Shown here one piece after another: positions 1 to 64,000 of a DNA stretch of 64,000 nt. The notes below the pieces were generated by a model. The model saw only the letters and a list, made by a program, of their open reading frames with translations, made no database searches and was not told the DNA's origin. A program made the translations under genes and the position numbers. Position 1 is the first letter of the stretch, and each line of letters begins with the position of its first letter. Source of the stretch: Phycisphaerae bacterium. GTDB lineage: Bacteria > Planctomycetota > Phycisphaerae > UBA1845. The DNA lies in NCBI GenBank assembly GCA_963666835.2, contig CAXXGO010000001.1, positions 1,952,001-2,016,000 on the forward strand. Direction: 5' to 3'.

Positions 1-4
1 TCTA

Positions 5-550
5 TTGGGTTCCGGGGAGGGAGCGATTAGCTACGGCACTCTCGAAGAGCTGACCGTTCGAGAAGGGTATGAGTTCCGGCAGATCAGCCCCACCACGAAG
101 ATCGTGACGAACTTCGGCCGGGGTCCGCTTCAGGTTCAGGCCGACTACCAGTACTACGGATCGTTCGTTACGTTGATCCTGTTCGGTTCGTTTGCCACGG
201 CGTTCGCGGGCGGGGTCTTTGCAGTTGTGGTTCTGCCGCATTGGTCGCGCGGGCCTCACATTGGTTTAGCCCTGGCGATCCCCCTCATCGCAGGGGCGAT
301 TGCCGCGATAGCGTGGTGGGCGGATGCCCCGCATCTGCTAGGCTGGGGCTTGCAGTATCTGGGGGCTCATGCGGTGGTGCAGCTCGTGGGCGGATTCCTG
401 GGAGTTACGTTCGGCCGGGCTCTGGCCCGAACGGCCGTTTCCATCCTGTTACCGCCGTCGATACGTCCGTGGCTGGCGTACCTCTGGATCGCCGACAACA
501 AGCCGGTTCCCGGACCGCGCACCCTTGGCGGTGAGCCCTCTACATGTTGA
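5..550 (+). CDS. C-terminal part of a hypothetical membrane protein (5' end probably outside the window)
   Basis: Open frame from the window edge with 3-4 hydrophobic segments; its stop overlaps the convergent EamA gene. Confidence 0.6.
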   Translation: MGSGEGAISYGTLEELTVREGYEFRQISPTTKIVTNFGRGPLQVQADYQYYGSFVTLILFGSFATAFAGGVFAVVVLPHWSRGPHIGLALAIPLIAGAIAAIAWWADAPHLLGWGLQYLGAHAVVQLVGGFLGVTFGRALARTAVSILLPPSIRPWLAYLWIADNKPVPGPRTLGGEPSTC

Positions 551-1454
551 TCAACACCAACGCCACGATTGTCAACGCGATAGCAGACCAGTCCTTTCGG
601 CTGAGCGTCTCTTTGAAGATGAGGATCCCGGAGATGTTGATGACTACAATCGTCCCGGCGCTGTAGATTGGGAATACCACCGCGGCGGGCATCCCGGAAA
701 GGGCGAGAATCAAGAAGAACGATGAGAACAGATTCGGGATTCCCACGGCAATCCCGGTGACTACGTCGCGCCGGGCTACTCGGCGTTGTTTGACTGCCAG
801 GGCGATAACACTGCAACAGAATGCCACTAAGAAGGTGGTCAACAGGAACAGGGACCGGTCCTCCAGTAACCCGTATCTCTGGAACACCTTGTTGCTGAAC
901 TCCGCCGTCCCCCCGAACACAAACAACAGCAGAAGTGCCGGCCGAAACGCCCTTTTGAGATCGCGTTTGGTCGGCCAGTTGACAATCGTGATCGAGGAAA
1001 GCGCCAGGGTGATCCCACACCATTGCGCGGTTGCGGGGTACACCCGCCACAAGAGCAGCGATAGGACGAGCGGGACCAGGATGCCGAGCTTGGCGAAAGC
1101 CCCGGCTAAGCTCGCCCCATGGCGCAGGACGCTCTCTTGATAGTATACAAAGGCCAGGAAGAAGAAGGACCCGGCCCCCAGCCCGGATAGCACCGCCCAC
1201 ACCGAACCCGCCGCAGGAGACAACGTGGGCTCAGCTTGCGTCAGAGCCTTGGTGACTTCATCGAGGCACGCGGGAAGGTCGAGGTCCGCCGGTAGGGGAG
1301 TCTCGCGCGTCGTCAGGATGATAAGGCTGATAACGCAGGCCGTAAGGTAGTTGGCCGCGGTGACCGCATAGCGGTTCATCCCCGACGTTTCGCTATGTTT
1401 GAAGATCAACGCAATCGATGCGCTGCAGGCGGTGGCCAGAATCAGAGCGAGCAT
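540..1454 (-). CDS. EamA/DMT family transporter
   Basis: 304 aa, about 10 TM segments in two similar halves; DMT-like C-terminus (VVFPIYSAGTIVV...LIFKETLSRK). Confidence 0.85.
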   Translation of the reverse strand: MLALILATACSASIALIFKHSETSGMNRYAVTAANYLTACVISLIILTTRETPLPADLDLPACLDEVTKALTQAEPTLSPAAGSVWAVLSGLGAGSFFFLAFVYYQESVLRHGASLAGAFAKLGILVPLVLSLLLWRVYPATAQWCGITLALSSITIVNWPTKRDLKRAFRPALLLLFVFGGTAEFSNKVFQRYGLLEDRSLFLLTTFLVAFCCSVIALAVKQRRVARRDVVTGIAVGIPNLFSSFFLILALSGMPAAVVFPIYSAGTIVVINISGILIFKETLSRKDWSAIALTIVALVLINM

Positions 1455-1532
1455 TCTTGGTTCAGTTGATTGATAAGTACATCGGGCATCGATCTCCGTA
1501 CGCCTGGGCGCACAGGCTTCGACAGATTGAAC

Positions 1533-2819
1533 CTACGAAGTGGCCGTCGCCGGCCGAATCGCCTTGTCCGCGATATCGCGCCGGCAGAAGGCGCCGTCGA
1601 ACTTGATCTCCGCGACCGCGGCGTAGGCTCGCCGTTGGGCATCGGCTATGTCCGTTCCAAGAGCCGTCACCCCTAATACTCGCCCGCCGCTGGAGAGCGT
1701 CAGGTGCTCGAGCTTCTTAGTTCCGGCATGATATACAAACGTGTCCTCCAACGCCGCGGCGCGATCCAGCCCTTCGATGACTTTGTTGGACTCGTAGATG
1801 CCGGGATACCCCTCGGACGCCATGACGACACACACGGCCGGTCGGGGATCCCACTGTAGGCGGGCCTCCGCCAGCCGGCCCTCGACCACCGCGTCCAAAA
1901 GGTCGTACAAATCCGCCTTCAAGCGCGGCAGAACGACCTGAGTCTCCGGATCTCCGAACCTGCAGTTGAACTCCAGGACCTTGGGACCGCCCGGGGTCAA
2001 CATCAGCCCCGCGTATAACAGGCCCTGGTACGCAGCGCCATCGTTACGCAACGCGTCGACGATTGGCACCAGGACGTCCCGCTCGATCTTGCCGAGCAGT
2101 TCCGGGGTTGCGATAGGAGCGGGGCTGTAGGCACCCATACCGCCGGTATTCGGACCCGTATCGCCTTCCCCCACGGCCTTGTGATCTTGAGCGGTATCGA
2201 GAACGTATATGGTGTGTCCGTCGACCAGGGCGAAGACGGAAAGCTCCGGACCCTTGAGAAGTTCCTCGACGACGACGGTGTTCCCCGCTTCGCCGAAGAC
2301 CCGCTTGACCATGATCTGCTCCAGTGCCAGTATTGCGGCAGCAGGATCCTGGCATACGAAGACGCCCTTGCCGGCGGCCAGTCCGGCCGCCTTGACGACC
2401 AATCCGGTGTCGCGGGTTGCAACGTATTCGCGGGCGCTTTCATGGTCGGTGAACACCCGGCCTTCGGCGGCCGGGACCTTGGCGAGCTTCATCAGGTGCT
2501 TGGCGTAGGCTTTGTCGCCCTCGATACGGGCCGCGGCCGCCGTCGGCCCGAACACACGCAGCCCGGCTTTTTGAAAGTGATCGACAATCCCGGCGCAGAG
2601 CGGTGCTTCGGGGCCCACAACGGTCAGATCGATCCTGTGCTCCCGCGCCAGTGTCGCCAGAGCGTCGTGATTGCTGATGTCCGCTTCGATGTTCTCGGCG
2701 ACCGAGGCCGTGCCCGCGTTGCCGGGAACACAGATCACGTGTTCGACCCGTGGAGAATCGGCGATTCCGACCGCAAGCGCATGCTCGCGTCCGCCGCTTC
2801 CGATTATCATTGCTCGCAT
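1533..2819 (-). CDS. purD: Phosphoribosylamine--glycine ligase
   Basis: IGSGGREHALA, VVGPEAPL, GLAAGKGV, DTGPNTGGMGAYSP, EFNCRFGDPETQ and GGRVL motifs. Confidence 0.98.
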   Translation of the reverse strand: MRAMIIGSGGREHALAVGIADSPRVEHVICVPGNAGTASVAENIEADISNHDALATLAREHRIDLTVVGPEAPLCAGIVDHFQKAGLRVFGPTAAAARIEGDKAYAKHLMKLAKVPAAEGRVFTDHESAREYVATRDTGLVVKAAGLAAGKGVFVCQDPAAAILALEQIMVKRVFGEAGNTVVVEELLKGPELSVFALVDGHTIYVLDTAQDHKAVGEGDTGPNTGGMGAYSPAPIATPELLGKIERDVLVPIVDALRNDGAAYQGLLYAGLMLTPGGPKVLEFNCRFGDPETQVVLPRLKADLYDLLDAVVEGRLAEARLQWDPRPAVCVVMASEGYPGIYESNKVIEGLDRAAALEDTFVYHAGTKKLEHLTLSSGGRVLGVTALGTDIADAQRRAYAAVAEIKFDGAFCRRDIADKAIRPATATS

Positions 2820-2981
2820 AAGGTTTCATCCCTGTTGATTCTGCCGTCCGCGGGACCTCCGCGCAGACGTGCTACGGCCGGCGGACTCTGCAGTATGATA
2901 CGCCGCAGTCTCACCCGGGGCGCCGCCCACGCCGATTACGCCTCGATTCTACGGAGAAACCGGAGACTTGCCAGCCCGCCC

Positions 2982-3212
2982 GTAACGCAGGCTTCCAGCC
3001 TGCCGGAGCGGACGCTCCGCCGGAACTCGGGCGAACGCTGGATTGGATCGCACGCTTGCAGCCCGCACGATTATTGGCAGACCAACGACGCATACAGCGA
3101 TGCAGACAGGATATCTACGCTACGACCGAGCATGTAGACAGGATGTCTTCGCTACGACCGACCACACGGACGACGATGTGGACGGGATACCTGCGTTACG
3201 TAACGCAGGTAT
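2982..3212. repeat. Cluster of REP-like palindromes, family A (GTAA/GTAG + hairpin with TCC loop)
   Basis: GTAACGCAGGCTTCCAGCCTGC at 2982-3003 (+); minus-strand copies near 3101-3123, 3133-3155 and 3177-3199; perfect 26-bp palindrome at 3187-3212. Confidence 0.75.
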
Positions 3213-3267
3213 TCAGCCAGGGTGGAGCGTGGCGAACCCGTGGGTGAGACTACTGTTGTAGGCATCG

Positions 3268-5298
3268 CTAGCTAGGTTGAGGGAGGGGACCGTCACCGAG
3301 GTTCGTTTCGGAAGTTGTGTCGGCCTGGATCGGCCGGGCGACTCCGACGTCACTGTCCTGCGCTACGGCGCGGTCCAACAGGTCGGAAACGCTGGTCCGT
3401 TCCAGGGACTCGCCGCGGATCAGGGCGTTCACCTCTTCGCCGGTGATTGTCTCGTATTGCAGTAGGGCCTCGGCGATAGCTTCTAGTTTCGCCCGATTTT
3501 CGGTGATCATGTTCTTGGCGGTCTCGTACCCGGCGTCCAGGATTCGCTTAATCTCCTGGTCTATCACTTCGGCGGTCTTGTCGGAATAGTCCCGCCCGCC
3601 CAGGTCGTAGACATTATTCTTAGAATCACCCTCGCCGTAGTAGACGAACCCGACCGATTCGCCCATACCCCAGTCCCGGACCATACGCCGGGCGATCTCG
3701 GTAGCCTGCTTGATATCGGATGCGGCTCCGCTGCTGATCTCGTTAAAGAAGACCTGTTCCGCGATCCGCCCGCCAAGGGCTACCCGCATGAGCGCGAGCA
3801 GGTAACCCCGGGTGTAGACCATGCGGTCGCGCTCCGGGAGCGAGAAAGTCGCTCCGCCGGCCGGACCTCGCGGAATGATGCTGACCTTGTGAACCGGGTC
3901 CGCTTCCTTCTCGAGGGCCTGAAGCAGGGCGTGGCCGGCCTCATGATACGCGGTGATCTTACGATCGCGCTCGTCAATAACCGAGCTTCTCTTGGCTCGC
4001 CCCCAGCGTACCTTGTCTCGGGCTTCTTCCAGGTCGTCCTGTTCGACGAAGTCCTTATTGTGCATGGCGGCGATGAGCGCGGCCTCGTTGACGATAGCCT
4101 CCAGCTCGGCACCCGTGAACATGGGTGTACCCCGTGCCACCCGGCGGACATCGACGGTGCTGCCCAGTTTGACCCTGCGCATGTGGACCTTGAGGATCTC
4201 ATACCGGCCTTGCAGGTCGGGTAGGGAGACGAACACCTGCCGGTCGAACCGCCCGGGGCGGATCAACGCCGGATCCAGCACGTCCGAGCGGTTAGTGGCG
4301 GCGATGACGATGACCTGGGCGTTTGTGTCGAATCCGTCCATCTCGACGAGAATGGCATTAAGTGTCTGCTCGCGCTCGTCATGTCCGCCACCGCCGAATC
4401 CGGAGCCCCGCCGCCGACCGACCGCGTCGATCTCGTCGAGGAAGATGATGCAGGGGGAATTCTCCTTGGCCTGCTTGAACAGATCGCGCACGCGCGACGC
4501 CCCCACACCGACGAACATCTCTACGAAGTCGGAGCCGCTTATGGAGAAGAACGGCACATCGGCCTCTCCGGCGATGGCCTTAGCCAACAAGGTCTTGCCG
4601 CATCCCGGCTCCCCGACCAGAAGGATCCCGCGAGGGATACGCCCGCCGAGACGTTGGAACTTCTTGGGAGCCTTGAGGAACTCTATGATCTCTTCGACTT
4701 CTTCCTTAGCTTCGTCGATCCCGGCGACGTCGGCAAACGTCACGTTGGTGTGTTCTTTGTGCGTAACGCGGTGCCGGGATCGTCCGAAGTTGCCCAGCAT
4801 TCCGCCGCCTCCGCCCATCGAACGGATTTGCCGGAAAAACACGAACCAGATAAACGCGAAGATCAGCACCCACGGCAAGAGATTCAGCAGAACGATTACC
4901 ACCTGGTTCGGCTTCTCGCAATCGACGGCCGGAATACTCTCGTTCATCCGTTGAGTGAACTCGCCGTCGATGGCTTCGGTGGGATACTGCACTGTGAATC
5001 GCGTGGTTTCCCCGGCCGGATCGGCTTCCGAGAGGATCCGTTCCCCCTCGACCAGCCCGTCTTCCTTGATGACCAGCTTCTCGATCTGCTTGTTCTTGAC
5101 GTACATCTCGAACTCGCTGATCGTCAACTTCTTGGGCGATTCCAGCGAACTCTGCAACAGGGCCACCAGCAGAATGCCCGCTCCCAGAAGGACCAGCCAA
5201 CTGACTAGATTGCGCGACATCCGCGGTGCCGGCCCGTTCGGTTGCTTCGGGGCAGGTGGCTGAGGCTCAGATGGTCCGTCGCCTTTCGGCATCAACAA
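3268..5298 (-). CDS. ftsH: ATP-dependent zinc metalloprotease FtsH
   Basis: Two N-terminal TMs, Walker A GEPGCGKT, Walker [18 protein letters not shown], zinc motif HEAGH. Confidence 0.98.
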
Positions 5299-5371
5299 GC
5301 TCGCAGTATTACGAAGACTTCATTCGGTGCAGCAACACTGCCGGCACCGTCCATTACTTATGCTAGCGTTC

Positions 5372-5878
5372 TCACCAACTGGATTCCATCGTCTCGACCA
5401 TTTGCTCGGCCAGCCCCTCCAGACCACGCGTCATCGCATCGTTGAATCTCTCTCCCGCGGGTGGAATATAACTGGTTTGATACACGAACCTTGGTCTCTC
5501 GATCAGAATATCCCCCGAGCGAAGATCCTGGAAACGATAACGGATAACGATGGTCGAGCCTATCTCGCGAGGCAAATCCGTCTTGTAGTCGTCTCCGAAG
5601 GTACGGTTTTCGACATTAAGAATCTCGCCGCTGAGCAGCGCGTCGGCGGTACGCCGCGGGGCAATCCGGTACGGCGTGTCCAACTCAATCCGCTTAACGA
5701 TCGCTTCGGTAAGTCGAAACTCCAACTCGCGTCGAAACTCCTTAGACTGCAGCATTTCAACGTGAACGGTCTGAATATCGGTCGGAAAGGGCCGTTGCGT
5801 CGAATAGCCGCACCCGGTCAGGGCTGTAAGTGCTATCGAGGAAAAGATCATTAGCCGACTGAGATTTCTCGCCATCAT
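5372..5878 (-). CDS. LptE-family lipoprotein
   Basis: Lipobox LTGC followed by GY; size and position downstream of a BamD-like gene are typical for planctomycetes. Confidence 0.75.
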   Translation of the reverse strand: MMARNLSRLMIFSSIALTALTGCGYSTQRPFPTDIQTVHVEMLQSKEFRRELEFRLTEAIVKRIELDTPYRIAPRRTADALLSGEILNVENRTFGDDYKTDLPREIGSTIVIRYRFQDLRSGDILIERPRFVYQTSYIPPAGERFNDAMTRGLEGLAEQMVETMESSW

Positions 5879-6011
5879 TCTTCTGACGCCTTGTTATCGG
5901 ATCATCCGGACGGACCCTCGGAGCCCGCCCCTTCAACCTATGCCGGTTCGGCGACCGGCCGCACAGCGATGAGTATCTCGTCGTCGCGAACCGCCTCCGG
6001 TGCCGAGCGCG

Positions 6012-7025
6012 CTACGGCTCACCGTAACCACCAGCCGACGCCACCGGGCTCGATGCCCCCAGCAGTTCCAATCGCGCAGCCGCTTTGGTCGCCGCTACCG
6101 AGCCAGGCCAGCCGTCAACCACCGCCTGGTAATAGAAAACCGCCGAGGTCAGATGCTCGGTTCGCTCGTAATACTCCGCGATAGCGAGCTCCTTGCCGGC
6201 GCGGCGCTCCGCGATGGTCTCCAATATCACGCCCACGCCTTCCTGCTCGGCTACGCGCCCGTAGCGGTTGGCGTAATCACGGTACCGCTCCTCGGCCTCG
6301 ATCAAGGCCGCGTCGTCGTATTCTATTCCCGCGAAACTCGCTAAGGCCGACTCGGCCGATCGCCGCAAGGCGTAGCGGTGGTACTGCGTGCTGGGATGCT
6401 CACGCAGCAGCCGGGCGTAGTCCATCTCAGCCAAGGCGTGGTCACCGGTTCTGAAGAGATAATCCGCTTTGGTCTTGATCGCATACTCTGCGTATCTGGT
6501 GTTGGGATAGGTAACGGAGATGTCGTCCAAAATCCGCAGGGCGATGTCTTCTCCGGAAAGCAAACGCACCCCCCCGATCTTCCGCTTGACACCGGACAGG
6601 TACGTTTCCGCGATGACGAATTCCAGTCGAATGGCCTCCTCGGTCAAAGCCATTCCACTGAACTCGTCGAGGAACCCGGTCAGAGTCCCGTACGCCTTGT
6701 AGAAATCACGCCGGCCAATCTGAGCCTCGGCCTTGGCGATGACGACCTCCGGGTATAACGCGTCGGATTCCCCATACTGTTTGACGAACTGCTTGACCCG
6801 GGACAACGCCTTGCCGAACTCCCCGTCCTTATTCAGGACGCGGATCTGGTGCAAGTCGCCCTCCGGCGTACCGGCAGGCGGCGGGGGCGTCTCAACCCAT
6901 TCCCGTCGCTCTGAATCGTACGTGAGCGTTCGTGTTCGCGGCGGATCGGCACGCACTGCCGCCGTGCTGTACACCAAGCACCAGATTGTCACTGCGAGAC
7001 CGATTAGTCGGCTCAGAGTACTCAT
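6012..7025 (-). CDS. bamD: Outer membrane protein assembly factor BamD-like TPR protein
   Basis: Start reassigned to ATG 7025 (MSTLSRLIG..., signal peptide); TPR helices; C-terminal ELAIAEYYER...SAVFYYQ..V..WP.S typical of BamD/YfiO. Confidence 0.75.
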   Translation of the reverse strand: MSTLSRLIGLAVTIWCLVYSTAAVRADPPRTRTLTYDSERREWVETPPPPAGTPEGDLHQIRVLNKDGEFGKALSRVKQFVKQYGESDALYPEVVIAKAEAQIGRRDFYKAYGTLTGFLDEFSGMALTEEAIRLEFVIAETYLSGVKRKIGGVRLLSGEDIALRILDDISVTYPNTRYAEYAIKTKADYLFRTGDHALAEMDYARLLREHPSTQYHRYALRRSAESALASFAGIEYDDAALIEAEERYRDYANRYGRVAEQEGVGVILETIAERRAGKELAIAEYYERTEHLTSAVFYYQAVVDGWPGSVAATKAAARLELLGASSPVASAGGYGEP

Positions 7026-7603
7026 CGGGTCGATTCCTCCCGAGACCGCGCTTCCCGGGCAACCGGATCCGTCCGATTGCACTGCCGGTGGCATTCTATC
7101 CGCAAGAACGCTGTTTACGCAATTACCGCCTAGCCTCGCATGGATGTGGCGGAAGGCCTCTGCGGAACGTGAGAGATGTCGCCGATGGTGGAATGGGCAA
7201 AACAGTGCGACTTGGTAGGGTGTCGGTTCAACGGTTGGTAGCGGCGTCCGCGGCCGTTCCCGATACACCGGAACACGTGTTTTGGGTGTGACTCCTGCCC
7301 GTTTAAGAGGTCACGACGACCGTATGAAGTTGTACCGCAGGTGGACCGGGAGTAGAGTCGTGCCCGTTCGTTTCGAGACCGATTGGCGCTACGTCACACC
7401 CGACACTCCGGTTTTGAGGTGTGCCACTGCTCTTGAGCAGTACCTTGAGCAGTGCGAGGACGGGACACGGTGCGGATTGAATCCGGACCTTATGCGTGTG
7501 ACGAAGCACCAGGGTGAGATTACCGCGAACTCTCGGGTGGTGGCTGCGGAGCGGGCGAGCTGAACCGCCGATTCCGCCGGAGAGCTTCAACGGGAGGGCC
7601 GAC

Positions 7604-8557
7604 GTGAGAGCCGTTACCTTCGATGGCACGCTGGCGTATCTGACCGATCATCCAGACCCCAGCCCGGCAGATGACGAATGCCTGATCCGGGTTCGTCTGG
7701 CCGGGATCTGCGCGACGGATCTTGAGATTGTGCGCGGATACTCGGATTTCAAGGGCGTTCTCGGTCACGAGTTCGTCGGTACGGTGGTCGCCGGCCCGGC
7801 CGAGTGGCGGGACCGGAGAGTCGTTGGCGAGATTAACTGCATCTGTCGTAAGTGCGACATGTGCCAGGCCGGGCTGGCCAACCACTGTCGCAACCGCACG
7901 GTGATGGGCATTGTGGGCCGCGACGGGTGCTTTGCTGACCTCGTGGCCGTGCCGGAGAGGAACCTCCACGCGGTTCCGGACGTGCTGTCGGACGAAGAAG
8001 CCGTATTTACCGAGCCGCTGGCTGCGGCTTGGCAGGTGCTTGCCCAATGCCGAATCGAGCCGCGGATGAACGTCAGTGTGATAGGCTCCGGACGCCTCGG
8101 GTTGCTGGTTGCCCAGGTTCTGGCACAAGCGGGTTGCAGGCCCACGGTGATCGGTCGGAATCCGGCGAAGCTGGTCGTCTGCGACAAGAAGGGGATCCAG
8201 GGGATTCATGTTGACACGCTTGTGGCTCGTCAGGACCGCGACGTCGTGATCGAGTGCAGTGGCACTCCCGACGGATTAGCGATTGCGATGGAGCTGGTCC
8301 GTCCTCGCGGCACTATCGTACTAAAGAGCACGTTCGCCGATGCGGCGACCCCGAACCTCGCGCCACTGGTCGTGCACGAGATCAACTTGATCGGCAGCCG
8401 GTGCGGCCCCTTCCCGGAGGCGATTGATGCTCTCGCCCGCCAGGCGGTCGACGTCCGCACCCTTGTCTCGCAGACCTTCCCGTTGGAACGTGCCGCCGAA
8501 GCCTTCGATGCCGCCGGCTCTCCCGAGAACATCAAGATACTCTTGCGGCCGGGGTAG
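7604..8557 (+). CDS. Zinc-binding alcohol dehydrogenase (MDR family)
   Basis: GICATD, GHEFVG, structural Zn cysteines (CRKCDMC...HC), GSGRLG. Start reassigned to GTG 7604 (MRAVTFDG). Confidence 0.92.
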   Translation: MRAVTFDGTLAYLTDHPDPSPADDECLIRVRLAGICATDLEIVRGYSDFKGVLGHEFVGTVVAGPAEWRDRRVVGEINCICRKCDMCQAGLANHCRNRTVMGIVGRDGCFADLVAVPERNLHAVPDVLSDEEAVFTEPLAAAWQVLAQCRIEPRMNVSVIGSGRLGLLVAQVLAQAGCRPTVIGRNPAKLVVCDKKGIQGIHVDTLVARQDRDVVIECSGTPDGLAIAMELVRPRGTIVLKSTFADAATPNLAPLVVHEINLIGSRCGPFPEAIDALARQAVDVRTLVSQTFPLERAAEAFDAAGSPENIKILLRPG

Positions 8558-8603
8558 GGTAGGGGGGTGCTGAGGAAACGGGACGCAGGCCCGTCACGGG
8601 ATA

Positions 8604-9437
8604 GTGTCCGGAACGCCGGCGGAGGTGGAGAGGCCGATGCAGACAGACCTGTCTTGTATTCAATGCGGTTACAACCTTCGCGGGCTTGACGAGACCGGGA
8701 AGTGTCCCGAATGTGGCACCGCAATCGCTGATTCCCTGCGCGGCGACCTCCTCGAATTCGCCGACCCCGATTGGCTCGACAAGATCAAGCTCGGGGTGAT
8801 TGTCAGATTCTGGCATTTGCCTCTATCGATCATTGCGCTTCCGCTCACGATTGTCTTTCCGGCAACTGCCGACGTTCTCACGTGGCTGGTTGCTGATGCC
8901 GCGGGGCTCGGGGCGTCGCTCCTGATCACGACTCGCGAGCCGCGAATGGAGTTTCGAGAGGGTGTTTTCACTTTGCGAAGAGTGGTTCGCTTCGCCGCCG
9001 CGGCGGGTTTCGCGGGGGCCATGCTAGGTATTGCGCATTCGGCATACACAGCATTGCCAACTTATTCGCACGTTATCGCTATCTGCCTGGGGCTACTCAG
9101 ATGGGCTGCAGTATGGGGCGAGGTGGCCTATTTGGGACGCCTTGCCTCGCGGATTCCGGATAGGCGGCTCGGTGAATCGGCGCAGACGGTTTTGTGGTTG
9201 GCGCTAATCCTCGGCGTGTTTGCCGCCGTGACGGCGCTGGTAGCACTCGAAGGGGTGGGTCTCATACTCGTCGTTTTGGGCCCGCCGTTCTTCATCGGTT
9301 GCCTACTACTTCTGGCCGCGTACAGAAAAGCCCTGAGGCAGGCAGCCGCAAAGGCTCGGGTGACGCTTGCTGCGGATTCGCATCAGCCGGCGGCGCCGGT
9401 CAACCCGCCATTACCCGACAACACGAGTTGCCATTGA
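8604..9437 (+). CDS. Zinc-ribbon membrane protein (hypothetical)
   Basis: N-terminal CIQCGYNLRGL...CPECG followed by about 6 TM segments. Confidence 0.8.
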   Translation: MSGTPAEVERPMQTDLSCIQCGYNLRGLDETGKCPECGTAIADSLRGDLLEFADPDWLDKIKLGVIVRFWHLPLSIIALPLTIVFPATADVLTWLVADAAGLGASLLITTREPRMEFREGVFTLRRVVRFAAAAGFAGAMLGIAHSAYTALPTYSHVIAICLGLLRWAAVWGEVAYLGRLASRIPDRRLGESAQTVLWLALILGVFAAVTALVALEGVGLILVVLGPPFFIGCLLLLAAYRKALRQAAAKARVTLAADSHQPAAPVNPPLPDNTSCH

Positions 9438-9799
9438 AAGCCACGGGTCTCCCGGCGGTTCTGCCGCAAGCCGGAGAGACAAGCTCTCGGCATTTGTCGC
9501 CGTCACTGCCCGCTTGGCGTAGTGTCGAAGCTGGGATCATGGGCCAACTTGTTGACCCGGGTTGCCGGAGTCCCCCGCTTCGGACGGTGTCGAAGCACTC
9601 CTACGCATCTCCACCGTGGCACGTTACGTGTGCCGCTCTCGGGCGCCGTCGCGTCCGGGCGATAATTCCTTGGTTGGAGTTGCCTAGCCCATTATACTGT
9701 TACGTGTTGTTGTCGGAGGGGATCGGGGCAACCTCCCTGCTGCGACCCCACCGAGCATCTCATGAGTTGGAGCGAGGTCTGTTTGCGAAGGAGGAAGTA

Positions 9800-12700
9800 A
9801 TGAGCGCGTTGTTACCCCGGTTAACGAGCAAGTGCTGTACGTGTTGGTGGCCCGTTGCGGCCCTTGTGGCTGTTGCGGGCCTTTCCCTGCCGGCCGTCGG
9901 CGCGGATCGTGTCGTGCTCTGCGAAGAATTCACGGCCACTACGTGAGGGTATTGTTCTACCGCGGGTACCGCGTTAGGCATGATGTTGAACAACTATCCC
10001 GACACGTTCACGGCCGTTCAGATCCACCCCTTCAGCGACGGCTACAACACCGCTTGGAGTGCCGCACGCGGCACGTTCTACGGCGTTGGCGGCACGCCCA
10101 GCGCCCGATTCGACGGCGTGCTTACGTGCCACGGAGCTCAACCGAGTGTGGGCCAACAATACACTTGGTTCCTCGACCAATACAACGCTCGGCAGGCCGT
10201 GCCGACTGACGTGACCATCGAACTCTGCGGCGTCGAGGATAGCGCCCCTACGTTCGACGTCACCGCACGAGTGTGCATCGAGCCCGGTGGAACCGGCAAG
10301 ACCATGCGCATTCACATGGTCCAGGTTCTGGACAACTGGCCCAACCCGCCGACGTATTCGCGGTACACGCAGGTGCTGGCCAACAACGCTCCGGACATCA
10401 CCCTCGGCGCCGGCGAGTGCGCCGAGGTCGAAACGAGTTTTACGTTCGATTCGGCGAGCTGGTCCAACCAGGAAGATATCAAGATTGTCGCCTGGGCGCA
10501 GGATACGCTGTCGTCCGGCCCTTCCGAGGTCTACCAGGCCGCCCAGATGCACTGGCCCTTCGAGGCGTGCGCCCTCGAGCTGGAGTGGGTCGACGTGGGC
10601 GATGCGGGGAACACCGGGGAGCTTTCGGGGGCAGGTGCCGGTGGTGCCGGCCCGGACCGCATCTGCGGCGCGGTTGACTATGAGTACCGCATCGGGATGT
10701 TCGAGGTGACGAACGAGGAGTACCTCGACTTCCTCCAGATGGTCGCCAGCGAGGATACGAACGGCCTCTACAACGCGGGCATGTCCGGCACGGACGGCGG
10801 GATTGTCCAGGAGGGGAGTTCGCCCAACTACACGTACCGGATCAAGGACGACACCTGGCTCCGTAAGCCGGTCAACTATGTCAACTTCTACGACGCTCTT
10901 CGCTTCGCTAACTGGATGCACAACGGGCAGCCGGAGGGGGCGCAGGACGCCTCGACCACCGAGGACGGGGCGTATGACATGTCCCTCGGCGCCGCTGTGG
11001 TTCGCAAGCCTGGCGCTCTGTTCTTCTTAACGAGTGAAGACGAGTGGTACAAAGCGGCTTACTACAAGAGTGGGGGGACCGGTGCGGGGTATTGGGATTA
11101 TCCGACAGCGTGGGACACGGCCCCGACGTGCGAGGTGCCGCCTGGCACCGATGCGGTTAACGGATCGGCCAACTGCGACGATGCCGTCGGGGGTCTCACG
11201 GATGTTGGTGCCTATAACTTCAAGCCTTCCGTCAGTGCGTACGGCACTTTCGACCAGGCGGGCAACGTCTGGGAGTGGACCGAAGAGGACCTTAACGGCG
11301 ATGGTTCGAGGCGCGTGATTCGCGGGGCGTCATTCTACGCCCCGAGCGGCAGCGCCCAGATGCACGCGGCACACCGGGACTCCATCGTTCCCGGCGACTA
11401 CTTTAATATCGGCTTCCGCCTTGCCAGTTTTGCCGACTGTGACGAGAACGGCATTCCGGACCTTTGCGACTTCGACTGCTCCGCGGTTGAAGGTGTGTTC
11501 TGCGATGTTGCCGGTTGTGGGCTTGGAACGGACTGCAACGGTAACGGGTATCTCGATGTGTGCGATATTCTCGAGTGCCCGGAGGCTGATCCGGCCTGTG
11601 CGGACTGCAACGGTAACAGCTTCCCCGACGAGTGCGATCTGGATCCAAGCGATCCGGATGGCAACGGGCAAGTAAGCCCGGACTGCGACTCCAACCTTGT
11701 GCCGGATGAGTGTCAGCCGGACTGCGACGGTGATGACACCCCGGACGTCTGCGAACTCTGCCCGTTCGGGTCGAGTATGGACTGCAATCTGAACGACATC
11801 CCGGACGAGTGCGACATCGCCGACGGGTTCAGCGAAGATTGCCAGGCCAACGGCCGGCCGGACGAGTGCGATGTGTACGCCGGCGCCGGGATGACCGACC
11901 CGGCTTCGTGGAATACGTACGACGCCGGGGCGAATGGCGTTGGCGTCGATCCGGACGGATACCGCGGCGCGATCTACGACGGTACGCGGCATGTGTACTT
12001 CGTGCCGTCCCGCAACGAGGTGGGCCAGCCGCACGCGGAGGTCCTTCGCTACAACACCTCCCTCGGATCGTTCGATAATCCGGCGTCCTGGACCTCGTAC
12101 GAGCCGACGGGCACGATAGGCGATTTTGCCGGGGGCGCCTTCGACGGCCAGTACGTCTACTTCGCTCCGGCAGGGCACGGCTCGTACGCTCAGATCCTGC
12201 GCTACGATACCCAAAGCGCCTTCGACAACCCGGCGGCTTGGGAGACATGCCAACCGGCCGGGACCGACGGCGGTTACAGCGGCGCCGTGTTCGCCGGGGA
12301 CCACGTGTACTTCGTGCCCTACGATACGACAGGCGGCGCGAATAGCACGGTTCTGCGCTTCGACACGCAAACCGGCGGAGGTTTCTGCGATGCCGGATCG
12401 TGGGAGACGTACGACCCCGGCACCGCCGGCATGTACCGCGGCGGTGCTTCCGACGGCCGCTATTTGTATCTCGCCGGGCACGGCGGATCTACGGCGGGAA
12501 CCGTCCACGGCGAAATGCTCCAGTACGACATGCAGGGCGCTTTTGACGATGCCGCATCGTGGGTGACGTTCGACACGGTGGCCGATCCCGACCTGCAGGC
12601 CAAGGGTGGATACACGGGCGTAGTGCAGGCCGGCCGGTTCATCTACTTCATTCCGGACATGGACAACACCGGGGCGTATCACGGACAGGTGCTGCGGTTC

Positions 12701-13756
12701 GATACTGCTGCCGGGCAGTGGTTCGACGATGAGTTCTTCTGGCGGAAGTTCGAGTTCGCGGTCGCTGACGAGTGCGACCCGTGCATGGATTGCAACAACC
12801 CCGTAGGGTACGACGGCGCCGTCTATGATGGCCAGCAGTTCGTCTATTTCGTCCCGCATCATCGTGGCGGAGCTCAACCCCACGGTGAGGTGCTGCGGCT
12901 CGACACGGCCGGGGAGTTCAACGATGCGTCATCGTGGGCAACGTACGACTATGGCATTAGCAGCGAGTGCGCGGCTGATCCGGGTTGCGTTGATCCGGAT
13001 GGTTACTCGGGTGCGGCAACCGACGGGCGTTACGTCTACTTCTCTCCGTTAGAGAACGAGCCCGGGGCGTATCACGGTGAGGTTCTCCGGCTCGATACGA
13101 TGGTGGGATGGTCGAGAGATTGCGACGACGGCGGGATTCCGGACGAGTGCGAAATTGTTGCACCAGCGAGGGTCGTCGATGATGTGGCGAAGAATCGCTA
13201 TCTCTCGTTTGACCCGGAAAACGACGGCTTGTGTACCGGATTCCAGGTGGCGGTGACCTCCAGCGTTTTGTTCCCAACCTGTTCGGGGATCGTGGGCTGG
13301 GTCGGTGAGCCGTTCGAGGCGGAGCCCGGCGTCTGGGTGGCACGCGTAACCGATGAGCCGTACTTCGGTGGCGATTGGCCGGCAGAGGTCCATATTGCCG
13401 ACTGCGAAATAGCACCGGCGACAGCGTACGAGGTTCGGGCCTCGGCGGATGGTATCGGGTTCTCTGCGCCGCTGGCGGTGAGCACGATTGACCTGCCGGC
13501 TCCGAAGTACTGGTGCGATGTCGTTGGCGATTTCATTGAAGGAGCATGGACCGCCCCGCAAGGGACGGTCAACATGAGCGACATCATGGCGGTGTTGCAG
13601 AAGTTTTCTTCAGCGCCGGGCGCTCCGCCACTGCCTTGGATGGATCTGGACCCTGAGGTGCCCAACACGATCGTGAATATGACCGATGTTCAGCGTGCGG
13701 TGGAGTGCTTCAAGGGCGGGTATTATCCGTTCAGCGATCCCTGCGCTTGCCCGTAG
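9800..13756 (+). CDS. Putative secreted selenoprotein: Omp28/thioredoxin-like domain (UGYC), FGE-sulfatase-like domain, Cys/Asp-rich repeats, 7-repeat beta-propeller, dockerin-like C-terminus
   Basis: ATG 9800 with AGGAGG RBS and a signal peptide. TGA 9944-9946 is in frame with ORF 9980-13756 and gives EEFTATT-U-GYC, aligning with Omp28-type EEFTATWCxxC. Hairpin directly downstream. Confidence 0.82.
9947..9980 (+). promoter_or_regulatory. Candidate bacterial SECIS element
   Basis: CTA-C-CGCG(G)-GTA-(C)CGCG-T-TAG hairpin with a G-containing apical loop about 18 nt after the in-frame TGA. Confidence 0.6.
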
Positions 13757-13759
13757 CAG

Positions 13760-14255
13760 GTAGGGCAGGGCGCCGACCTGCCTTTAGCGTTCGGGTTGAT
13801 GTGGATGTCGGGGTCGCATGAAGTCCCGTAGGGCATGGTCGAGGTACGAGACCTGCCACAAACGGTGCGTGTCCTGCAGAGGTTGCGGCAGCAGGCCGTC
13901 GATCTGCCTGTGTGGTTTGGGTTGATATCGACGTCGGGCTCGCATGGAGATTGCGTTGAAGGCGGGTTGATCATCTGGTCTACCGCGATTGATTTCGGAT
14001 TAGGGGGAGGAGTTCTCGGATACCGGGGCTCCTCCCCCGCGTGTTATACCGATCTTGCGGTGCATCCACCGACCGCTGCAGGTAGGGCATGGTCGAGGTA
14101 CGAGACCTGCCACAAGCGGTACGCGCCGGGTGCCATGGTCCACGCTTGCGTGGCCATGAAGACCTGTGGGGTCGTAGGTCGAGGACCAAGGCCTGTCACA
14201 ATAGCGCGTGTTGCGCGTAGATCGCGGCAGGTCTCGTTCCTCGACGCTGCCCTAC
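13760..14255. repeat. Cluster of REP-like palindromes, family B (GTAGGGCA...CGAGACCTGCC), plus a degenerate ~55-bp direct repeat and a GC hairpin
   Basis: GTAGGGCATGGTCGAGGTACGAGACCTGCC identical at 13828-13857 and 14082-14111; inverted variant 14226-14255; short variant at 13760; hairpin 14003-14038. Confidence 0.8.
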
Positions 14256-14311
14256 GGAGATGGTTCGTCGTGGGCGTCCTCCACGGCTGAGTTCCGGAAG
14301 GGAAGCCGGCT

Positions 14312-15283
14312 CTATTGCCCCGCGGTCGCGTACTGCTGCTCCTTGCGCATGGAATTGAGGATGTCGAGGTTCTTGCGGGCTCCTTCATTGTCCGGCAGGA
14401 TGGCCAAGACCTTCTCCAGTTGTTCGGCCGCCAGATCTATCTCCCCCAGACGCGATAACGCCAGGGCGAGGTGGTTATGCGTCTTCGCCAGTTCGGTGTT
14501 GCCGACCTGCATCCCGCGTATCGTGTCCAAATCGTAGCGGGCGAGGTCCTCGGGACGCAGTTCCTTGCTCAACAACTGTTCAATGGCCGCGACGTGTTCA
14601 GGCTCGTCCTCGAAAATGTCGAGACTTTGCTGCAGAGCCGCGCGATAGGTGAGCGTAAGATCGGTCTCGCTGGCAACGGCCATCTCCAACGCCGCCCGGG
14701 CATCTTCGTACCGTTCATGCTCGAGGTGAAGGAGCCCGATCTTGAAGTATATCTCGCCCCGGCTTACGGTCTCTCCGGCGCTTTGTTGGTAATACGCAAT
14801 CGCCTCGTCGGTATTCCCTTGCCGGGCGGCGGCATCGGCGAGGTTAAGGTAGATGAACTCGCGCTCGCTCCGCTTGGTTTCGCTTTGCAGGATCTCTTTG
14901 AGGATCTGAGTGCCCTTCGCGTCGTTGCCTGACTTGATCCACGCGTGAGCCATATTCATGCGGAGAGCGGTGCGGTCGGGTTCAATCTTCAACGCCTCGC
15001 GGTACAGGGCGATGGCCGTGGCGTATTCACCTTCCTGCAGCATGTCGTCGGCCCGGCTCTTGTAGGACGTGGCCTCGACGTGCCGCCCCGACCGGCCCAG
15101 GTCCTGCAGCCACTTCGGGTTAATGAAGGTGAGCCCGCCGAACACCATGAGAAACAACCAGATGGCGATCAGACCTGCGGTGACGACGGTCTGTCCCCGA
15201 GAGGGGGACGCCGCCGGTGCAACTGGTCGACCCTTTCGCCGAGTCCTGCGCTTAGCAGGTGTTATGAAGAACAAAGAGGACAT
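14312..15283 (-). CDS. Membrane-anchored tetratricopeptide repeat protein
   Basis: One N-terminal TM and several TPR motifs (AIALYREALKIEP; HNHLALALSRLGEIDLAAEQLEKVLAILP). Confidence 0.85.
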   Translation of the reverse strand: MSSLFFITPAKRRTRRKGRPVAPAASPSRGQTVVTAGLIAIWLFLMVFGGLTFINPKWLQDLGRSGRHVEATSYKSRADDMLQEGEYATAIALYREALKIEPDRTALRMNMAHAWIKSGNDAKGTQILKEILQSETKRSEREFIYLNLADAAARQGNTDEAIAYYQQSAGETVSRGEIYFKIGLLHLEHERYEDARAALEMAVASETDLTLTYRAALQQSLDIFEDEPEHVAAIEQLLSKELRPEDLARYDLDTIRGMQVGNTELAKTHNHLALALSRLGEIDLAAEQLEKVLAILPDNEGARKNLDILNSMRKEQQYATAGQ

Positions 15284-16508
15284 CCTTTTGCTCGCTCTTG
15301 AGTTTGTTGAACAGCCGGCACGCCTCGGCGTTCTTAAGAATGATCACCTGCGTGCCGTCCTTGGTGTACGGGTTGTACAGGAACTGGCTCACCGTCTGCT
15401 GGGGGAATCCGCCGCCGCCTTCTCCGTGATCGCCGCTCCCGATCAGGATTATGTCAGCCTCTTGCTGGAGAAAGAAAGCGCGCGAGCGCATGAAGAACTT
15501 GCTCTTCTTGGGGGCGGGGCGGAAGGTCCCGTCCGGAAAGATGAGCAGGTCGAAGAAGTACATCGGCACGCCCTTGTAGACCGTCAGGCCTGACCCGGTG
15601 TACACGATGTGCTCCGCGCGGTGCTTGATGAAGAAGTACGATTGAGCGGCGACCGCGCCGATTACGATCGTGGCGATGGCATACCTCGCCGGCCGGAACT
15701 GGCTGAGGTGCAGGACCGCAAAGAACGCCGCGAACCCGCCGAACGTCAGCAACACGACCACGCCCCAGTCCTTGCGTTCGGGCAGCAGCGAAGAGAAGAT
15801 CAGAAGTGACATGGCAAAGGCAGTAATCAGGGTCAAAAGACTCAGCGGATTCTCGAAGTAACCGCGCAGATGGCGACTGCGCAGCCAACCGGCCTGGGTC
15901 AACAGAGTATCCGTGCGGCTCTCCCCGACCATAATCAACACGAGCCCCATCACCGTTCCCCACGTGTCCTTGGCGATGTCGCCCATCTCGAAGCTGCGGT
16001 TACTGATCCACAACTGTACGGTTTCGTCGAAGGCCGAAAACGAAACCGCCAATATAAAAGTCATCAGGGTGAAACGGCCGGCGGATACCCCGCGCGGGTG
16101 CAGGTCCCGGTACATCATAAGCGCGAACGTCGCGTAGGCTAAGTAGTGCCAGTTCTGTTGCAGGTCATAGAAGACGTGCCCGAAGTAATAGTCGGCGATC
16201 TGCTGGGCGAAGGCGTCCATTAGGATGACGAGGACGACCGCCGCGATTCGCATCCGGGTGAGTTGGCGGCGGAATACGATCAGCGCGACGGCGGCCACAA
16301 CGACCGCGGCCACCGGGACAAACGCGATCTCTGTTCCACCGACCGTGAAGCTGAATCGCGAGAGCTTCGCGATAGCCGGCTGGAGAAAATTGCGCAGCAA
16401 AAGAAAGGGCGTTGCCACGAGCAGCATGCTGTATAGCACAACATGCAGACGCGTAGAATGCACCCAATGCGCTGGCGCTGCCACATTGCGCGTACGTCTT
16501 CCGGACAT
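15252..16508 (-). CDS. VanZ-like membrane domain fused to a C-terminal Mth938-like domain
   Basis: VanZ-like WHYLAYA...FDETVQ...R.FE.GDI; about 9 TMs; C-terminal IILIGSG...EAC..FN.L...FVLHNTC resembling Mth938/AAMDC. Confidence 0.7.
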   Translation of the reverse strand: MSGRRTRNVAAPAHWVHSTRLHVVLYSMLLVATPFLLLRNFLQPAIAKLSRFSFTVGGTEIAFVPVAAVVVAAVALIVFRRQLTRMRIAAVVLVILMDAFAQQIADYYFGHVFYDLQQNWHYLAYATFALMMYRDLHPRGVSAGRFTLMTFILAVSFSAFDETVQLWISNRSFEMGDIAKDTWGTVMGLVLIMVGESRTDTLLTQAGWLRSRHLRGYFENPLSLLTLITAFAMSLLIFSSLLPERKDWGVVVLLTFGGFAAFFAVLHLSQFRPARYAIATIVIGAVAAQSYFFIKHRAEHIVYTGSGLTVYKGVPMYFFDLLIFPDGTFRPAPKKSKFFMRSRAFFLQQEADIILIGSGDHGEGGGGFPQQTVSQFLYNPYTKDGTQVIILKNAEACRLFNKLKSEQKDVLFVLHNTC

Positions 16509-17089
16509 CGTTCTGTCGGGCGGCGCGGAAAGGCTTTACGCCGCTTCGGCGGTTTATCTCATCCGCTGCGGTAATATGAGAAGCAATCTCACGGACATCC
16601 CTCCGCCGACGGAATGCCGACCGCATACATGTTTGGAGGGTTCTTCGAAGCGGTTTTGCGATCTGCACGCTCGCGCCGGAGCGGAAGGCGACAGTCCTGC
16701 GCCTGCTCCTCAAGCGAGCCATTGCCTGCCGCGATCCTCTCCGATCAGGCACCCGCCGGCCGCACGGCTACGAACGCGCCTTGCGACAGGATCCACCTTA
16801 AGCCCATCCGGGCGGAGAATCAAGAAGTTTGTGGCGGCGGCGTTGCAGATGTGCCACGTGCCCGAGCAGTAGTCAGCAGCTACCGCAAAAACGGCTACCA
16901 CGATGAAGTATGGCGGTGAAGCGTCAGTACAAGGATTGGGTTCGCGAGAGCTGAGAGACCGGGTTGCGGTCGAACCGAAGGGGGTGCTCGAACACTATGG
17001 TAAGGTGGCAAGGGGGGAGTCTGTCATCAAATGCCGTGGAGATGGCATGGTAGATTGCTGCGTCGGGGCGGCCGCGGGGGCGATGGTCG

Positions 17090-18259
17090 CTAACCCAGGG
17101 GAAGCTGGAAGTCACCGACGTAACCACGTTGTTGGCAATACGCGAACAGCTCGTCGGTAGTGCGAAAGACCCGCGTGGCGGTCTCGGTGATGAACGGGGA
17201 CGGTTCGCAGTCCGGACGCCAGATTACGAACACCTCCTTGGTGCTCTCAAACGCATGCTGGAGTTCACGTTCCACCCCCGATGACAGCAGTGGACGCCCG
17301 TCCGGCAAGGCGGGGATGTAGCTCACAATCATGTCTGACTGATCGATGAGCTTGAAGTCGCGGGCGTAGATCTGGGCGTCAACGTTCCGCGCGATGCGGG
17401 CGACTTCCCCAACGTTGAAGGTCACCAGGCGCCCGTTGGTCTCAATCTCAACATGATCCTCGCCTTGTTGCGTGGCCTCGCCGGCGCTATGGAGCAGAGC
17501 TTTCTCGTCCAGGTCGGCCGGATCGAAGGTGATGAAGTGCTCGGCCAGCAGATCGCGAAAATGCTCGATCTCGGCCAGCACGGCGGGCATGTCCAGAACG
17601 TGCGTCATCGGGAATGAGGGGTAGACCCGTTTGCGGTCAGCCTCAAACATCAGCCGGTATAACGACTGGGCCGCAAGCTGGGGATTGCCGATCGACATGA
17701 CGAACGCGTGGCCATACCCGGCAACCGCTTCCGCCATGGCCTCGGTTACCACGATTTCTTCTTCCCGCCATACAAGGATGTCCTTGAGCGTGTGCCGCAG
17801 CTCGTGCTCGCGTTCCAGCCGTTCATGGACCGCGTCCACGTTGTCCACGAGAGTTACGTACACGTCAGCATCGAGGGCGACCATCTGGTTGTGGTCGTAC
17901 GCATGGAACAGGCCGTGTTTCCAGCGGAAGGTCGCGTGAGTGTTGACGATCAGATTGACGCCGGTTGCCGCGGTTGCCAGGATGTCCTTGAAGACGCTCT
18001 TCCGCAGAGCGGTCAGACGCTGCTTCGGCAGGTCCAGGATACGCCCCGGGACAACGTCCGGAGCCTCGGCGTACATCCGCTCCCCGACGTTAGCCAGCTC
18101 GACTTTGTGGCCGTTTGCGCGGGCGAGCTGCACGGCTTGTTCAAGAAAGGGCTTTTTGTCCAGACCGACCTGTCCGGTGACGATGACCCGGACTCCGGTG
18201 TGGCGCCGGTGCCTCTGTCGATGGAATAATGAACGCGCGGACGGTCCTTCGTCACTCAT
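17090..18259 (-). CDS. Archaeal-type adenylate-kinase-like P-loop domain fused to a nucleoside 2-deoxyribosyltransferase-like domain
   Basis: VIVTGQVGLDK (deviant P-loop), IVNTHA; C-terminal RDFKLIDQSDMIVSY...SSGVERELQHA...KEVFVI. Start uncertain. Confidence 0.65.
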   Translation of the reverse strand: MSDEGPSARSLFHRQRHRRHTGVRVIVTGQVGLDKKPFLEQAVQLARANGHKVELANVGERMYAEAPDVVPGRILDLPKQRLTALRKSVFKDILATAATGVNLIVNTHATFRWKHGLFHAYDHNQMVALDADVYVTLVDNVDAVHERLEREHELRHTLKDILVWREEEIVVTEAMAEAVAGYGHAFVMSIGNPQLAAQSLYRLMFEADRKRVYPSFPMTHVLDMPAVLAEIEHFRDLLAEHFITFDPADLDEKALLHSAGEATQQGEDHVEIETNGRLVTFNVGEVARIARNVDAQIYARDFKLIDQSDMIVSYIPALPDGRPLLSSGVERELQHAFESTKEVFVIWRPDCEPSPFITETATRVFRTTDELFAYCQQRGYVGDFQLPLG

Positions 18260-18281
18260 GGTGCATTTCGCAGAAGCGGAA

Positions 18282-18836
18282 CTAGAAGTCGGCAGGGTCG
18301 CCGAACTCCATTACCCAATAGATCGAGTGCTCGCCGCCGTTGCGGACGGCCACCCCTAGTTCGCGCCACTTGGGATCGAGGATAATCTCCCGGTGGGACG
18401 GGCTGTCCATCCAGACCCTCATGACATCGGCCGCGGTCTCCTGCCCGGCGGCCAGGTTCTCTCCGACGGAGTAGAACGTGTACTTCCCGGCCATCGCCCG
18501 CTCACCCGGACCGTGGCCGGTGACGGGATCCAGATGTCCGAAGAACCCCTCTTCGATCATGATGCAGGCGTAGTCGGACGCGACCTTCTGAAGGGTACTG
18601 CTGAACACGACCGGAGGCAGTTCTTCGCCGGCCCGCTCAAGATTTACCAACTGCAGAACCTGGTCCGATAGACGATCCGCCTCCTCCGGCTCGATGCACT
18701 TGGCGACCTCAGAGGAAAGACCGTTATCATCCGCTTCCGCGGGAAGCTGGTCCCCGGAAAAACATCCGGTAACCATCGCCGGCAGAAACAGGAACGGCAA
18801 CAGAGCTTTCTTGGATCGTCCTCTTCGCACGATCAT
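18282..18836 (-). CDS. CAP (SCP-like) domain lipoprotein
   Basis: LVNLERA, FFGH, GENLAAG, WMDSPSHREIIL, YWVMEFG; lipobox VTGC. Start reassigned to ATG 18836. Confidence 0.88.
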   Translation of the reverse strand: MIVRRGRSKKALLPFLFLPAMVTGCFSGDQLPAEADDNGLSSEVAKCIEPEEADRLSDQVLQLVNLERAGEELPPVVFSSTLQKVASDYACIMIEEGFFGHLDPVTGHGPGERAMAGKYTFYSVGENLAAGQETAADVMRVWMDSPSHREIILDPKWRELGVAVRNGGEHSIYWVMEFGDPADF

Positions 18837-19172
18837 CCTCGGCTTCTTGGGGCAGCGCCCACCGCGCCACATCACCCATTCTATCGCGGTGCTTGCGCCC
18901 GAACAACCCGGAAACCGTCGCAAGCAAGTCACGCGGACTGGAATCCTGTGTGGCTGAAATCTCCCGCACGCCGTTGGCCGGGTGTCACGCAACGACGCTG
19001 TTGATATCGTCGAAGTTGCCGGGTCTCCTTAGGCGGTCTTGCGCCCGCCAGCCGCATGGGGCCTTGCACGGCGTGCTTGCAGCAATGTCGCGGTGCGAGT
19101 TTAATGGCCTCGGTCGGGAGACCGGCGACAAGTTGCAGTTCGAACCTCGGGTCTTTTCAAGTAGTGAAGCAG

Positions 19173-20015
19173 ATGAATAACAGACACCTGACCCTAGGGC
19201 ATAGCCCGGATCCGGATGACGCATTCATGTTCTTCGCCCTGGCTCGCGGGCTGATCGACTCCGCAGGGTGGACTTTCGAGCATGTTCTTCAAGACATTCA
19301 GACCTTGAACGAGCGAGCCCTCCGGGGGGAACTGGACATTACGGCCATCAGCATCCACGCGTACCCGCGCGTGGCCGACAAGTACGCCCTGACCAATTGC
19401 GGGTCGAGCATGGGTGACGGATACGGTCCGATGCTGGTGACGCGCGAACCGATGGCAATCGAGGATCTTCGCGGACGGCACATTGCCGTACCGGGCGAGA
19501 TGACCACGGCGTTTTTGGCGTTGAACCTGCTTCTGGGCAAGGGAGAGTTCCGACACACCGTGGTGATGTTCGACGAGATCATCGACTTCGTAGCCGATGG
19601 GAAAGCCGACGCCGGGCTGATCATCCACGAGGGGCAACTTACGTATCAGAATCGGCGTCTGCACAAGGTCGTGGATTTCGGAGAGTGGTGGAAGGGGACG
19701 ACCGGATTGCCCTTGCCGCTGGGCGGCAATTGCATCCGCCGAGACCTCGGGGCCGAGGCGATGACCGAGGTGGCCGGGATTCTCAAACGCAGTATCGAAT
19801 ACAGCCTCACCCATCGGGATGAGGCGGTTGATTACGCTCTGGAATACGCGCGCGATATGGGCAAGGACCTCGCCGATCGGTTCGTGGGCATGTACGTCAA
19901 CGCCTGGACGATCGACTACGGCGACGAAGGGCGGCAGGCGGTGCGCGATCTCTTGCGACGTGGATACGACGCCGGGCTGGTGCCCGCGGTCGGGGATATT
20001 GACTTCGTTGGGTAG
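19173..20015 (+). CDS. mqnD: 1,4-dihydroxy-6-naphthoate synthase (futalosine menaquinone pathway)
   Basis: LGHSPDPDDAFMF, SMGDGYGP, IIHEGQLTY, LPLPLGGN, MYVN motifs. Confidence 0.93.
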   Translation: MNNRHLTLGHSPDPDDAFMFFALARGLIDSAGWTFEHVLQDIQTLNERALRGELDITAISIHAYPRVADKYALTNCGSSMGDGYGPMLVTREPMAIEDLRGRHIAVPGEMTTAFLALNLLLGKGEFRHTVVMFDEIIDFVADGKADAGLIIHEGQLTYQNRRLHKVVDFGEWWKGTTGLPLPLGGNCIRRDLGAEAMTEVAGILKRSIEYSLTHRDEAVDYALEYARDMGKDLADRFVGMYVNAWTIDYGDEGRQAVRDLLRRGYDAGLVPAVGDIDFVG

Positions 20016-20095
20016 GGAAGTGTCGGGGACGGCGCGATTAGGGTTAGAGTAACCGATACGCAAGCCCGCTCCGCCACTTCAAGGAGAAGGAAACC

Positions 20096-20434
20096 ATGGA
20101 GCTGTTAGTTGATTTGGTGATTGGCTCGGTGATTGAGTGGGCGATCCTGATGATTGTGATTCCCATCGCACAGCGCCTGGCGGATTTCTCCATGCCCGGT
20201 GCCGTGGAGATGGCATGGAAACTAGCGGCTATTGTTCTGCTCAAGAACATCGTCGGTAGCGGGTTGGGTTCGGCGGTCGGCGGGTTTGGTGGAGGCCTTG
20301 CCGCTATCGCGGTATTCTGGGGTGGGCTGTATAAGGTCTTCGATTTAGACATTTTCGGGGCCGTGATTATTCTGGTGGCCTCTTGGATCGTCAATACCTA
20401 CGTGGCAACGGCTCTAATGGCCGCGTTCGCGTAG
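20096..20434 (+). CDS. Small hypothetical membrane protein
   Basis: AAGGAG RBS; about 4 hydrophobic segments. Confidence 0.75.
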   Translation: MELLVDLVIGSVIEWAILMIVIPIAQRLADFSMPGAVEMAWKLAAIVLLKNIVGSGLGSAVGGFGGGLAAIAVFWGGLYKVFDLDIFGAVIILVASWIVNTYVATALMAAFA

Positions 20435-20485
20435 GAACGGACGACATTTAAGGAGTCCGGCGGCTGAGCCGGTCGGTCTTCGGTC

Positions 20486-21583
20486 TTGGAGGGTCAAGCT
20501 GTGGCGACTTGTCGCTGCCCGTGCGGGGCGAGTTACCGGGTACCCGATTCGGCGCTGGGAAGGCAGGCCAAGTGCAAACGCTGCGGAAGTTATTTCACGC
20601 TTGAGGCGGAAGATGACGGGCTGTTTACGATTGCAGATGAGATTGGGGCGGGCGGCTCTTCGAATCAGGGCGGGGCGGAAGCGGCGTTAGGCGTTGCGGG
20701 CGGGCGGGTTGAGCCGACTCTACCTCCGCAATCGGTGACCTTCGAGGGGCTCGCCGGAACCGCGGCAGCACGCGGGGGGAGCGGTTCGATCGGCCGAGGA
20801 ACCGCTCGGGGGTACGCTTCCGACGTGCTTTGGTCGTTTCTGTTTCTTGCTAATCCGGGGAATCTGGCGTCGTTCCTGGTGATCTGGCTGGCGTTAGTGC
20901 TTGGCGAGTACACGTGTCTCCCGTTGGGAGTGATGGCGACCTTGTGGTTCGCCGCGTTTCGGCTCAACGTTGTTGTTTGCGCTGCTTCCGGTGAGAACTA
21001 CCTGCCGGACGTCCATTTCCTGACGGATATCTTCTCGAATCTGGTCTGGCCTTGCGTTCAATGGACGGGCACCTGGTTAATAGTGCTCACGCCGGCCCTT
21101 GCGTATGAGTACGTAACTGGAACTCGGGGAGTGTTTGCCTGGGCGGCGGTGTATGAGAAGATGAGTGGCGGACTCGGGGCGTTGCTCGGAGGATCGGTTT
21201 CCGGCGTGACGGTGTTGGACGTGCTAATCTACCTTGGGATTGCCGCGTGGCCGATGGTGGTTCTTTGCGTTGCTATGGGCGGATTCGGCTCGTTGTGCCG
21301 CGCGGATCTGATTTGTGTGACGATTGTACGGACGTTTCCGGTCTATCTGATCACGCTGGCGTTGATGTTCGGAGCGGTTTTTCTGCAGGAGGCGGCACAG
21401 TCTCTTGCGGCTGCGGGCGTCGGGCCCAAGGCCGGTCGGTCCTCGGGCGGTACCACCGGGATTTGGATCGTTGCGGCGGTGTTGTTGAGAGGCGCTGAGA
21501 TATACGTTGACATAGTCCTGATGCGACTGATCGGCCTCTACTATCATCACTTCAAGGAGAAGTTTGCCTGGTCTTGGGGTTGA
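20486..21583 (+). CDS. Zinc-ribbon domain membrane protein
   Basis: CPCGASY...KCKRCG N-terminus, multiple TMs, C-terminal GLYYHHFKEKFAW. Start approximate. Confidence 0.8.
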   Translation: MEGQAVATCRCPCGASYRVPDSALGRQAKCKRCGSYFTLEAEDDGLFTIADEIGAGGSSNQGGAEAALGVAGGRVEPTLPPQSVTFEGLAGTAAARGGSGSIGRGTARGYASDVLWSFLFLANPGNLASFLVIWLALVLGEYTCLPLGVMATLWFAAFRLNVVVCAASGENYLPDVHFLTDIFSNLVWPCVQWTGTWLIVLTPALAYEYVTGTRGVFAWAAVYEKMSGGLGALLGGSVSGVTVLDVLIYLGIAAWPMVVLCVAMGGFGSLCRADLICVTIVRTFPVYLITLALMFGAVFLQEAAQSLAAAGVGPKAGRSSGGTTGIWIVAAVLLRGAEIYVDIVLMRLIGLYYHHFKEKFAWSWG

Positions 21584-21662
21584 CGAGGTTATGCGGCGCA
21601 AGACCGCCGCGCCCCGTGGCGGCTCGCGATACACTTGTGGACACCGGCTCCGCCCGCAGTCG

Positions 21663-22139
21663 CTACCAGTCAAGTACGATGCTCAGCGCGATCGTAACCG
21701 CCCCAAGGGCTATCGCACAGATCGCCCGTGGGTAATCCGGGTACACCTTGTAGTAGTCGCGTAAGATCTGCGGGATCTGTCCGACGCGGAGTACGCTTAG
21801 CCCCAGAAAGAGGGCGGCTATGCCACCGAGTATGGACATGCCGCGAAGCGCGATTCCGATTCCAGTGCCGGTCCGGACTGCGCTTACCCCAACAAAGACC
21901 ATGGCAATCGCGCCGAGAATGACCCCGCGCCGGGCTCCCTCGTTTGCGCCCTTAACCTGAAAGGTCAACTGTCGGTACTCTGCGATCTTGTCGCGCCATT
22001 CCTTGGCGACGAAGTAAGTGCCACATTCCGAGCACTTCGGTGATACGGCTCCGGTCAGATTGTATCCGCAGGATAGGCAGAATCGCGGCGGTTCGGATGA
22101 GTGTCCGGTGCTGCTGTCGGGTTGGTTTGGTGTGCTCAT
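21663..22139 (-). CDS. Zinc-ribbon membrane protein (hypothetical)
   Basis: CLSCGYNLTG...CSECG plus 3 TMs; ATGA overlap with the upstream channel gene. Confidence 0.8.
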   Translation of the reverse strand: MSTPNQPDSSTGHSSEPPRFCLSCGYNLTGAVSPKCSECGTYFVAKEWRDKIAEYRQLTFQVKGANEGARRGVILGAIAMVFVGVSAVRTGTGIGIALRGMSILGGIAALFLGLSVLRVGQIPQILRDYYKVYPDYPRAICAIALGAVTIALSIVLDW

Positions 22140-23131
22140 CGAATCTCGTCGATCTGGTTGGACACGCCCGCCGGTCCGACCAGGACCAGAGTATCACCGA
22201 CGCTCAACGAAGCATCCGGGTCGGGGTTGAACAGGGTCTGACCGTCGGCCTGCTTGATGGCTACCACGCTTGCACCGGTTCGTTCGCGAAGCGCTGAATC
22301 CCGCAGAGTAGTCCCCGCCAGCGGAGATGCCGGGCTAACGATATACTCGTCAATCTCCAGATCGACTCCCTTGTTGGACATCTCTACCAGGTCGACCACG
22401 TTGGGGCGGGTGAGAATGTTGGCGATTCGCTGAGCCCCCATGATCTGCGGGCATATAACACGGGCTGCCCCGGCGCGCAGGAGCTTAGCCTCGGTGGCCG
22501 GCTGCTCCGCGCGGGCGATGATGTGAAGATCGGGCCGAAGCGTATACGCCGTCAGCGTTATGTAGACGTTATTGGCGTCGTGGGGCAGCACCGCCACCAG
22601 TGAACGGGCCCTCATCAGACCGGCCGCCTGCAGGACCTCGTCATTAGTCGCGTCCCCAATAACGTACGGAACACCCATGCCCTGCAGGGTATTCTCTTTC
22701 TTCGGATCACTCTCCACGATGACCAGCGGCACGTTACGCCGCATCATTTCTTGGGCGGCTAACGATCCCATGCGCCCACAACCGCACAAGATCGTATGCC
22801 GGCGAAGGTCCTTGATCTTGGATTCCATCCTTTTTCTCTCGCGAACGGAGCGTAGTTCACCACTGATAAACAAGGATATCAACGACGTGAAGGCGACGAA
22901 GACGGTCGTGATTCCGATTACAATCACGCCGATTGTCCAGACCCGCCCGGCCGGGCTGGGATCCCAGACCTCGCCATAGCCTACCCCGCTGACGGTAATC
23001 ACCGTCATGTAGGCAGCATCCAGGAATGACGGGTGGCGATCCTGCTCGATGATCATGTATCCCGTCGTGCCGATGATAAGGACGGCCACCAGGGTCAGGA
23101 TTGCCAGTATGAGGCGAAAACGCGGCGACAC
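22136..23131 (-). CDS. Potassium channel protein (2TM pore + TrkA-N/RCK + TrkA-C)
   Basis: Pore segment MTVITVSGVGYG, CGCGRMG nucleotide-binding loop, GDAT, TrkA-C region FNPDPD...GDTLVLVG. Confidence 0.93.
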   Translation of the reverse strand: MSPRFRLILAILTLVAVLIIGTTGYMIIEQDRHPSFLDAAYMTVITVSGVGYGEVWDPSPAGRVWTIGVIVIGITTVFVAFTSLISLFISGELRSVRERKRMESKIKDLRRHTILCGCGRMGSLAAQEMMRRNVPLVIVESDPKKENTLQGMGVPYVIGDATNDEVLQAAGLMRARSLVAVLPHDANNVYITLTAYTLRPDLHIIARAEQPATEAKLLRAGAARVICPQIMGAQRIANILTRPNVVDLVEMSNKGVDLEIDEYIVSPASPLAGTTLRDSALRERTGASVVAIKQADGQTLFNPDPDASLSVGDTLVLVGPAGVSNQIDEIR

Positions 23132-23411
23132 AGACGATTCCTCGCTCCATCAACGGATGCAACGCCACCAGCCGGATGCTCCGAAGTCTAGCGGTAGATC
23201 GATCCGGCGCACAGCCCGAGCCCGTTTCAGCTTCGACAGAAGACGGCTCCTGAGCGAATAGAGGGCACCGTTGGTGGGAACGGTTGTCCGTTCGCGTGCA
23301 GGATGACGCTTTGTGGGTTAGTTCGGCGATCTCCGGGGCCTACCCGCTCTGGCTGCCGGCGTTTGCGGGCGTTATGGTGGTCGCTCAAAGTGCTGTGTCT
23401 GTGTCTGCTGG

Positions 23412-24608
23412 GTGGATGACATTGTGAAACGAGCGATCGTAGCAGGGGCGACTTCTCACGGTCTGGGCATCACGCGGTTGTTGCTTTCCAAGGGGTATCA
23501 GGTCCAACTCGTCGATCAGCAGGAGGCGGTTCTGGCCAGCGCCCGAGCGGATCTGGCCGACCTGCTACGCAAGACTGGCGGGCAGCGGGTTGGAGAACTG
23601 CGAACCTCGGGGGCGCCGTCGGAAGTTGACTCGCCGGATTTGGCGGTTGAGACAGGTACCGGCACAGTGGCGGAGAAGCGGGCGGCGCTGGCCGCGTTGG
23701 AGGCGGTGGTTCCGCCGTCGGCTCTTTTGATTACTAGTTCCCCACTTGTTTCGGTCAGTTCCGTTGCGGTTGGCGCGCAAGAACCGGCGCGGGTGATAGG
23801 GCTGAACATCCCCGGAGTTTCCGAAGAAACGCAGGTTGCGGAAGTCGTGGCTGGGCAGAAGAGCGATGAGGCGGTGATCGATCGCATGTTCAAGATCGTG
23901 AAATCGTGGGGCAAGACCCCCGTGCGCGTCGCCGACAGCCCGGGGCTTATAGTAGATCGAATTCTCTGCAGCTACTACCTGGAGGCCCAGCGGGTCCTGG
24001 CCGACGGAATCGGCGGAGTGGATGAAATCGACGGCATTATGCGAACGTACGGCCGGTTCAAGCTGGGGCCGTTTGAGGCGATGGACTCGGTCGGCCTTGA
24101 TTTGGATCTTGTGCTGACGACGTCAATCTGGGAACGGCTGGGCAGGCCTCGGAGACTTCAGCCGCACGCGGCCCAGCGGAAGCTGGTTGAGCGGGGTTTC
24201 ACCGGGCGAGGCTCCGGCCGGGGCTTCTACCTTCACGACTCGGACGGAGTGCTGCCCGCCTGGATTGTAGATCGTAGGAGCTTTGAACTCTCGCCGCTGC
24301 ACTCGGATGCGATGGTCACTTTCGCGGCTCGAGCCGGAGCGATCAACGCGGCCGGCACGGAACAGTACATCTTCAGTCGAATCCTCGCGGCCGTGATCAA
24401 CGAGGCCGGTTGGGTATTCGAAGAGAGCGTTGCGAGCCCCCGCGACATCGATTTTGCGATGGTCCTCGGCGCGGATTTCCCACAAGGGCCCCTGGCGTGG
24501 TCGGACGACATCGGACACCGGACGATCCGCGGCTTTCTGCACGGTGCCGCAGGGGTGGTAGGGGATGATCGCTATCAACCCGCTCCGCTATTCGAGCGGG
24601 CGACCTGA
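23412..24608 (+). CDS. 3-hydroxyacyl-CoA dehydrogenase-like protein with degenerate active site
   Basis: GKTPVRVADSPG, GPFEAMD.VGLD, G..SGRGFY, duplicated C-terminal domain; GxGxxG and the catalytic His are altered. Confidence 0.8.
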   Translation: MDDIVKRAIVAGATSHGLGITRLLLSKGYQVQLVDQQEAVLASARADLADLLRKTGGQRVGELRTSGAPSEVDSPDLAVETGTGTVAEKRAALAALEAVVPPSALLITSSPLVSVSSVAVGAQEPARVIGLNIPGVSEETQVAEVVAGQKSDEAVIDRMFKIVKSWGKTPVRVADSPGLIVDRILCSYYLEAQRVLADGIGGVDEIDGIMRTYGRFKLGPFEAMDSVGLDLDLVLTTSIWERLGRPRRLQPHAAQRKLVERGFTGRGSGRGFYLHDSDGVLPAWIVDRRSFELSPLHSDAMVTFAARAGAINAAGTEQYIFSRILAAVINEAGWVFEESVASPRDIDFAMVLGADFPQGPLAWSDDIGHRTIRGFLHGAAGVVGDDRYQPAPLFERAT

Positions 24609-24646
24609 GCGGACAGGCCGCGTCTGGGATACGCCTGCCCGGCACG

Positions 24647-25057
24647 TCACTCCTCGGGCGCCATCGTGGCGAGTTGCCCATGAGCGACACCGCGCATCGC
24701 TTGAATACGATCGGTGAACGCCTGGACGTCGCGGTGCTTGCCGGCAAGAACGATGGTGACGTAATCTCGGTTCCGATCGATCGTCGAGTACATGGTTCCG
24801 CGAATCAGCGATTGGGCGGCGACGAGGCACTCGCGAAGGCGCGAGCCAACCTCGCCGATCCGGTTGTCACAGACGAATGTCAAAACCACTGACACGCGGT
24901 CATCACTCTCGGCCGGGCGGCTGCAGAGCAGCGCGTCGCGGATCATATCGCGAACCGCCTCAGACCTGTTCTCGTAGCCCATTGCGGCAATGTAACCATC
25001 AAACGCCGCGAGCAACTCGGTGTCGAGAGAAACGCTGAACCGATCAGTCTGGGACAT
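24647..25057 (-). CDS. NikR-like ribbon-helix-helix regulator lacking the canonical Ni ligands
   Basis: RFSVSLD..LL..FD...GYENRSEAVRDMIR plus an ACT-like C-terminal domain ending GVAHGQL. Confidence 0.85.
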   Translation of the reverse strand: MSQTDRFSVSLDTELLAAFDGYIAAMGYENRSEAVRDMIRDALLCSRPAESDDRVSVVLTFVCDNRIGEVGSRLRECLVAAQSLIRGTMYSTIDRNRDYVTIVLAGKHRDVQAFTDRIQAMRGVAHGQLATMAPEE

Positions 25058-26333
25058 GTTTGCCCTTTCTCGCAGAATGAGCCGCTGAACGGGCTCCCGG
25101 AATCAGCTCGGAGACGTTCAAAGCTGCCGGCCGACATTGCGGCGCCGGTTTGCCGTCTGTCATAAGCGCGACATGCATGAGAGATGCGTTCGGCTCGAAT
25201 ACCACGCTGTGGTGCGTGGCGATTTCGGCGATTGCCACGCTGTCGAGCAGAGTCCACGCTGTTTCACGGTCTAAGTACTGCTGAGCGTCTTGCAGGGTCG
25301 AGGCGAGCACGCTGTCGATCTTCGCGAAACGCCCGCAAGTAACCGGTGGAGTGCGCTTACGGTAGTGGTTGGTACACGCGAGATAGGGCACGTTCGCGTC
25401 AGGGAGTCGTTCGGTAACGCCGTTGGTGTGGGTGTGATCTCCGTCGAACTCGAAGACCGCTGCCGCGGGTCCGGCACCGGTATAAGGTCTCGTTACCATC
25501 ATGTTGTTGCCGACTGTACACGCACGTTTGCGAAGAACCTGCGCAACGTCGGCGAAGGCGGTAGCCGCTTTGGCTGATTCGATTGCGTCGCGGAAGGTGA
25601 GAATGTACGGAGTGTAACCGGTTGCGGTCGTCGGCTTGAAGCCTCTAGCGTCGTGGGTGGCAATCGACACTCCTTCGCTGTTCATTCCCGTGAGGCACCC
25701 GATTACTCCGGGCCACGTGACCGAGACCCAGCCCAGGCGGTCCGAGTCGGGCGGGGCGGCTCGGGCCACGATGATCTGCGTCCCCGCCAGCGCCGGGATC
25801 GGGTACCAGTCCATATTGCGTCCGGCGAGCGTCTTGCCGCCTTTGGTCATAGAGCCCCAAGCGGCGAATGATGAACATCCCAGCCGCGAGAGGTCCGGCA
25901 CGCAGTTGGCCGCGACCAGGTCCTCGTATCGAAAGGCCCGCCCTACCGAAGGAAGTTGGACCGGTCCCCCCGCGCGGGCTTCGAGACCCGCGAGTATGCC
26001 GCGCAGCTCCGCCTCGTAGCGCGGGGCAATCACCATTATGCCGAGCTTGGGCAGGACCGCTTCTTCGTATCCCTGCGGGCTTCCTCCGACGGCACCGCTG
26101 GAAAGGAATCCGTCCCAAAGGTCAACCACGTCCTGTCCGATGAGGTATCCCTGGGCGAAGCCTTGTTTGCTTAGCGTACCCCACAAGCGCAGCACGCGGA
26201 CCCCATCCACGACGCTGAGTTCGCCGGTAACCTGTTTGGGCTCCGATCCGCCCGCCAAAGCCGGCCCGGACAGCAAGGGGAGAATCGCTACGAACAACAG
26301 CCGCGTGAGGTTCCGTTTCGTTGCCATGCTCAT
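25044..26333 (-). CDS. C45-family (Ntn-hydrolase) autoproteolytic acyltransferase/peptidase, secreted
   Basis: Signal peptide; GCSSFAAWG nucleophile site, GRNMDW, GMNSEGV, TNHY. Start reassigned downstream of the repeat cluster. Confidence 0.88.
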   Translation of the reverse strand: MSMATKRNLTRLLFVAILPLLSGPALAGGSEPKQVTGELSVVDGVRVLRLWGTLSKQGFAQGYLIGQDVVDLWDGFLSSGAVGGSPQGYEEAVLPKLGIMVIAPRYEAELRGILAGLEARAGGPVQLPSVGRAFRYEDLVAANCVPDLSRLGCSSFAAWGSMTKGGKTLAGRNMDWYPIPALAGTQIIVARAAPPDSDRLGWVSVTWPGVIGCLTGMNSEGVSIATHDARGFKPTTATGYTPYILTFRDAIESAKAATAFADVAQVLRKRACTVGNNMMVTRPYTGAGPAAAVFEFDGDHTHTNGVTERLPDANVPYLACTNHYRKRTPPVTCGRFAKIDSVLASTLQDAQQYLDRETAWTLLDSVAIAEIATHHSVVFEPNASLMHVALMTDGKPAPQCRPAALNVSELIPGARSAAHSARKGKHVPD

Positions 26334-26346
26334 TGTCCTGTTCCAC

Positions 26347-26481
26347 GTAACGCGGGCGTCCTGTCTGCACGATCGTAACGCAGATATCCTGTCTGCAAAA
26401 TCGTAACGCAGACATCCTGTCTGCATCTTCAGACGTTTCGATATTCTACCGCCCATCCAGCAGCCTGGAAGCCTGCGTTAC
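26347..26481. repeat. Tandem REP-like palindromes, family A
   Basis: 23-bp unit (GTAACGCAGAYATCCTGTCTGCA, first copy degenerate) at 26347, 26375 and 26403 with exact 28-bp period; inverted variant at 26460-26481. Confidence 0.85.
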
Positions 26482-26969
26482 CGCGGCACCAATAGAGCGG
26501 AAGCGAGTACGGGCTAATCTGCCTCAGTGCGGATGTTCCAGCTTAACGATGCTGCAGGGATGCGATCCGAAATCCGATCCGACCGGCCCGCCGGTGCTCG
26601 ACAACAAGCTCCCGATTACTTACCCTATGTGTAATCGTGCGGGATCAGCCCGGCCACGCGAGCAGAGACCGCGTGCTTTTTTGCAGGAGGCGACGAGCGC
26701 GGGATGCGTCGGGGAAGTCTGGGTCATTTCAAGACGCTTTTCTGCTAACTCAGTCCGGGCGATGGAGCGGGATCCACTCGTTGCGGTCCGGTTGTCCGCG
26801 CGACTGCGCTGCGAGTGTTGCCGCGCGGCTAGTCCCGGGTTCCGTTGGGAACGCGTGACACCGGAGTCGATGGTGTTCTTTGAGCCACACAGGAGATCGT
26901 CTTATGCCTATCAGAACCGAACAGATCATGCCGAATCTTGGACTCAGGAACGTGGCTTCTGTTGCTTGC

Positions 26970-29555
26970 ATGAGGAGTCTGCGGGTGGCGGCGTCTTTCG
27001 TAGTGCTTGTCACGCTGGCTGGATGCCCGGGCGCGTCGCAGGAGGAACCCCCGCCGCTCAACCTGGGTCAGAGCGTGCCGGTAAGCAGTGCCACGGTCGA
27101 CGCAGAGGGCGGGACGATCAACCTTGCGGATGCGACGGGCGTTCTCGAAGGCATTACTATCGAGGTGCCCGCGGGCGCTCTGGAGGAATCGACCACCTTC
27201 AACCTGTCATACCGGCCGATCGAGAGCCACACCCTCGGCAGCGAGTTTAACCCGGTCACACCGGTAATTACCATAGACAATGGCGATGTAACTGCGACTG
27301 AGCCGATCCTGGTCACCGTGCCGGTCGAGATAGCCGAAGACGAGCATGTCATGGCCTTCATCTATGACGAAGAGACCGGCCGGTTCGAGGCTCTCGCCGA
27401 GATTGACCACGACGCGACCTCATTCACGTTCGCAACCACGCATTTCTGTGATATTCTGCTTAACAAGGTCTTCTGGCAGTTGCTGCTCGACGACTTTCCT
27501 TCCGGGTTCCAACTTCAGCATGACAACTGGCAATATGATAACCCGGGGACCTTCTTGTCTTCGGGCGGTATTTGCTCTGGCATGAGCGCCACGGCGTTAT
27601 ACTACTACCTGGAGAAGAAGACCAAAGACAACCAGCCGGAGCTGTTCGGACGGTACGACAACGACGGCGACACGCAGAATCCGACTCCGGATTTCGGCGA
27701 GGACGATTCGAATGCCATCTATATTGCCGCCACTGCACAGTGGTATCGAGAGAACTACCAGTCCTCGAAGCTCGAGTATTGGTACAACATTGCCAGAGAG
27801 AAGGACGACATGTGGACGTTCCTGATGTTCGCGCACGCGATTATGATGACTGATGAGCCCCAATATGTGGCGATCTTCAACGAAGATTATAAGACCGGGC
27901 ACGCTTTGATTGTCTACAAGAAGATGGGCGATACATTGTATGTGGCCGATCCCAATGAGCCCAATATCGAGAACAAAATCACCTACAAGTACGACGCGGA
28001 CGGCGTACTTCACTTCGAGCCGTACAAGTTCCGAACGAGATCCGGAATCTCTGCGACCGATTACACGGAGGTGATCTTCGTGGGACATCGAGACGTTGTT
28101 GCGTGGGAGGATCTGAAGGAACTCTGGGAGAAGATGGACGACGGCACGGTTGGTGATGAGTTCCCCCAGTACCACTTCGTGGTGCTCGAGGAGGACGCGG
28201 CCGGCAACACGACCGAGGTTCCGTTTCTGGACGGCTACAGTACGGAAGAGAGTGAGATCACTCTGAAGATCGTCACGGACGGCCACAAGTGGTTCACTCC
28301 GCGGCTGACCTGGTACGACCAGGATCAAACGGAACGCGGCCAAGTCGAAGGCGAGACCATCGAGGTGACCCTCAGTGACGGGGATAACCGCGTCGGGATC
28401 CTGGCGGAGGCGGATCCGGCGGATCTGGACGATCCGGACGAGGATGACGATTGGGCCTGGACGGGCTTCGACTGGTTCAACGTAGAGCGCAAGACGGATA
28501 ATGCCACGACGATCGGTACAACGATAATCAGTCCCGTAAACGGTTCCACGTACACGACGGATGATACGATTATGTTCAGTGGAACCGGGGCCGACGCCGA
28601 TGGGAACCCGCTTACCGGTTCGTCGCTGGTGTGGACGTCGAACCGCGACGGCGAGTTGGGTACCGGCGAGTCGTTCACGAAGTCGCTATCCGAAAACACG
28701 CACCAGATCACTCTGACGGCCACGGATGCCAACGGGCAAGAGACCATCGATCACATCACTATCATAGTCGGCGCCGGCGCGGAACCGACCATTACGGTAT
28801 GGTACGACGGAGAGCTCGTCGATGACGCGAATATGTTGATCCGTGACGAACCGGTTGTCGAAGTAGGGACTACCGAAAACCTCGAGTTCACCATTAAGAA
28901 CACGGGTGCGGCACCGCTCCAAATCATCGTGCCGCTCGAGATCCGCGAAGAGGACCAAGGCGAGTTTGCGATAGTCCGCGAGCCGGAGGCGACAGTCGAT
29001 CCGGGCGAGTCGACTACGTTCGTGTTGGCGTTCACTCCGCAAGATCTAGGCTACGGCCAGACGTCAATCTACGTCGAGAGCAACGGCTTCCACGGGTACG
29101 ACTACGGCGTCCACATAAACATAATGGCGGATTATCCGTGGACGTACTACGCCTTCATAGATGAGGTGAGCGGGCTGATGTGGCAGAAGAAGTCGTGGCT
29201 GGATACCACCGGATGGGCGGTTCCGCGGGATTGGCAGGACGCTACAGACTACTGTGCAAACCTGGAACTGGCCGGTTACGATGATTGGCGCATGCCCAGC
29301 AAGGATGAGGTCGTGGATATCCTCGGCGGCTATGACGAGGACAACCAGTCATACGCCCATGCTTGTGCGGACTCGCCGAGCTGCCTGGAGTTTGAGTCCT
29401 CGGCGGGCGTTTATGGTTATGAGCATTGGACTTCCACGCCGCACGATGACGCCGGCGACTACTGGTCGGTGAAGTTCTCGAACGGGTACCTCAATCATCG
29501 GGCGGGGGAATACACGGGTGTCGATACGCATTGCGTTCGCGAAAGCGGAGAGTAA
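26970..29555 (+). CDS. Modular lipoprotein: ZU5-like region, putative Cys-His-Asp domain, Ig-like domains, DUF1566 (Lcl C-terminal)
   Basis: Lipobox LAGC; IEVPAGALEE...THFC; FTIKNTGAAPL; DEVSGLMWQK...YCANLELAGYDDWRMP..DE. Start could be 26904 or 26928. Confidence 0.82.
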   Translation: MRSLRVAASFVVLVTLAGCPGASQEEPPPLNLGQSVPVSSATVDAEGGTINLADATGVLEGITIEVPAGALEESTTFNLSYRPIESHTLGSEFNPVTPVITIDNGDVTATEPILVTVPVEIAEDEHVMAFIYDEETGRFEALAEIDHDATSFTFATTHFCDILLNKVFWQLLLDDFPSGFQLQHDNWQYDNPGTFLSSGGICSGMSATALYYYLEKKTKDNQPELFGRYDNDGDTQNPTPDFGEDDSNAIYIAATAQWYRENYQSSKLEYWYNIAREKDDMWTFLMFAHAIMMTDEPQYVAIFNEDYKTGHALIVYKKMGDTLYVADPNEPNIENKITYKYDADGVLHFEPYKFRTRSGISATDYTEVIFVGHRDVVAWEDLKELWEKMDDGTVGDEFPQYHFVVLEEDAAGNTTEVPFLDGYSTEESEITLKIVTDGHKWFTPRLTWYDQDQTERGQVEGETIEVTLSDGDNRVGILAEADPADLDDPDEDDDWAWTGFDWFNVERKTDNATTIGTTIISPVNGSTYTTDDTIMFSGTGADADGNPLTGSSLVWTSNRDGELGTGESFTKSLSENTHQITLTATDANGQETIDHITIIVGAGAEPTITVWYDGELVDDANMLIRDEPVVEVGTTENLEFTIKNTGAAPLQIIVPLEIREEDQGEFAIVREPEATVDPGESTTFVLAFTPQDLGYGQTSIYVESNGFHGYDYGVHINIMADYPWTYYAFIDEVSGLMWQKKSWLDTTGWAVPRDWQDATDYCANLELAGYDDWRMPSKDEVVDILGGYDEDNQSYAHACADSPSCLEFESSAGVYGYEHWTSTPHDDAGDYWSVKFSNGYLNHRAGEYTGVDTHCVRESGE

Positions 29556-29673
29556 GACGCGGCAGTAACACTGCACCGCCGCGGTAGATTATGCACGACG
29601 CAGAAGTGGTGGGCTGGTAGAAGTGGAAAGATCGCTTGGACGTGCGGCGTGGTTCTACCCGTAGCGAAGCCTG

Positions 29674-29714
29674 AACGGGTGGCATAGGCCGGTTTGTCGC
29701 CTATGCCACCCGTT
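29674..29714. terminator. Long hairpin between convergent genes
   Basis: AACGGGTGGCATAGGC / GCCTATGCCACCCGTT, a 16-bp perfect stem, extendable by GAAGCC/GGCTTC. Confidence 0.7.
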
Positions 29715-29724
29715 TGGCTTCGGA

Positions 29725-30336
29725 CTACTCGTTGGCGCGGGTGACCACGAACTCGCCGTAGTCGTCTCCGCACTCGATTGCCTTCGTTTGAGTGCACTGG
29801 AAGGTGCGCAGGCCGGTCTTGCCGGTTGGGTCGTACTCGCCGCCGTATGCCAGATCCATAAAGGCTGCACACACGCCGCGAATCATATACGCGCTCGGTT
29901 TCGTCGAACGCCCATAGGAAACTACGTCTGATTCGTAGTAGTCGTAGGCTCGAACCACCATCCGCTCGTTCGGGATGAGTTCGACGATCTCGCTCTTGGC
30001 CCACCCCCACGCGGTGAAGACCGCGAAGGCCCCGTGGAGGACATCCTCGGGGGCTTTTTCGATCTGCGGGGCGACCATGGCCTTCCATTCATCGGAGGTG
30101 ATGATGCCGTAGCCAGTGTGATACCCGCATTCGTGGGCCGCGTTAACGAGGAGCCACTCCGCGGCCTCGAGCGTGTCGTCGTCGACGCTGCGCGTGAGGC
30201 GCTCGGCGAAGCCGTTCCAGAACTTCCCGGGAAGCTGGGTGACGAAGACATTGAATGCCGGGACGAGCCCTTCGTCGTTTGCCACCGCCCGGACCTGTGA
30301 CATTCCATTGATTACTTGTGTTCGATTGATCGCCAT
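29725..30336 (-). CDS. V4R (4-vinyl reductase)-like domain protein
   Basis: TAWGWAK, YMIRGVCAAF, C-terminal QTKAIECGDDYGEFVV; GGAG RBS. Confidence 0.75.
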   Translation of the reverse strand: MAINRTQVINGMSQVRAVANDEGLVPAFNVFVTQLPGKFWNGFAERLTRSVDDDTLEAAEWLLVNAAHECGYHTGYGIITSDEWKAMVAPQIEKAPEDVLHGAFAVFTAWGWAKSEIVELIPNERMVVRAYDYYESDVVSYGRSTKPSAYMIRGVCAAFMDLAYGGEYDPTGKTGLRTFQCTQTKAIECGDDYGEFVVTRANE

Positions 30337-30352
30337 AATCGAGTCTCTCCTG

Positions 30353-30889
30353 TTAGAGGGTCACTGCCCGGAACAGTGAACGTTGGTCGCCCTTTACAAT
30401 GCTCTCCGTTTCAGCAACGGTGTACGATCGCCGTGGCTTGCCGAAGATGGCTGCCAACATTCCGGCGATGTATCCCCGCGTGATGAAGTTGATGGCCTTC
30501 TTGGACTTGCCCCACTTCTTGATCCAACCTTCGTCAATGTGGGAGTGGAGCAATTCGATCTCGCCACCCTCTACGCCGACGCACTGGGTTCGCAGTTGCC
30601 CCAGGCCGGTAACGGAGTAGTACTGTTCTGCGATGGTAATACGCGTGTTGGTGTCCTGGACGTCATACTCTCGGTAATACCGAGACAGCTCATCGTAGAA
30701 GGTGTCTTCCGCGACGTCGGCGAGCAACTTCTTGCCGTCGAGCATCCCGCAGTCATCAGCAAGCTGCGAGTACAGTGTGGCATAGTGATGACAGTGGAGT
30801 ACGTAGACCTCGCCGTTGATGTAGTGGCGGCAGGCTTTCGGGTCAAACCTGTGGTCGAGCTGGATTCCAGCTTGTTCCATTACTGGCAT
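30353..30889 (-). CDS. V4R-like domain protein with an HCHHY motif
   Basis: TGLGQL, FITRGYIAG, ETESIVKGD..SLF; AAGGA RBS. Confidence 0.75.
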   Translation of the reverse strand: MPVMEQAGIQLDHRFDPKACRHYINGEVYVLHCHHYATLYSQLADDCGMLDGKKLLADVAEDTFYDELSRYYREYDVQDTNTRITIAEQYYSVTGLGQLRTQCVGVEGGEIELLHSHIDEGWIKKWGKSKKAINFITRGYIAGMLAAIFGKPRRSYTVAETESIVKGDQRSLFRAVTL

Positions 30890-30905
30890 TTTCGGTCCTT
30901 CCTTT

Positions 30906-31097
30906 CTAGACCATGGTGGCCTCTTTGCCGGTGAGTTCCTTGATAGCGGCCTTGAGCTTCTGGATGTTCTCGGGGGAGTCCGGAGTGTCGGCCGCCTTCG
31001 CCGACATCAGACCAGTCTTCATCGCTAACCTCGTCTTGACTGTGACGCCGCCGGCTTGTTCGGCAAACTTGTACAGTTGAACTAGTTTCTGTCCCAT
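30906..31097 (-). CDS. Small hypothetical protein (63 aa, MGQKLVQLYK...)
   Basis: GGAG RBS before ATG 31097; fills the operon gap; helical, protein-like composition. Confidence 0.8.
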   Translation of the reverse strand: MGQKLVQLYKFAEQAGGVTVKTRLAMKTGLMSAKAADTPDSPENIQKLKAAIKELTGKEATMV

Positions 31098-31135
31098 AAC
31101 AAAAGGTCTCCGTGTGAAAGCACGTGTTCCTAATC

Positions 31136-31441
31136 CTAAATGGCGGTACCTGTTTCGTTTATCGTACGAATCAAGTCGCCGAATTCGTTCTGAATCTCCT
31201 CCTTTCCTTGCTTGGGGAAGATCGCTTGGCAGTTGTCTTCGCCTTCGACCCCTTTGACGTGTAGTCCGCGGTGTCCGCACACGCGGAAGAACGGGCGCGG
31301 AAAATCCGCGAAGTATTCGAGGTCACCGAGAGCTTTGAGGCCCATGATGGCGTCGCGTGTCCACGGTGTGTCAAACCAGTAGCGATACACGCTGCTACCA
31401 TCGAAGCAATCCTCGACCTTCTTCACTTGGACAATGCGCAT
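31136..31441 (-). CDS. Hypothetical protein (101 aa, EDCFDG motif)
   Basis: Overlaps the end of the desulfurase gene; co-oriented within the operon. Confidence 0.75.
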   Translation of the reverse strand: MRIVQVKKVEDCFDGSSVYRYWFDTPWTRDAIMGLKALGDLEYFADFPRPFFRVCGHRGLHVKGVEGEDNCQAIFPKQGKEEIQNEFGDLIRTINETGTAI

Positions 31442-32673
31442 GCCGTTAACTGACTCACCGCTGCGAGTCCCTGCTCGAGGTCCTCGTCTCGGTTGAAACC
31501 TGAAACACTGAATCGGATCGTTCCCGCCGGCGCACTACCGATGGCTGCGTGGATAAGCGGGGCGCAGTGCAGGCCCGTCCGGCAGACAATGCCGAAGCTC
31601 TCCTCGAGAACGGATCCCGCTTCATCGACACTCCAACCGTCAACACAGAACGAAGTCGCGCCGATTCGACGCTCGGCGATCCGGGGGTCGAACAGATGGA
31701 CTCCAGGCAACTTCGCAAGCTCGTGGCGGAGGTGGACGGCCAGTTGGTTCTGCCTGGCTCGAAACGGCTCGCCGTGCTGTTCCAGCCAACGCAACGCCGC
31801 CGCAAGTCCGGCTAGAGCGGGGACGTTCGGAGTTCCGGCCTCGAGTCGTGTCGGCATTTCAGCAGGGTGTAAGGCTAGATCGCTACGGACTCCGGTACCG
31901 CCGACAAACTCCTGGCGAAGCGTAAGGTGTGGCGTAACATACAGGGCGCCTGTTCCGGGAGGGCCGTGCAGGCCTTTATGTCCTGTGAAAGCTACCAGGT
32001 CAGCATGCAATGTTACGGGGTGGACGTCGACTGCCCCGATGGACTGCGAGGCATCCAAGAGCGTTAGGGCTCCGGCCGCCTTCGCCTTGGCGAACAGAGA
32101 AGCTACATCGTTCAGCCGCCCCGTTACGTTGGATGCATGGTTGATAGCGACGAGTGCCGGTTGATCGGCCAACGCTCGGTCGAACGCGTCAAGGTCAAGC
32201 GATCCGGTTTGATCCAGACCTATGACTGAGACTCGAACCCCGCGGTTTTGCTGAAGATGGTTGATGGGTCGTAGAACCGAGTTGTGTTCCGTAACCGTTG
32301 TGACGACATGTGCGTTCTGTCCCAGGTCGACCCCGGCGAAGGCGAGGTTAAGGGCGTGTGTCGCGTGCATGGTCAAGACGATGCGCGCGGGGTCATCGAC
32401 CTTCAGAAGTGACGCAAGTCGGTGACGACATTCAGTTACTACGTCCTCGACGCGCCCGACCGTCCGGCCCGGGTGTGTCGGGATCTCTGTTAAGGCTTCC
32501 GTTACGGCTTCTACTACGCCGGGCGCGCGCGGCCATCCTGTTGCTGCCGCGTTAAGGTATACCCTTCCTTTGGGATCATCGCGGAGTCTCTCAGGGGCAT
32601 TACTTGTGGTGGTGCGGAGTGGCTCGGCCGATGCCGCCAATATGTCACTTGAATCCTGTCCGATTGTGCTCAC
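31423..32673 (-). CDS. Cysteine desulfurase-family (class V PLP-dependent) enzyme
   Basis: YLNAAAT.WP, EHNSVLRP, HASNVTG, DASQS, GHKGL.GP.GTG (PLP Lys), EAGTPN, RTGLHCAP (catalytic Cys). Confidence 0.93.
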   Translation of the reverse strand: MSTIGQDSSDILAASAEPLRTTTSNAPERLRDDPKGRVYLNAAATGWPRAPGVVEAVTEALTEIPTHPGRTVGRVEDVVTECRHRLASLLKVDDPARIVLTMHATHALNLAFAGVDLGQNAHVVTTVTEHNSVLRPINHLQQNRGVRVSVIGLDQTGSLDLDAFDRALADQPALVAINHASNVTGRLNDVASLFAKAKAAGALTLLDASQSIGAVDVHPVTLHADLVAFTGHKGLHGPPGTGALYVTPHLTLRQEFVGGTGVRSDLALHPAEMPTRLEAGTPNVPALAGLAAALRWLEQHGEPFRARQNQLAVHLRHELAKLPGVHLFDPRIAERRIGATSFCVDGWSVDEAGSVLEESFGIVCRTGLHCAPLIHAAIGSAPAGTIRFSVSGFNRDEDLEQGLAAVSQLTACALSK

Positions 32674-33062
32674 CTCGCGTGGTCCGCTGGAAGCGGTCTA
32701 GTCCTGGGTCGATGTTCATCGAGGGATCCGGCCGGAACGATGCGCCACCGTTCCATCCTTGGCTCAGCCGCAATCGATCGGGGGTCGCGTGATTTCTCTC
32801 GGATGCCGGTTCGAGCTACTTTAGTTGCGGTAGCGCATGGGGCGTTGGCTTCGGAACCTGTGTTGAAGTGAAGGAGATAGTCGTGCCGCGTTCCCGCTTT
32901 TTCGTTCGCGGCACGCTGCAACTTAACGCCGATGCGCAGAACGAACCATCCGCCCGTCCACCGGTTCGGAGGGTCCGGAATGCCCGATAAACAACTGGCT
33001 GCCGGATCATCTGAGATGCGCTCTGGCGAGAGCGTTGCGATCCACAGCCTGAGTTCCCGAGC

Positions 33063-33593
33063 CTAGCGGTCCAGAAGCAGAGAGAATCCTAGGCTCGTTC
33101 TTCCGTAGTATCCTCCGTGAGTGCCGACACGAAGCATCCAACCATCATGTCGTCGACCGGAGGGACGGCAGTGTCTGACCCAGCACCCGTGGAAGCGACT
33201 TCGCGAGGCGGGTACACACCGGCGGTAGTCGCCGAGACCGAAGTACGGGGCTGCGTTGATATGTAGGACCTTCCGCGGTGCGCATCGCGTGGTGCGATAG
33301 ACAACCGGCCTGGTGAAGCTGACGCAAGTTGACGACCGCGCAACCTGTCTGGCTCGGCCGCCCGAGCGGGCATACGTGCGACCGTATGCAGTGTATCTTG
33401 AGTCTGCGGTGTGCCCGCGGGCTGTTGTCGTTTGCCCTTGCGGTCGTTCATAGATGATCGGGGCCGGGAGAACCGCCGGAGTGTCGGCGTAGTGCGGGGA
33501 TGGTTCGGCGAACGACTCCGCACCTGTGGCCCCCAGGATGCTCGTCGCCGCAAACGCGGCAAGCAGGGCGCGGTACGAGGCTTGAATGGACAT
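33063..33593 (-). CDS. Hypothetical secreted Arg/Tyr-rich protein
   Basis: GGAG RBS before ATG 33593; signal-peptide-like N-terminus; no recognisable domain. Confidence 0.5.
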   Translation of the reverse strand: MSIQASYRALLAAFAATSILGATGAESFAEPSPHYADTPAVLPAPIIYERPQGQTTTARGHTADSRYTAYGRTYARSGGRARQVARSSTCVSFTRPVVYRTTRCAPRKVLHINAAPYFGLGDYRRCVPASRSRFHGCWVRHCRPSGRRHDGWMLRVGTHGGYYGRTSLGFSLLLDR

Positions 33594-34166
33594 CTCAGGC
33601 TCTCCGTTGATTCTCACAGATCTTCGGTGCCAAACCCACGCTATCACGGAACTCGCCCGGGAGGTGGCCGGATGGCATCCGTGCTAATAGACAACCGTCG
33701 TCCGGCGACGTTAGGGTCCGATAGTCGAAGCGGGGTGGAAGGTGGGAGATTGGGTGCCCATCGCCCGGCGCGGCGAATGGCAACGGCCTAATGGGTCGGT
33801 GGTTGCGTGTCCCATTCCAACGTCCAACACCACCTCGCCGCTTAAGAGGGTTTACCCGCAAGGCTGTCCTCCAGGGCGAGTCCGGAAGCGGACTCATGGT
33901 CATCTCAGGCGGTCGCTGCCGCGACCGGCGGCGTACACGCGCTTCGGCGATCATCCCCCGCAAGACTTGCTATCGCCTCGCAGAGTGCTACCATGGTTTT
34001 GGGCCGTGGTTCGTATCCTCGTCTGCAGGGGGCAGGTGAGGGTTGCGCCTTATTCGCGGTCGCGTCGAAATTGTCTTGACGGGCACGGGCGCGCGAGCCA
34101 TCATCAAGGAAAGAAGATCCTGCATTGCGCACGGGTCCTGCGCTTCATCCAAGGAGGGATGCTCTC

Positions 34167-37100
34167 ATGCTAGTTCACCGCTCGAATCTTGTTGTTATCG
34201 CAGTGGTCTGTCTGACGCGTGGCCCGGCTCGGGCTGATAGCGAGGCATGTTGCATCGAAGGAGGGGAGTGTATCGATGTGCCGGCGTTTGTGTGCATGGA
34301 CGAGTCGGGGACTCCGCAGGGCATCGGTACATACTGCCTGGGCGATAACGATGACCCGCCTAACGGTATCGATGACGCGTGCGAGGAAGCCGAAACCGAG
34401 GCCTGCTGCTACGGTGACCGGCTCTGTGTCGACGTAGTGCCGGCTGAATGCGCCGGCGAGTTTGAAGGTGATTCGATGGGCCCCGGAACCGCGTGTGGGG
34501 TGGACGAGAACGAGAACGGGATTGACGATGTGTGCGAAGGTGGTCTGGTGGAGGCGCGTTGGCTCGGCGGGAGCGGCGACTACCGGGATTCCGCCAAATG
34601 GGATGTCGGTGCGATCCCGTGCAACGCTGGCGGAGGGACGTATCTCGCAACGATCGATGTTGCTGATTCCGACGTGACGATCGACGCGGCGAGTTGTGAA
34701 GTGAAATCACTCACTATTGCTCATGACACCATTTTGACAGTAAGCGCGGCGGCGGAGTACACGGTGTTGGCGTCATCGGAGATTCACGGTACCCTCCAGG
34801 TGGATACGGCGACGTTTGAGAGTGACACATCCACGAATATCGACGGGGCTGACGTCCTCGTGAACAACGGCGTCGCGCAGTTGTTGGGCGCCGTAAGTTA
34901 CGCCCACGATGCCGCCGGAGACGGAGACGGCCGGACCCTCGCGGCGACGGGGACGACTGCTCTGCTGGATATGGTGTCCGTTACATCGATGACCCAAAGC
35001 CCGGTCGGAGGCCCTTTGGACGCGGCGGTGAAGATCCATGCATCCGCCGGGGGGCTGATCGATCTGGGCAGCCTGGTGACCATCGCCGGGGGGGCGACGG
35101 AAATCATGGCTACCGGAACCGACAGCCGGGTGGCACTATCGTTGTTGACCAGCATTATGGACACGAATCCCGGGACGGCATCGGTGATCCAGGCGACCCA
35201 GGGCGGACAAGTGAGCCTATCCAATCTGCTCGCCCTCGATGCGGTGAACCTCTTGTTCGACGGCACCGGAACGATGAGCACGCCGCTTATGACCACCTAC
35301 ACCAACGGGCTGGCGACGATCAGCGGGGGGGCGGCGGATCTGAGTGCCGTAACCAACGCGGCCGCAAGTACGTTCGAGGTCTCGGCCGGTTCGCTCGATC
35401 TGAGCAGTGCCGTCAATCTGACCGCAGGACGCGTGCGCGTGCACGGCTTAGCAACGGCCGATCTATCCAGTGCGTCGCAGATTGACAATGCCGGGTTCCA
35501 CGCCGTCACCGGGGCGACCCTTGCTGTGCCCGTTGCGACCACGTACGCGCATCATGCCGAATCCGACGGAGATGAGGTTACGTTCGAGGCAAGCGGTTCG
35601 GGCGGTTCCTTGGGCTTTGCGGTGTTGGGTGGAATAAGCCAGACGCACTCGGGCACGCCGGCCGGCTCGGCCCTGGTGCTACGCGCCACCGGGGGCGGGA
35701 CTTTGGACCTCGGCGCGGTCGGAACCATTACCGGAGGCGCGACCGAGATCCTCGCCTCCGGCACGTCAAGCGTTGTCGATCTTTCCGCGTTGACCGGCTT
35801 GACCGTGACCAACCCGGGTACCGCGTCTTCGATTTCGGCCCTCGCGGGCGGTTCCGTTCTTATAGGCAATGTTGCGGCCCTGACCCGTGTTGATGTTACC
35901 ATCGGCAGTGACAGCCAGGTGACCCTCTCAGATCCTTTCGTGTTGACTGAAGCGTCGCTGAGTTACGGCGGCGGGAATCTCAGCCCGACGGACGTCGCGG
36001 TGGTGGATGGCGGGTTGACGCTTGGCTCGGAGGCTACCGCCGCCAAGACCTTCCGTTTGTTGGGAACCAGCGAGTTCGCCGGCGACGTCGCGAGTGCTCA
36101 GCAGGTTCTGGTGCTCGGTGATGACCACGGTGATGCCACGGTGTCAGTTGCCGAGGGGTTCACGAATGCCGGGCAGGTGGTCGTCCGCTCGGACGACCCG
36201 GGGCACAGTTCGAGCCTGCTGGTCCTCAACGGTTCTCTGACGAACCTGGATGGTGGCGCGGTCTCAGTTTCTCCGGGGCAGGGGCCGGGGGTTGTACTGG
36301 GGGCCGAGATGGAAAACTACGGCAGCGTGTCGATCGCCACGGTCTCGGGAGCCGGTGCGGAGCTTGGCCGAAGCGGTGCAGCGCACTGTAACCAGGGACT
36401 GTTCGAGTTGGTGGGCGCCTTCGATATGCCGTTGGAGTTGATTGGAGACTCGTTCACTAATGACGTCGGCGGCGAGATCGCCGGCCACGGCTCGATCGAT
36501 GTCCGAGCTCTTGCGTTTAGCAACGACGGGTCGATCAGCCCGGGTACGCCGGGGAGCGCGGCGGGCAGCGGGACTGCAGCCGCGGCCTCGGAGATCGGAG
36601 CGCTTGAGTTCATTGGGGACTACTCGCAGAGCGCCTCCGGGGTGATGAAGGTCGAGATAGGCGGGCTCCAGGGTGGCGAGGACTTTGATTCGATTGAGGT
36701 GACCGGGCAGATTTCCCTGGCAGGAGAACTTGAGGTGGCTCTCGTGGGCGGGTTTGATCCCCCGAGCGGTACGGACTACGAGATCGTCGCGGGCGGGTCG
36801 GTCGTAGGGGAGTTCGATACTTCAACGCTGCCGGAATTAGGGTCTCCCCGGTGCCTGGCCGTTACCTACGCTCCTAATTCCGTGACCGTCGTATCGAGAG
36901 AGATAGGGATTGAGGCTCATCCGGCTGGGCAGGATGTCTGCGAGGACGACCGTGTAACGCTGTCAGTTACTCCAGTGGGGGCGGGTCCTTTCGAATACCT
37001 CTGGTACAAGAACGGGACGGTCGTTCCGGTTGCGGGCGCGCAAGAGCTGGTTCTGGATCCGGCGACGCTTGCGGATGAAGGAAGCTACACGGTCTCGGTC

Positions 37101-37604
37101 TCCAATGTGTGCGGAACCGTGACAAGCGATCCTGCAGATCTGGTCGTGCGGGCCCTGCCGAGGATCGTCGAGCAGCCCACCGGACGGGCAGTTTGCGAGG
37201 GTGCCCCGGTGGAGTTGTCCGTCATTGCGACGGGCGAGGAGCCGTTGCGGTTCCAGTGGCGTCACGATGGCCTGGACATTCCCAACGCCCGTGATGCTGC
37301 GTACTCGATCGATTGGGCCGGTTCGGAGGATGCCGGCGAGTATGAGGTGTTGGTCAGCAATTCATGCGCTGAGATTACGAGCGAAAGAGCCTTATTGACT
37401 GTCATAATTCCGCTATGGGGCGATTTAAATCGTGATTGTGCTACCGATTTGGACGACTACGCGGTGCTGGCGGGCTGCTTGTCGGGTCCGGTAGACGCGC
37501 CGCCGTCGGGTTGTACGGCGGCAGACCTTGATCTCAGCGGCGAATCAGTCGACTTGGCCGATTTCGCGGTTTTTCAGGGCGCTTTCGGGCGTACTCCACA
37601 ATAA
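34167..37604 (+). CDS. Large secreted protein: ACC-type Cys-rich repeats, beta-helix-like region, two Ig-like domains, dockerin-like C-terminus
   Basis: AAGGAGG RBS, signal peptide, EACC twice, Y.W.KNG...D.GSY.V.VSN.CG twice, GDLNRD...DLADFAVFQ. Confidence 0.88.
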   Translation: MLVHRSNLVVIAVVCLTRGPARADSEACCIEGGECIDVPAFVCMDESGTPQGIGTYCLGDNDDPPNGIDDACEEAETEACCYGDRLCVDVVPAECAGEFEGDSMGPGTACGVDENENGIDDVCEGGLVEARWLGGSGDYRDSAKWDVGAIPCNAGGGTYLATIDVADSDVTIDAASCEVKSLTIAHDTILTVSAAAEYTVLASSEIHGTLQVDTATFESDTSTNIDGADVLVNNGVAQLLGAVSYAHDAAGDGDGRTLAATGTTALLDMVSVTSMTQSPVGGPLDAAVKIHASAGGLIDLGSLVTIAGGATEIMATGTDSRVALSLLTSIMDTNPGTASVIQATQGGQVSLSNLLALDAVNLLFDGTGTMSTPLMTTYTNGLATISGGAADLSAVTNAAASTFEVSAGSLDLSSAVNLTAGRVRVHGLATADLSSASQIDNAGFHAVTGATLAVPVATTYAHHAESDGDEVTFEASGSGGSLGFAVLGGISQTHSGTPAGSALVLRATGGGTLDLGAVGTITGGATEILASGTSSVVDLSALTGLTVTNPGTASSISALAGGSVLIGNVAALTRVDVTIGSDSQVTLSDPFVLTEASLSYGGGNLSPTDVAVVDGGLTLGSEATAAKTFRLLGTSEFAGDVASAQQVLVLGDDHGDATVSVAEGFTNAGQVVVRSDDPGHSSSLLVLNGSLTNLDGGAVSVSPGQGPGVVLGAEMENYGSVSIATVSGAGAELGRSGAAHCNQGLFELVGAFDMPLELIGDSFTNDVGGEIAGHGSIDVRALAFSNDGSISPGTPGSAAGSGTAAAASEIGALEFIGDYSQSASGVMKVEIGGLQGGEDFDSIEVTGQISLAGELEVALVGGFDPPSGTDYEIVAGGSVVGEFDTSTLPELGSPRCLAVTYAPNSVTVVSREIGIEAHPAGQDVCEDDRVTLSVTPVGAGPFEYLWYKNGTVVPVAGAQELVLDPATLADEGSYTVSVSNVCGTVTSDPADLVVRALPRIVEQPTGRAVCEGAPVELSVIATGEEPLRFQWRHDGLDIPNARDAAYSIDWAGSEDAGEYEVLVSNSCAEITSERALLTVIIPLWGDLNRDCATDLDDYAVLAGCLSGPVDAPPSGCTAADLDLSGESVDLADFAVFQGAFGRTPQ

Positions 37605-38871
37605 CGCGCGTACACTACTCGATTCACACGCAGCGAAGCCGAAGGCATGAGGATCGTGCGCTAGACACGAGTGATCTCACGATTGCGGTCTAGAGTGTGG
37701 ATATTTGGAGGGTTGTTTGCGTGGGTGTTTGGGCAAGGAGGCGTACTTGGCCCATCGATCGGAAGATCCATGTGAGTGCGAAATAGTCTCGGCGGCGGGA
37801 AGCACGCTGTTGCGGTAAGCGGCGACGCGAGTACTGATGCCATCGGCTTTGGCGGCCCGGAGAACTTCGTAAGTGGTTTGAGAATCAATGTTTGTGGCTG
37901 GACCTGCGCAGCCGTTGTCGGTGATGGCGGGTAGGCCCCTCTTGAAGGCTATCGCCGTGATGGCGAACAACCTGGGACGGTGCCCCGTTATAAAACCCCT
38001 AAATTAACACGAAGCTGGCTGAAGGAGAATGCCTAAATGGCCATGGGTAATGCGTCTCAGTGCCTGCGCAGGCGGTGTTTGCAGTTGCCCTGGTAACGGG
38101 GCAGGGCGCGCCTTGAGGGCATCTTCCTTGGCCCATGCTTCCTATCATAGTGTTGTCGGATACCGTCGCCTCTCCCGGTCTGCCATGTTCAGATAGCGTC
38201 CGAGATATTTCCCAGCTTATCAGTTTCTTTATGCGGAACGCGCTTCCATCTTACGCGGGATGCTAGTATCATTATGCACGTCAGGTTACTCGGAAGGGTC
38301 GCTCTTTCGGCGCATGTTCGGCATTTTCGGAGTTCGGTCGCGTAGAGTGCTGTCGGATGGTCGGCGTGGGCGTTTCGGTGTCCGTCGTTTCTATGCTGTC
38401 AGCGTGCAGACCCGAGCTCAAGAAGAAATGAGTTTTGGTGTGTTATGGCCTCGCTTGCGTTGGCGTTACGGTATGTGACGTTGATCGGCGAGTCGTGTGA
38501 GTAGCTCAGGTGTAATCCGTCGAGAAGTGTGGATGCACAGTGCATTTCGGCGTTGTTCTACGGGTCGTATGTCTGAAAAGGGCATCTGCATCCGTTCCCG
38601 GCGGTTTGTAGGGAGCAAGGAGAGCAAGCAGTGGCAGTGCGGGATTAGGCAGGTGATCCCGTAGAGACGGTTGGGCGCGCGCGGGCGGAATCCGTTGCGT
38701 AGTGATGAGGCTAGGCGACATCTGGACCTGCGATGGAGTAATGGAGGATTGCGGACGACGTAAAGCGAGGAATACGTTGAGAGACGGTGCCATATATACG
38801 GCATCATAGTTGACGAGGGGTACGACATTTTGTCTGGGAAGTTGACAGAGACATTTCAGAGGAGTGATGAC

Positions 38872-40908
38872 ATGCGAAGTGTAGGTTGTATTGTGAGCGT
38901 CTTGTTGGTTGGATTGGTTGCCACGGCCAGTGCTGCACCTTCCGAGGGACCGGAGATGCTGACGCTTAATCCGTTGGAAACGTGCGTTACGGATGATCCT
39001 GGTATTATCGAAGTCGAGGTGGTGCTTGATGGTATTGTAACCCCCATTAACGGTGTGCAGTTCAATCTTGCCTGGAATCCGGATTCCTGCTGGCAGGTCG
39101 AGAAGGCGGAGGACGATGCCCGGCCGGCCGAGGGCTGGACTCAGATCGGTGAGGAGATCGACTTCGGCAGTGTTTTCTATGCCGTTAATCGGGTGGACGC
39201 GGTTACCGAGGCCGGGGTGGTGGCCGTGATCCGCTTCACCTCGACTCTTGACGAGAATGCCTGCTGTGTAGAGGAGATTTGCCTGGATATGGGGGTCTTC
39301 CCGGAGACCAAGGTGTTCGGCGATCCGGCTCCCTATGCGAGCTATCCGACTTTCGGGGAATGCCAGATTCTGCGGAACGACGCGGAACCCCCGGAGATCG
39401 CCTGTGGGCCGGACAAGTACGTGTATACGCTCCCCGGAGTATGCTGGTGGAAGCCGGCCGATGCGGGAGATCCGATCGAGAAGCCGGTGGTGACGGACAA
39501 CTGTGACGACGATACCTGCCCGACGGGGACATCATACTGGCGCGAGGATAAGGACGCCCCTGACAAGGGCCTAAACAACAAGTACTGGGCGGATCGCCCG
39601 CCGGTGGATATCACGTGGACGGCGACCGATTGCTGCGGGCAGATGGATGAGTGCGTGCAGGTGATTGATGTACACGACAACGAGGCCCCGACGATTCTGC
39701 CGGACGGCGGTCGGACCGAAGTGTACGCAGACGAGTACTGCCTGTATGAGCTCGAGGATGTGCGGGACATCTACACGATCACGGATAACTGCGACCCGGA
39801 TCCGCAGGTTGTGCAAGATCCGATGCCGGGCGGTATCTACGGCTTGGGGCCGATCGACATCGTCATCGGTGCGAACGATAGCCACGGGAACAACGCGACG
39901 GTCAACGGGTTGATCACCGTTGTGGATGTGTTGCCGCCGACGTTCACCATCGTGCCGGAGAATATCGAGATGTGCGCGGACGCCGGCGAGTGCGGCGCCA
40001 TGGTTGAGTGGGCAATCGGGGCTGAGGACGAGTGCGGCGCTGCCTGCACGATTTGCGATCCGCCGTCGGGCTCCACGTTCCCGATCGGGACGACCTCGGT
40101 GACTTGCACCGCGAAGGACGAGTCGGATAACACGACCGAGGTCACCTTCGAAGTTACGGTCAGGCCGTGCTGGAACCTGGATGTCACCGTCGAGCTGCGC
40201 GGGTTCACCGGTCCGCGGCCGTTCGATCGCTGCATGGAGTTCGAGCTGTCTGATTGTGAGTATGGCGCTCTCGCTCCGGTAGTGCTTAATGACGTTATGA
40301 CGTTCGAAACGGGTGTTGGTAACTTGCAGATGGAGGTGCCGGTACCCGAGGTCTGCATCCCCGGGATGTTCGATTGCATGCGGGCTCAGGACGTACGGTA
40401 TTCAATGTGGTCGAATATCGCTCCGCCCAGTATTTACGTGTCACCCGATCAGCGGACGATCATGGCCCAGTGGGTGGGCGATGATGCCTTGATGCTCGGT
40501 GATCTGAACGGCGATAACGGTGTCGACCTGTGGGATTGGCACGTTTGGCTCAGCCAGGCCCAGGACCCGACTCTGATTCCGGAGCTTCCGGCGGACTTGT
40601 GCGATCCGGCGTTCCTGGATCCGACCCTGTTTGCGAATCAGCATTCCGACTTCAGCGGTGACCACCGCGTGACGTCGACGGACTTCGGCCACATTTACGA
40701 CAACTTCGGTCTCCAGGGCGATTGGGATTGCTGCAGCGTTAATCCGGTCCCGGCTCTGGCTACGTCGATGACGGTTGAGGAGCTCGAATCTGCCGGTATG
40801 GGGCTCTTGATCAAGTATGATCGGAACCATGACGGCGTCGTGGATGTACAGGACCTTCGTCTGCGGACTGACGGAGCCAAGACGAAGCGCACTCGAGTCC
40901 GTCGGTAG
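38872..40908 (+). CDS. Secreted cohesin-like / HYR-domain / dockerin-like protein
   Basis: GAGGAG RBS, signal peptide, INGVQFNLAWNP, HYR motif PPSGSTFPIGTTSVTCTAKDESDN, GDLNGDNGVD..D. Confidence 0.88.
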   Translation: MRSVGCIVSVLLVGLVATASAAPSEGPEMLTLNPLETCVTDDPGIIEVEVVLDGIVTPINGVQFNLAWNPDSCWQVEKAEDDARPAEGWTQIGEEIDFGSVFYAVNRVDAVTEAGVVAVIRFTSTLDENACCVEEICLDMGVFPETKVFGDPAPYASYPTFGECQILRNDAEPPEIACGPDKYVYTLPGVCWWKPADAGDPIEKPVVTDNCDDDTCPTGTSYWREDKDAPDKGLNNKYWADRPPVDITWTATDCCGQMDECVQVIDVHDNEAPTILPDGGRTEVYADEYCLYELEDVRDIYTITDNCDPDPQVVQDPMPGGIYGLGPIDIVIGANDSHGNNATVNGLITVVDVLPPTFTIVPENIEMCADAGECGAMVEWAIGAEDECGAACTICDPPSGSTFPIGTTSVTCTAKDESDNTTEVTFEVTVRPCWNLDVTVELRGFTGPRPFDRCMEFELSDCEYGALAPVVLNDVMTFETGVGNLQMEVPVPEVCIPGMFDCMRAQDVRYSMWSNIAPPSIYVSPDQRTIMAQWVGDDALMLGDLNGDNGVDLWDWHVWLSQAQDPTLIPELPADLCDPAFLDPTLFANQHSDFSGDHRVTSTDFGHIYDNFGLQGDWDCCSVNPVPALATSMTVEELESAGMGLLIKYDRNHDGVVDVQDLRLRTDGAKTKRTRVRR

Positions 40909-41187
40909 TCGGCACGATTGGAGTGGCAACCCTGAGAGGATCAGAGAGGTGGTCGGCCAAGAGAGCGGACCTCTCTAATCCGTTGGGGCGGGTTGGCCGA
41001 CGGGGCATCGCGTGGCGCGGGGCCGATAGCGGTCCTGCGCCACGCCCCGACGGGCCAGCAGTCCTTGCTTTGTAGTCTTGTGAAAGAGCGCGACCCTACC
41101 TCCAAAACGCGGCGAAATCGCGATGCCGCCAGGGGGGTGGGCATGATCTCTTCGCAAAAGGGGGGATCATCATAGGAGGTTTTCGGG

Positions 41188-41472
41188 ATGGAGGTCGACT
41201 CAGTTGCACTGCGTACGGCGCTCGCCGCGATCGGGTGCAGCGATAGCTTCATTGCATCCGTGTTGGCCAGTGCTGAATGCTGGGACGGTATGCGCGAGTC
41301 AGCGACGCCGGCGCGGAACGCTCAGATGAGCCCGGCGCAAGTGTCTCCTCCGGTCGAAGCTGGCGGGGAGGAGTTTGAACCGCTCACGGAGCTCTATCGA
41401 GTAATGCTGGAGCCTGGGTGCGCCGGTACCAACGGGCATCGGTACGTTCAGCCGCAGCGTTCCTGTCGGTAG
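41188..41472 (+). CDS. Small hypothetical protein; N-terminus similar to the 41968 gene
   Basis: AGGAGG RBS; MEVDSVALRTALAAIG resembles MDVNRTQLTEALRAVG. Confidence 0.55.
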   Translation: MEVDSVALRTALAAIGCSDSFIASVLASAECWDGMRESATPARNAQMSPAQVSPPVEAGGEEFEPLTELYRVMLEPGCAGTNGHRYVQPQRSCR

Positions 41473-41763
41473 CAGCATCCACAACGCGGTAGGAGTTCGA
41501 TAGCGAAGGGCGGCCCGCACGGACGGGTCGCCCTTCTTCTGTTTGGTCGTAGTTCGTTTCAGCCGGTGGGCTTAGCCGTCGCAGCACTCAACGGTCATCC
41601 TTGCTCGCCGGGAGCGGGCTTGCACTTCGCCGAATTCCCAGCAGGGCTAACACCCAGAAAGACCCGGCGGTTCGAGTGGCCGAGGCGATCGCGAAAGTAG
41701 GCGGATCAAACCCGAGCCCAGGACGGCCGCCGCAAAAATTCTTGAAAGAAACCAGAAATAGGT

Positions 41764-41791
41764 TTGACATGCCGTACCCATGGTGTACACT
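41764..41791 (+). promoter_or_regulatory. Sigma-70-type promoter
   Basis: TTGACA-N16-TACACT with an A-rich tract upstream, in otherwise GC-rich DNA. Confidence 0.6.
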
Positions 41792-41967
41792 TATTGTACT
41801 GGTGTTGTCCACTTGCAGGGTACGAAAGGTGGCTATCAGATGGCTACTGGCGTATTCAAGGCTGGTGGTCGAGAGTTGGGCACGGCAGACGGTCGGCCGC
41901 CTTTGGCTGAACGGGGCAGTGGCTGGTGTGATAGGTCGTGAAATGGTTCGGATTGGGGAGGATCGGG

Positions 41968-42405
41968 ATGGACGTTAACCGGACCCAACTGACGGAGGCG
42001 CTCCGGGCGGTCGGGCTGGGCGAGGCGGCGGTTGACAGGGTCGTCAGCGTCGTTGAGCAGCTTGGCATGCATTCTGGGCGTCGTGATCCTGTAGTTCTGG
42101 CGCAAGGCCGGCGGCGGGAGTCGGCCAAGAACGGTGGAGGCGCGGAGCGGCGGAAAACGCTGGATCAGAAGATCCAGACGAAGTTCGACACCGCTACGCG
42201 GCAGGACATCGAGGATCTGTCCCAGTACTTCGGCGTTCCGGCGTCCGAGGTCATTCGGACGGCGTTTCGGGTCTATGCCTGGGCAAGACAGCAAGTCGCC
42301 AAGGGTATGGACGTTGGAGCGTACGACAGCGAGCGTGGGATGTTCATTGCTTATGATATTCCGTACGCGACCCCGCCGGTGGGGACAGTAGCTGACGGGA
42401 GATAG
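41968..42405 (+). CDS. Ribbon-helix-helix (CopG-like) domain protein
   Basis: GGAGG RBS; KIQTKFD...IEDLSQYFGVPASEVIRTAFRVY beta-alpha-alpha pattern. Confidence 0.7.
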   Translation: MDVNRTQLTEALRAVGLGEAAVDRVVSVVEQLGMHSGRRDPVVLAQGRRRESAKNGGGAERRKTLDQKIQTKFDTATRQDIEDLSQYFGVPASEVIRTAFRVYAWARQQVAKGMDVGAYDSERGMFIAYDIPYATPPVGTVADGR

Positions 42406-42524
42406 ACGGCGAAGATCGTCTCGAAGTACCGGCGATAGCCGCCGGTCGCGGTAAGGATCTTCGGCGGAAAGCAAGCAAAGGTACTATAACGATATAGGCA
42501 TTATTATGTCTGGAGGAGAGAATC

Positions 42525-43187
42525 ATGGCATTGGGAATGAACGATCGGAACGGAACGAAGGGCATTGTGGGGGTGTTGGCAGCCGTTGCGGTGGCGTGCA
42601 TGCCGGTTACGAGCCTGGGGGAGCTTATTGATTTGGATTTGCGGCTTCCGGCAGGGGCGCCGGCCACATACAACGTGGGCGATGATGTGTTGGTCGAATT
42701 GTGGTTCGAATGGGATGGGGATGGAACGGCTCCGAAGTGGACCGGGGCGGATGTGTTCTTCGCCTGGGATGCCGCACTTGACTTCACGGGTTGGCAGGAC
42801 GCTGTGCCGGATCCGGGACCGGACGCGTGGCCCATTGATAACTCCGGGGTGCTCCCCACTGATCCTGTGGACCCCCAGCAGAGGCTTTGGTGGGGCACAA
42901 CCGGCAACCATGGAGACGTGGAATCGGTTGCGGCACCCGGGATGCACATAACAACTCTCGAGTTTGAAGCGGTAAGTGCTGCGGATTGGGCGGTGGTCGA
43001 GATTATCGAGGGCGATGCCTGGGGCGACACGAGCATACGCCTCGGTTCTTCGTGGGATAACCTTGCCGGCAGTCTGGGTGACATGGGCGTGATCGTTGTG
43101 CCCGAGCCGGCGGCCGGGGCGTTGGCACTGGCAGGGCTGGTCTGCCTTGGTTTCCGGGTGATGAGAAGACGCGAGAGGCAGGCCTAG
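42525..43187 (+). CDS. PEP-CTERM sorting domain protein (possible cohesin-like fold)
   Basis: Signal peptide; C-terminal VPEP + TM + RRRER. Confidence 0.88.
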   Translation: MALGMNDRNGTKGIVGVLAAVAVACMPVTSLGELIDLDLRLPAGAPATYNVGDDVLVELWFEWDGDGTAPKWTGADVFFAWDAALDFTGWQDAVPDPGPDAWPIDNSGVLPTDPVDPQQRLWWGTTGNHGDVESVAAPGMHITTLEFEAVSAADWAVVEIIEGDAWGDTSIRLGSSWDNLAGSLGDMGVIVVPEPAAGALALAGLVCLGFRVMRRRERQA

Positions 43188-43360
43188 CGAACGAGAATGC
43201 CGCGCGCTTAGTCGGTATGATTGGCCGTGGACGGTGCGAATGGAGGCAGGAAGCTCCGCAAGGCGAGTTCGCTGATTCACCCGGCTGGGTCTTCGCTTCC
43301 AAGAGTCCGGTACGAGACGGTAGGTTTGAGATAAGGCGACCATCCTGAGGGGGAAGGGCA

Positions 43361-44083
43361 GTGAGGAATCTTTGGCGTACGTTGATCACGGCGGGAATCG
43401 TGGTTTGCCAGATCGGCAGGGTCGCTCTGGCGGAAGGTCCGGAGCGTTTGGAACTGGCAACGATGCAAAGCGCGGGATCGGCGACGGCGGTCCTGCAGGT
43501 TGAACTCAGTGATATCGACCAGGACCATCCCATCTACGGGGTGACCATGAACCTGGAGTGGGATCCGGGGAGTTGCTGGCAGATAGCCGCCCCCGAAGAC
43601 GCTGCACCCGGGCCCGGTTTCGACAACATGCAGCCGGCGATCAGTCCGGGCAGTATTAGCTTCACCGCTACCCGTACTGATGCTATCGAGATCGGACAGG
43701 TTGTCGCCACCTTTACGTTTACGGCCGAGATTGGTAGCGAGGATTGTTGTCTGGAGCAAGTTTGCCTGGCTCCCGGAGCGTTTCCCACGACGACCTCGTT
43801 GATAGGGCCTGGATATCCGCCCGGTCAGCCACCCTACCGGAGCGTGCCGATCCTGGGCCCTTGCGTGGGACTGCGGGTTCTCGGCGATGTGGACGTCGAT
43901 GGGAACGTAGACTTGGAGGATGCCGACCGGTTCATCGGTTGCATGGATGGTCCTGCTAGTGCGCCGACGGATCCGTGCTGTACCGTGTTTGATTACGTTG
44001 CCGACGAGATGATCGACCTTCGCGATCTCGCGGAGTTTATGAACGACGTGACCGATGCCGTTTCCGTGAGTGCTTCCGATTGA
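43361..44083 (+). CDS. Secreted cohesin-like + dockerin-like protein, paralog of the N-terminus of 38872
   Basis: PIYGVTMNLEWDPGSCWQ vs PINGVQFNLAWNPDSCWQ; GDVDVDGNVDLED...IDLRDLAEF. Confidence 0.85.
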   Translation: MRNLWRTLITAGIVVCQIGRVALAEGPERLELATMQSAGSATAVLQVELSDIDQDHPIYGVTMNLEWDPGSCWQIAAPEDAAPGPGFDNMQPAISPGSISFTATRTDAIEIGQVVATFTFTAEIGSEDCCLEQVCLAPGAFPTTTSLIGPGYPPGQPPYRSVPILGPCVGLRVLGDVDVDGNVDLEDADRFIGCMDGPASAPTDPCCTVFDYVADEMIDLRDLAEFMNDVTDAVSVSASD

Positions 44084-44241
44084 TGCAGGTAGTCGTGGGT
44101 TCGGATTGCCGAAAGCGAAGAGCGGAGTTCCGACGGGACTCTGAGTTGTAGGATGCTGAGAATATATGGGTGGAACTTTCGATCGGCACGGGGCGGTGTG
44201 GCGATCGAGAGTCGGCTGTTGCGAAGCAGGGGTGAGTATGC

Positions 44242-44571
44242 TCAGGTGCCTACGACAATGCGTCGGCAGAGCTGTTTGAGTTCCTCAACGGAGGCGCTGC
44301 AGTCGTCGACGGAGGCGGCCTTGGCTTTCTGCTCCAACTCGGTCGCGTGCTTGGTCAGAATGGGGTATCCGTAACCGCCTCCGCTTCCTTTGAGCTGATG
44401 GGCCGCGACGCGCAGGGCTTCGAAATCCGCCGCGTTGACTGCTTCTTCCATCGTTCTCAGACGCTCGCCCAGGCCATCGACGAACTGCACCACGATGTCC
44501 GCAAAGGAGGCATCTTCCGCGACGAGTTCGGAACCGATGGGATCCTCAGGCATTGGATTCTCACTGGTCAT
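44242..44571 (-). CDS. Stand-alone Hpt (histidine phosphotransfer) protein
   Basis: AHQLKGSGGGYG motif; 109 aa, helical. Confidence 0.92.
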   Translation of the reverse strand: MTSENPMPEDPIGSELVAEDASFADIVVQFVDGLGERLRTMEEAVNAADFEALRVAAHQLKGSGGGYGYPILTKHATELEQKAKAASVDDCSASVEELKQLCRRIVVGT

Positions 44572-44976
44572 GCTCTTAGCCCTTGTCTTGCCGGCGCGTT
44601 GCCCGACGCACGATTCCCCCGACCCACCGTAGGTCAGTTATCGTCATCTGTTAGAGCGCAGTTTTGTTAACGTCCGTGTCGGTTGACGTGCGGGTCCGTG
44701 CCGCAGGACTTGCTTGTATATTGTATAGTGGTGCCGGTGACGCCGCTGTCGGCCCCTTGATCGCGCGGAGGCCTCACGTGGGTATGCTATTGCGCGGCGA
44801 AAGCTGCAGGGTTATAGGGCGTTGGCGCGACGGAAGCACGGTCGATAGGCCGGCGGACCCGCAGACAGCATAGTAGGCCGCCGATAATGGTGTTGAGCGC
44901 GGGGATTCCGTCCGGCTCGCGGGGGCCGACACGGTTCTGAGCAAAACGGACAAACCGACGGTGCCCCATTTGCGGG

Positions 44977-46821
44977 GTGATGGTGAAGACCTTGTCTACG
45001 GCTAGGATCCTACTGAGTTCTGCTATCTTGGCGATCGGCGGCGTTCCGTTGGGATGCGGTCCGGTTTCGGTATCGGATGCGATCGATGATGCCGACGAGG
45101 TGTACGTATTCGAGGACGACGAAGATCCGGCAACGGCCGCTCTCCCAGTGGTGGAGGGCGAACTACTGGTCCAGCCGTTCCCCGGAGCGGGGGACGAGTC
45201 CCTGGTGCAGGTTTACTCTGCGGCGGGCGCGGCGCGGATCGGGCAGCTCGCGGAAATCGGAGTCGACGTGCTGGAGGTCGATCCGGACCAACTTGCAGAA
45301 GCGGCCGGGCAACTCTCCGAAAGTGGTCTTATTGAGGGGATCCACAAGAACTACCTTCTTAGAGCGGAGGAGATCCCCGACGATCCGCTGTATCAGCAAC
45401 AACCCCACCTCAGGCAGATAAAGGCCGAGGATGCGTGGGATATGAGTATTGGTGACGAAGATGTCATCATCGCGATTGTCGATACCGGGGTGGATCCGGA
45501 TCATCCCGACCTGGCCGACAAGATCATCGATGGTTGGAACGTCTTCGACGGAGACTCCGACTTCGGTGCGGGGCTTGATCACGGCACTCTCGTTGCCGGT
45601 GTGGCGGGGGCATTATCCGACAACGACACGGGAGTTGCCGGGGTTGCCTGGGACTGCCCGATCATTGCCGTGCGAGCAACCGGCGCAACGGGAGGAACCA
45701 GTGCGCGAGATCTGGCCGCGGGGATTCTGTGGGCAACGGGTCATGGGGCTCGGGTAATCAACGTCAGCTTCGCCCCGCTCTGGTCTAACAGTATAGTCAG
45801 CTCGGCGGCCGAGTATGCCTACGCACGGGGGGCTCTGGTTGTCATCAGCTCGGGGAATTCCGGTGGCACCCATTCCGCATCCGGATATCCGGAGGCGTTG
45901 TTCGTTGGGGCGGTCGATGACGATGGGCGTATTGCCGACTTCTCCGATCGCGGACCTTTTGTCGACGTGGTGGCCCCCGGGGTATCGATCCGCTCTACGG
46001 CACCCGAGGCGACTTACCGGGTAGCCAGCGGCACGTCGTTCGCTGCTCCGATTGTCACCGGATTAGCGGCGCTGGTTTGGTCGGTTAACCCGGATTTACG
46101 CCCCGTATCCGTTGTGGAGATCATCACGGGCAGCGCCACGGACATCGGGAGCCGGGGTGAAGACAGCACCTACGGCTTCGGGCTGGTCAATGCTGAACAG
46201 GCACTGGAGGACGCGGCCGATTGGTCGGTTGAGAGCGACCACACGCCGCCTACCGTCAGGATCACTCGGCCCTCGGATAACGCGGTCCTGACCGGGAACA
46301 CCGCCGTATCCGTCGCGGCGACAGATCGGTGGGGGGTCGCTGACGTAGTGTTGTCGGTGGATGGTGTCCCGTTTGCCACTGATGGGCGAAGTCCGTATCG
46401 CTTCGTAATCGATACGACGCAATACTCGCCCGGACGGCATGAGCTGAGCGTCGTGGCTACGGACCATGCGGGTAACCCCGCAACGGAGAAGACGGTGTCA
46501 GTCGTTTTCGGGGCGACCGATGACGGAGATGCGGCGGAGTCGGAAGGTGGCATTGTCTTCGTATCTCCGTCCGAGGGATCGACCGTTTCCGGAACCGTCA
46601 CTATCAAGGCGGTGGTGTCCGCGGAGGCCGGTCTGGCGACCGCAGAGTGGCTGGTGGACGGTTCGTCACGTCTGGTCAGCAAGATGTCGGGCAAGTCCTC
46701 GGAAGTGGTCTACGCCTGGCGCACAGCCGGAGTCGATGCCGGGACGCACACGATATCCCTGGTGGTGATCGATAGCGCCGGTGGACGATTCAGTGAAAGT
46801 CTGACGCTGAAGACGCGCTGA
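44977..46821 (+). CDS. S8 family (subtilisin-like) serine peptidase with two C-terminal Ig-like domains
   Basis: Catalytic triad motifs VDTG, HGT and SGTSFAAP; oxyanion SGN; probable lipoprotein (PLGC). Confidence 0.95.
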   Translation: MMVKTLSTARILLSSAILAIGGVPLGCGPVSVSDAIDDADEVYVFEDDEDPATAALPVVEGELLVQPFPGAGDESLVQVYSAAGAARIGQLAEIGVDVLEVDPDQLAEAAGQLSESGLIEGIHKNYLLRAEEIPDDPLYQQQPHLRQIKAEDAWDMSIGDEDVIIAIVDTGVDPDHPDLADKIIDGWNVFDGDSDFGAGLDHGTLVAGVAGALSDNDTGVAGVAWDCPIIAVRATGATGGTSARDLAAGILWATGHGARVINVSFAPLWSNSIVSSAAEYAYARGALVVISSGNSGGTHSASGYPEALFVGAVDDDGRIADFSDRGPFVDVVAPGVSIRSTAPEATYRVASGTSFAAPIVTGLAALVWSVNPDLRPVSVVEIITGSATDIGSRGEDSTYGFGLVNAEQALEDAADWSVESDHTPPTVRITRPSDNAVLTGNTAVSVAATDRWGVADVVLSVDGVPFATDGRSPYRFVIDTTQYSPGRHELSVVATDHAGNPATEKTVSVVFGATDDGDAAESEGGIVFVSPSEGSTVSGTVTIKAVVSAEAGLATAEWLVDGSSRLVSKMSGKSSEVVYAWRTAGVDAGTHTISLVVIDSAGGRFSESLTLKTR

Positions 46822-47316
46822 CAACCCGCACCCGCCTGGCAATCGTACTCGGTGTATTGATCTGCGGGCGCGCCGTGAGCTACCGGGCGAGGGCCGCGCT
46901 TTTCCTCGACAAGCCGCTTCTATAGACCATAAAGTCGTTTAGCTTGGCCGATCACCGCACGGTGGTCTCGTTGTTTCTGCGCTCGGTCTTCACCGGCCTT
47001 TCTCTTTTTCGTTCGTTTCTATTCTGCTAAACTGGGACCATACGGGAGTTCAACGGGCCGGACGCCCTGAGATGCCGGCGTTTCGTCACACCTGGGTTTT
47101 CGAGTGTGCCGCTGCTTTCGAGTAGTCCGGGGATGGGGCACGGTGCGGATCTAACCCGGACCTCTACGTGTGGCGGAGCATTAGCTTGGCTGATGTCACG
47201 ACCGATATGGCAGTCCAGTCTCTCCGGCAGTCTGAGGAATCAGGATGCCCGCCGGAGTCCGCCCCGATCGGGCGAGACGCGGCTACGCAGGAAATTGCAG
47301 TTCAAGGAGGACGGCG

Positions 47317-48390
47317 ATGGCGAAAACGCGGTGTTCCCGCCTTTCGGTAGTATGGTGTGTTGGCGTGCTCTTGGCACTGAGTGGGTGCCAGGCGCCTGGC
47401 GGGAAAGGCAGATTGGACCGAGATAACGCAAAGGCGGCGCGCGCGGTTTCTGCGACCGCCCAATCGGACTTGGTGGTATGCTCCTGGAACATTAAGTGGT
47501 TCGGTAGGTCGGAGCCGAGCAAATACGATCTAACGGCGATCGCCGACTTCGCGCAGACCTGTGACGTGCTGGCCGTTCAGGAGGTTACGGGGCGCTACTA
47601 CGAGGAGTGTCTCGATGCGGTGATCGCCAAGCTGGCCGAGCGGGGCCTGTCGTATCGCTACGAGTGCAGCGAAGAGACGGGTTACGACGAGAATCCGGAC
47701 CCGAACAAACACAACTACCTGGAGCGCTTTGCGTTCCTATGGAACGCGGATTCGGTGGACCTTACCGACACGGCTGGTCTGGTCAGCGATCCGGCCATCA
47801 ACCATTCAGTATTTCGCCAAGTTCCGTTTGTGGCCGACTTCGCAGTGACCGGGGGGCGAGGGTTCGACTTCCGCGTAATGACGGTCCACACGACGTACAA
47901 CAAGGATATCAATTACGTTCGGCGTGACGAGATCAGTTTCATAAGAGACTGGGTTGTCGCTGAGTCTCATGGCGACGAGCAGAACATCATTGCTATCGGA
48001 GATTTCAATGCGAATCCGCCGTCTCAATCGCAGGGGCACTTTTTCGCCGAGATCATCCCCGACGAGTCGGATTTCCGGGTACTGATGTACGAGTCGGCTG
48101 CGGCGGGTGAGACGCCCGTGCGTACGACGGTGCCGACGAAGGACTCATCTGCCGATCCCGACTACTTCATTGAACCGGTGTACGATCACATTCTCGTATC
48201 CCATCCGACAAGTTATGCGTTGCCCGGCAATCCCATGACCAGGCGCGACGGACACATGGGAGTCGCGGAATTCGATAACGATTCACGTTGGATGGAGCTG
48301 GGTCTGACGCGGCGTCAGATCATTCGAGCGGTCTCCGACCATCGCCCCGTGTGGTTTAAACTTGATTACCATGCCGAAGATCTCGATTGA
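47317..48390 (+). CDS. Endonuclease/exonuclease/phosphatase (DNase I-like) lipoprotein
   Basis: AAGGAGG RBS, lipobox LSGC; SWNIK, VQEV, GDFNA, YDHI, SDHRPV. Confidence 0.92.
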   Translation: MAKTRCSRLSVVWCVGVLLALSGCQAPGGKGRLDRDNAKAARAVSATAQSDLVVCSWNIKWFGRSEPSKYDLTAIADFAQTCDVLAVQEVTGRYYEECLDAVIAKLAERGLSYRYECSEETGYDENPDPNKHNYLERFAFLWNADSVDLTDTAGLVSDPAINHSVFRQVPFVADFAVTGGRGFDFRVMTVHTTYNKDINYVRRDEISFIRDWVVAESHGDEQNIIAIGDFNANPPSQSQGHFFAEIIPDESDFRVLMYESAAAGETPVRTTVPTKDSSADPDYFIEPVYDHILVSHPTSYALPGNPMTRRDGHMGVAEFDNDSRWMELGLTRRQIIRAVSDHRPVWFKLDYHAEDLD

Positions 48391-48555
48391 GTACGGGGTA
48401 TCTGGTGCAATTCCGCGCGCTTTTGGGGGCGGCTTCGGCTGCGGTTCGCACTATGTCGATTCGAGTTTGGGGTTATAGGGCCGGCGTGTTATAATCCGCT
48501 GGTCTAATCGGTTACGCTCGTGAGCGACGCACACTTTCTTGTCGGAGGGGCGAGG

Positions 48556-50022
48556 ATGTTTTGGTGTACGACAAAATCTTGCGCCGCGCTGGCCTCGGGG
48601 GTTGTTGGGCTCTTGTTGTTGGGCGCGCATCAGGTTGGGGCTGTTGGTGTTCCACGTGTCAATCCGTCAAACGGCGTGATCGTAGACTTGGGCTCAGCGG
48701 CAGTGCTGGAATCGGATGGTGCTGCCTTCGAAAGTCCGCCGCCGGCTCAACCCCTTACGAAAACTGCTTCCCTCAGTGACTCTTCCGCCGTTTGTATTGT
48801 TGTAGACGGGGAGTGTCATCCGATGGGCAGTCTGGCTCACGTTGCCGTCGAGCTGTGCGAGGGTGTTTCGGTGATCACGGGGGGGCAGTTCTCCATCCAA
48901 TACCCGCCGGATGCGCTACGCTTGGTAGGCATTGCTCCGGGGGCCGAGTGTGACCTGAGTTCGCCGTTTGCGCTTGAAGTCTACGAGCATGTGGACCGGG
49001 CGGTTGGTCGGGTTGATTACGCGGTGATCGTGGACGCGGCGATGGGAGGAGTGGGTACGCCGGGACCGGCCTCGCTGGCGTGTGCGTTGTTTGAAGTGGT
49101 CGGCGAGGTTCCGGACAATTCGGTTTGCTTGTTTGACGGGGGTAATCCTCTTCCTGCGGTATTAAGTGATGAACACGGGGTGGCGATCGCAATTGACAAC
49201 TCGTTGGACTGTCCACCAGAATTACCGTTGCCGATTCTCTCGTGTGGAGAGGTGGTAGTATCTCCAACGTGCGAGTGTGAGGAGGGCACGCCGGATTGCG
49301 GCGCATACAGCGGGGACTGCTCCGAGGGCTTCTGTGATGAGGCTCTCGGGCGATGTGTGGGCCTACCCATCAACGAGGGGGGGGCATGCGACGACGGCGA
49401 TTCCTGTACGACGGTGGATACCTGTGAAGATGGCGTGTGCGTAGGCACCGGTTGCCCTCATCCGAGCTTGTGTATTGACATCGAAGACGAATGCCAGCTC
49501 CACACGGGGTGGATGGAGGTGCGGATCGAGCTGGGGGAGGGCGATTCCACGGTTGTGGGAGGACAGTTTGCCATCGAATACGACCCCGCTCATGCGCGGT
49601 TCATCGATGCATCCCCGGGACGGTTATGCGATCCGACATCGCCGTTCGTAACCGAGATCTACGAGGAAGTGAACGAGAGTATGGGTAAGATATTCTACGC
49701 TGCCGGCGTCAGCCCGTTGGGGGGCGATGAGGGTACCAGCGGCCCGTCTACGTTGGCGTGCCTGACTTTTCAGTATCGGGGCATGTACCAGAGCGAAATC
49801 TGCATTATGGAGGGCGTGAACCCGCGCACGACCATACTCTCCGACGATCACGGGATTGCGGCGCCCTTTCGCAATGTAGGAGTATGCGAGGAAGAACCTC
49901 CCGCAATTGCATGCGACGACACGTGCACGCCAATCCCGACGGTGTCGCACTGGGGGCTGATCGTCCTGGCGTTATTGCTGTTGATTGCAGGGAAGGCTCG
50001 CTTCGGCGGGATGCGCGAGTAG
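48556..50022 (+). CDS. Protein with two cohesin-like domains and an IPTL-CTERM anchor
   Basis: Duplicated GGQF.I.Y.P...SPF...GT.GP..LAC..F domain; CDDGDSCTTVDTCEDGVC linker; IPTVSHWGLIVLALLLL. Confidence 0.88.
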   Translation: MFWCTTKSCAALASGVVGLLLLGAHQVGAVGVPRVNPSNGVIVDLGSAAVLESDGAAFESPPPAQPLTKTASLSDSSAVCIVVDGECHPMGSLAHVAVELCEGVSVITGGQFSIQYPPDALRLVGIAPGAECDLSSPFALEVYEHVDRAVGRVDYAVIVDAAMGGVGTPGPASLACALFEVVGEVPDNSVCLFDGGNPLPAVLSDEHGVAIAIDNSLDCPPELPLPILSCGEVVVSPTCECEEGTPDCGAYSGDCSEGFCDEALGRCVGLPINEGGACDDGDSCTTVDTCEDGVCVGTGCPHPSLCIDIEDECQLHTGWMEVRIELGEGDSTVVGGQFAIEYDPAHARFIDASPGRLCDPTSPFVTEIYEEVNESMGKIFYAAGVSPLGGDEGTSGPSTLACLTFQYRGMYQSEICIMEGVNPRTTILSDDHGIAAPFRNVGVCEEEPPAIACDDTCTPIPTVSHWGLIVLALLLLIAGKARFGGMRE

Positions 50023-50156
50023 CCCGGGGTGGGAGACTGGTTGCTTCACCAGAGCGGCGGGGCTTCGCGGCCGGGATAGGGACTCTGCCCGGTGCGGTTG
50101 AAACGCGGTGAAGCCGGTAAGGACGGGCTCGCTGAATCGGCGGTGACGCCGGTTCG

Positions 50157-50513
50157 TCAGTGGATGTGGTTGTACAAGTCCGGAGCGGGCAGCTCGTGGA
50201 GTTTCGGGTATGTAGCCAAGACCTCGCCGATCCAGGTGTTCTGTTGATGCGGCGACATCAGGTCGAACTCGTCACAAGCATCCACCCATTCATCCAGTTC
50301 GTCGTCCGAGAGAAAGCCCATATTCTCGCTGGTGACCACGCGATCGGTCTTGTCGACGGCGTAACCCAACGCCGGGTTATTGTCGATCTCGACGATGAAA
50401 CGCACGACGGCCTTGAACGTGTCGGAAAACGCTCGCGCGCGCCCCTGCGGATGCGTCACCGACGGCATCAGGACGTAATCGGATTGATCCAAAAGGAGCG
50501 GCTGATTGCTCAT
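50157..50513 (-). CDS. Hypothetical acidic protein
   Basis: Protein-like 118-aa 3' part of the ORF; the upstream extension looks non-coding. Confidence 0.6.
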   Translation of the reverse strand: MSNQPLLLDQSDYVLMPSVTHPQGRARAFSDTFKAVVRFIVEIDNNPALGYAVDKTDRVVTSENMGFLSDDELDEWVDACDEFDLMSPHQQNTWIGEVLATYPKLHELPAPDLYNHIH

Positions 50514-51137
50514 ACGGGTCAGCATACCTGTTCGAACGCCTAAGAACCAGAGAAAAGTGCGTTTGGCTGGGCAATTGTGTTTCTGCAAGTCGGCAGCGGA
50601 TGGGGCTAGCGAATGCGTGGTAACCCTAGGTCCGGTATTGTTCTCGAGACTAGCGGCGATCGGCGGAGACGCGTTGGGTCTACCCAATGGGTTGCCGGTG
50701 GGGAAGATGCCGGAAAGCCGGAACACCACAGAGGTTACAGCACGTTGCCGCGGGCGTCTGACTGTCCGACGAGACGGCTGCAGCTTCACGGGCGGTGTGA
50801 CTTGTGCGCCCGGCGCCTGTGAGTTTACGAGATCCGACCGTGCATTGTCGAACAACCGGACGCGCCCCAAGACGTTGGTGCCGGATGAAAAGCCCCCGGG
50901 AGCCTCAAAAGACTGACCGTCTGCGGCTGAGTTATCGGGCGTAATACCGCGGATTCGAAGGGACGCGGACATACGAAAGCACCGGTCTTGCCGCCTTCTG
51001 CCGTAATCTGATCGGCAACTGTAGTGTCAAGAGTATGGCATCTCACGCGCGCGGGCTGAGATGAAAGCTCCTCGTTCCGGCCGGAGATTGGGGTCGGTCC
51101 GGCGCGGATGAGGGTGTTCTTGCCGGCGGAAGGGGCT

Positions 51138-53015
51138 TTACGTCGCGCTACGTCCCCGGCGGTAGCGCGGGACGACTATGCCCCCGGCGACCATCAGCAA
51201 CAGGGTCATTAGGCAGATCCCCCAGCCCGAGAGCGCCGGGATGGCCTTGGCGCAGCGCGGGATGACCGGGGGGGCAGTCGTCCCGGTCCATGCGTCGGTA
51301 AATCGGTTCCAATCCTCGCAATCCACGTCGCCGTCGACATCGAGATCAACGGGGACGCACGTGCTGGAGAGTTCCGGGTCGGCTTCGTTCAGGCAGTCCT
51401 CGAACGTGGCGAAGTCCTGGGCATCAACATTACCATCATCGTTGAAATCGGCGGCCACAGCGCGTATTCCATGCACGATAGCGCAAGCCGCGGCATCGTC
51501 GCAAAGCGTGTAATCAAGGGCGTCGATGTTGTCGTTCGGGTGTCCAAGTCCGAGGACGGAGGCCGGGGCGTGGACGGCGGGGGCGCGGCCGGGTCGGGCG
51601 ACGAAGACGTCCGCGGCAGCGCCTACGGCACTGGCGCCGGGGATAGTAGCCAGAGAAGGAGAGCCCGGGGCTAGCGAGAACAGGACTTCATCCATTCCGT
51701 TGAAGAGGCCGTCGCTTTCAGCATCAAACACGATCAGCGCGTCAATGTCGTCTTCCCGCCTGAGGCCCAGGTCGAGAAACGATGCGTAGACCGAAGATGG
51801 GCGGGGGCTGTCGTATCCGCACTCGGTTATGAGACAGTCTACGAATTGCCCATGGGCTTCGTTCACGCAGTCGTCCGGCTCACGGCCTTGGTCAAGGCAG
51901 TTGTTCAGCGCTTGTTCCGCGTCGCGGTCACATTGTGTATCACAGAAAGGGTCCAGAACGTTCGGGCACTCGTTTGCCAAGCAGTCTGTCGCTATCTGCT
52001 CGGCAAAGGCGGCACAGTTGCCCGGCGGGCCGCCTACGTCGAGACACCCGAAGTACGCTTCTTCTCGTGCCCACCAACAGACTTCTTCGCACGGGATCTG
52101 AGGCGGAGGTTGATTGCACTCGGTCTCGAAACAACTCCACAATGTTTGAGACTCCACGAGCTCGCAGTCGGCGGGGTGACCGCCGCCTGCGAGGCAGTCC
52201 ATCAAGGCGTCTTGGGCCGAGTTGTAGCAGAGCATTCGACACACCGGATCAGGACCGGGTTGCGGATGTCCCCCGCCTCGAGGGTAACGCTGGGCCTCAG
52301 AAGAACGCGTGAATATGGTGGATCCGCTCGGCCCTTCTGACCCGCAAAGGAGGTAGAGCGACGGTGATTCGGCACCGGCGGAGAAGTAGACGCTTTCCGA
52401 TGCGGATACCACTGCGGCTGTTGCGTCAACTTGGTCCTGCGCTTGATCCTCCACGAAATCCCGGGCGCTGGTCGGGGGCTCGGCGGCGAAATCGGTACCG
52501 CCTTCGTCGAAATTGTTGCGGACGAGCACGTTGTTGTTCGTCAGGACCACGGTGTCGCCATCAGCCGAACGTATGCGCCCTCCTGCTCGAACAAACAGAG
52601 CGGTCGACATGAACTGATCCCCGGCGGCCTGCCCGCGGTTGGCCTGATCCGTAGCGTTATACGGTACGTCGGCGGCAAGGAGGTCCGGGTCCGGGGCGGC
52701 GACGCCGACGGTGGCGGTGTCGACCGAGAACAGTAGAGCGTACGACGTTCCTGCGGCGACCTCGGATCCGGAGGCCGACTGAGCGTCGAGTTCATCGGGA
52801 GACAACCCGAGCCCGAACATCCAGCCCGGCATCATTGTCTCGAGGTCCGGTAGATCGAGCATCAGGATCCCGTCCGGCGTAATCCCCCCGTCGATTACGG
52901 TTGGAGAACGGAAGTCGAACGAAAACGTAGGGGCCGGCAGAGCTTCCAACGGCGGAGCGGCCGACACGGCTGCGGTTGTGCCCAGCAGTATTGCTGCACT
53001 GCTCCAGGCCTTCAT
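51138..53015 (-). CDS. Secreted protein with three 6-Cys repeats, dockerin-like domain and IPTL-CTERM-like anchor
   Basis: Signal peptide MKAWSSAAILLG; ADFNDDGNVD..D; IPALSGWGICLMTLLL + basic tail. Start could be 53057 or 53135. Confidence 0.85.
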   Translation of the reverse strand: MKAWSSAAILLGTTAAVSAAPPLEALPAPTFSFDFRSPTVIDGGITPDGILMLDLPDLETMMPGWMFGLGLSPDELDAQSASGSEVAAGTSYALLFSVDTATVGVAAPDPDLLAADVPYNATDQANRGQAAGDQFMSTALFVRAGGRIRSADGDTVVLTNNNVLVRNNFDEGGTDFAAEPPTSARDFVEDQAQDQVDATAAVVSASESVYFSAGAESPSLYLLCGSEGPSGSTIFTRSSEAQRYPRGGGHPQPGPDPVCRMLCYNSAQDALMDCLAGGGHPADCELVESQTLWSCFETECNQPPPQIPCEEVCWWAREEAYFGCLDVGGPPGNCAAFAEQIATDCLANECPNVLDPFCDTQCDRDAEQALNNCLDQGREPDDCVNEAHGQFVDCLITECGYDSPRPSSVYASFLDLGLRREDDIDALIVFDAESDGLFNGMDEVLFSLAPGSPSLATIPGASAVGAAADVFVARPGRAPAVHAPASVLGLGHPNDNIDALDYTLCDDAAACAIVHGIRAVAADFNDDGNVDAQDFATFEDCLNEADPELSSTCVPVDLDVDGDVDCEDWNRFTDAWTGTTAPPVIPRCAKAIPALSGWGICLMTLLLMVAGGIVVPRYRRGRSAT

Positions 53016-53097
53016 CCCTCGTCGATGAACTTGGTAGTTTGAGCAACTTGACTTCATCGCATGTTTCCCATCGCGCCGCCGACCAATCCGCGAGCGG

Positions 53098-55935
53098 TCA
53101 GCGGGCTTCGCATTCTTCGTGCCCCTCCGGTTCATAATCGCCCGACGTTGTCGGAACCCAGCGCGGCCAATCCGGGAGACCTCGCATTCTCTCCCGGATC
53201 ACCTTCGCGTGGTAAGTATAACCCAGTTCGCCGTCATAGCATTCTTGGGCCTTCGTTAAGAGGTCGAGGGCCGTCGTGCGGTCACCGGATGCCAGAGCCT
53301 CTACTGCTGTGTGAAACAAGGCCTCCGCGCGGTATCCGCGCGGCGATTCCGCACTTTCGTTGACGGCCACCGCATCCGCGAGCTCTATCTCTCCGTGAGA
53401 GAGGGCGCACAGCGCGCGCAACCACTGCTGATCGTTCGACTCGGCGGTGATTGCGTCACAATCCCAGCCGGCCAGCAACCGATCCGCCTCTTCACCATGT
53501 CCGAGGAGTCGTAAGCAGCTTGCCGACCAGAGGATAGCGCGGCCGTCCTTGTCATCAGCGTCGGTTAGACCCCGGGCGGCCTCCAGTGACGCAGATATGT
53601 CATCACGTGCCGCATGAACGAAGGCCGGGTAGACATACCTGTAGAACCGCGGTTCGGGGCTCCACGTCAGACAGGCTTCGAGATCCCACAAGGCATCATC
53701 GTATCGGCCCATCCAAAAGAACAGGCGCCAGCGATAGTGATGCCCCTCCCATCGTCTTAGCGGGGTGGATGCCAGGCTGATGGCCCGGGTCCGCGCCTCT
53801 GCGGCTTCTTTCCACCATCCCATGCTCTCCAGGCATTCGGCCTCGGCCGTGACCGGTCGGTCATCTGCCGGGTCGTACTCCTGTCCGCTTCTGGCGAAAC
53901 TGAGAGCCTCCTCGAAGTGCATGTCGGCATCACACATGGAGGTTCCTTGCGCCAAACAGGTTTCCGCCATCAGGCGATGCGCGATTGAAAGCAGGTAATA
54001 GGGATACGCGTCGTAATGTCCATGTTCGATCAGTTGCAGCAAGCTCGCCTCGGCTTCCACAAACGACTCGGCATCTCGCGATGCGTACAGTTGCTGGTTA
54101 TGTGCCCGGGCAAGATGCAGCACAGCCTGCGGGTAGAAATCACGCTGGCGGCTTCGCCAAGCGTTGGCTTCCTCGTACGATTCAATTGCTACATCCGGAT
54201 CGCTGAAGTGCGCGGCCAATCCGCGAAAGAACCAGCCGTCCGCGCCGGTCGGACCGCCCAGTGCTTCCGCGTCTGCAAACGCCCGCAGGGACTCGGCAGC
54301 GGCTCCGGACCGCCATCTCTCCCACGCTCGAAGGTATAACGCTCGCGTGTCGGAAGGATTCCGTTCCAGCAGTTGATCGATATAGGTTCTCGCCGCGGCC
54401 TGATCCTGTGCCCCAAGACTGGCCAGGGCTCGCGCAAGCGCGAGTTGCTGCGGATCGGCTCCCAGATTCTCGGCTTCCCTCAGCGAATCTTCGAGCAGCT
54501 CGGGATGGCGATAGTCGAGGTATGCTAACTTGGAGTACGCCGCCTGGAGGATGCCGGCGGCTTTTCCTCGCCGGGCGGCACGTTCGCTTCGCACCATTCC
54601 CGCCGCCAACGCGACAAGTCCGATCAAGCCAACCAAAGCAACCGTAGCCGCGCGGTGGCGTCGGGCCCACTTCGTCGCGATTTCCAAAGGGCCTACACGG
54701 CGGCTCAGAATCGGCCGGCCTTCCGCAAACCTGTGAAGGTCTTCAGCCATTTCCGCGGTGGTTGCGAACCTCCGGGCGGGGGCTTTCTCCATAGCCCGCA
54801 GGCAGATAGTCTCCAGATCCTGCGGGATCCGCGGATCGTAATCGCGAGGCCGTCTGGCATCTTCCGTACAGATACGCAGGAGAATCTGATCGCGGCTCTT
54901 GCCCCCAAACGGGCGGTTGTGCGTGAGTAATTCGTAGAGAGTCGCGCCCAGCGAGTACACGTCGGTGCGATGGTCAACCTTGCAGGCGTCACCGCGAACC
55001 TGTTCCGGAGAGAGATACACGGCCGTGCCGATTACCTCGCCGGCCATTGTCTCGTGAGGCTCGCCCTCCAGATGCGCAAGCCCAAAGTCGGTTATGTGCA
55101 ACCGCCCATCGGATCCGAGAAGTAGGTTGTTCGGCTTCACATCTCGGTGGATCACCCCGCGGTCAAAGGCATGGGCCAATCCCTCGGCAGCGCCTGCCAC
55201 CAAGAGGGCCAGATGGCGGAAGTCTGCAAGAGTTCGATTCGGAAGGGGCGCTTCGGGTTCTTCCGGTGAATTAGTCGCGCTATAATCGGCATCGTTGCTG
55301 TCTGCGGCCGACGAGGTTAGGGGCAGGTTGCCGGCGTCCGTCTCGAAACTGCCTCGCGAAGACGCAGAGCTGAGCAACTCCGGGCGGCGGTGGATCGCAA
55401 GATCGAGACTAATGCCCTCGATCAACTCCATGGCATAGAACCGATGCCCGTCACAATGCCCTTCGGCGAAGATCGGCACAACATTCGGGTGGTTGAGTCG
55501 GGCGACGGCTTGGGCTTCGGTCTGAAATCTCCGGGCTGTGGACTGGCGACGGTGTGCGGATGCCGGCAACACTTTCAGCGCGACCGTGCGATTAAGCGCA
55601 GTTTGGCGGGCACGATATACAATCCCCATGCCCCCTCTGCCGATTTCGCCGAGGATTTCGAAGTCACCGAGACGCGTTCCGACGGCGGGCGGGGCCACGG
55701 CGGTGCCGACAGTTTCCGCGGACGCGGGCGATGCGGGACCATCGATCCGGAGGGAACACGACTCAAACGCCTCTCGCACGTCGTTTATGAGCTGCTCGTC
55801 TTCCGCCGGGACGTCACCAAGACGCCCACCGCCGATATCCGTTAGGGCGGCCCCACATACCGGACAGTTGGCGAACCCCTCTTTCAGAGGTGCCGTTGTC
55901 CTGAAAGTACACCCTGAACAGACAAGTTGAACCAC
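53098..55935 (-). CDS. Serine/threonine protein kinase with zinc ribbon, TM and TPR-like region
   Basis: GRGGMGIV, VALK, HRDVKPNN, DFGLA, GT..YLSPEQ, DVYSLG. Confidence 0.95.
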   Translation of the reverse strand: MVQLVCSGCTFRTTAPLKEGFANCPVCGAALTDIGGGRLGDVPAEDEQLINDVREAFESCSLRIDGPASPASAETVGTAVAPPAVGTRLGDFEILGEIGRGGMGIVYRARQTALNRTVALKVLPASAHRRQSTARRFQTEAQAVARLNHPNVVPIFAEGHCDGHRFYAMELIEGISLDLAIHRRPELLSSASSRGSFETDAGNLPLTSSAADSNDADYSATNSPEEPEAPLPNRTLADFRHLALLVAGAAEGLAHAFDRGVIHRDVKPNNLLLGSDGRLHITDFGLAHLEGEPHETMAGEVIGTAVYLSPEQVRGDACKVDHRTDVYSLGATLYELLTHNRPFGGKSRDQILLRICTEDARRPRDYDPRIPQDLETICLRAMEKAPARRFATTAEMAEDLHRFAEGRPILSRRVGPLEIATKWARRHRAATVALVGLIGLVALAAGMVRSERAARRGKAAGILQAAYSKLAYLDYRHPELLEDSLREAENLGADPQQLALARALASLGAQDQAAARTYIDQLLERNPSDTRALYLRAWERWRSGAAAESLRAFADAEALGGPTGADGWFFRGLAAHFSDPDVAIESYEEANAWRSRQRDFYPQAVLHLARAHNQQLYASRDAESFVEAEASLLQLIEHGHYDAYPYYLLSIAHRLMAETCLAQGTSMCDADMHFEEALSFARSGQEYDPADDRPVTAEAECLESMGWWKEAAEARTRAISLASTPLRRWEGHHYRWRLFFWMGRYDDALWDLEACLTWSPEPRFYRYVYPAFVHAARDDISASLEAARGLTDADDKDGRAILWSASCLRLLGHGEEADRLLAGWDCDAITAESNDQQWLRALCALSHGEIELADAVAVNESAESPRGYRAEALFHTAVEALASGDRTTALDLLTKAQECYDGELGYTYHAKVIRERMRGLPDWPRWVPTTSGDYEPEGHEECEAR

Positions 55936-56077
55936 GGTAGTCTCCGCTATTCGTCAGCCGATACCAGCCCCATAGTCCACAAGGCGCTTGTGGCAGAGAT
56001 CTGACACGCTTGTCGGGCGTCTTCTTGCCGGTTCACCGGATTGTCCGACATCTTCATTCCAGTCCTCGCTTCTCGCC

Positions 56078-56671
56078 CTACAGTTCAGCCTCCGAATCCA
56101 ATGACTCCACACATTCTCGAAGTCGGCGCACGATGCGGGACTTGGCCTGATAAACACTATCCCGGCTAATGCCGAGTTGTTTGGCAGTATCTGCCGCAGC
56201 GCAGTTGGCCAGGACGTGCATCCTGAAGGCCTCCATCGTTGCAGGCTCAAACTCCCCGGCGATCAACCGCAAGGCTCGCCGGATTCGATCCAGGTACTGC
56301 TCGCGCTCCCATTCTGCGTCCGAGGGCGCAGTGTTGTTGGCGAGGTTCTCGAGCGTTTGGGGATCTAGTGGGGCTTCACGCCGGCGATCTTGGCCCACTC
56401 CGCGTCCCACCGCGTGGATTACCGCAGCCCGAAGGTATGCTCGGAAGCACCCCTTACGATCGCGGTGGCGGAACCCTGCCATCGCTTTGAAGACGGCCAG
56501 TTCGACTTCCTGGACGATGTCCTCCGCCCGCTCGTGTGATGCCCCGAGACGTCGAGCGTAACTGAACAGGAGCTCTCCATACCGTTGGTGAAACTCCGTC
56601 CACTGGTGTGTGCTTCCCGGTCGTCGCAACCGTGATAGAAACGATAAGCGTGTAGTGCCCGCTCGGCTCAT
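56078..56671 (-). CDS. ECF-type RNA polymerase sigma factor
   Basis: TTRLSFL.RL, W.EF..RY, AEDIVQE, FRAYL, VYQAKSR; directly upstream of the kinase. Start 56671 or 56689. Confidence 0.92.
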   Translation of the reverse strand: MSRAGTTRLSFLSRLRRPGSTHQWTEFHQRYGELLFSYARRLGASHERAEDIVQEVELAVFKAMAGFRHRDRKGCFRAYLRAAVIHAVGRGVGQDRRREAPLDPQTLENLANNTAPSDAEWEREQYLDRIRRALRLIAGEFEPATMEAFRMHVLANCAAADTAKQLGISRDSVYQAKSRIVRRLRECVESLDSEAEL

Positions 56672-57546
56672 CTTCCAGCGCCCGCTCAATAAGGGGAGAA
56701 AATTCGCGTGGCCTGGTTAATAATGAGAGACCGCTCGAGCACCCCCATCGGATCACTCTATCAACCCAAGATTATACTCCGTTGACCGCTCCCGTTACAG
56801 AAGTTCTTCGTTTTCCTGTCAGATTCCCGCCCGAGGGCCCTTTCAAGGGGCAGGTGTGGCCGGGGCCTCGGCTAATTCAACGGGGCTCTAGTCTCCGAAC
56901 CCGGCAGCGGAGCTCTCAGACCACTGGGATCGCTCGGCTGGCGACGTGGATGGCTGTCTTCCTCGCAGGTTGGGCCGCGCCGAGCCTCCGCACTGGGTTG
57001 AGGTGCGTTTGTAGTGCCCCGATCGCCTTGGTCCAGTGCGGGGTGCTTATGGATACCGGTTATAGGGCCGGTGGGTCTTGTTCTAGACCGGGCGAAGTGC
57101 GGAACCGCTTTGCTTCGGACTTCGTAGCTGCCAGCCGCGCGTAGGCGGCAGGACGGGTTGGCGGATCGGGTTAGCCAGGAAGATCGCCAGAATATGGGAC
57201 GTCGGTGCGGCTGTGGTATCCGGGGGCAGTGGCATCGAGGTTTAGTATTCGGGTGGCGGCGGGCGAAGACAGGAGGGCGCACGGCGTTTCATAGCTCCGG
57301 CTCCGGGGAGGGCTCCGGGAGGTATCTCCGGGCTTGCCCGTATTGTGGGGAGAGGATCGATTGGAGACGGGCCGACCGAAATGGGGTGTTGTCCTTGGGG
57401 ATTCTGTTTACGTTCCGCGCCCGGGGAGGTGGGGGTTAGGCTTCGCCTCCCCGGGTCGATCTCCGGGAGCATCCAGCCGGGCGGTTGATCGATTGGCGGG
57501 GGATTCGTTCCATCCGCCTTGATCTAGCTCATGTGCCGGGCGCCTG

Positions 57547-58692
57547 TTACGAAGCGGCGCCGGCCGATTCCGTTTCATCGATCCAGGCCCCGCCTATCAG
57601 CAGATCATCATCGTAAAACACCACAGCCTGGCCGGGAGTGACGGCGCGCTGCGGTTCATCAAATACGACACGGACGTTTCCGTCGGGCCTCGGGTAGACG
57701 ACGGCTGGCGAGGCCTTGTGTAAGTAGCGGATCTTCACGGCGGCGCGAAACGGGGCATCCGCGGAGTCGATGAAGTACTTCGCCTGGGAAGCCGTCAAGG
57801 CGGAGCAGAGGAGGGCGTCGGCCTCGCCGATCGTAACCGTGTGGGTGGTGGCATCGAGGCGGGTGACGTAGATCGGATTAGGCCGTGAGATCCCCAGGCC
57901 GCGACGCTGGCCGATGGTGTACCGGCAGATACCCGTGTGTCGACCGACAACTTGGCCGGTTCGGTCGATTACGTCGCCGGGCACAAAGGCCTCCGGGCGT
58001 CGCTCACGCACTAGTCTGACGTAATCGCAATCAGGTACGAAGCAGATCTCCATCGACTCGGGTTTGTCGTGGACTGGTAGATCGAGGCGCCCGGCCCGCT
58101 CACGCACCTGGTCCTTCGTCAGTTCACCGACGGGGAACTTGACTCGCGGAAGCACTGCGGGATCCAGCCCGAACAGCACGTAGGACTGATCCTTGGCCGG
58201 GTCGCGTCCGCGCATTAGCAAGCGTCTTCCGTCGCGCTGTCCGATGCGGGCGTAGTGCCCGGTGGCGATGTACGCGGCGCCGATGCTATCGGCGTAGGCC
58301 GCGATCTTGCCGAACTTCATGCGCATGTTGCAGATAATACACGGATTGGGCGTGCGACCACGGGCGTACTCGTCGACGAAGTACCCGATGAGCTCTTCGA
58401 AGTCGTCGCGGAAGTCGAGCACGTCGAACGGGATGCCGAGCAATCCGGCCACGCGGCGGGCATCGTCCGCGTCGTTTGGGCTGCTGCATCCTTGATGATG
58501 AGGTTTGCTTTCGCAATCGGTGCCGGCCGGTTCGGGTAGGGCGGCGCCAACGCGCATGAACAAACCTGCCACGTCGTAACCCTGCTCGAGCAACAGTGTC
58601 GCGGCCACGCTGGAATCCACGCCGCCGCTCATTGCAACGACGACCTTCTCGCGTTCCGCGCCGCACCCGGTTTCATTCTGCCTTCCGTGCAT
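57547..58692 (-). CDS. mnmA: tRNA-specific 2-thiouridylase
   Basis: AMSGGVDSS, GRTPNPC..CN, ATGHYA, KDQSYVL, ES.EICF, TPGQAVVFY. Confidence 0.97.
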   Translation of the reverse strand: MHGRQNETGCGAEREKVVVAMSGGVDSSVAATLLLEQGYDVAGLFMRVGAALPEPAGTDCESKPHHQGCSSPNDADDARRVAGLLGIPFDVLDFRDDFEELIGYFVDEYARGRTPNPCIICNMRMKFGKIAAYADSIGAAYIATGHYARIGQRDGRRLLMRGRDPAKDQSYVLFGLDPAVLPRVKFPVGELTKDQVRERAGRLDLPVHDKPESMEICFVPDCDYVRLVRERRPEAFVPGDVIDRTGQVVGRHTGICRYTIGQRRGLGISRPNPIYVTRLDATTHTVTIGEADALLCSALTASQAKYFIDSADAPFRAAVKIRYLHKASPAVVYPRPDGNVRVVFDEPQRAVTPGQAVVFYDDDLLIGGAWIDETESAGAAS

Positions 58693-58768
58693 CGCGTGGA
58701 TTGTAGCTTGGCGCCGGCGGGGTCACAAAGCAGTGCGGTGGCGTCAACCCGGCGGAACGCACCGTGCC

Positions 58769-58798
58769 GTAGGGCATAATCGAGGTGTGAGACCTGCC
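58769..58798 (+). repeat. Isolated REP-like palindrome, family B
   Basis: GTAGGGCATAATCGAGGTGTGAGACCTGCC, 26/30 identical to the 13828 copy. Confidence 0.8.
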
Positions 58799-58881
58799 GA
58801 AACGTGCCTGCTGGTGCCGGCGGACGGAGCACCGTTGGCGGCCGGTGGCATTCCGAACTGGTCCTCGGTTATGATGAGATC

Positions 58882-59433
58882 ATGTTTCGCCGGGCTATAA
58901 TCGCGGCCCTGACCGCCGGGGCGATCTCGCTGGCCGTCTTGGGGTGGGTTGGGTTCTGGGTCCCGATCTACGGTGATTGTCGGATCACGGATCGCTTGTG
59001 GTGCTACTTCTACACCGGCGAGGGTCTGATGCGGTTCTATTGCCTGCACGGCTACGGCGGCATCTACCTCGATTCGCCCAACGGGTTCGTACGCATGGAG
59101 GTCTGGCGGGCTGACGGGCGCGCCCTGCGGCATGTCTACAGCCACGCCTCGCCGAACGCGATAGCGCCGTACGCGGTGCTGTCACCAAGATGGCAGCCTG
59201 CCCGTCGCGGGCGTCGGCCGCTGGTTCGTCTGTATGGAGTCCGCACTTGGATGTGGGTGCCGATTGCGATTCTCGCGGTCTATCCGATCTCAACTTTTTC
59301 GCGCGAGCGGATCCGTCAGCGGGTGCGGTTGGTTCGCAGCCGTCGCGGCCAATGCCTTGACTGCGGCTACAACCTGACCGGCTTACCCGAGCCGCGTTGT
59401 CCGGAGTGTGGGTCGGCGATCAGGCCGGAGTAG
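58882..59433 (+). CDS. Membrane protein with C-terminal zinc ribbon
   Basis: Two TMs; CLDCGYNLTGL...CPECG at the C-terminus. Confidence 0.75.
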   Translation: MFRRAIIAALTAGAISLAVLGWVGFWVPIYGDCRITDRLWCYFYTGEGLMRFYCLHGYGGIYLDSPNGFVRMEVWRADGRALRHVYSHASPNAIAPYAVLSPRWQPARRGRRPLVRLYGVRTWMWVPIAILAVYPISTFSRERIRQRVRLVRSRRGQCLDCGYNLTGLPEPRCPECGSAIRPE

Positions 59434-59547
59434 CGTACGGTCCGGACTCCGTAGCGAGAGCTGCGACTGCCGATGTGCCGTCAACAACGGAACGGATAGT
59501 CGCCCGCTCGCTCGATCAGCCGCACGGATTAACCGATCGGACCCGTC

Positions 59548-59584
59548 AATAAGAAACGGGGCCGAGCCCGCAGGCCCGACCCCG
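59548..59584 (-). terminator. Rho-independent terminator of the pepT-MFS unit
   Basis: Minus strand CGGGGTCGGGCC-TGCG-GGCTCGGCCCCG followed by TTTCTTATT; G-U pairs form only on the minus strand. Confidence 0.8.
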
Positions 59585-59618
59585 GTTGTTTCAGAGTTTC
59601 TCTGTCTCCGTCAGGCGC

Positions 59619-62186
59619 TTACTTGCTTGCACTCGTCTTGAAGCCCCGACCAACCCAGCCTTTGGCGACGATCAGCATGATCGTGGAGGTAATCGCGATA
59701 CATCCGAAGTAGAACCACATAAGCTCGGTGTTCCGTATACCTTCTGCCGGGCAGTACCGATCCATCATCCATCCGGAATAGAGTGCCGGAACCAGCATCT
59801 TCGTCATGAACCACGGCAACTGGGCGACGCCCATGTACTGTCCGGTTCGGCCTTCCGGGGCAATCTCCGCCGCGTACTGCAGGAAGCGGGGCTGCCACAT
59901 AGCTTCGCCGATTGTCATGATTAACAGGTATCCGACCAGGGTCCACGCGTAGGGCCCAATAGCCAACAAGAACGCAGGTGCTGCCATGATGAACGTTCCG
60001 TAGATCATCATGTTGTATACCTTGGCCTTCTGGGTGGCTGCGGCAATCAGCGGGACGGCGATGAAGATTAAGATGGGGTTGGCGTTGGCTGCAAGCTCGA
60101 AGTACTCGCCAATCCAGCCTTCAAAGGCACGGGAGATGTATTGCGGCAGAATGAACCAGTTGTACGTGAAAAGCGTCTGAACTGGTATCAAGGCGAAGAT
60201 AAAGAAGAAGAACTTGGCATCGGCCAACGGATGCTTCGCCAACCATCGACCCGAAGCCGGAAGACCGCAGGCGACGAGCCAAGCAACACCCAAGATGGCA
60301 CAGACGTAGTAGTTCCAGGGTTCGCTTACCCTCCAGTGGATAGCCACCAGCGATACGAGGATGAACACCCACATATGTACCGGGGGTACGCGGGCTCCCG
60401 TCTCTTGTGCCGGTGCAATCTCGACTACTGCCGGCTTCTCCTCCGGCGTTTCTTCTGGCTTCTCTTCCGGTTTCGCCTTCTCTTCGGCCGCTTCGATTTC
60501 TGCGGTTTCGGCCTTCGCCCGTTCGATCGCCGCCGCCACCGTCTTCCTCGAGAGGATGACGACTGTGACGAATAGCGCGATCAGAGTTATGCCAGTGTAC
60601 ACCCAGTAGGTTCCGGGAATCCCAAGCCCGAGCCAGTTCTCATCACGCAACATGAACGCCCAACTTGGCAAATACCCGCCCAGGTTCATGAGGGCGTAGA
60701 GCATTGCAAACCCCATCGCCGCGGTCTTGGGGGTTGTGAACTGGCGAACGGCCGCGTAGGCCGCAGGCTGGTACATGCCGTAGCCGATTACTACTAATAC
60801 CATCCCCAGCAACGTCACTACGTGGAGCGGAGACCATACCGGATTGACAAACGCGAAGATTGCCGAGCCGTTCCTCTCCGCCTGGAGGAAGTATCCGCCG
60901 TTACGGACATACGAAACGTAAACATCGTCCAGGACAATGTCGACCGGGCCGTCGTCCATACTGCGCAGCTCGGCAATGGTCGCGGTTGTAGAAGTCTCTG
61001 GTATCTTAGTGTCATCGAGCGCCCATCTTTCCGTCGCCCTCTGGTCTTTCTCGTGGCTGCCGGGTTTTGGTTCGCAAACCTGCGCGTCCTTTTGGGATCC
61101 CTCCGGCGGTGGTGTCGACTGGAGGATACGGAGGATCCGGCTACCCCACAGGGCGGGCTCTGTTGACCGCACGATTCCAGCGACGCGATCGGCCAACGCA
61201 CCGCGCTTGTTGGTCTCTAGGAGCTTCGTGACCAGCTCGCCTACATCTTCGCCTTCGGCCGGTCGTAGTTTCTCGATCCCCAGGAGGATCTTAGCATCGT
61301 CTTCGTTGACGCACTGGGACACATCGACGCGAGTGAACTCCTCCGACCAGTGACAGCGAATGACGTACTCATAGCTTTCACGGTCCTCGCTACCCTGCTC
61401 AGCTGCTTCGCCCTCCTTGGCGGTCTCATCGGCGTCGCGTTTGTTGTTGTCTTTGCGGGCGGTTACGTAGGCGCTGTCCAGCGAGATCACGGCGCCCGGA
61501 CTAATGCACTGGTCCTTGGCGGAGCGCGCCAGCAAGCGGGCTGTGACCGGTGCGCTTCCATACTGTAGGAGCCAGGAATTCTCCTCTCCGCTAATGACCG
61601 TGGCCTCACTTACCCTGACGAGCTTTGACTCCAGCTCCGCGGTCGGAACAACACCCTCACCGGCGGCAAGGTCAATTGCCAACACGTCGGTGACATCGGC
61701 GCCGCCCTCATCATTGGCGAATACGGTCGCCTCGGCTATGGTCTTGTTGCCGTCTCTAGTGGTGAGCTCGCTGATGTGTAAGCTCACTTGGTCGCCGACC
61801 ATGACTCCGGGCCGTGCAGGTTCGAGCCCAAGCACGTTCGGAGCCCCGGACATGAACATACGCCCGCAGAGCATGCATACAAATGCGGCAATCAACGCGA
61901 ACCGGATTCCCCACTTGTCCGCCACCGAGCCAAGGAAGAGCATCGCCAGCGTAATGCCGGCGGTCAAAAACCCCACGTTGTAATGCGCTGACTCGTCCGC
62001 ATGTTCGATGCCCTGGAAAATAAAATCCGAGAAGTGGATCGCCAGATACCCGAGCATGCCGAAGTAAACCATACCCTCGAGCACGTACGCGAGGTTGACC
62101 CCCCACAGTGCCCGGGGGGCGCGTACGAGGTCGACAAAAGGCTGAACGATTTCCTGGAGGGGACTCTTATTCTGCTCTTCGCTCAT
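59619..62186 (-). CDS. MFS transporter (peptide-transporter-like) with a ~330-aa soluble insertion
   Basis: Motif A GSVADKWGIR, GFAMLYALMNLGG, IGEA.WQPR...APEGRTGQYMG; insertion between TM3 and TM4. Confidence 0.88.
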   Translation of the reverse strand: MSEEQNKSPLQEIVQPFVDLVRAPRALWGVNLAYVLEGMVYFGMLGYLAIHFSDFIFQGIEHADESAHYNVGFLTAGITLAMLFLGSVADKWGIRFALIAAFVCMLCGRMFMSGAPNVLGLEPARPGVMVGDQVSLHISELTTRDGNKTIAEATVFANDEGGADVTDVLAIDLAAGEGVVPTAELESKLVRVSEATVISGEENSWLLQYGSAPVTARLLARSAKDQCISPGAVISLDSAYVTARKDNNKRDADETAKEGEAAEQGSEDRESYEYVIRCHWSEEFTRVDVSQCVNEDDAKILLGIEKLRPAEGEDVGELVTKLLETNKRGALADRVAGIVRSTEPALWGSRILRILQSTPPPEGSQKDAQVCEPKPGSHEKDQRATERWALDDTKIPETSTTATIAELRSMDDGPVDIVLDDVYVSYVRNGGYFLQAERNGSAIFAFVNPVWSPLHVVTLLGMVLVVIGYGMYQPAAYAAVRQFTTPKTAAMGFAMLYALMNLGGYLPSWAFMLRDENWLGLGIPGTYWVYTGITLIALFVTVVILSRKTVAAAIERAKAETAEIEAAEEKAKPEEKPEETPEEKPAVVEIAPAQETGARVPPVHMWVFILVSLVAIHWRVSEPWNYYVCAILGVAWLVACGLPASGRWLAKHPLADAKFFFFIFALIPVQTLFTYNWFILPQYISRAFEGWIGEYFELAANANPILIFIAVPLIAAATQKAKVYNMMIYGTFIMAAPAFLLAIGPYAWTLVGYLLIMTIGEAMWQPRFLQYAAEIAPEGRTGQYMGVAQLPWFMTKMLVPALYSGWMMDRYCPAEGIRNTELMWFYFGCIAITSTIMLIVAKGWVGRGFKTSASK

Positions 62187-62342
62187 CTTCGCGGGTCTTT
62201 CCTGTGTGGGGCGCCGAGCCGTGGCGGCGCACCGATATCGCGGCTATGCCAACATGACCGGAACTCGCGGCCGCTGCGCGACCCGGCCAGACAAATCTCC
62301 CGCATCACGGGCGCTCATGGTTCAGATGAGCAACGCGCGACT

Positions 62343-63572
62343 CTACTTTTCCTTGCCCCACAGCTTGGCCAGCTCGATCAACACCTTGAAGGAGTTCTCC
62401 ATCTGCTCAACACAGGCGAACTCCAGCGGGGAGTGGAAGTTGTGCATGCCGACCGAAAGGTTAGGCGTCGGCAGGCCCATCTCGCTCAATCGAGACCCGT
62501 CCGTCCCGCCGCGGATCGACTGGAAGACCGGCGTCAATCCGGCATTCCGGACCGCTTTCTCGGCCATCTCTACCGCCCGCGGTTCGTTGTTCAGGTGCTC
62601 GATCATATTGCGGTACTGCTTCTGGACGTTTATCTCAATCTTGGCCTTCGGGTACTCCGCCAGAATCGACGCCGCCACGTTCTCGAGGATCTTGGCTTGC
62701 TCGGCAAGCTCGTCGGTAACGAAGCTGCGCAGAAGAATGCGGATCTTTGCTTCCGGCACCCCGCCTTCAATCGCATAAGGATGCAGGAATCCATCGCGGT
62801 CCGATGTCGTTTCCGGGGCCAGACGTTGCCAGGGCAGCCGGCTGATGAACAGCCCGGCCAGCCGGATCGCATTAATCATCACGCCGTCGGCGAAGCCCGG
62901 ATGGATGTTCTTGCCGGTAATGGTGACCGTGGCCATGTCGGCCGAGAAGGTCTCGTTCTCGATTCCGCCTTCACCCTCGCCGTCGAGAGTGTAAGCGCAC
63001 CGCGCGTCGATCTTCTTGATATCGACCTTGTCGCATCCGCGTCCGACCTCTTCGTCGCAGGTGAAACAGACCCGGATCGGGCCGTGCTTGATGTCGGGGT
63101 TACTCTGCAAATGGGCGGCGGCCGTCATGATTACCGCTACGCCGGCCTTATCGTCGGCTCCGAGCAAAGTCGTGCCGTCGGTGGTGATGAGGGTCTTGCC
63201 CTTCAACTCGGTCATGCCCTTGGTTTCGCTGGTCAGGATGACCTTGGTCTTGTCGCCGGGCAGGGTAATGTCCTTGCCGTCGTAGTTTCTGACGATTTGC
63301 GGTTTGACGTCCTTGCCGGAGGCGTCGGGCGAGGTGTCCATGTGGGCGAGCCAGGCAATCGTCGGGGCGCCGTCCACGTTGCCGGGGATTGTGCCCATCA
63401 CGATACCACCCTCATGGGCGGCGACGTCCACTAGTTTCAGCTCCTTCATCTCCCCCATCAGGATTTTTCCGAGCTCGAGCTGCCCCTCGGAACTCGGGTA
63501 CTTGTCCGTCTCCTCGACGGCCGTGGTTTCTACTTTTACGTAACGGTCAAACCGGTCTACCAATGATTCCAT
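62343..63572 (-). CDS. pepT: Peptidase T (M20B tripeptide aminopeptidase)
   Basis: AHMDTS, GTTLLGADDKAG, DEEVGRG, YTLDG, IRGGTDG, HNFHS. Confidence 0.97.
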   Translation of the reverse strand: MESLVDRFDRYVKVETTAVEETDKYPSSEGQLELGKILMGEMKELKLVDVAAHEGGIVMGTIPGNVDGAPTIAWLAHMDTSPDASGKDVKPQIVRNYDGKDITLPGDKTKVILTSETKGMTELKGKTLITTDGTTLLGADDKAGVAVIMTAAAHLQSNPDIKHGPIRVCFTCDEEVGRGCDKVDIKKIDARCAYTLDGEGEGGIENETFSADMATVTITGKNIHPGFADGVMINAIRLAGLFISRLPWQRLAPETTSDRDGFLHPYAIEGGVPEAKIRILLRSFVTDELAEQAKILENVAASILAEYPKAKIEINVQKQYRNMIEHLNNEPRAVEMAEKAVRNAGLTPVFQSIRGGTDGSRLSEMGLPTPNLSVGMHNFHSPLEFACVEQMENSFKVLIELAKLWGKEK

Positions 63573-64000
63573 CGTGCATCTCCACTAGGAAGCGACCTAC
63601 ACCTACCGGCCGCGGATTCCGTGCTTCGCAAGGTGCTCGTTCGCATCGCCTGTGCCGGGGAATCCGCAGCATCGCAGATCGTTTTGTAAGGGCATGTGGT
63701 TCAAAGTGCAACTCGCGGGCCTCACGGCGAGGCTTACAACAAAATACAGTCGTGCGCTTAGTTCTGTTCTGCCGGGGAACATCGTAACCGGCCTGCGAAA
63801 AACCGCGGTTTTCCGGCAGGTTTGCCGGCTCGACGCCGTCCAGTAGGCGTGGCGACGAGGGTTGCAGGCGCGGGATGCGTTCAGGATTTGCCTTGTTAGC
63901 AATACGCTGGACGGATACGCTGGTTGACCGGTCCGGGGCGACGCCGGGGGCAGGCCGATCTTGCGGGGCGGGGTGGTCGAGCTTCGAAGGTCGATCTGCT

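Follow-up and report, generated by a model that had tools for sequence, protein, structure and literature searches.

A planctomycete gene split at an in-frame TGA most likely encodes one large exported selenoprotein with a thioredoxin-like active site

In a window of 64,000 nucleotides from a Phycisphaerae bacterium, open reading frame software presents two adjacent frames, at positions 9194-9946 and 9980-13756, that are separated at a TGA codon. The question raised by this locus is whether that TGA ends a gene or is instead decoded as selenocysteine (Sec) within a single longer one. Read directly, ATG 9800 on the forward strand opens a 1318-codon frame that ends with TAG at 13754-13756, and both listed frames are in register with it. 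The single in-frame TGA in 9800-13756 lies at 9944-9946, within EEFTATT-U-GYC, and the coding sequence is otherwise continuous. Translation of this codon as U gives 1318 residues, with U as residue 49 in the context ADRVVLCEEFTATT-U-GYCSTAGTAL. U49 takes the first position of a U-G-Y-C motif and aligns with the first Cys of the thioredoxin WCGPC motif, while TGT at 9953-9955, on the same strand, encodes Cys52, the presumed resolving Cys and second redox residue of UxxC. A Shine-Dalgarno-like AGGAGG is found at 9790-9795, also on the forward strand, where AAGT (4 nt) separates it from the ATG. The shared frame, the TGA, the ribosome-binding site and the start codon, all proposed in the initial annotation, were seen again in the sequence. 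Across 9300-14200, a scan found no promoter-like sites, terminator-like sites were not in excess of those in shuffles, and a DNA-level tandem-repeat finder returned nothing relevant within the gene. The gene split here by software most likely encodes one large exported selenoprotein with a thioredoxin-like active site, and TGA 9944-9946 is almost certainly a selenocysteine codon.

The expectation that homologues would show Cys or TGA at the Sec column was borne out both by alignments and by the copies read. Homologues are present in 80 of the 279 genomes of the window's taxonomic order, a single genome having as many as six. Among the 150 matches listed (69 others were not listed), exactly one TGA is present in 103 and none in 47, and the TGA occupies the same column in all 42 TGA-bearing copies read. 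At this column, 44 family copies carry TGA (32), Cys (11) or Tyr (1), ten further TGA copies beyond the 44 share the position, and three database proteins read CGYC (P0002, P0003, P0005). Such a pattern across relatives is far beyond chance. The flanks are kept as protein, with [AG]A.R.V..EEFT before the TGA and xxC..AG after it in the 19 rows of our alignment A1. Cys52 is invariant in 19/19 of these rows, as P100 is in the same alignment; Asp replaces Cys52 in one relative outside A1, and some relatives have Gly, Tyr or Asp in place of one of the two redox residues. Within the window's own genome, two paralogues likewise carry one TGA.

This branch of the family is unevenly distributed. In an even sample of the phylum, a match at E <= 1e-10 was found in only 4 of 401 genomes, three of these matches being distant and without TGA, and the branch is therefore concentrated in the window's own order. 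Alignment A1 offered a search for related loci no conserved stretch that it could use, and the single protein returned only two loci, of which one is a true relative, from a metagenome-assembled planctomycete genome. In a tree of 44 head domains, whose rows are the best-scoring loci and not a random sample, Sec and non-Sec forms are interspersed, with 10 changes, at least three of them forced by well-supported branches. The two states cluster no more tightly than shuffled labels (196/500), and the tree gives no grounds for claiming a direction of change.

Insertion of Sec in bacteria is associated with a hairpin in the mRNA, the bacterial SECIS (bSECIS). A SECIS-like hairpin lies at 9957-9977 on the forward strand, with a core stem of 9961-9965 paired to 9969-9973 around the loop GUA (9966-9968) and a further three outer pairs at 9957-9959/9975-9977. 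The rules for bSECIS elements, as quoted in the excerpt of PMC13188914, are a loop of 3-9 nt with G in its first two positions, a stem of at least 4 bp, 16-37 nt from UGA to loop, and a minimum free energy of <= -7.5 kcal/mol. The hairpin in the window satisfies these quoted constraints, having a 3-nt loop, a 5-bp core stem, 19 nt from UGA to loop, and -9.8 kcal/mol over 9956-9979; its GGU, at 9965-9967, is 22-24 nt from the U of UGA. Across 32 Sec forms, the stem has 5-8 bp and the loop has 3-5 nt beginning G-G/U, with GGT invariant in 32/32. Fold energies reach <= -7.5 kcal/mol in 30 of these 32 (mean -10.1) versus 4 of 12 non-Sec forms (mean -5.3). Paired cells make up 89.1% of the Sec-form alignment, a value reached by none of 500 shuffles and set against 33-52% in slid controls, and a compensatory change is seen in the pair formed by columns 24 and 30, where 19 rows have G-C and 11 have C-G. 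For the loop Gly, GGT is the codon used by 40 of the 41 Sec forms read, as against 4 of the 10 non-Sec forms with Gly at this place. Folding of the 67 nt after the TGA gave z -0.06, with 97 of 200 shuffles folding as well; stability by itself is thus uninformative in this G+C-rich DNA, and it is conservation and covariation that carry the SECIS case. In the window itself the stem counts no more than five core pairs, a C.U mismatch takes the place of the A-U seen in 17 of 32 relatives, and an Rfam scan of 9700-10200 returned no match at E <= 10. The hairpin overlaps the conserved peptide A-G-x-A, and part of its conservation could reflect constraint on the protein.

The genome also encodes the machinery that Sec insertion needs. 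The search for Sec genes proposed by the initial annotation recovered selA (568 bits), an adjacent selB above its cut-off, two copies of selD (391 and 368 bits, the second itself with one TGA), and tRNA-Sec (68.4 bits), which ARAGORN also calls as tRNA-SeC with anticodon tca. All four components score above curated cut-offs in a genome of 92% completeness. Order-wide, selA is found in 237 of 279 genomes, and for this reason its presence has little power to discriminate genomes with TGA forms. A TGA form occurs in 58 genomes, 4 of them with no selA match; all 4 have tRNA-Sec above the cut-off, and 3 have selB.

How else might the TGA be read? Were it a true stop, the locus would hold a nonsense pseudogene, or a 48-codon leader ORF followed by a separate protein from ATG 9980. 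This is how a table 11 ORF listing presents it, splitting the frame at 9946 and offering ATG 9980, and public gene callers make such calls for relatives. However, the TGA recurs at one column in 42/42 TGA-bearing relatives read, from many genera, with Cys in others, and protein sequence is conserved on both sides of it, and a protein beginning at 9980 would have neither signal peptide nor strand beta-1, and none of the active-site motif of the fold. In addition, contigs from runs of two studies, one of which may be the window's source sample, differ from the window at two positions within the gene, 9913 and 10567, and both variants are synonymous third positions. A true stop is thus highly improbable and close to refuted. 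The same contigs bear on a sequencing or assembly error for TGC or TGT, for which one base difference would be enough in a family where Cys forms exist. They show no difference at 9944-9946 and so keep the TGA (with the same reservation about one study), and two paralogues in the genome and 103 of the 150 listed relatives also have one TGA; we give an error practically no credence. Decoding of the UGA as Trp, Gly or Cys, via a reassigned code or near-cognate read-through, has in its favor that read-through alone would keep the frame open too, but elsewhere TGA acts as a normal stop (selA and selB read without internal stops, and many TGAs fall in non-coding flanks), the column alternates with Cys, which is the signature of Sec, and both a dedicated hairpin and the complete Sec pathway are in place. 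Decoding of this sort is very improbable. The claim that residue 49 is Sec in a 1318-residue secreted protein is supported by the homologues, the Sec machinery and the contigs.

With U49 taken as Sec, the N-terminal part of the protein forms a head module. A probable signal peptide of the general Sec export type covers residues 1-35 (LSLPAVGA/DRVV; 9800-9904, forward strand), its cleavage site being placed by eye. The leader has a basic N-region and a hydrophobic stretch, a comparable leader that closes with [AG]A.[RK] is found in all 19 aligned relatives, and the structural model contains a lone helix at 17-27 and low pLDDT before residue 35. AlphaFold2, Foldseek and the NCBIfam model NF045500 then point to a thioredoxin-like domain (residues ~35-135) and a beta-sandwich (~136-254) of HBP35/Omp28-like type, encoded by 9902-10561 on the forward strand. 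The AlphaFold2 model of the module (pLDDT 88.7, pTM 0.83) has as its top PDB match in Foldseek 5y1a, HBP35 (E 1.2e-10, TMq 0.65, 257 aligned columns), while 2r2c, an Omp28 domain, matches the beta-sandwich half (E 1.9e-4). The confident model and these two matches uphold the thioredoxin/Omp28-like fold that had been suggested from the motif. Against thioredoxins, the family profile gives a best E of 3.1e-6, with the Sec column on the first Cys of FTATWCGPC and P100 on the cis-Pro of M-P-T. By these profile alignments, Sec sits on the nucleophilic Cys of WCGPC, and helix 52-65 of the model begins at C52. For the head domain, a Pfam search at E <= 10 came back empty.

Selenoproteins of this kind are already known, having been described from ocean metagenomes since 2008 as GOS_C, which is NF045500. 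The excerpted text of the original survey lists a 'hypothetical protein GOS_C' with 74 Sec and 312 Cys sequences (Zhang and Gladyshev, 2008; PMC2398784), and a table in the excerpt of PMC13188914 equates GOS_C with NF045500 and UxxC. As far as these excerpts describe it, GOS_C/NF045500, the 'Omp28-related selenoprotein', shares with this protein a thioredoxin-like fold, a UxxC motif led by Sec, numerous homologues with Cys, and a bacterial SECIS-like hairpin immediately downstream of the UGA. No new principle is revealed, since thioredoxin-like UxxC selenoproteins of this type were already on record in 2008. Among NCBIfam models, NF045500 matches best (57.1 bits, E 1.9e-15, residues 34-250), short of its cut-off of 200; it scores 54.2 bits in a six-frame search, 22-82 on eight shorter relatives, and 44-86 on three copies in the window's own genome. 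As these scores lie below the cut-off, NCBI's model would not name the branch, and by sequence score the protein is a member of a divergent branch of the NF045500 kind that is common in its own order. The model has 377 positions, in contrast to the 1318 residues of this protein with its FGE-like, Cys-rich, propeller-like and C-terminal domains. A literature search found no paper that couples 'Omp28' with selenoproteins; publications call the family GOS_C.

The closest solved structure, the 35-kDa haemin-binding protein HBP35 of Porphyromonas gingivalis (5y1a), likewise combines a thioredoxin-like domain with a beta-sandwich, is exported, and has a C-terminal domain shared with other exported proteins. 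A weak profile match covers the active-site region (E 0.0018). It belongs to a different phylum, has only 15% identity, and uses Cys, not Sec, in its active site. Its C-terminal domain is a type IX secretion signal, whereas that of this protein has no match in Pfam or NCBIfam. A thioredoxin motif of HBP35 and its conserved C-terminal domain are both mentioned in the excerpt of PMC2907840. The Omp28 outer-membrane lipoprotein family NF033782 matches weakly around the active-site motif (24.5 bits, residues 29-77, against a cut-off of 150); its members are lipoproteins, whereas by eye this leader has no [LVI][ASTVI][GAS]C lipobox. Compared with thioredoxin, the present protein is exported, has an extra beta-sandwich and carries Sec for the nucleophilic Cys, and the residues between its redox positions, GY here, are variable in the family.

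Four further regions follow the head on the forward strand. Residues 295-542 (10682-11425) form an FGE-sulfatase-like (SUMF-like) domain by Pfam PF03781 (68.4 bits, the gathering threshold being 23.3), whose best PDB sequence match is SUMF2 (1y4j, E 3.4e-6). SUMF2 is not known to have the catalytic Cys pair of active formylglycine-generating enzymes, and residues 295-542 contain only 2 Cys. A Cys-rich region at residues ~547-690 (11438-11869) has five repeats of the DC[ND]xN..PD.CD type, found by regular expression, and no Pfam match; 20 Cys fall in residues 543-690. About seven repeats of 50-65 residues (VYF.P....GEVLR.DT....SW) occupy 11870-13171, six of them found by regular expression and the seventh (GEMLQYDM) by eye. 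These repeats, with only one weak relative in the genome, may form a beta-propeller-like array, and Pfam on residues 551-1318 gave only noise (Calcipressin, E 0.22). The C-terminal domain of ~190 residues (13172-13753), ending YPFSDPCACP, is modeled as a beta-sandwich with a dockerin-like helix pair (pLDDT 86.8; alignment A3). It is common to some 60 large proteins, with 63 matches in the genome, and in 17 of 20 fetched copies the stop codon directly follows it. Among PDB folds no match was found at E <= 0.001, the best being FN3-type sandwiches at E 0.016-0.03.

Taken together, sequence comparison and prediction make 9800-13756 very probably one gene for an exported 1318-residue selenoprotein, with Sec inserted via the hairpin and a redox head. 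In this proposed mechanism, SelB carrying Sec-tRNA(Sec) would bind the hairpin at 9957-9977 while the ribosome stands at the UGA, allowing Sec49 to be inserted. The N-terminal signal peptide would direct the protein across the cytoplasmic membrane, and once it is cleaved near Ala35, about 14 residues would separate Sec from the new N-terminus. Opposite the conserved cis-Pro-type T-P100 loop, Sec49 and Cys52 may then cycle between the selenol/thiol and selenenylsulfide states, and the head domain would act outside the cytoplasm as a thiol-disulfide oxidoreductase or peroxide reductase. The parts behind the head (FGE-like, Cys-rich, propeller-like and C-terminal) could hold it in position on the cell surface or within a complex. 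We infer the redox function, the cleavage of the signal peptide and the surface location of the protein from such features.

It is also conceivable, although unlikely, that Sec is inserted into a head that is not catalytic, one that binds metal or haem via Sec/Cys or serves as a redox sensor for the attached domains. HBP35 is haemin-binding, but thioredoxin activity is also named for it, both in the excerpt of PMC2907840. In a paralogue from the window's own genome, this Sec module is joined to a multihaem cytochrome c region, and the Gly, Tyr or Asp found at one redox residue in relatives would not be tolerated by a strict dithiol-type enzyme. On the other hand, UxxC stands where thioredoxins have their active site, the cis-Pro loop is conserved, and Sec is mostly catalytic in known bacterial selenoproteins, according to the excerpt of PMC13188914. 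A catalytic redox head is the reading we prefer. Because the best structural relative is haemin-binding, the paralogue is fused to cytochrome c, and the head always comes directly after the signal peptide, one may speculate further, with rather little expectation of being right, that in this order the Sec head is a standard N-terminal redox cartridge on surface-displayed proteins, partnering haem proteins. It could, for instance, reduce extracellular haem or iron, handle them in some other way, or pass electrons to or from multihaem cytochromes. The carriers have dockerin-like or lineage-specific C-terminal tails. If this were true, it would place selenium at the outer cell face, in an undescribed extracellular electron or haem pathway.

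Every name given among 90 matches in public databases is 'hypothetical protein', and the homologues read (12 of the 90) are Cys or Gly forms or N-truncated calls. The suspicion that standard callers truncate such genes proved correct, with relatives P0024, P0029, P0031, P0037, P0066 and P0078 starting at a Met after the TGA. A call that restarts at the next Met leaves out the catalytic residue along with the signal peptide and the fold's first strand, and this gene is a clear example of a selenoprotein destroyed by standard annotation. The branch is large, about two thirds of its listed copies having the TGA, and as it lies below the cut-off of NF045500, the only curated model, many annotations would be repaired by lowering that threshold or by building a new model. 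In this order the Sec pathway is nearly universal, and the family points to heavy use of selenium in exported and probably surface-attached proteins of a poorly studied group.

The gene at 9800-13756 on the forward strand runs from an ATG at 9800, preceded by a Shine-Dalgarno-like AGGAGG (9790-9795, +), to a TAG at 13754-13756, and its sole interruption is an in-frame TGA at 9944-9946. The table-11 ORFs at 9194-9946 and 9980-13756 both lie in the frame of this ATG, bearing out the proposal in the initial annotation that one gene is broken at the TGA. When the TGA is read as selenocysteine (Sec, U), the product has 1318 residues, with U49 in ADRVVLCEEFTATT-U-GYCSTAGTAL, and its N-terminal 35 residues look, by eye, like a Sec-type signal peptide without a lipobox. 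The TGA is also kept in other sequence data, where contigs from runs of two studies, one of which may be the source sample, cover the site with 0 differences. Within the gene these contigs differ only at 9913 (in Val38) and 10567 (in Ala256), each time at the third base of the codon, and the two changes are synonymous when the codons are read by eye.

Homologues carry either TGA or cysteine at this column. Comparing the first 269 residues with six-frame translations recovered two paralogues in the same genome, with one TGA each, and 11 of the 61 related genomes also gave matches; in an alignment of 19 family copies read from DNA, the column holds 16 TGA, 2 Cys (...TATWCGYC and ...TATWCSFC) and 1 Tyr. 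When the order was searched with a profile, 80 of its 279 genomes held family members, at up to six copies per genome; among the 150 matches listed, with 69 more beyond the list, 103 have exactly one TGA and 47 have none. Across 44 distinct copies read (the 19 plus new loci) there were 32 TGA, 11 Cys and 1 Tyr, while ten further fetched copies, including one U-x-x-D variant and one with a divergent leader motif, had TGA at the column in every case. All 42 TGA-bearing copies inspected place the TGA at this same column. In a sample drawn evenly from the phylum only 4 of 401 genomes had a match, and it is in the window's order that the branch is concentrated. A quick maximum-likelihood tree of the 44 head domains (thioredoxin plus beta-sandwich), built after masking the trait column, mixes Sec with non-Sec forms; it requires 10 changes, of which well-supported branches force at least 3, and no direction is inferred.

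Copies are often tandem or clustered (genome:contig:positions G054:C1:69880-71675, G588:C452:9869-12964, G014:C176:788-4328, G509:C37:36524-38606), and a Sec form can be paired with a Cys form on one contig (e.g. G503:C28:53335-55661, G603:C361:17027-20067). Some variants have also lost one redox residue: locus L090:508-1380 (G503) retains Sec in a U-A-Y-D motif that has Asp in place of the second Cys; Tyr replaces Sec/Cys in L039; and the database proteins P0004, P0010 and P0016 have Gly at the Sec column with the second Cys kept (EEFTQ.TG.PC).

Directly 3′ of the UGA, every Sec form has a hairpin of the type ACGCGG-GUA/GUC-CCGCGU. In the window (+ strand), the core stem pairs 9961-9965 with 9969-9973 around a GUA loop (9966-9968), and three outer pairs extend the whole hairpin to 9957-9977; UGA-to-loop spacing is 19 nt and the folding energy of the 24-nt segment is -9.8 kcal/mol. 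This satisfies all constraints of the bacterial SECIS consensus as set out in a 2026 review, namely a 4-16-bp stem, a loop of 3-9 nt whose first two positions include a G, in most cases with G or U next, a UGA-loop spacing of 16-37 nt and a minimum free energy of -7.5 kcal/mol or lower (PMC13188914). All 32 Sec forms have the GGT; among them one stem pair is G-C in 19 rows and C-G in 11, and 89.1% of stem cells pair, versus 33-52% when the partner is slid, a level reached by 0 of 500 shuffles. Folds of -7.5 kcal/mol or lower occur in 30 of the 32 Sec forms versus 4 of 12 non-Sec forms (mean -10.1 versus -5.3 kcal/mol). GGT encodes the loop glycine in 40 of 41 Sec forms versus 4 of 10 non-Sec forms with Gly there, which points to RNA rather than protein constraint. 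Three results count against the hairpin: folding of the 67 nt 3′ of the TGA is no more stable than that of shuffles (z -0.06), the element overlaps the conserved peptide A-G-x-A, and an Rfam scan of 9700-10200 gave no match.

The decoding machinery is complete in the window's own genome (6.02 Mb, 7 contigs, 92% complete), which carries selA (568 bits), an adjoining selB above its cut-off, a tRNA-Sec (68.4 bits with Rfam; called tRNA-SeC, anticodon tca, by ARAGORN) and a TGA-free selD (C1:1328296-1329225, 391 bits). A second selD (C6:1524365-1525294, 368 bits) has one in-frame TGA, presumably the Sec form of selenophosphate synthetase, and thus a classical selenoprotein is present. Because 237 of the order's 279 genomes have a selA match (234 above cut-off), Sec decoding is close to universal there; four genomes with TGA forms have no selA match, and all four have tRNA-Sec above cut-off and three have selB, so that their selA is probably missing from the assemblies only.

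The structure predicted with confidence for residues 35-254 (AlphaFold2 on the 19-copy alignment; pLDDT 88.7, pTM 0.83) places a beta-sandwich after an alpha/beta domain of thioredoxin type. Foldseek ranks HBP35 of Porphyromonas gingivalis first in the PDB (5y1a; E 1.2e-10, TMq 0.65, 257 aligned columns), then a thioredoxin-like protein (2axo; E 3.1e-8) and an Omp28 domain (2r2c; E 1.9e-4), and the model thereby favors the Omp28/thioredoxin-like fold first suggested for this region. The family profile also matches thioredoxins by sequence (best E 3.1e-6), aligning the Sec column with the first Cys of FTATWCGPC, such that Sec replaces the nucleophilic cysteine, and the invariant P100 with the cis-Pro loop. 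Downstream lie an FGE-sulfatase-like domain (residues 295-542; best PDB sequence match SUMF2), a Cys-rich region with five DCNxN..PD.CD repeats, about seven possibly propeller-like repeats of 50-65 residues, and a C-terminal domain of about 190 residues (13172-13753, +).

This last domain, ending ...YPFSDP.DCP, has 63 matches in the genome (e.g. C1:506668-507237 and C3:410231-410809), sits at the extreme C-terminus of large ORFs and is directly followed by a stop in 17 of 20 copies checked. It had no match in Pfam or NCBIfam, and its model, a beta-sandwich with a dockerin-like helix pair (pLDDT 86.8), retrieved nothing from the PDB at E <= 0.001. It looks like a lineage-specific sorting or anchoring domain, with a logic resembling that of HBP35's type IX secretion C-terminal domain. 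The minimal paralogue (513 residues; C6:954358-955896, L024:1453-2991) joins a Sec head with a UGGC motif to the same C-terminal domain through a short acidic linker. The other paralogue (C6:886598-889066, L025:1426-3702) has a UAAC Sec head fused to repeats of thrombospondin-type-3-like character and to a multihaem cytochrome c region rich in CxxCH motifs (Pfam Cytochrome_C554, 58.9 bits; Paired_CXXCH_1, 37 bits).

None of the neighbors across 3268-21583 is obviously linked in function to the selenoprotein. They encode FtsH (3268-5298, -), a YfiO/TPR lipoprotein (6012-7268, -), a zinc alcohol-dehydrogenase-like protein (7514-8557, +), a TPR protein (14312-15283, -), a VanZ/DUF498 protein (15252-16508, -), a CAP-domain protein (18282-18992, -) and a VitK2_biosynth-family protein of menaquinone biosynthesis (19056-20015, +); ORFs 8604-9437 and 13835-14290 have no Pfam match.

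The best NCBIfam match is NF045500, 'Omp28-related selenoprotein' (57.1 bits over residues 34-250; cut-off 200). According to a table in PMC13188914, this model, with the motif UxxC, equals GOS_C, described together with SECIS-like hairpins from 74 Sec and 312 Cys sequences (Zhang and Gladyshev, 2008; PMC2398784), and the kind is therefore already known. The three copies of this genome score 44-86 bits and eight short relatives 22-82 bits; the branch is not captured by the curated model, relative to which the window protein is unusually large and divergent. Among 90 public database matches, for which 'hypothetical protein' is the only name given by any source and the stated organisms are Phycisphaerae-type metagenome genomes, the 12 proteins read are Cys or Gly forms or calls starting at a Met after the TGA. 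One of the matches, P0031, appears from shared sequence, by eye, to be a truncated call of the TGA-bearing gene in locus L028. Such calls, together with the conserved TGA column, the hairpin and the Sec machinery, uphold the prediction of a 1318-residue product with Sec at residue 49 that standard callers would truncate.

A Sec codon, hairpin, decoding machinery, thioredoxin-type active-site position and export signal are supported by computation. Sec49 would be inserted in a SelB-dependent manner, the protein exported and cleaved near Ala35, and a Sec49/Cys52 selenenylsulfide cycle could then serve an extracytoplasmic thiol-disulfide or peroxide reductase whose remaining domains position the redox head. 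Worth keeping is the alternative of a head that has no turnover and serves to bind haem or a metal: HBP35 is described as a haemin-binding protein, though one with thioredoxin activity (PMC2907840), the cytochrome-fused paralogue places a Sec head beside multiple haems, and family variants without one of the two redox residues exist.

On sequence grounds, we conclude that 9800-13756 is a real selenoprotein gene encoding a new, divergent and unusually large GOS_C/Omp28-related member. The gene would be truncated by annotation, and the find is useful for annotation work and adds to the picture of selenium use in the order.
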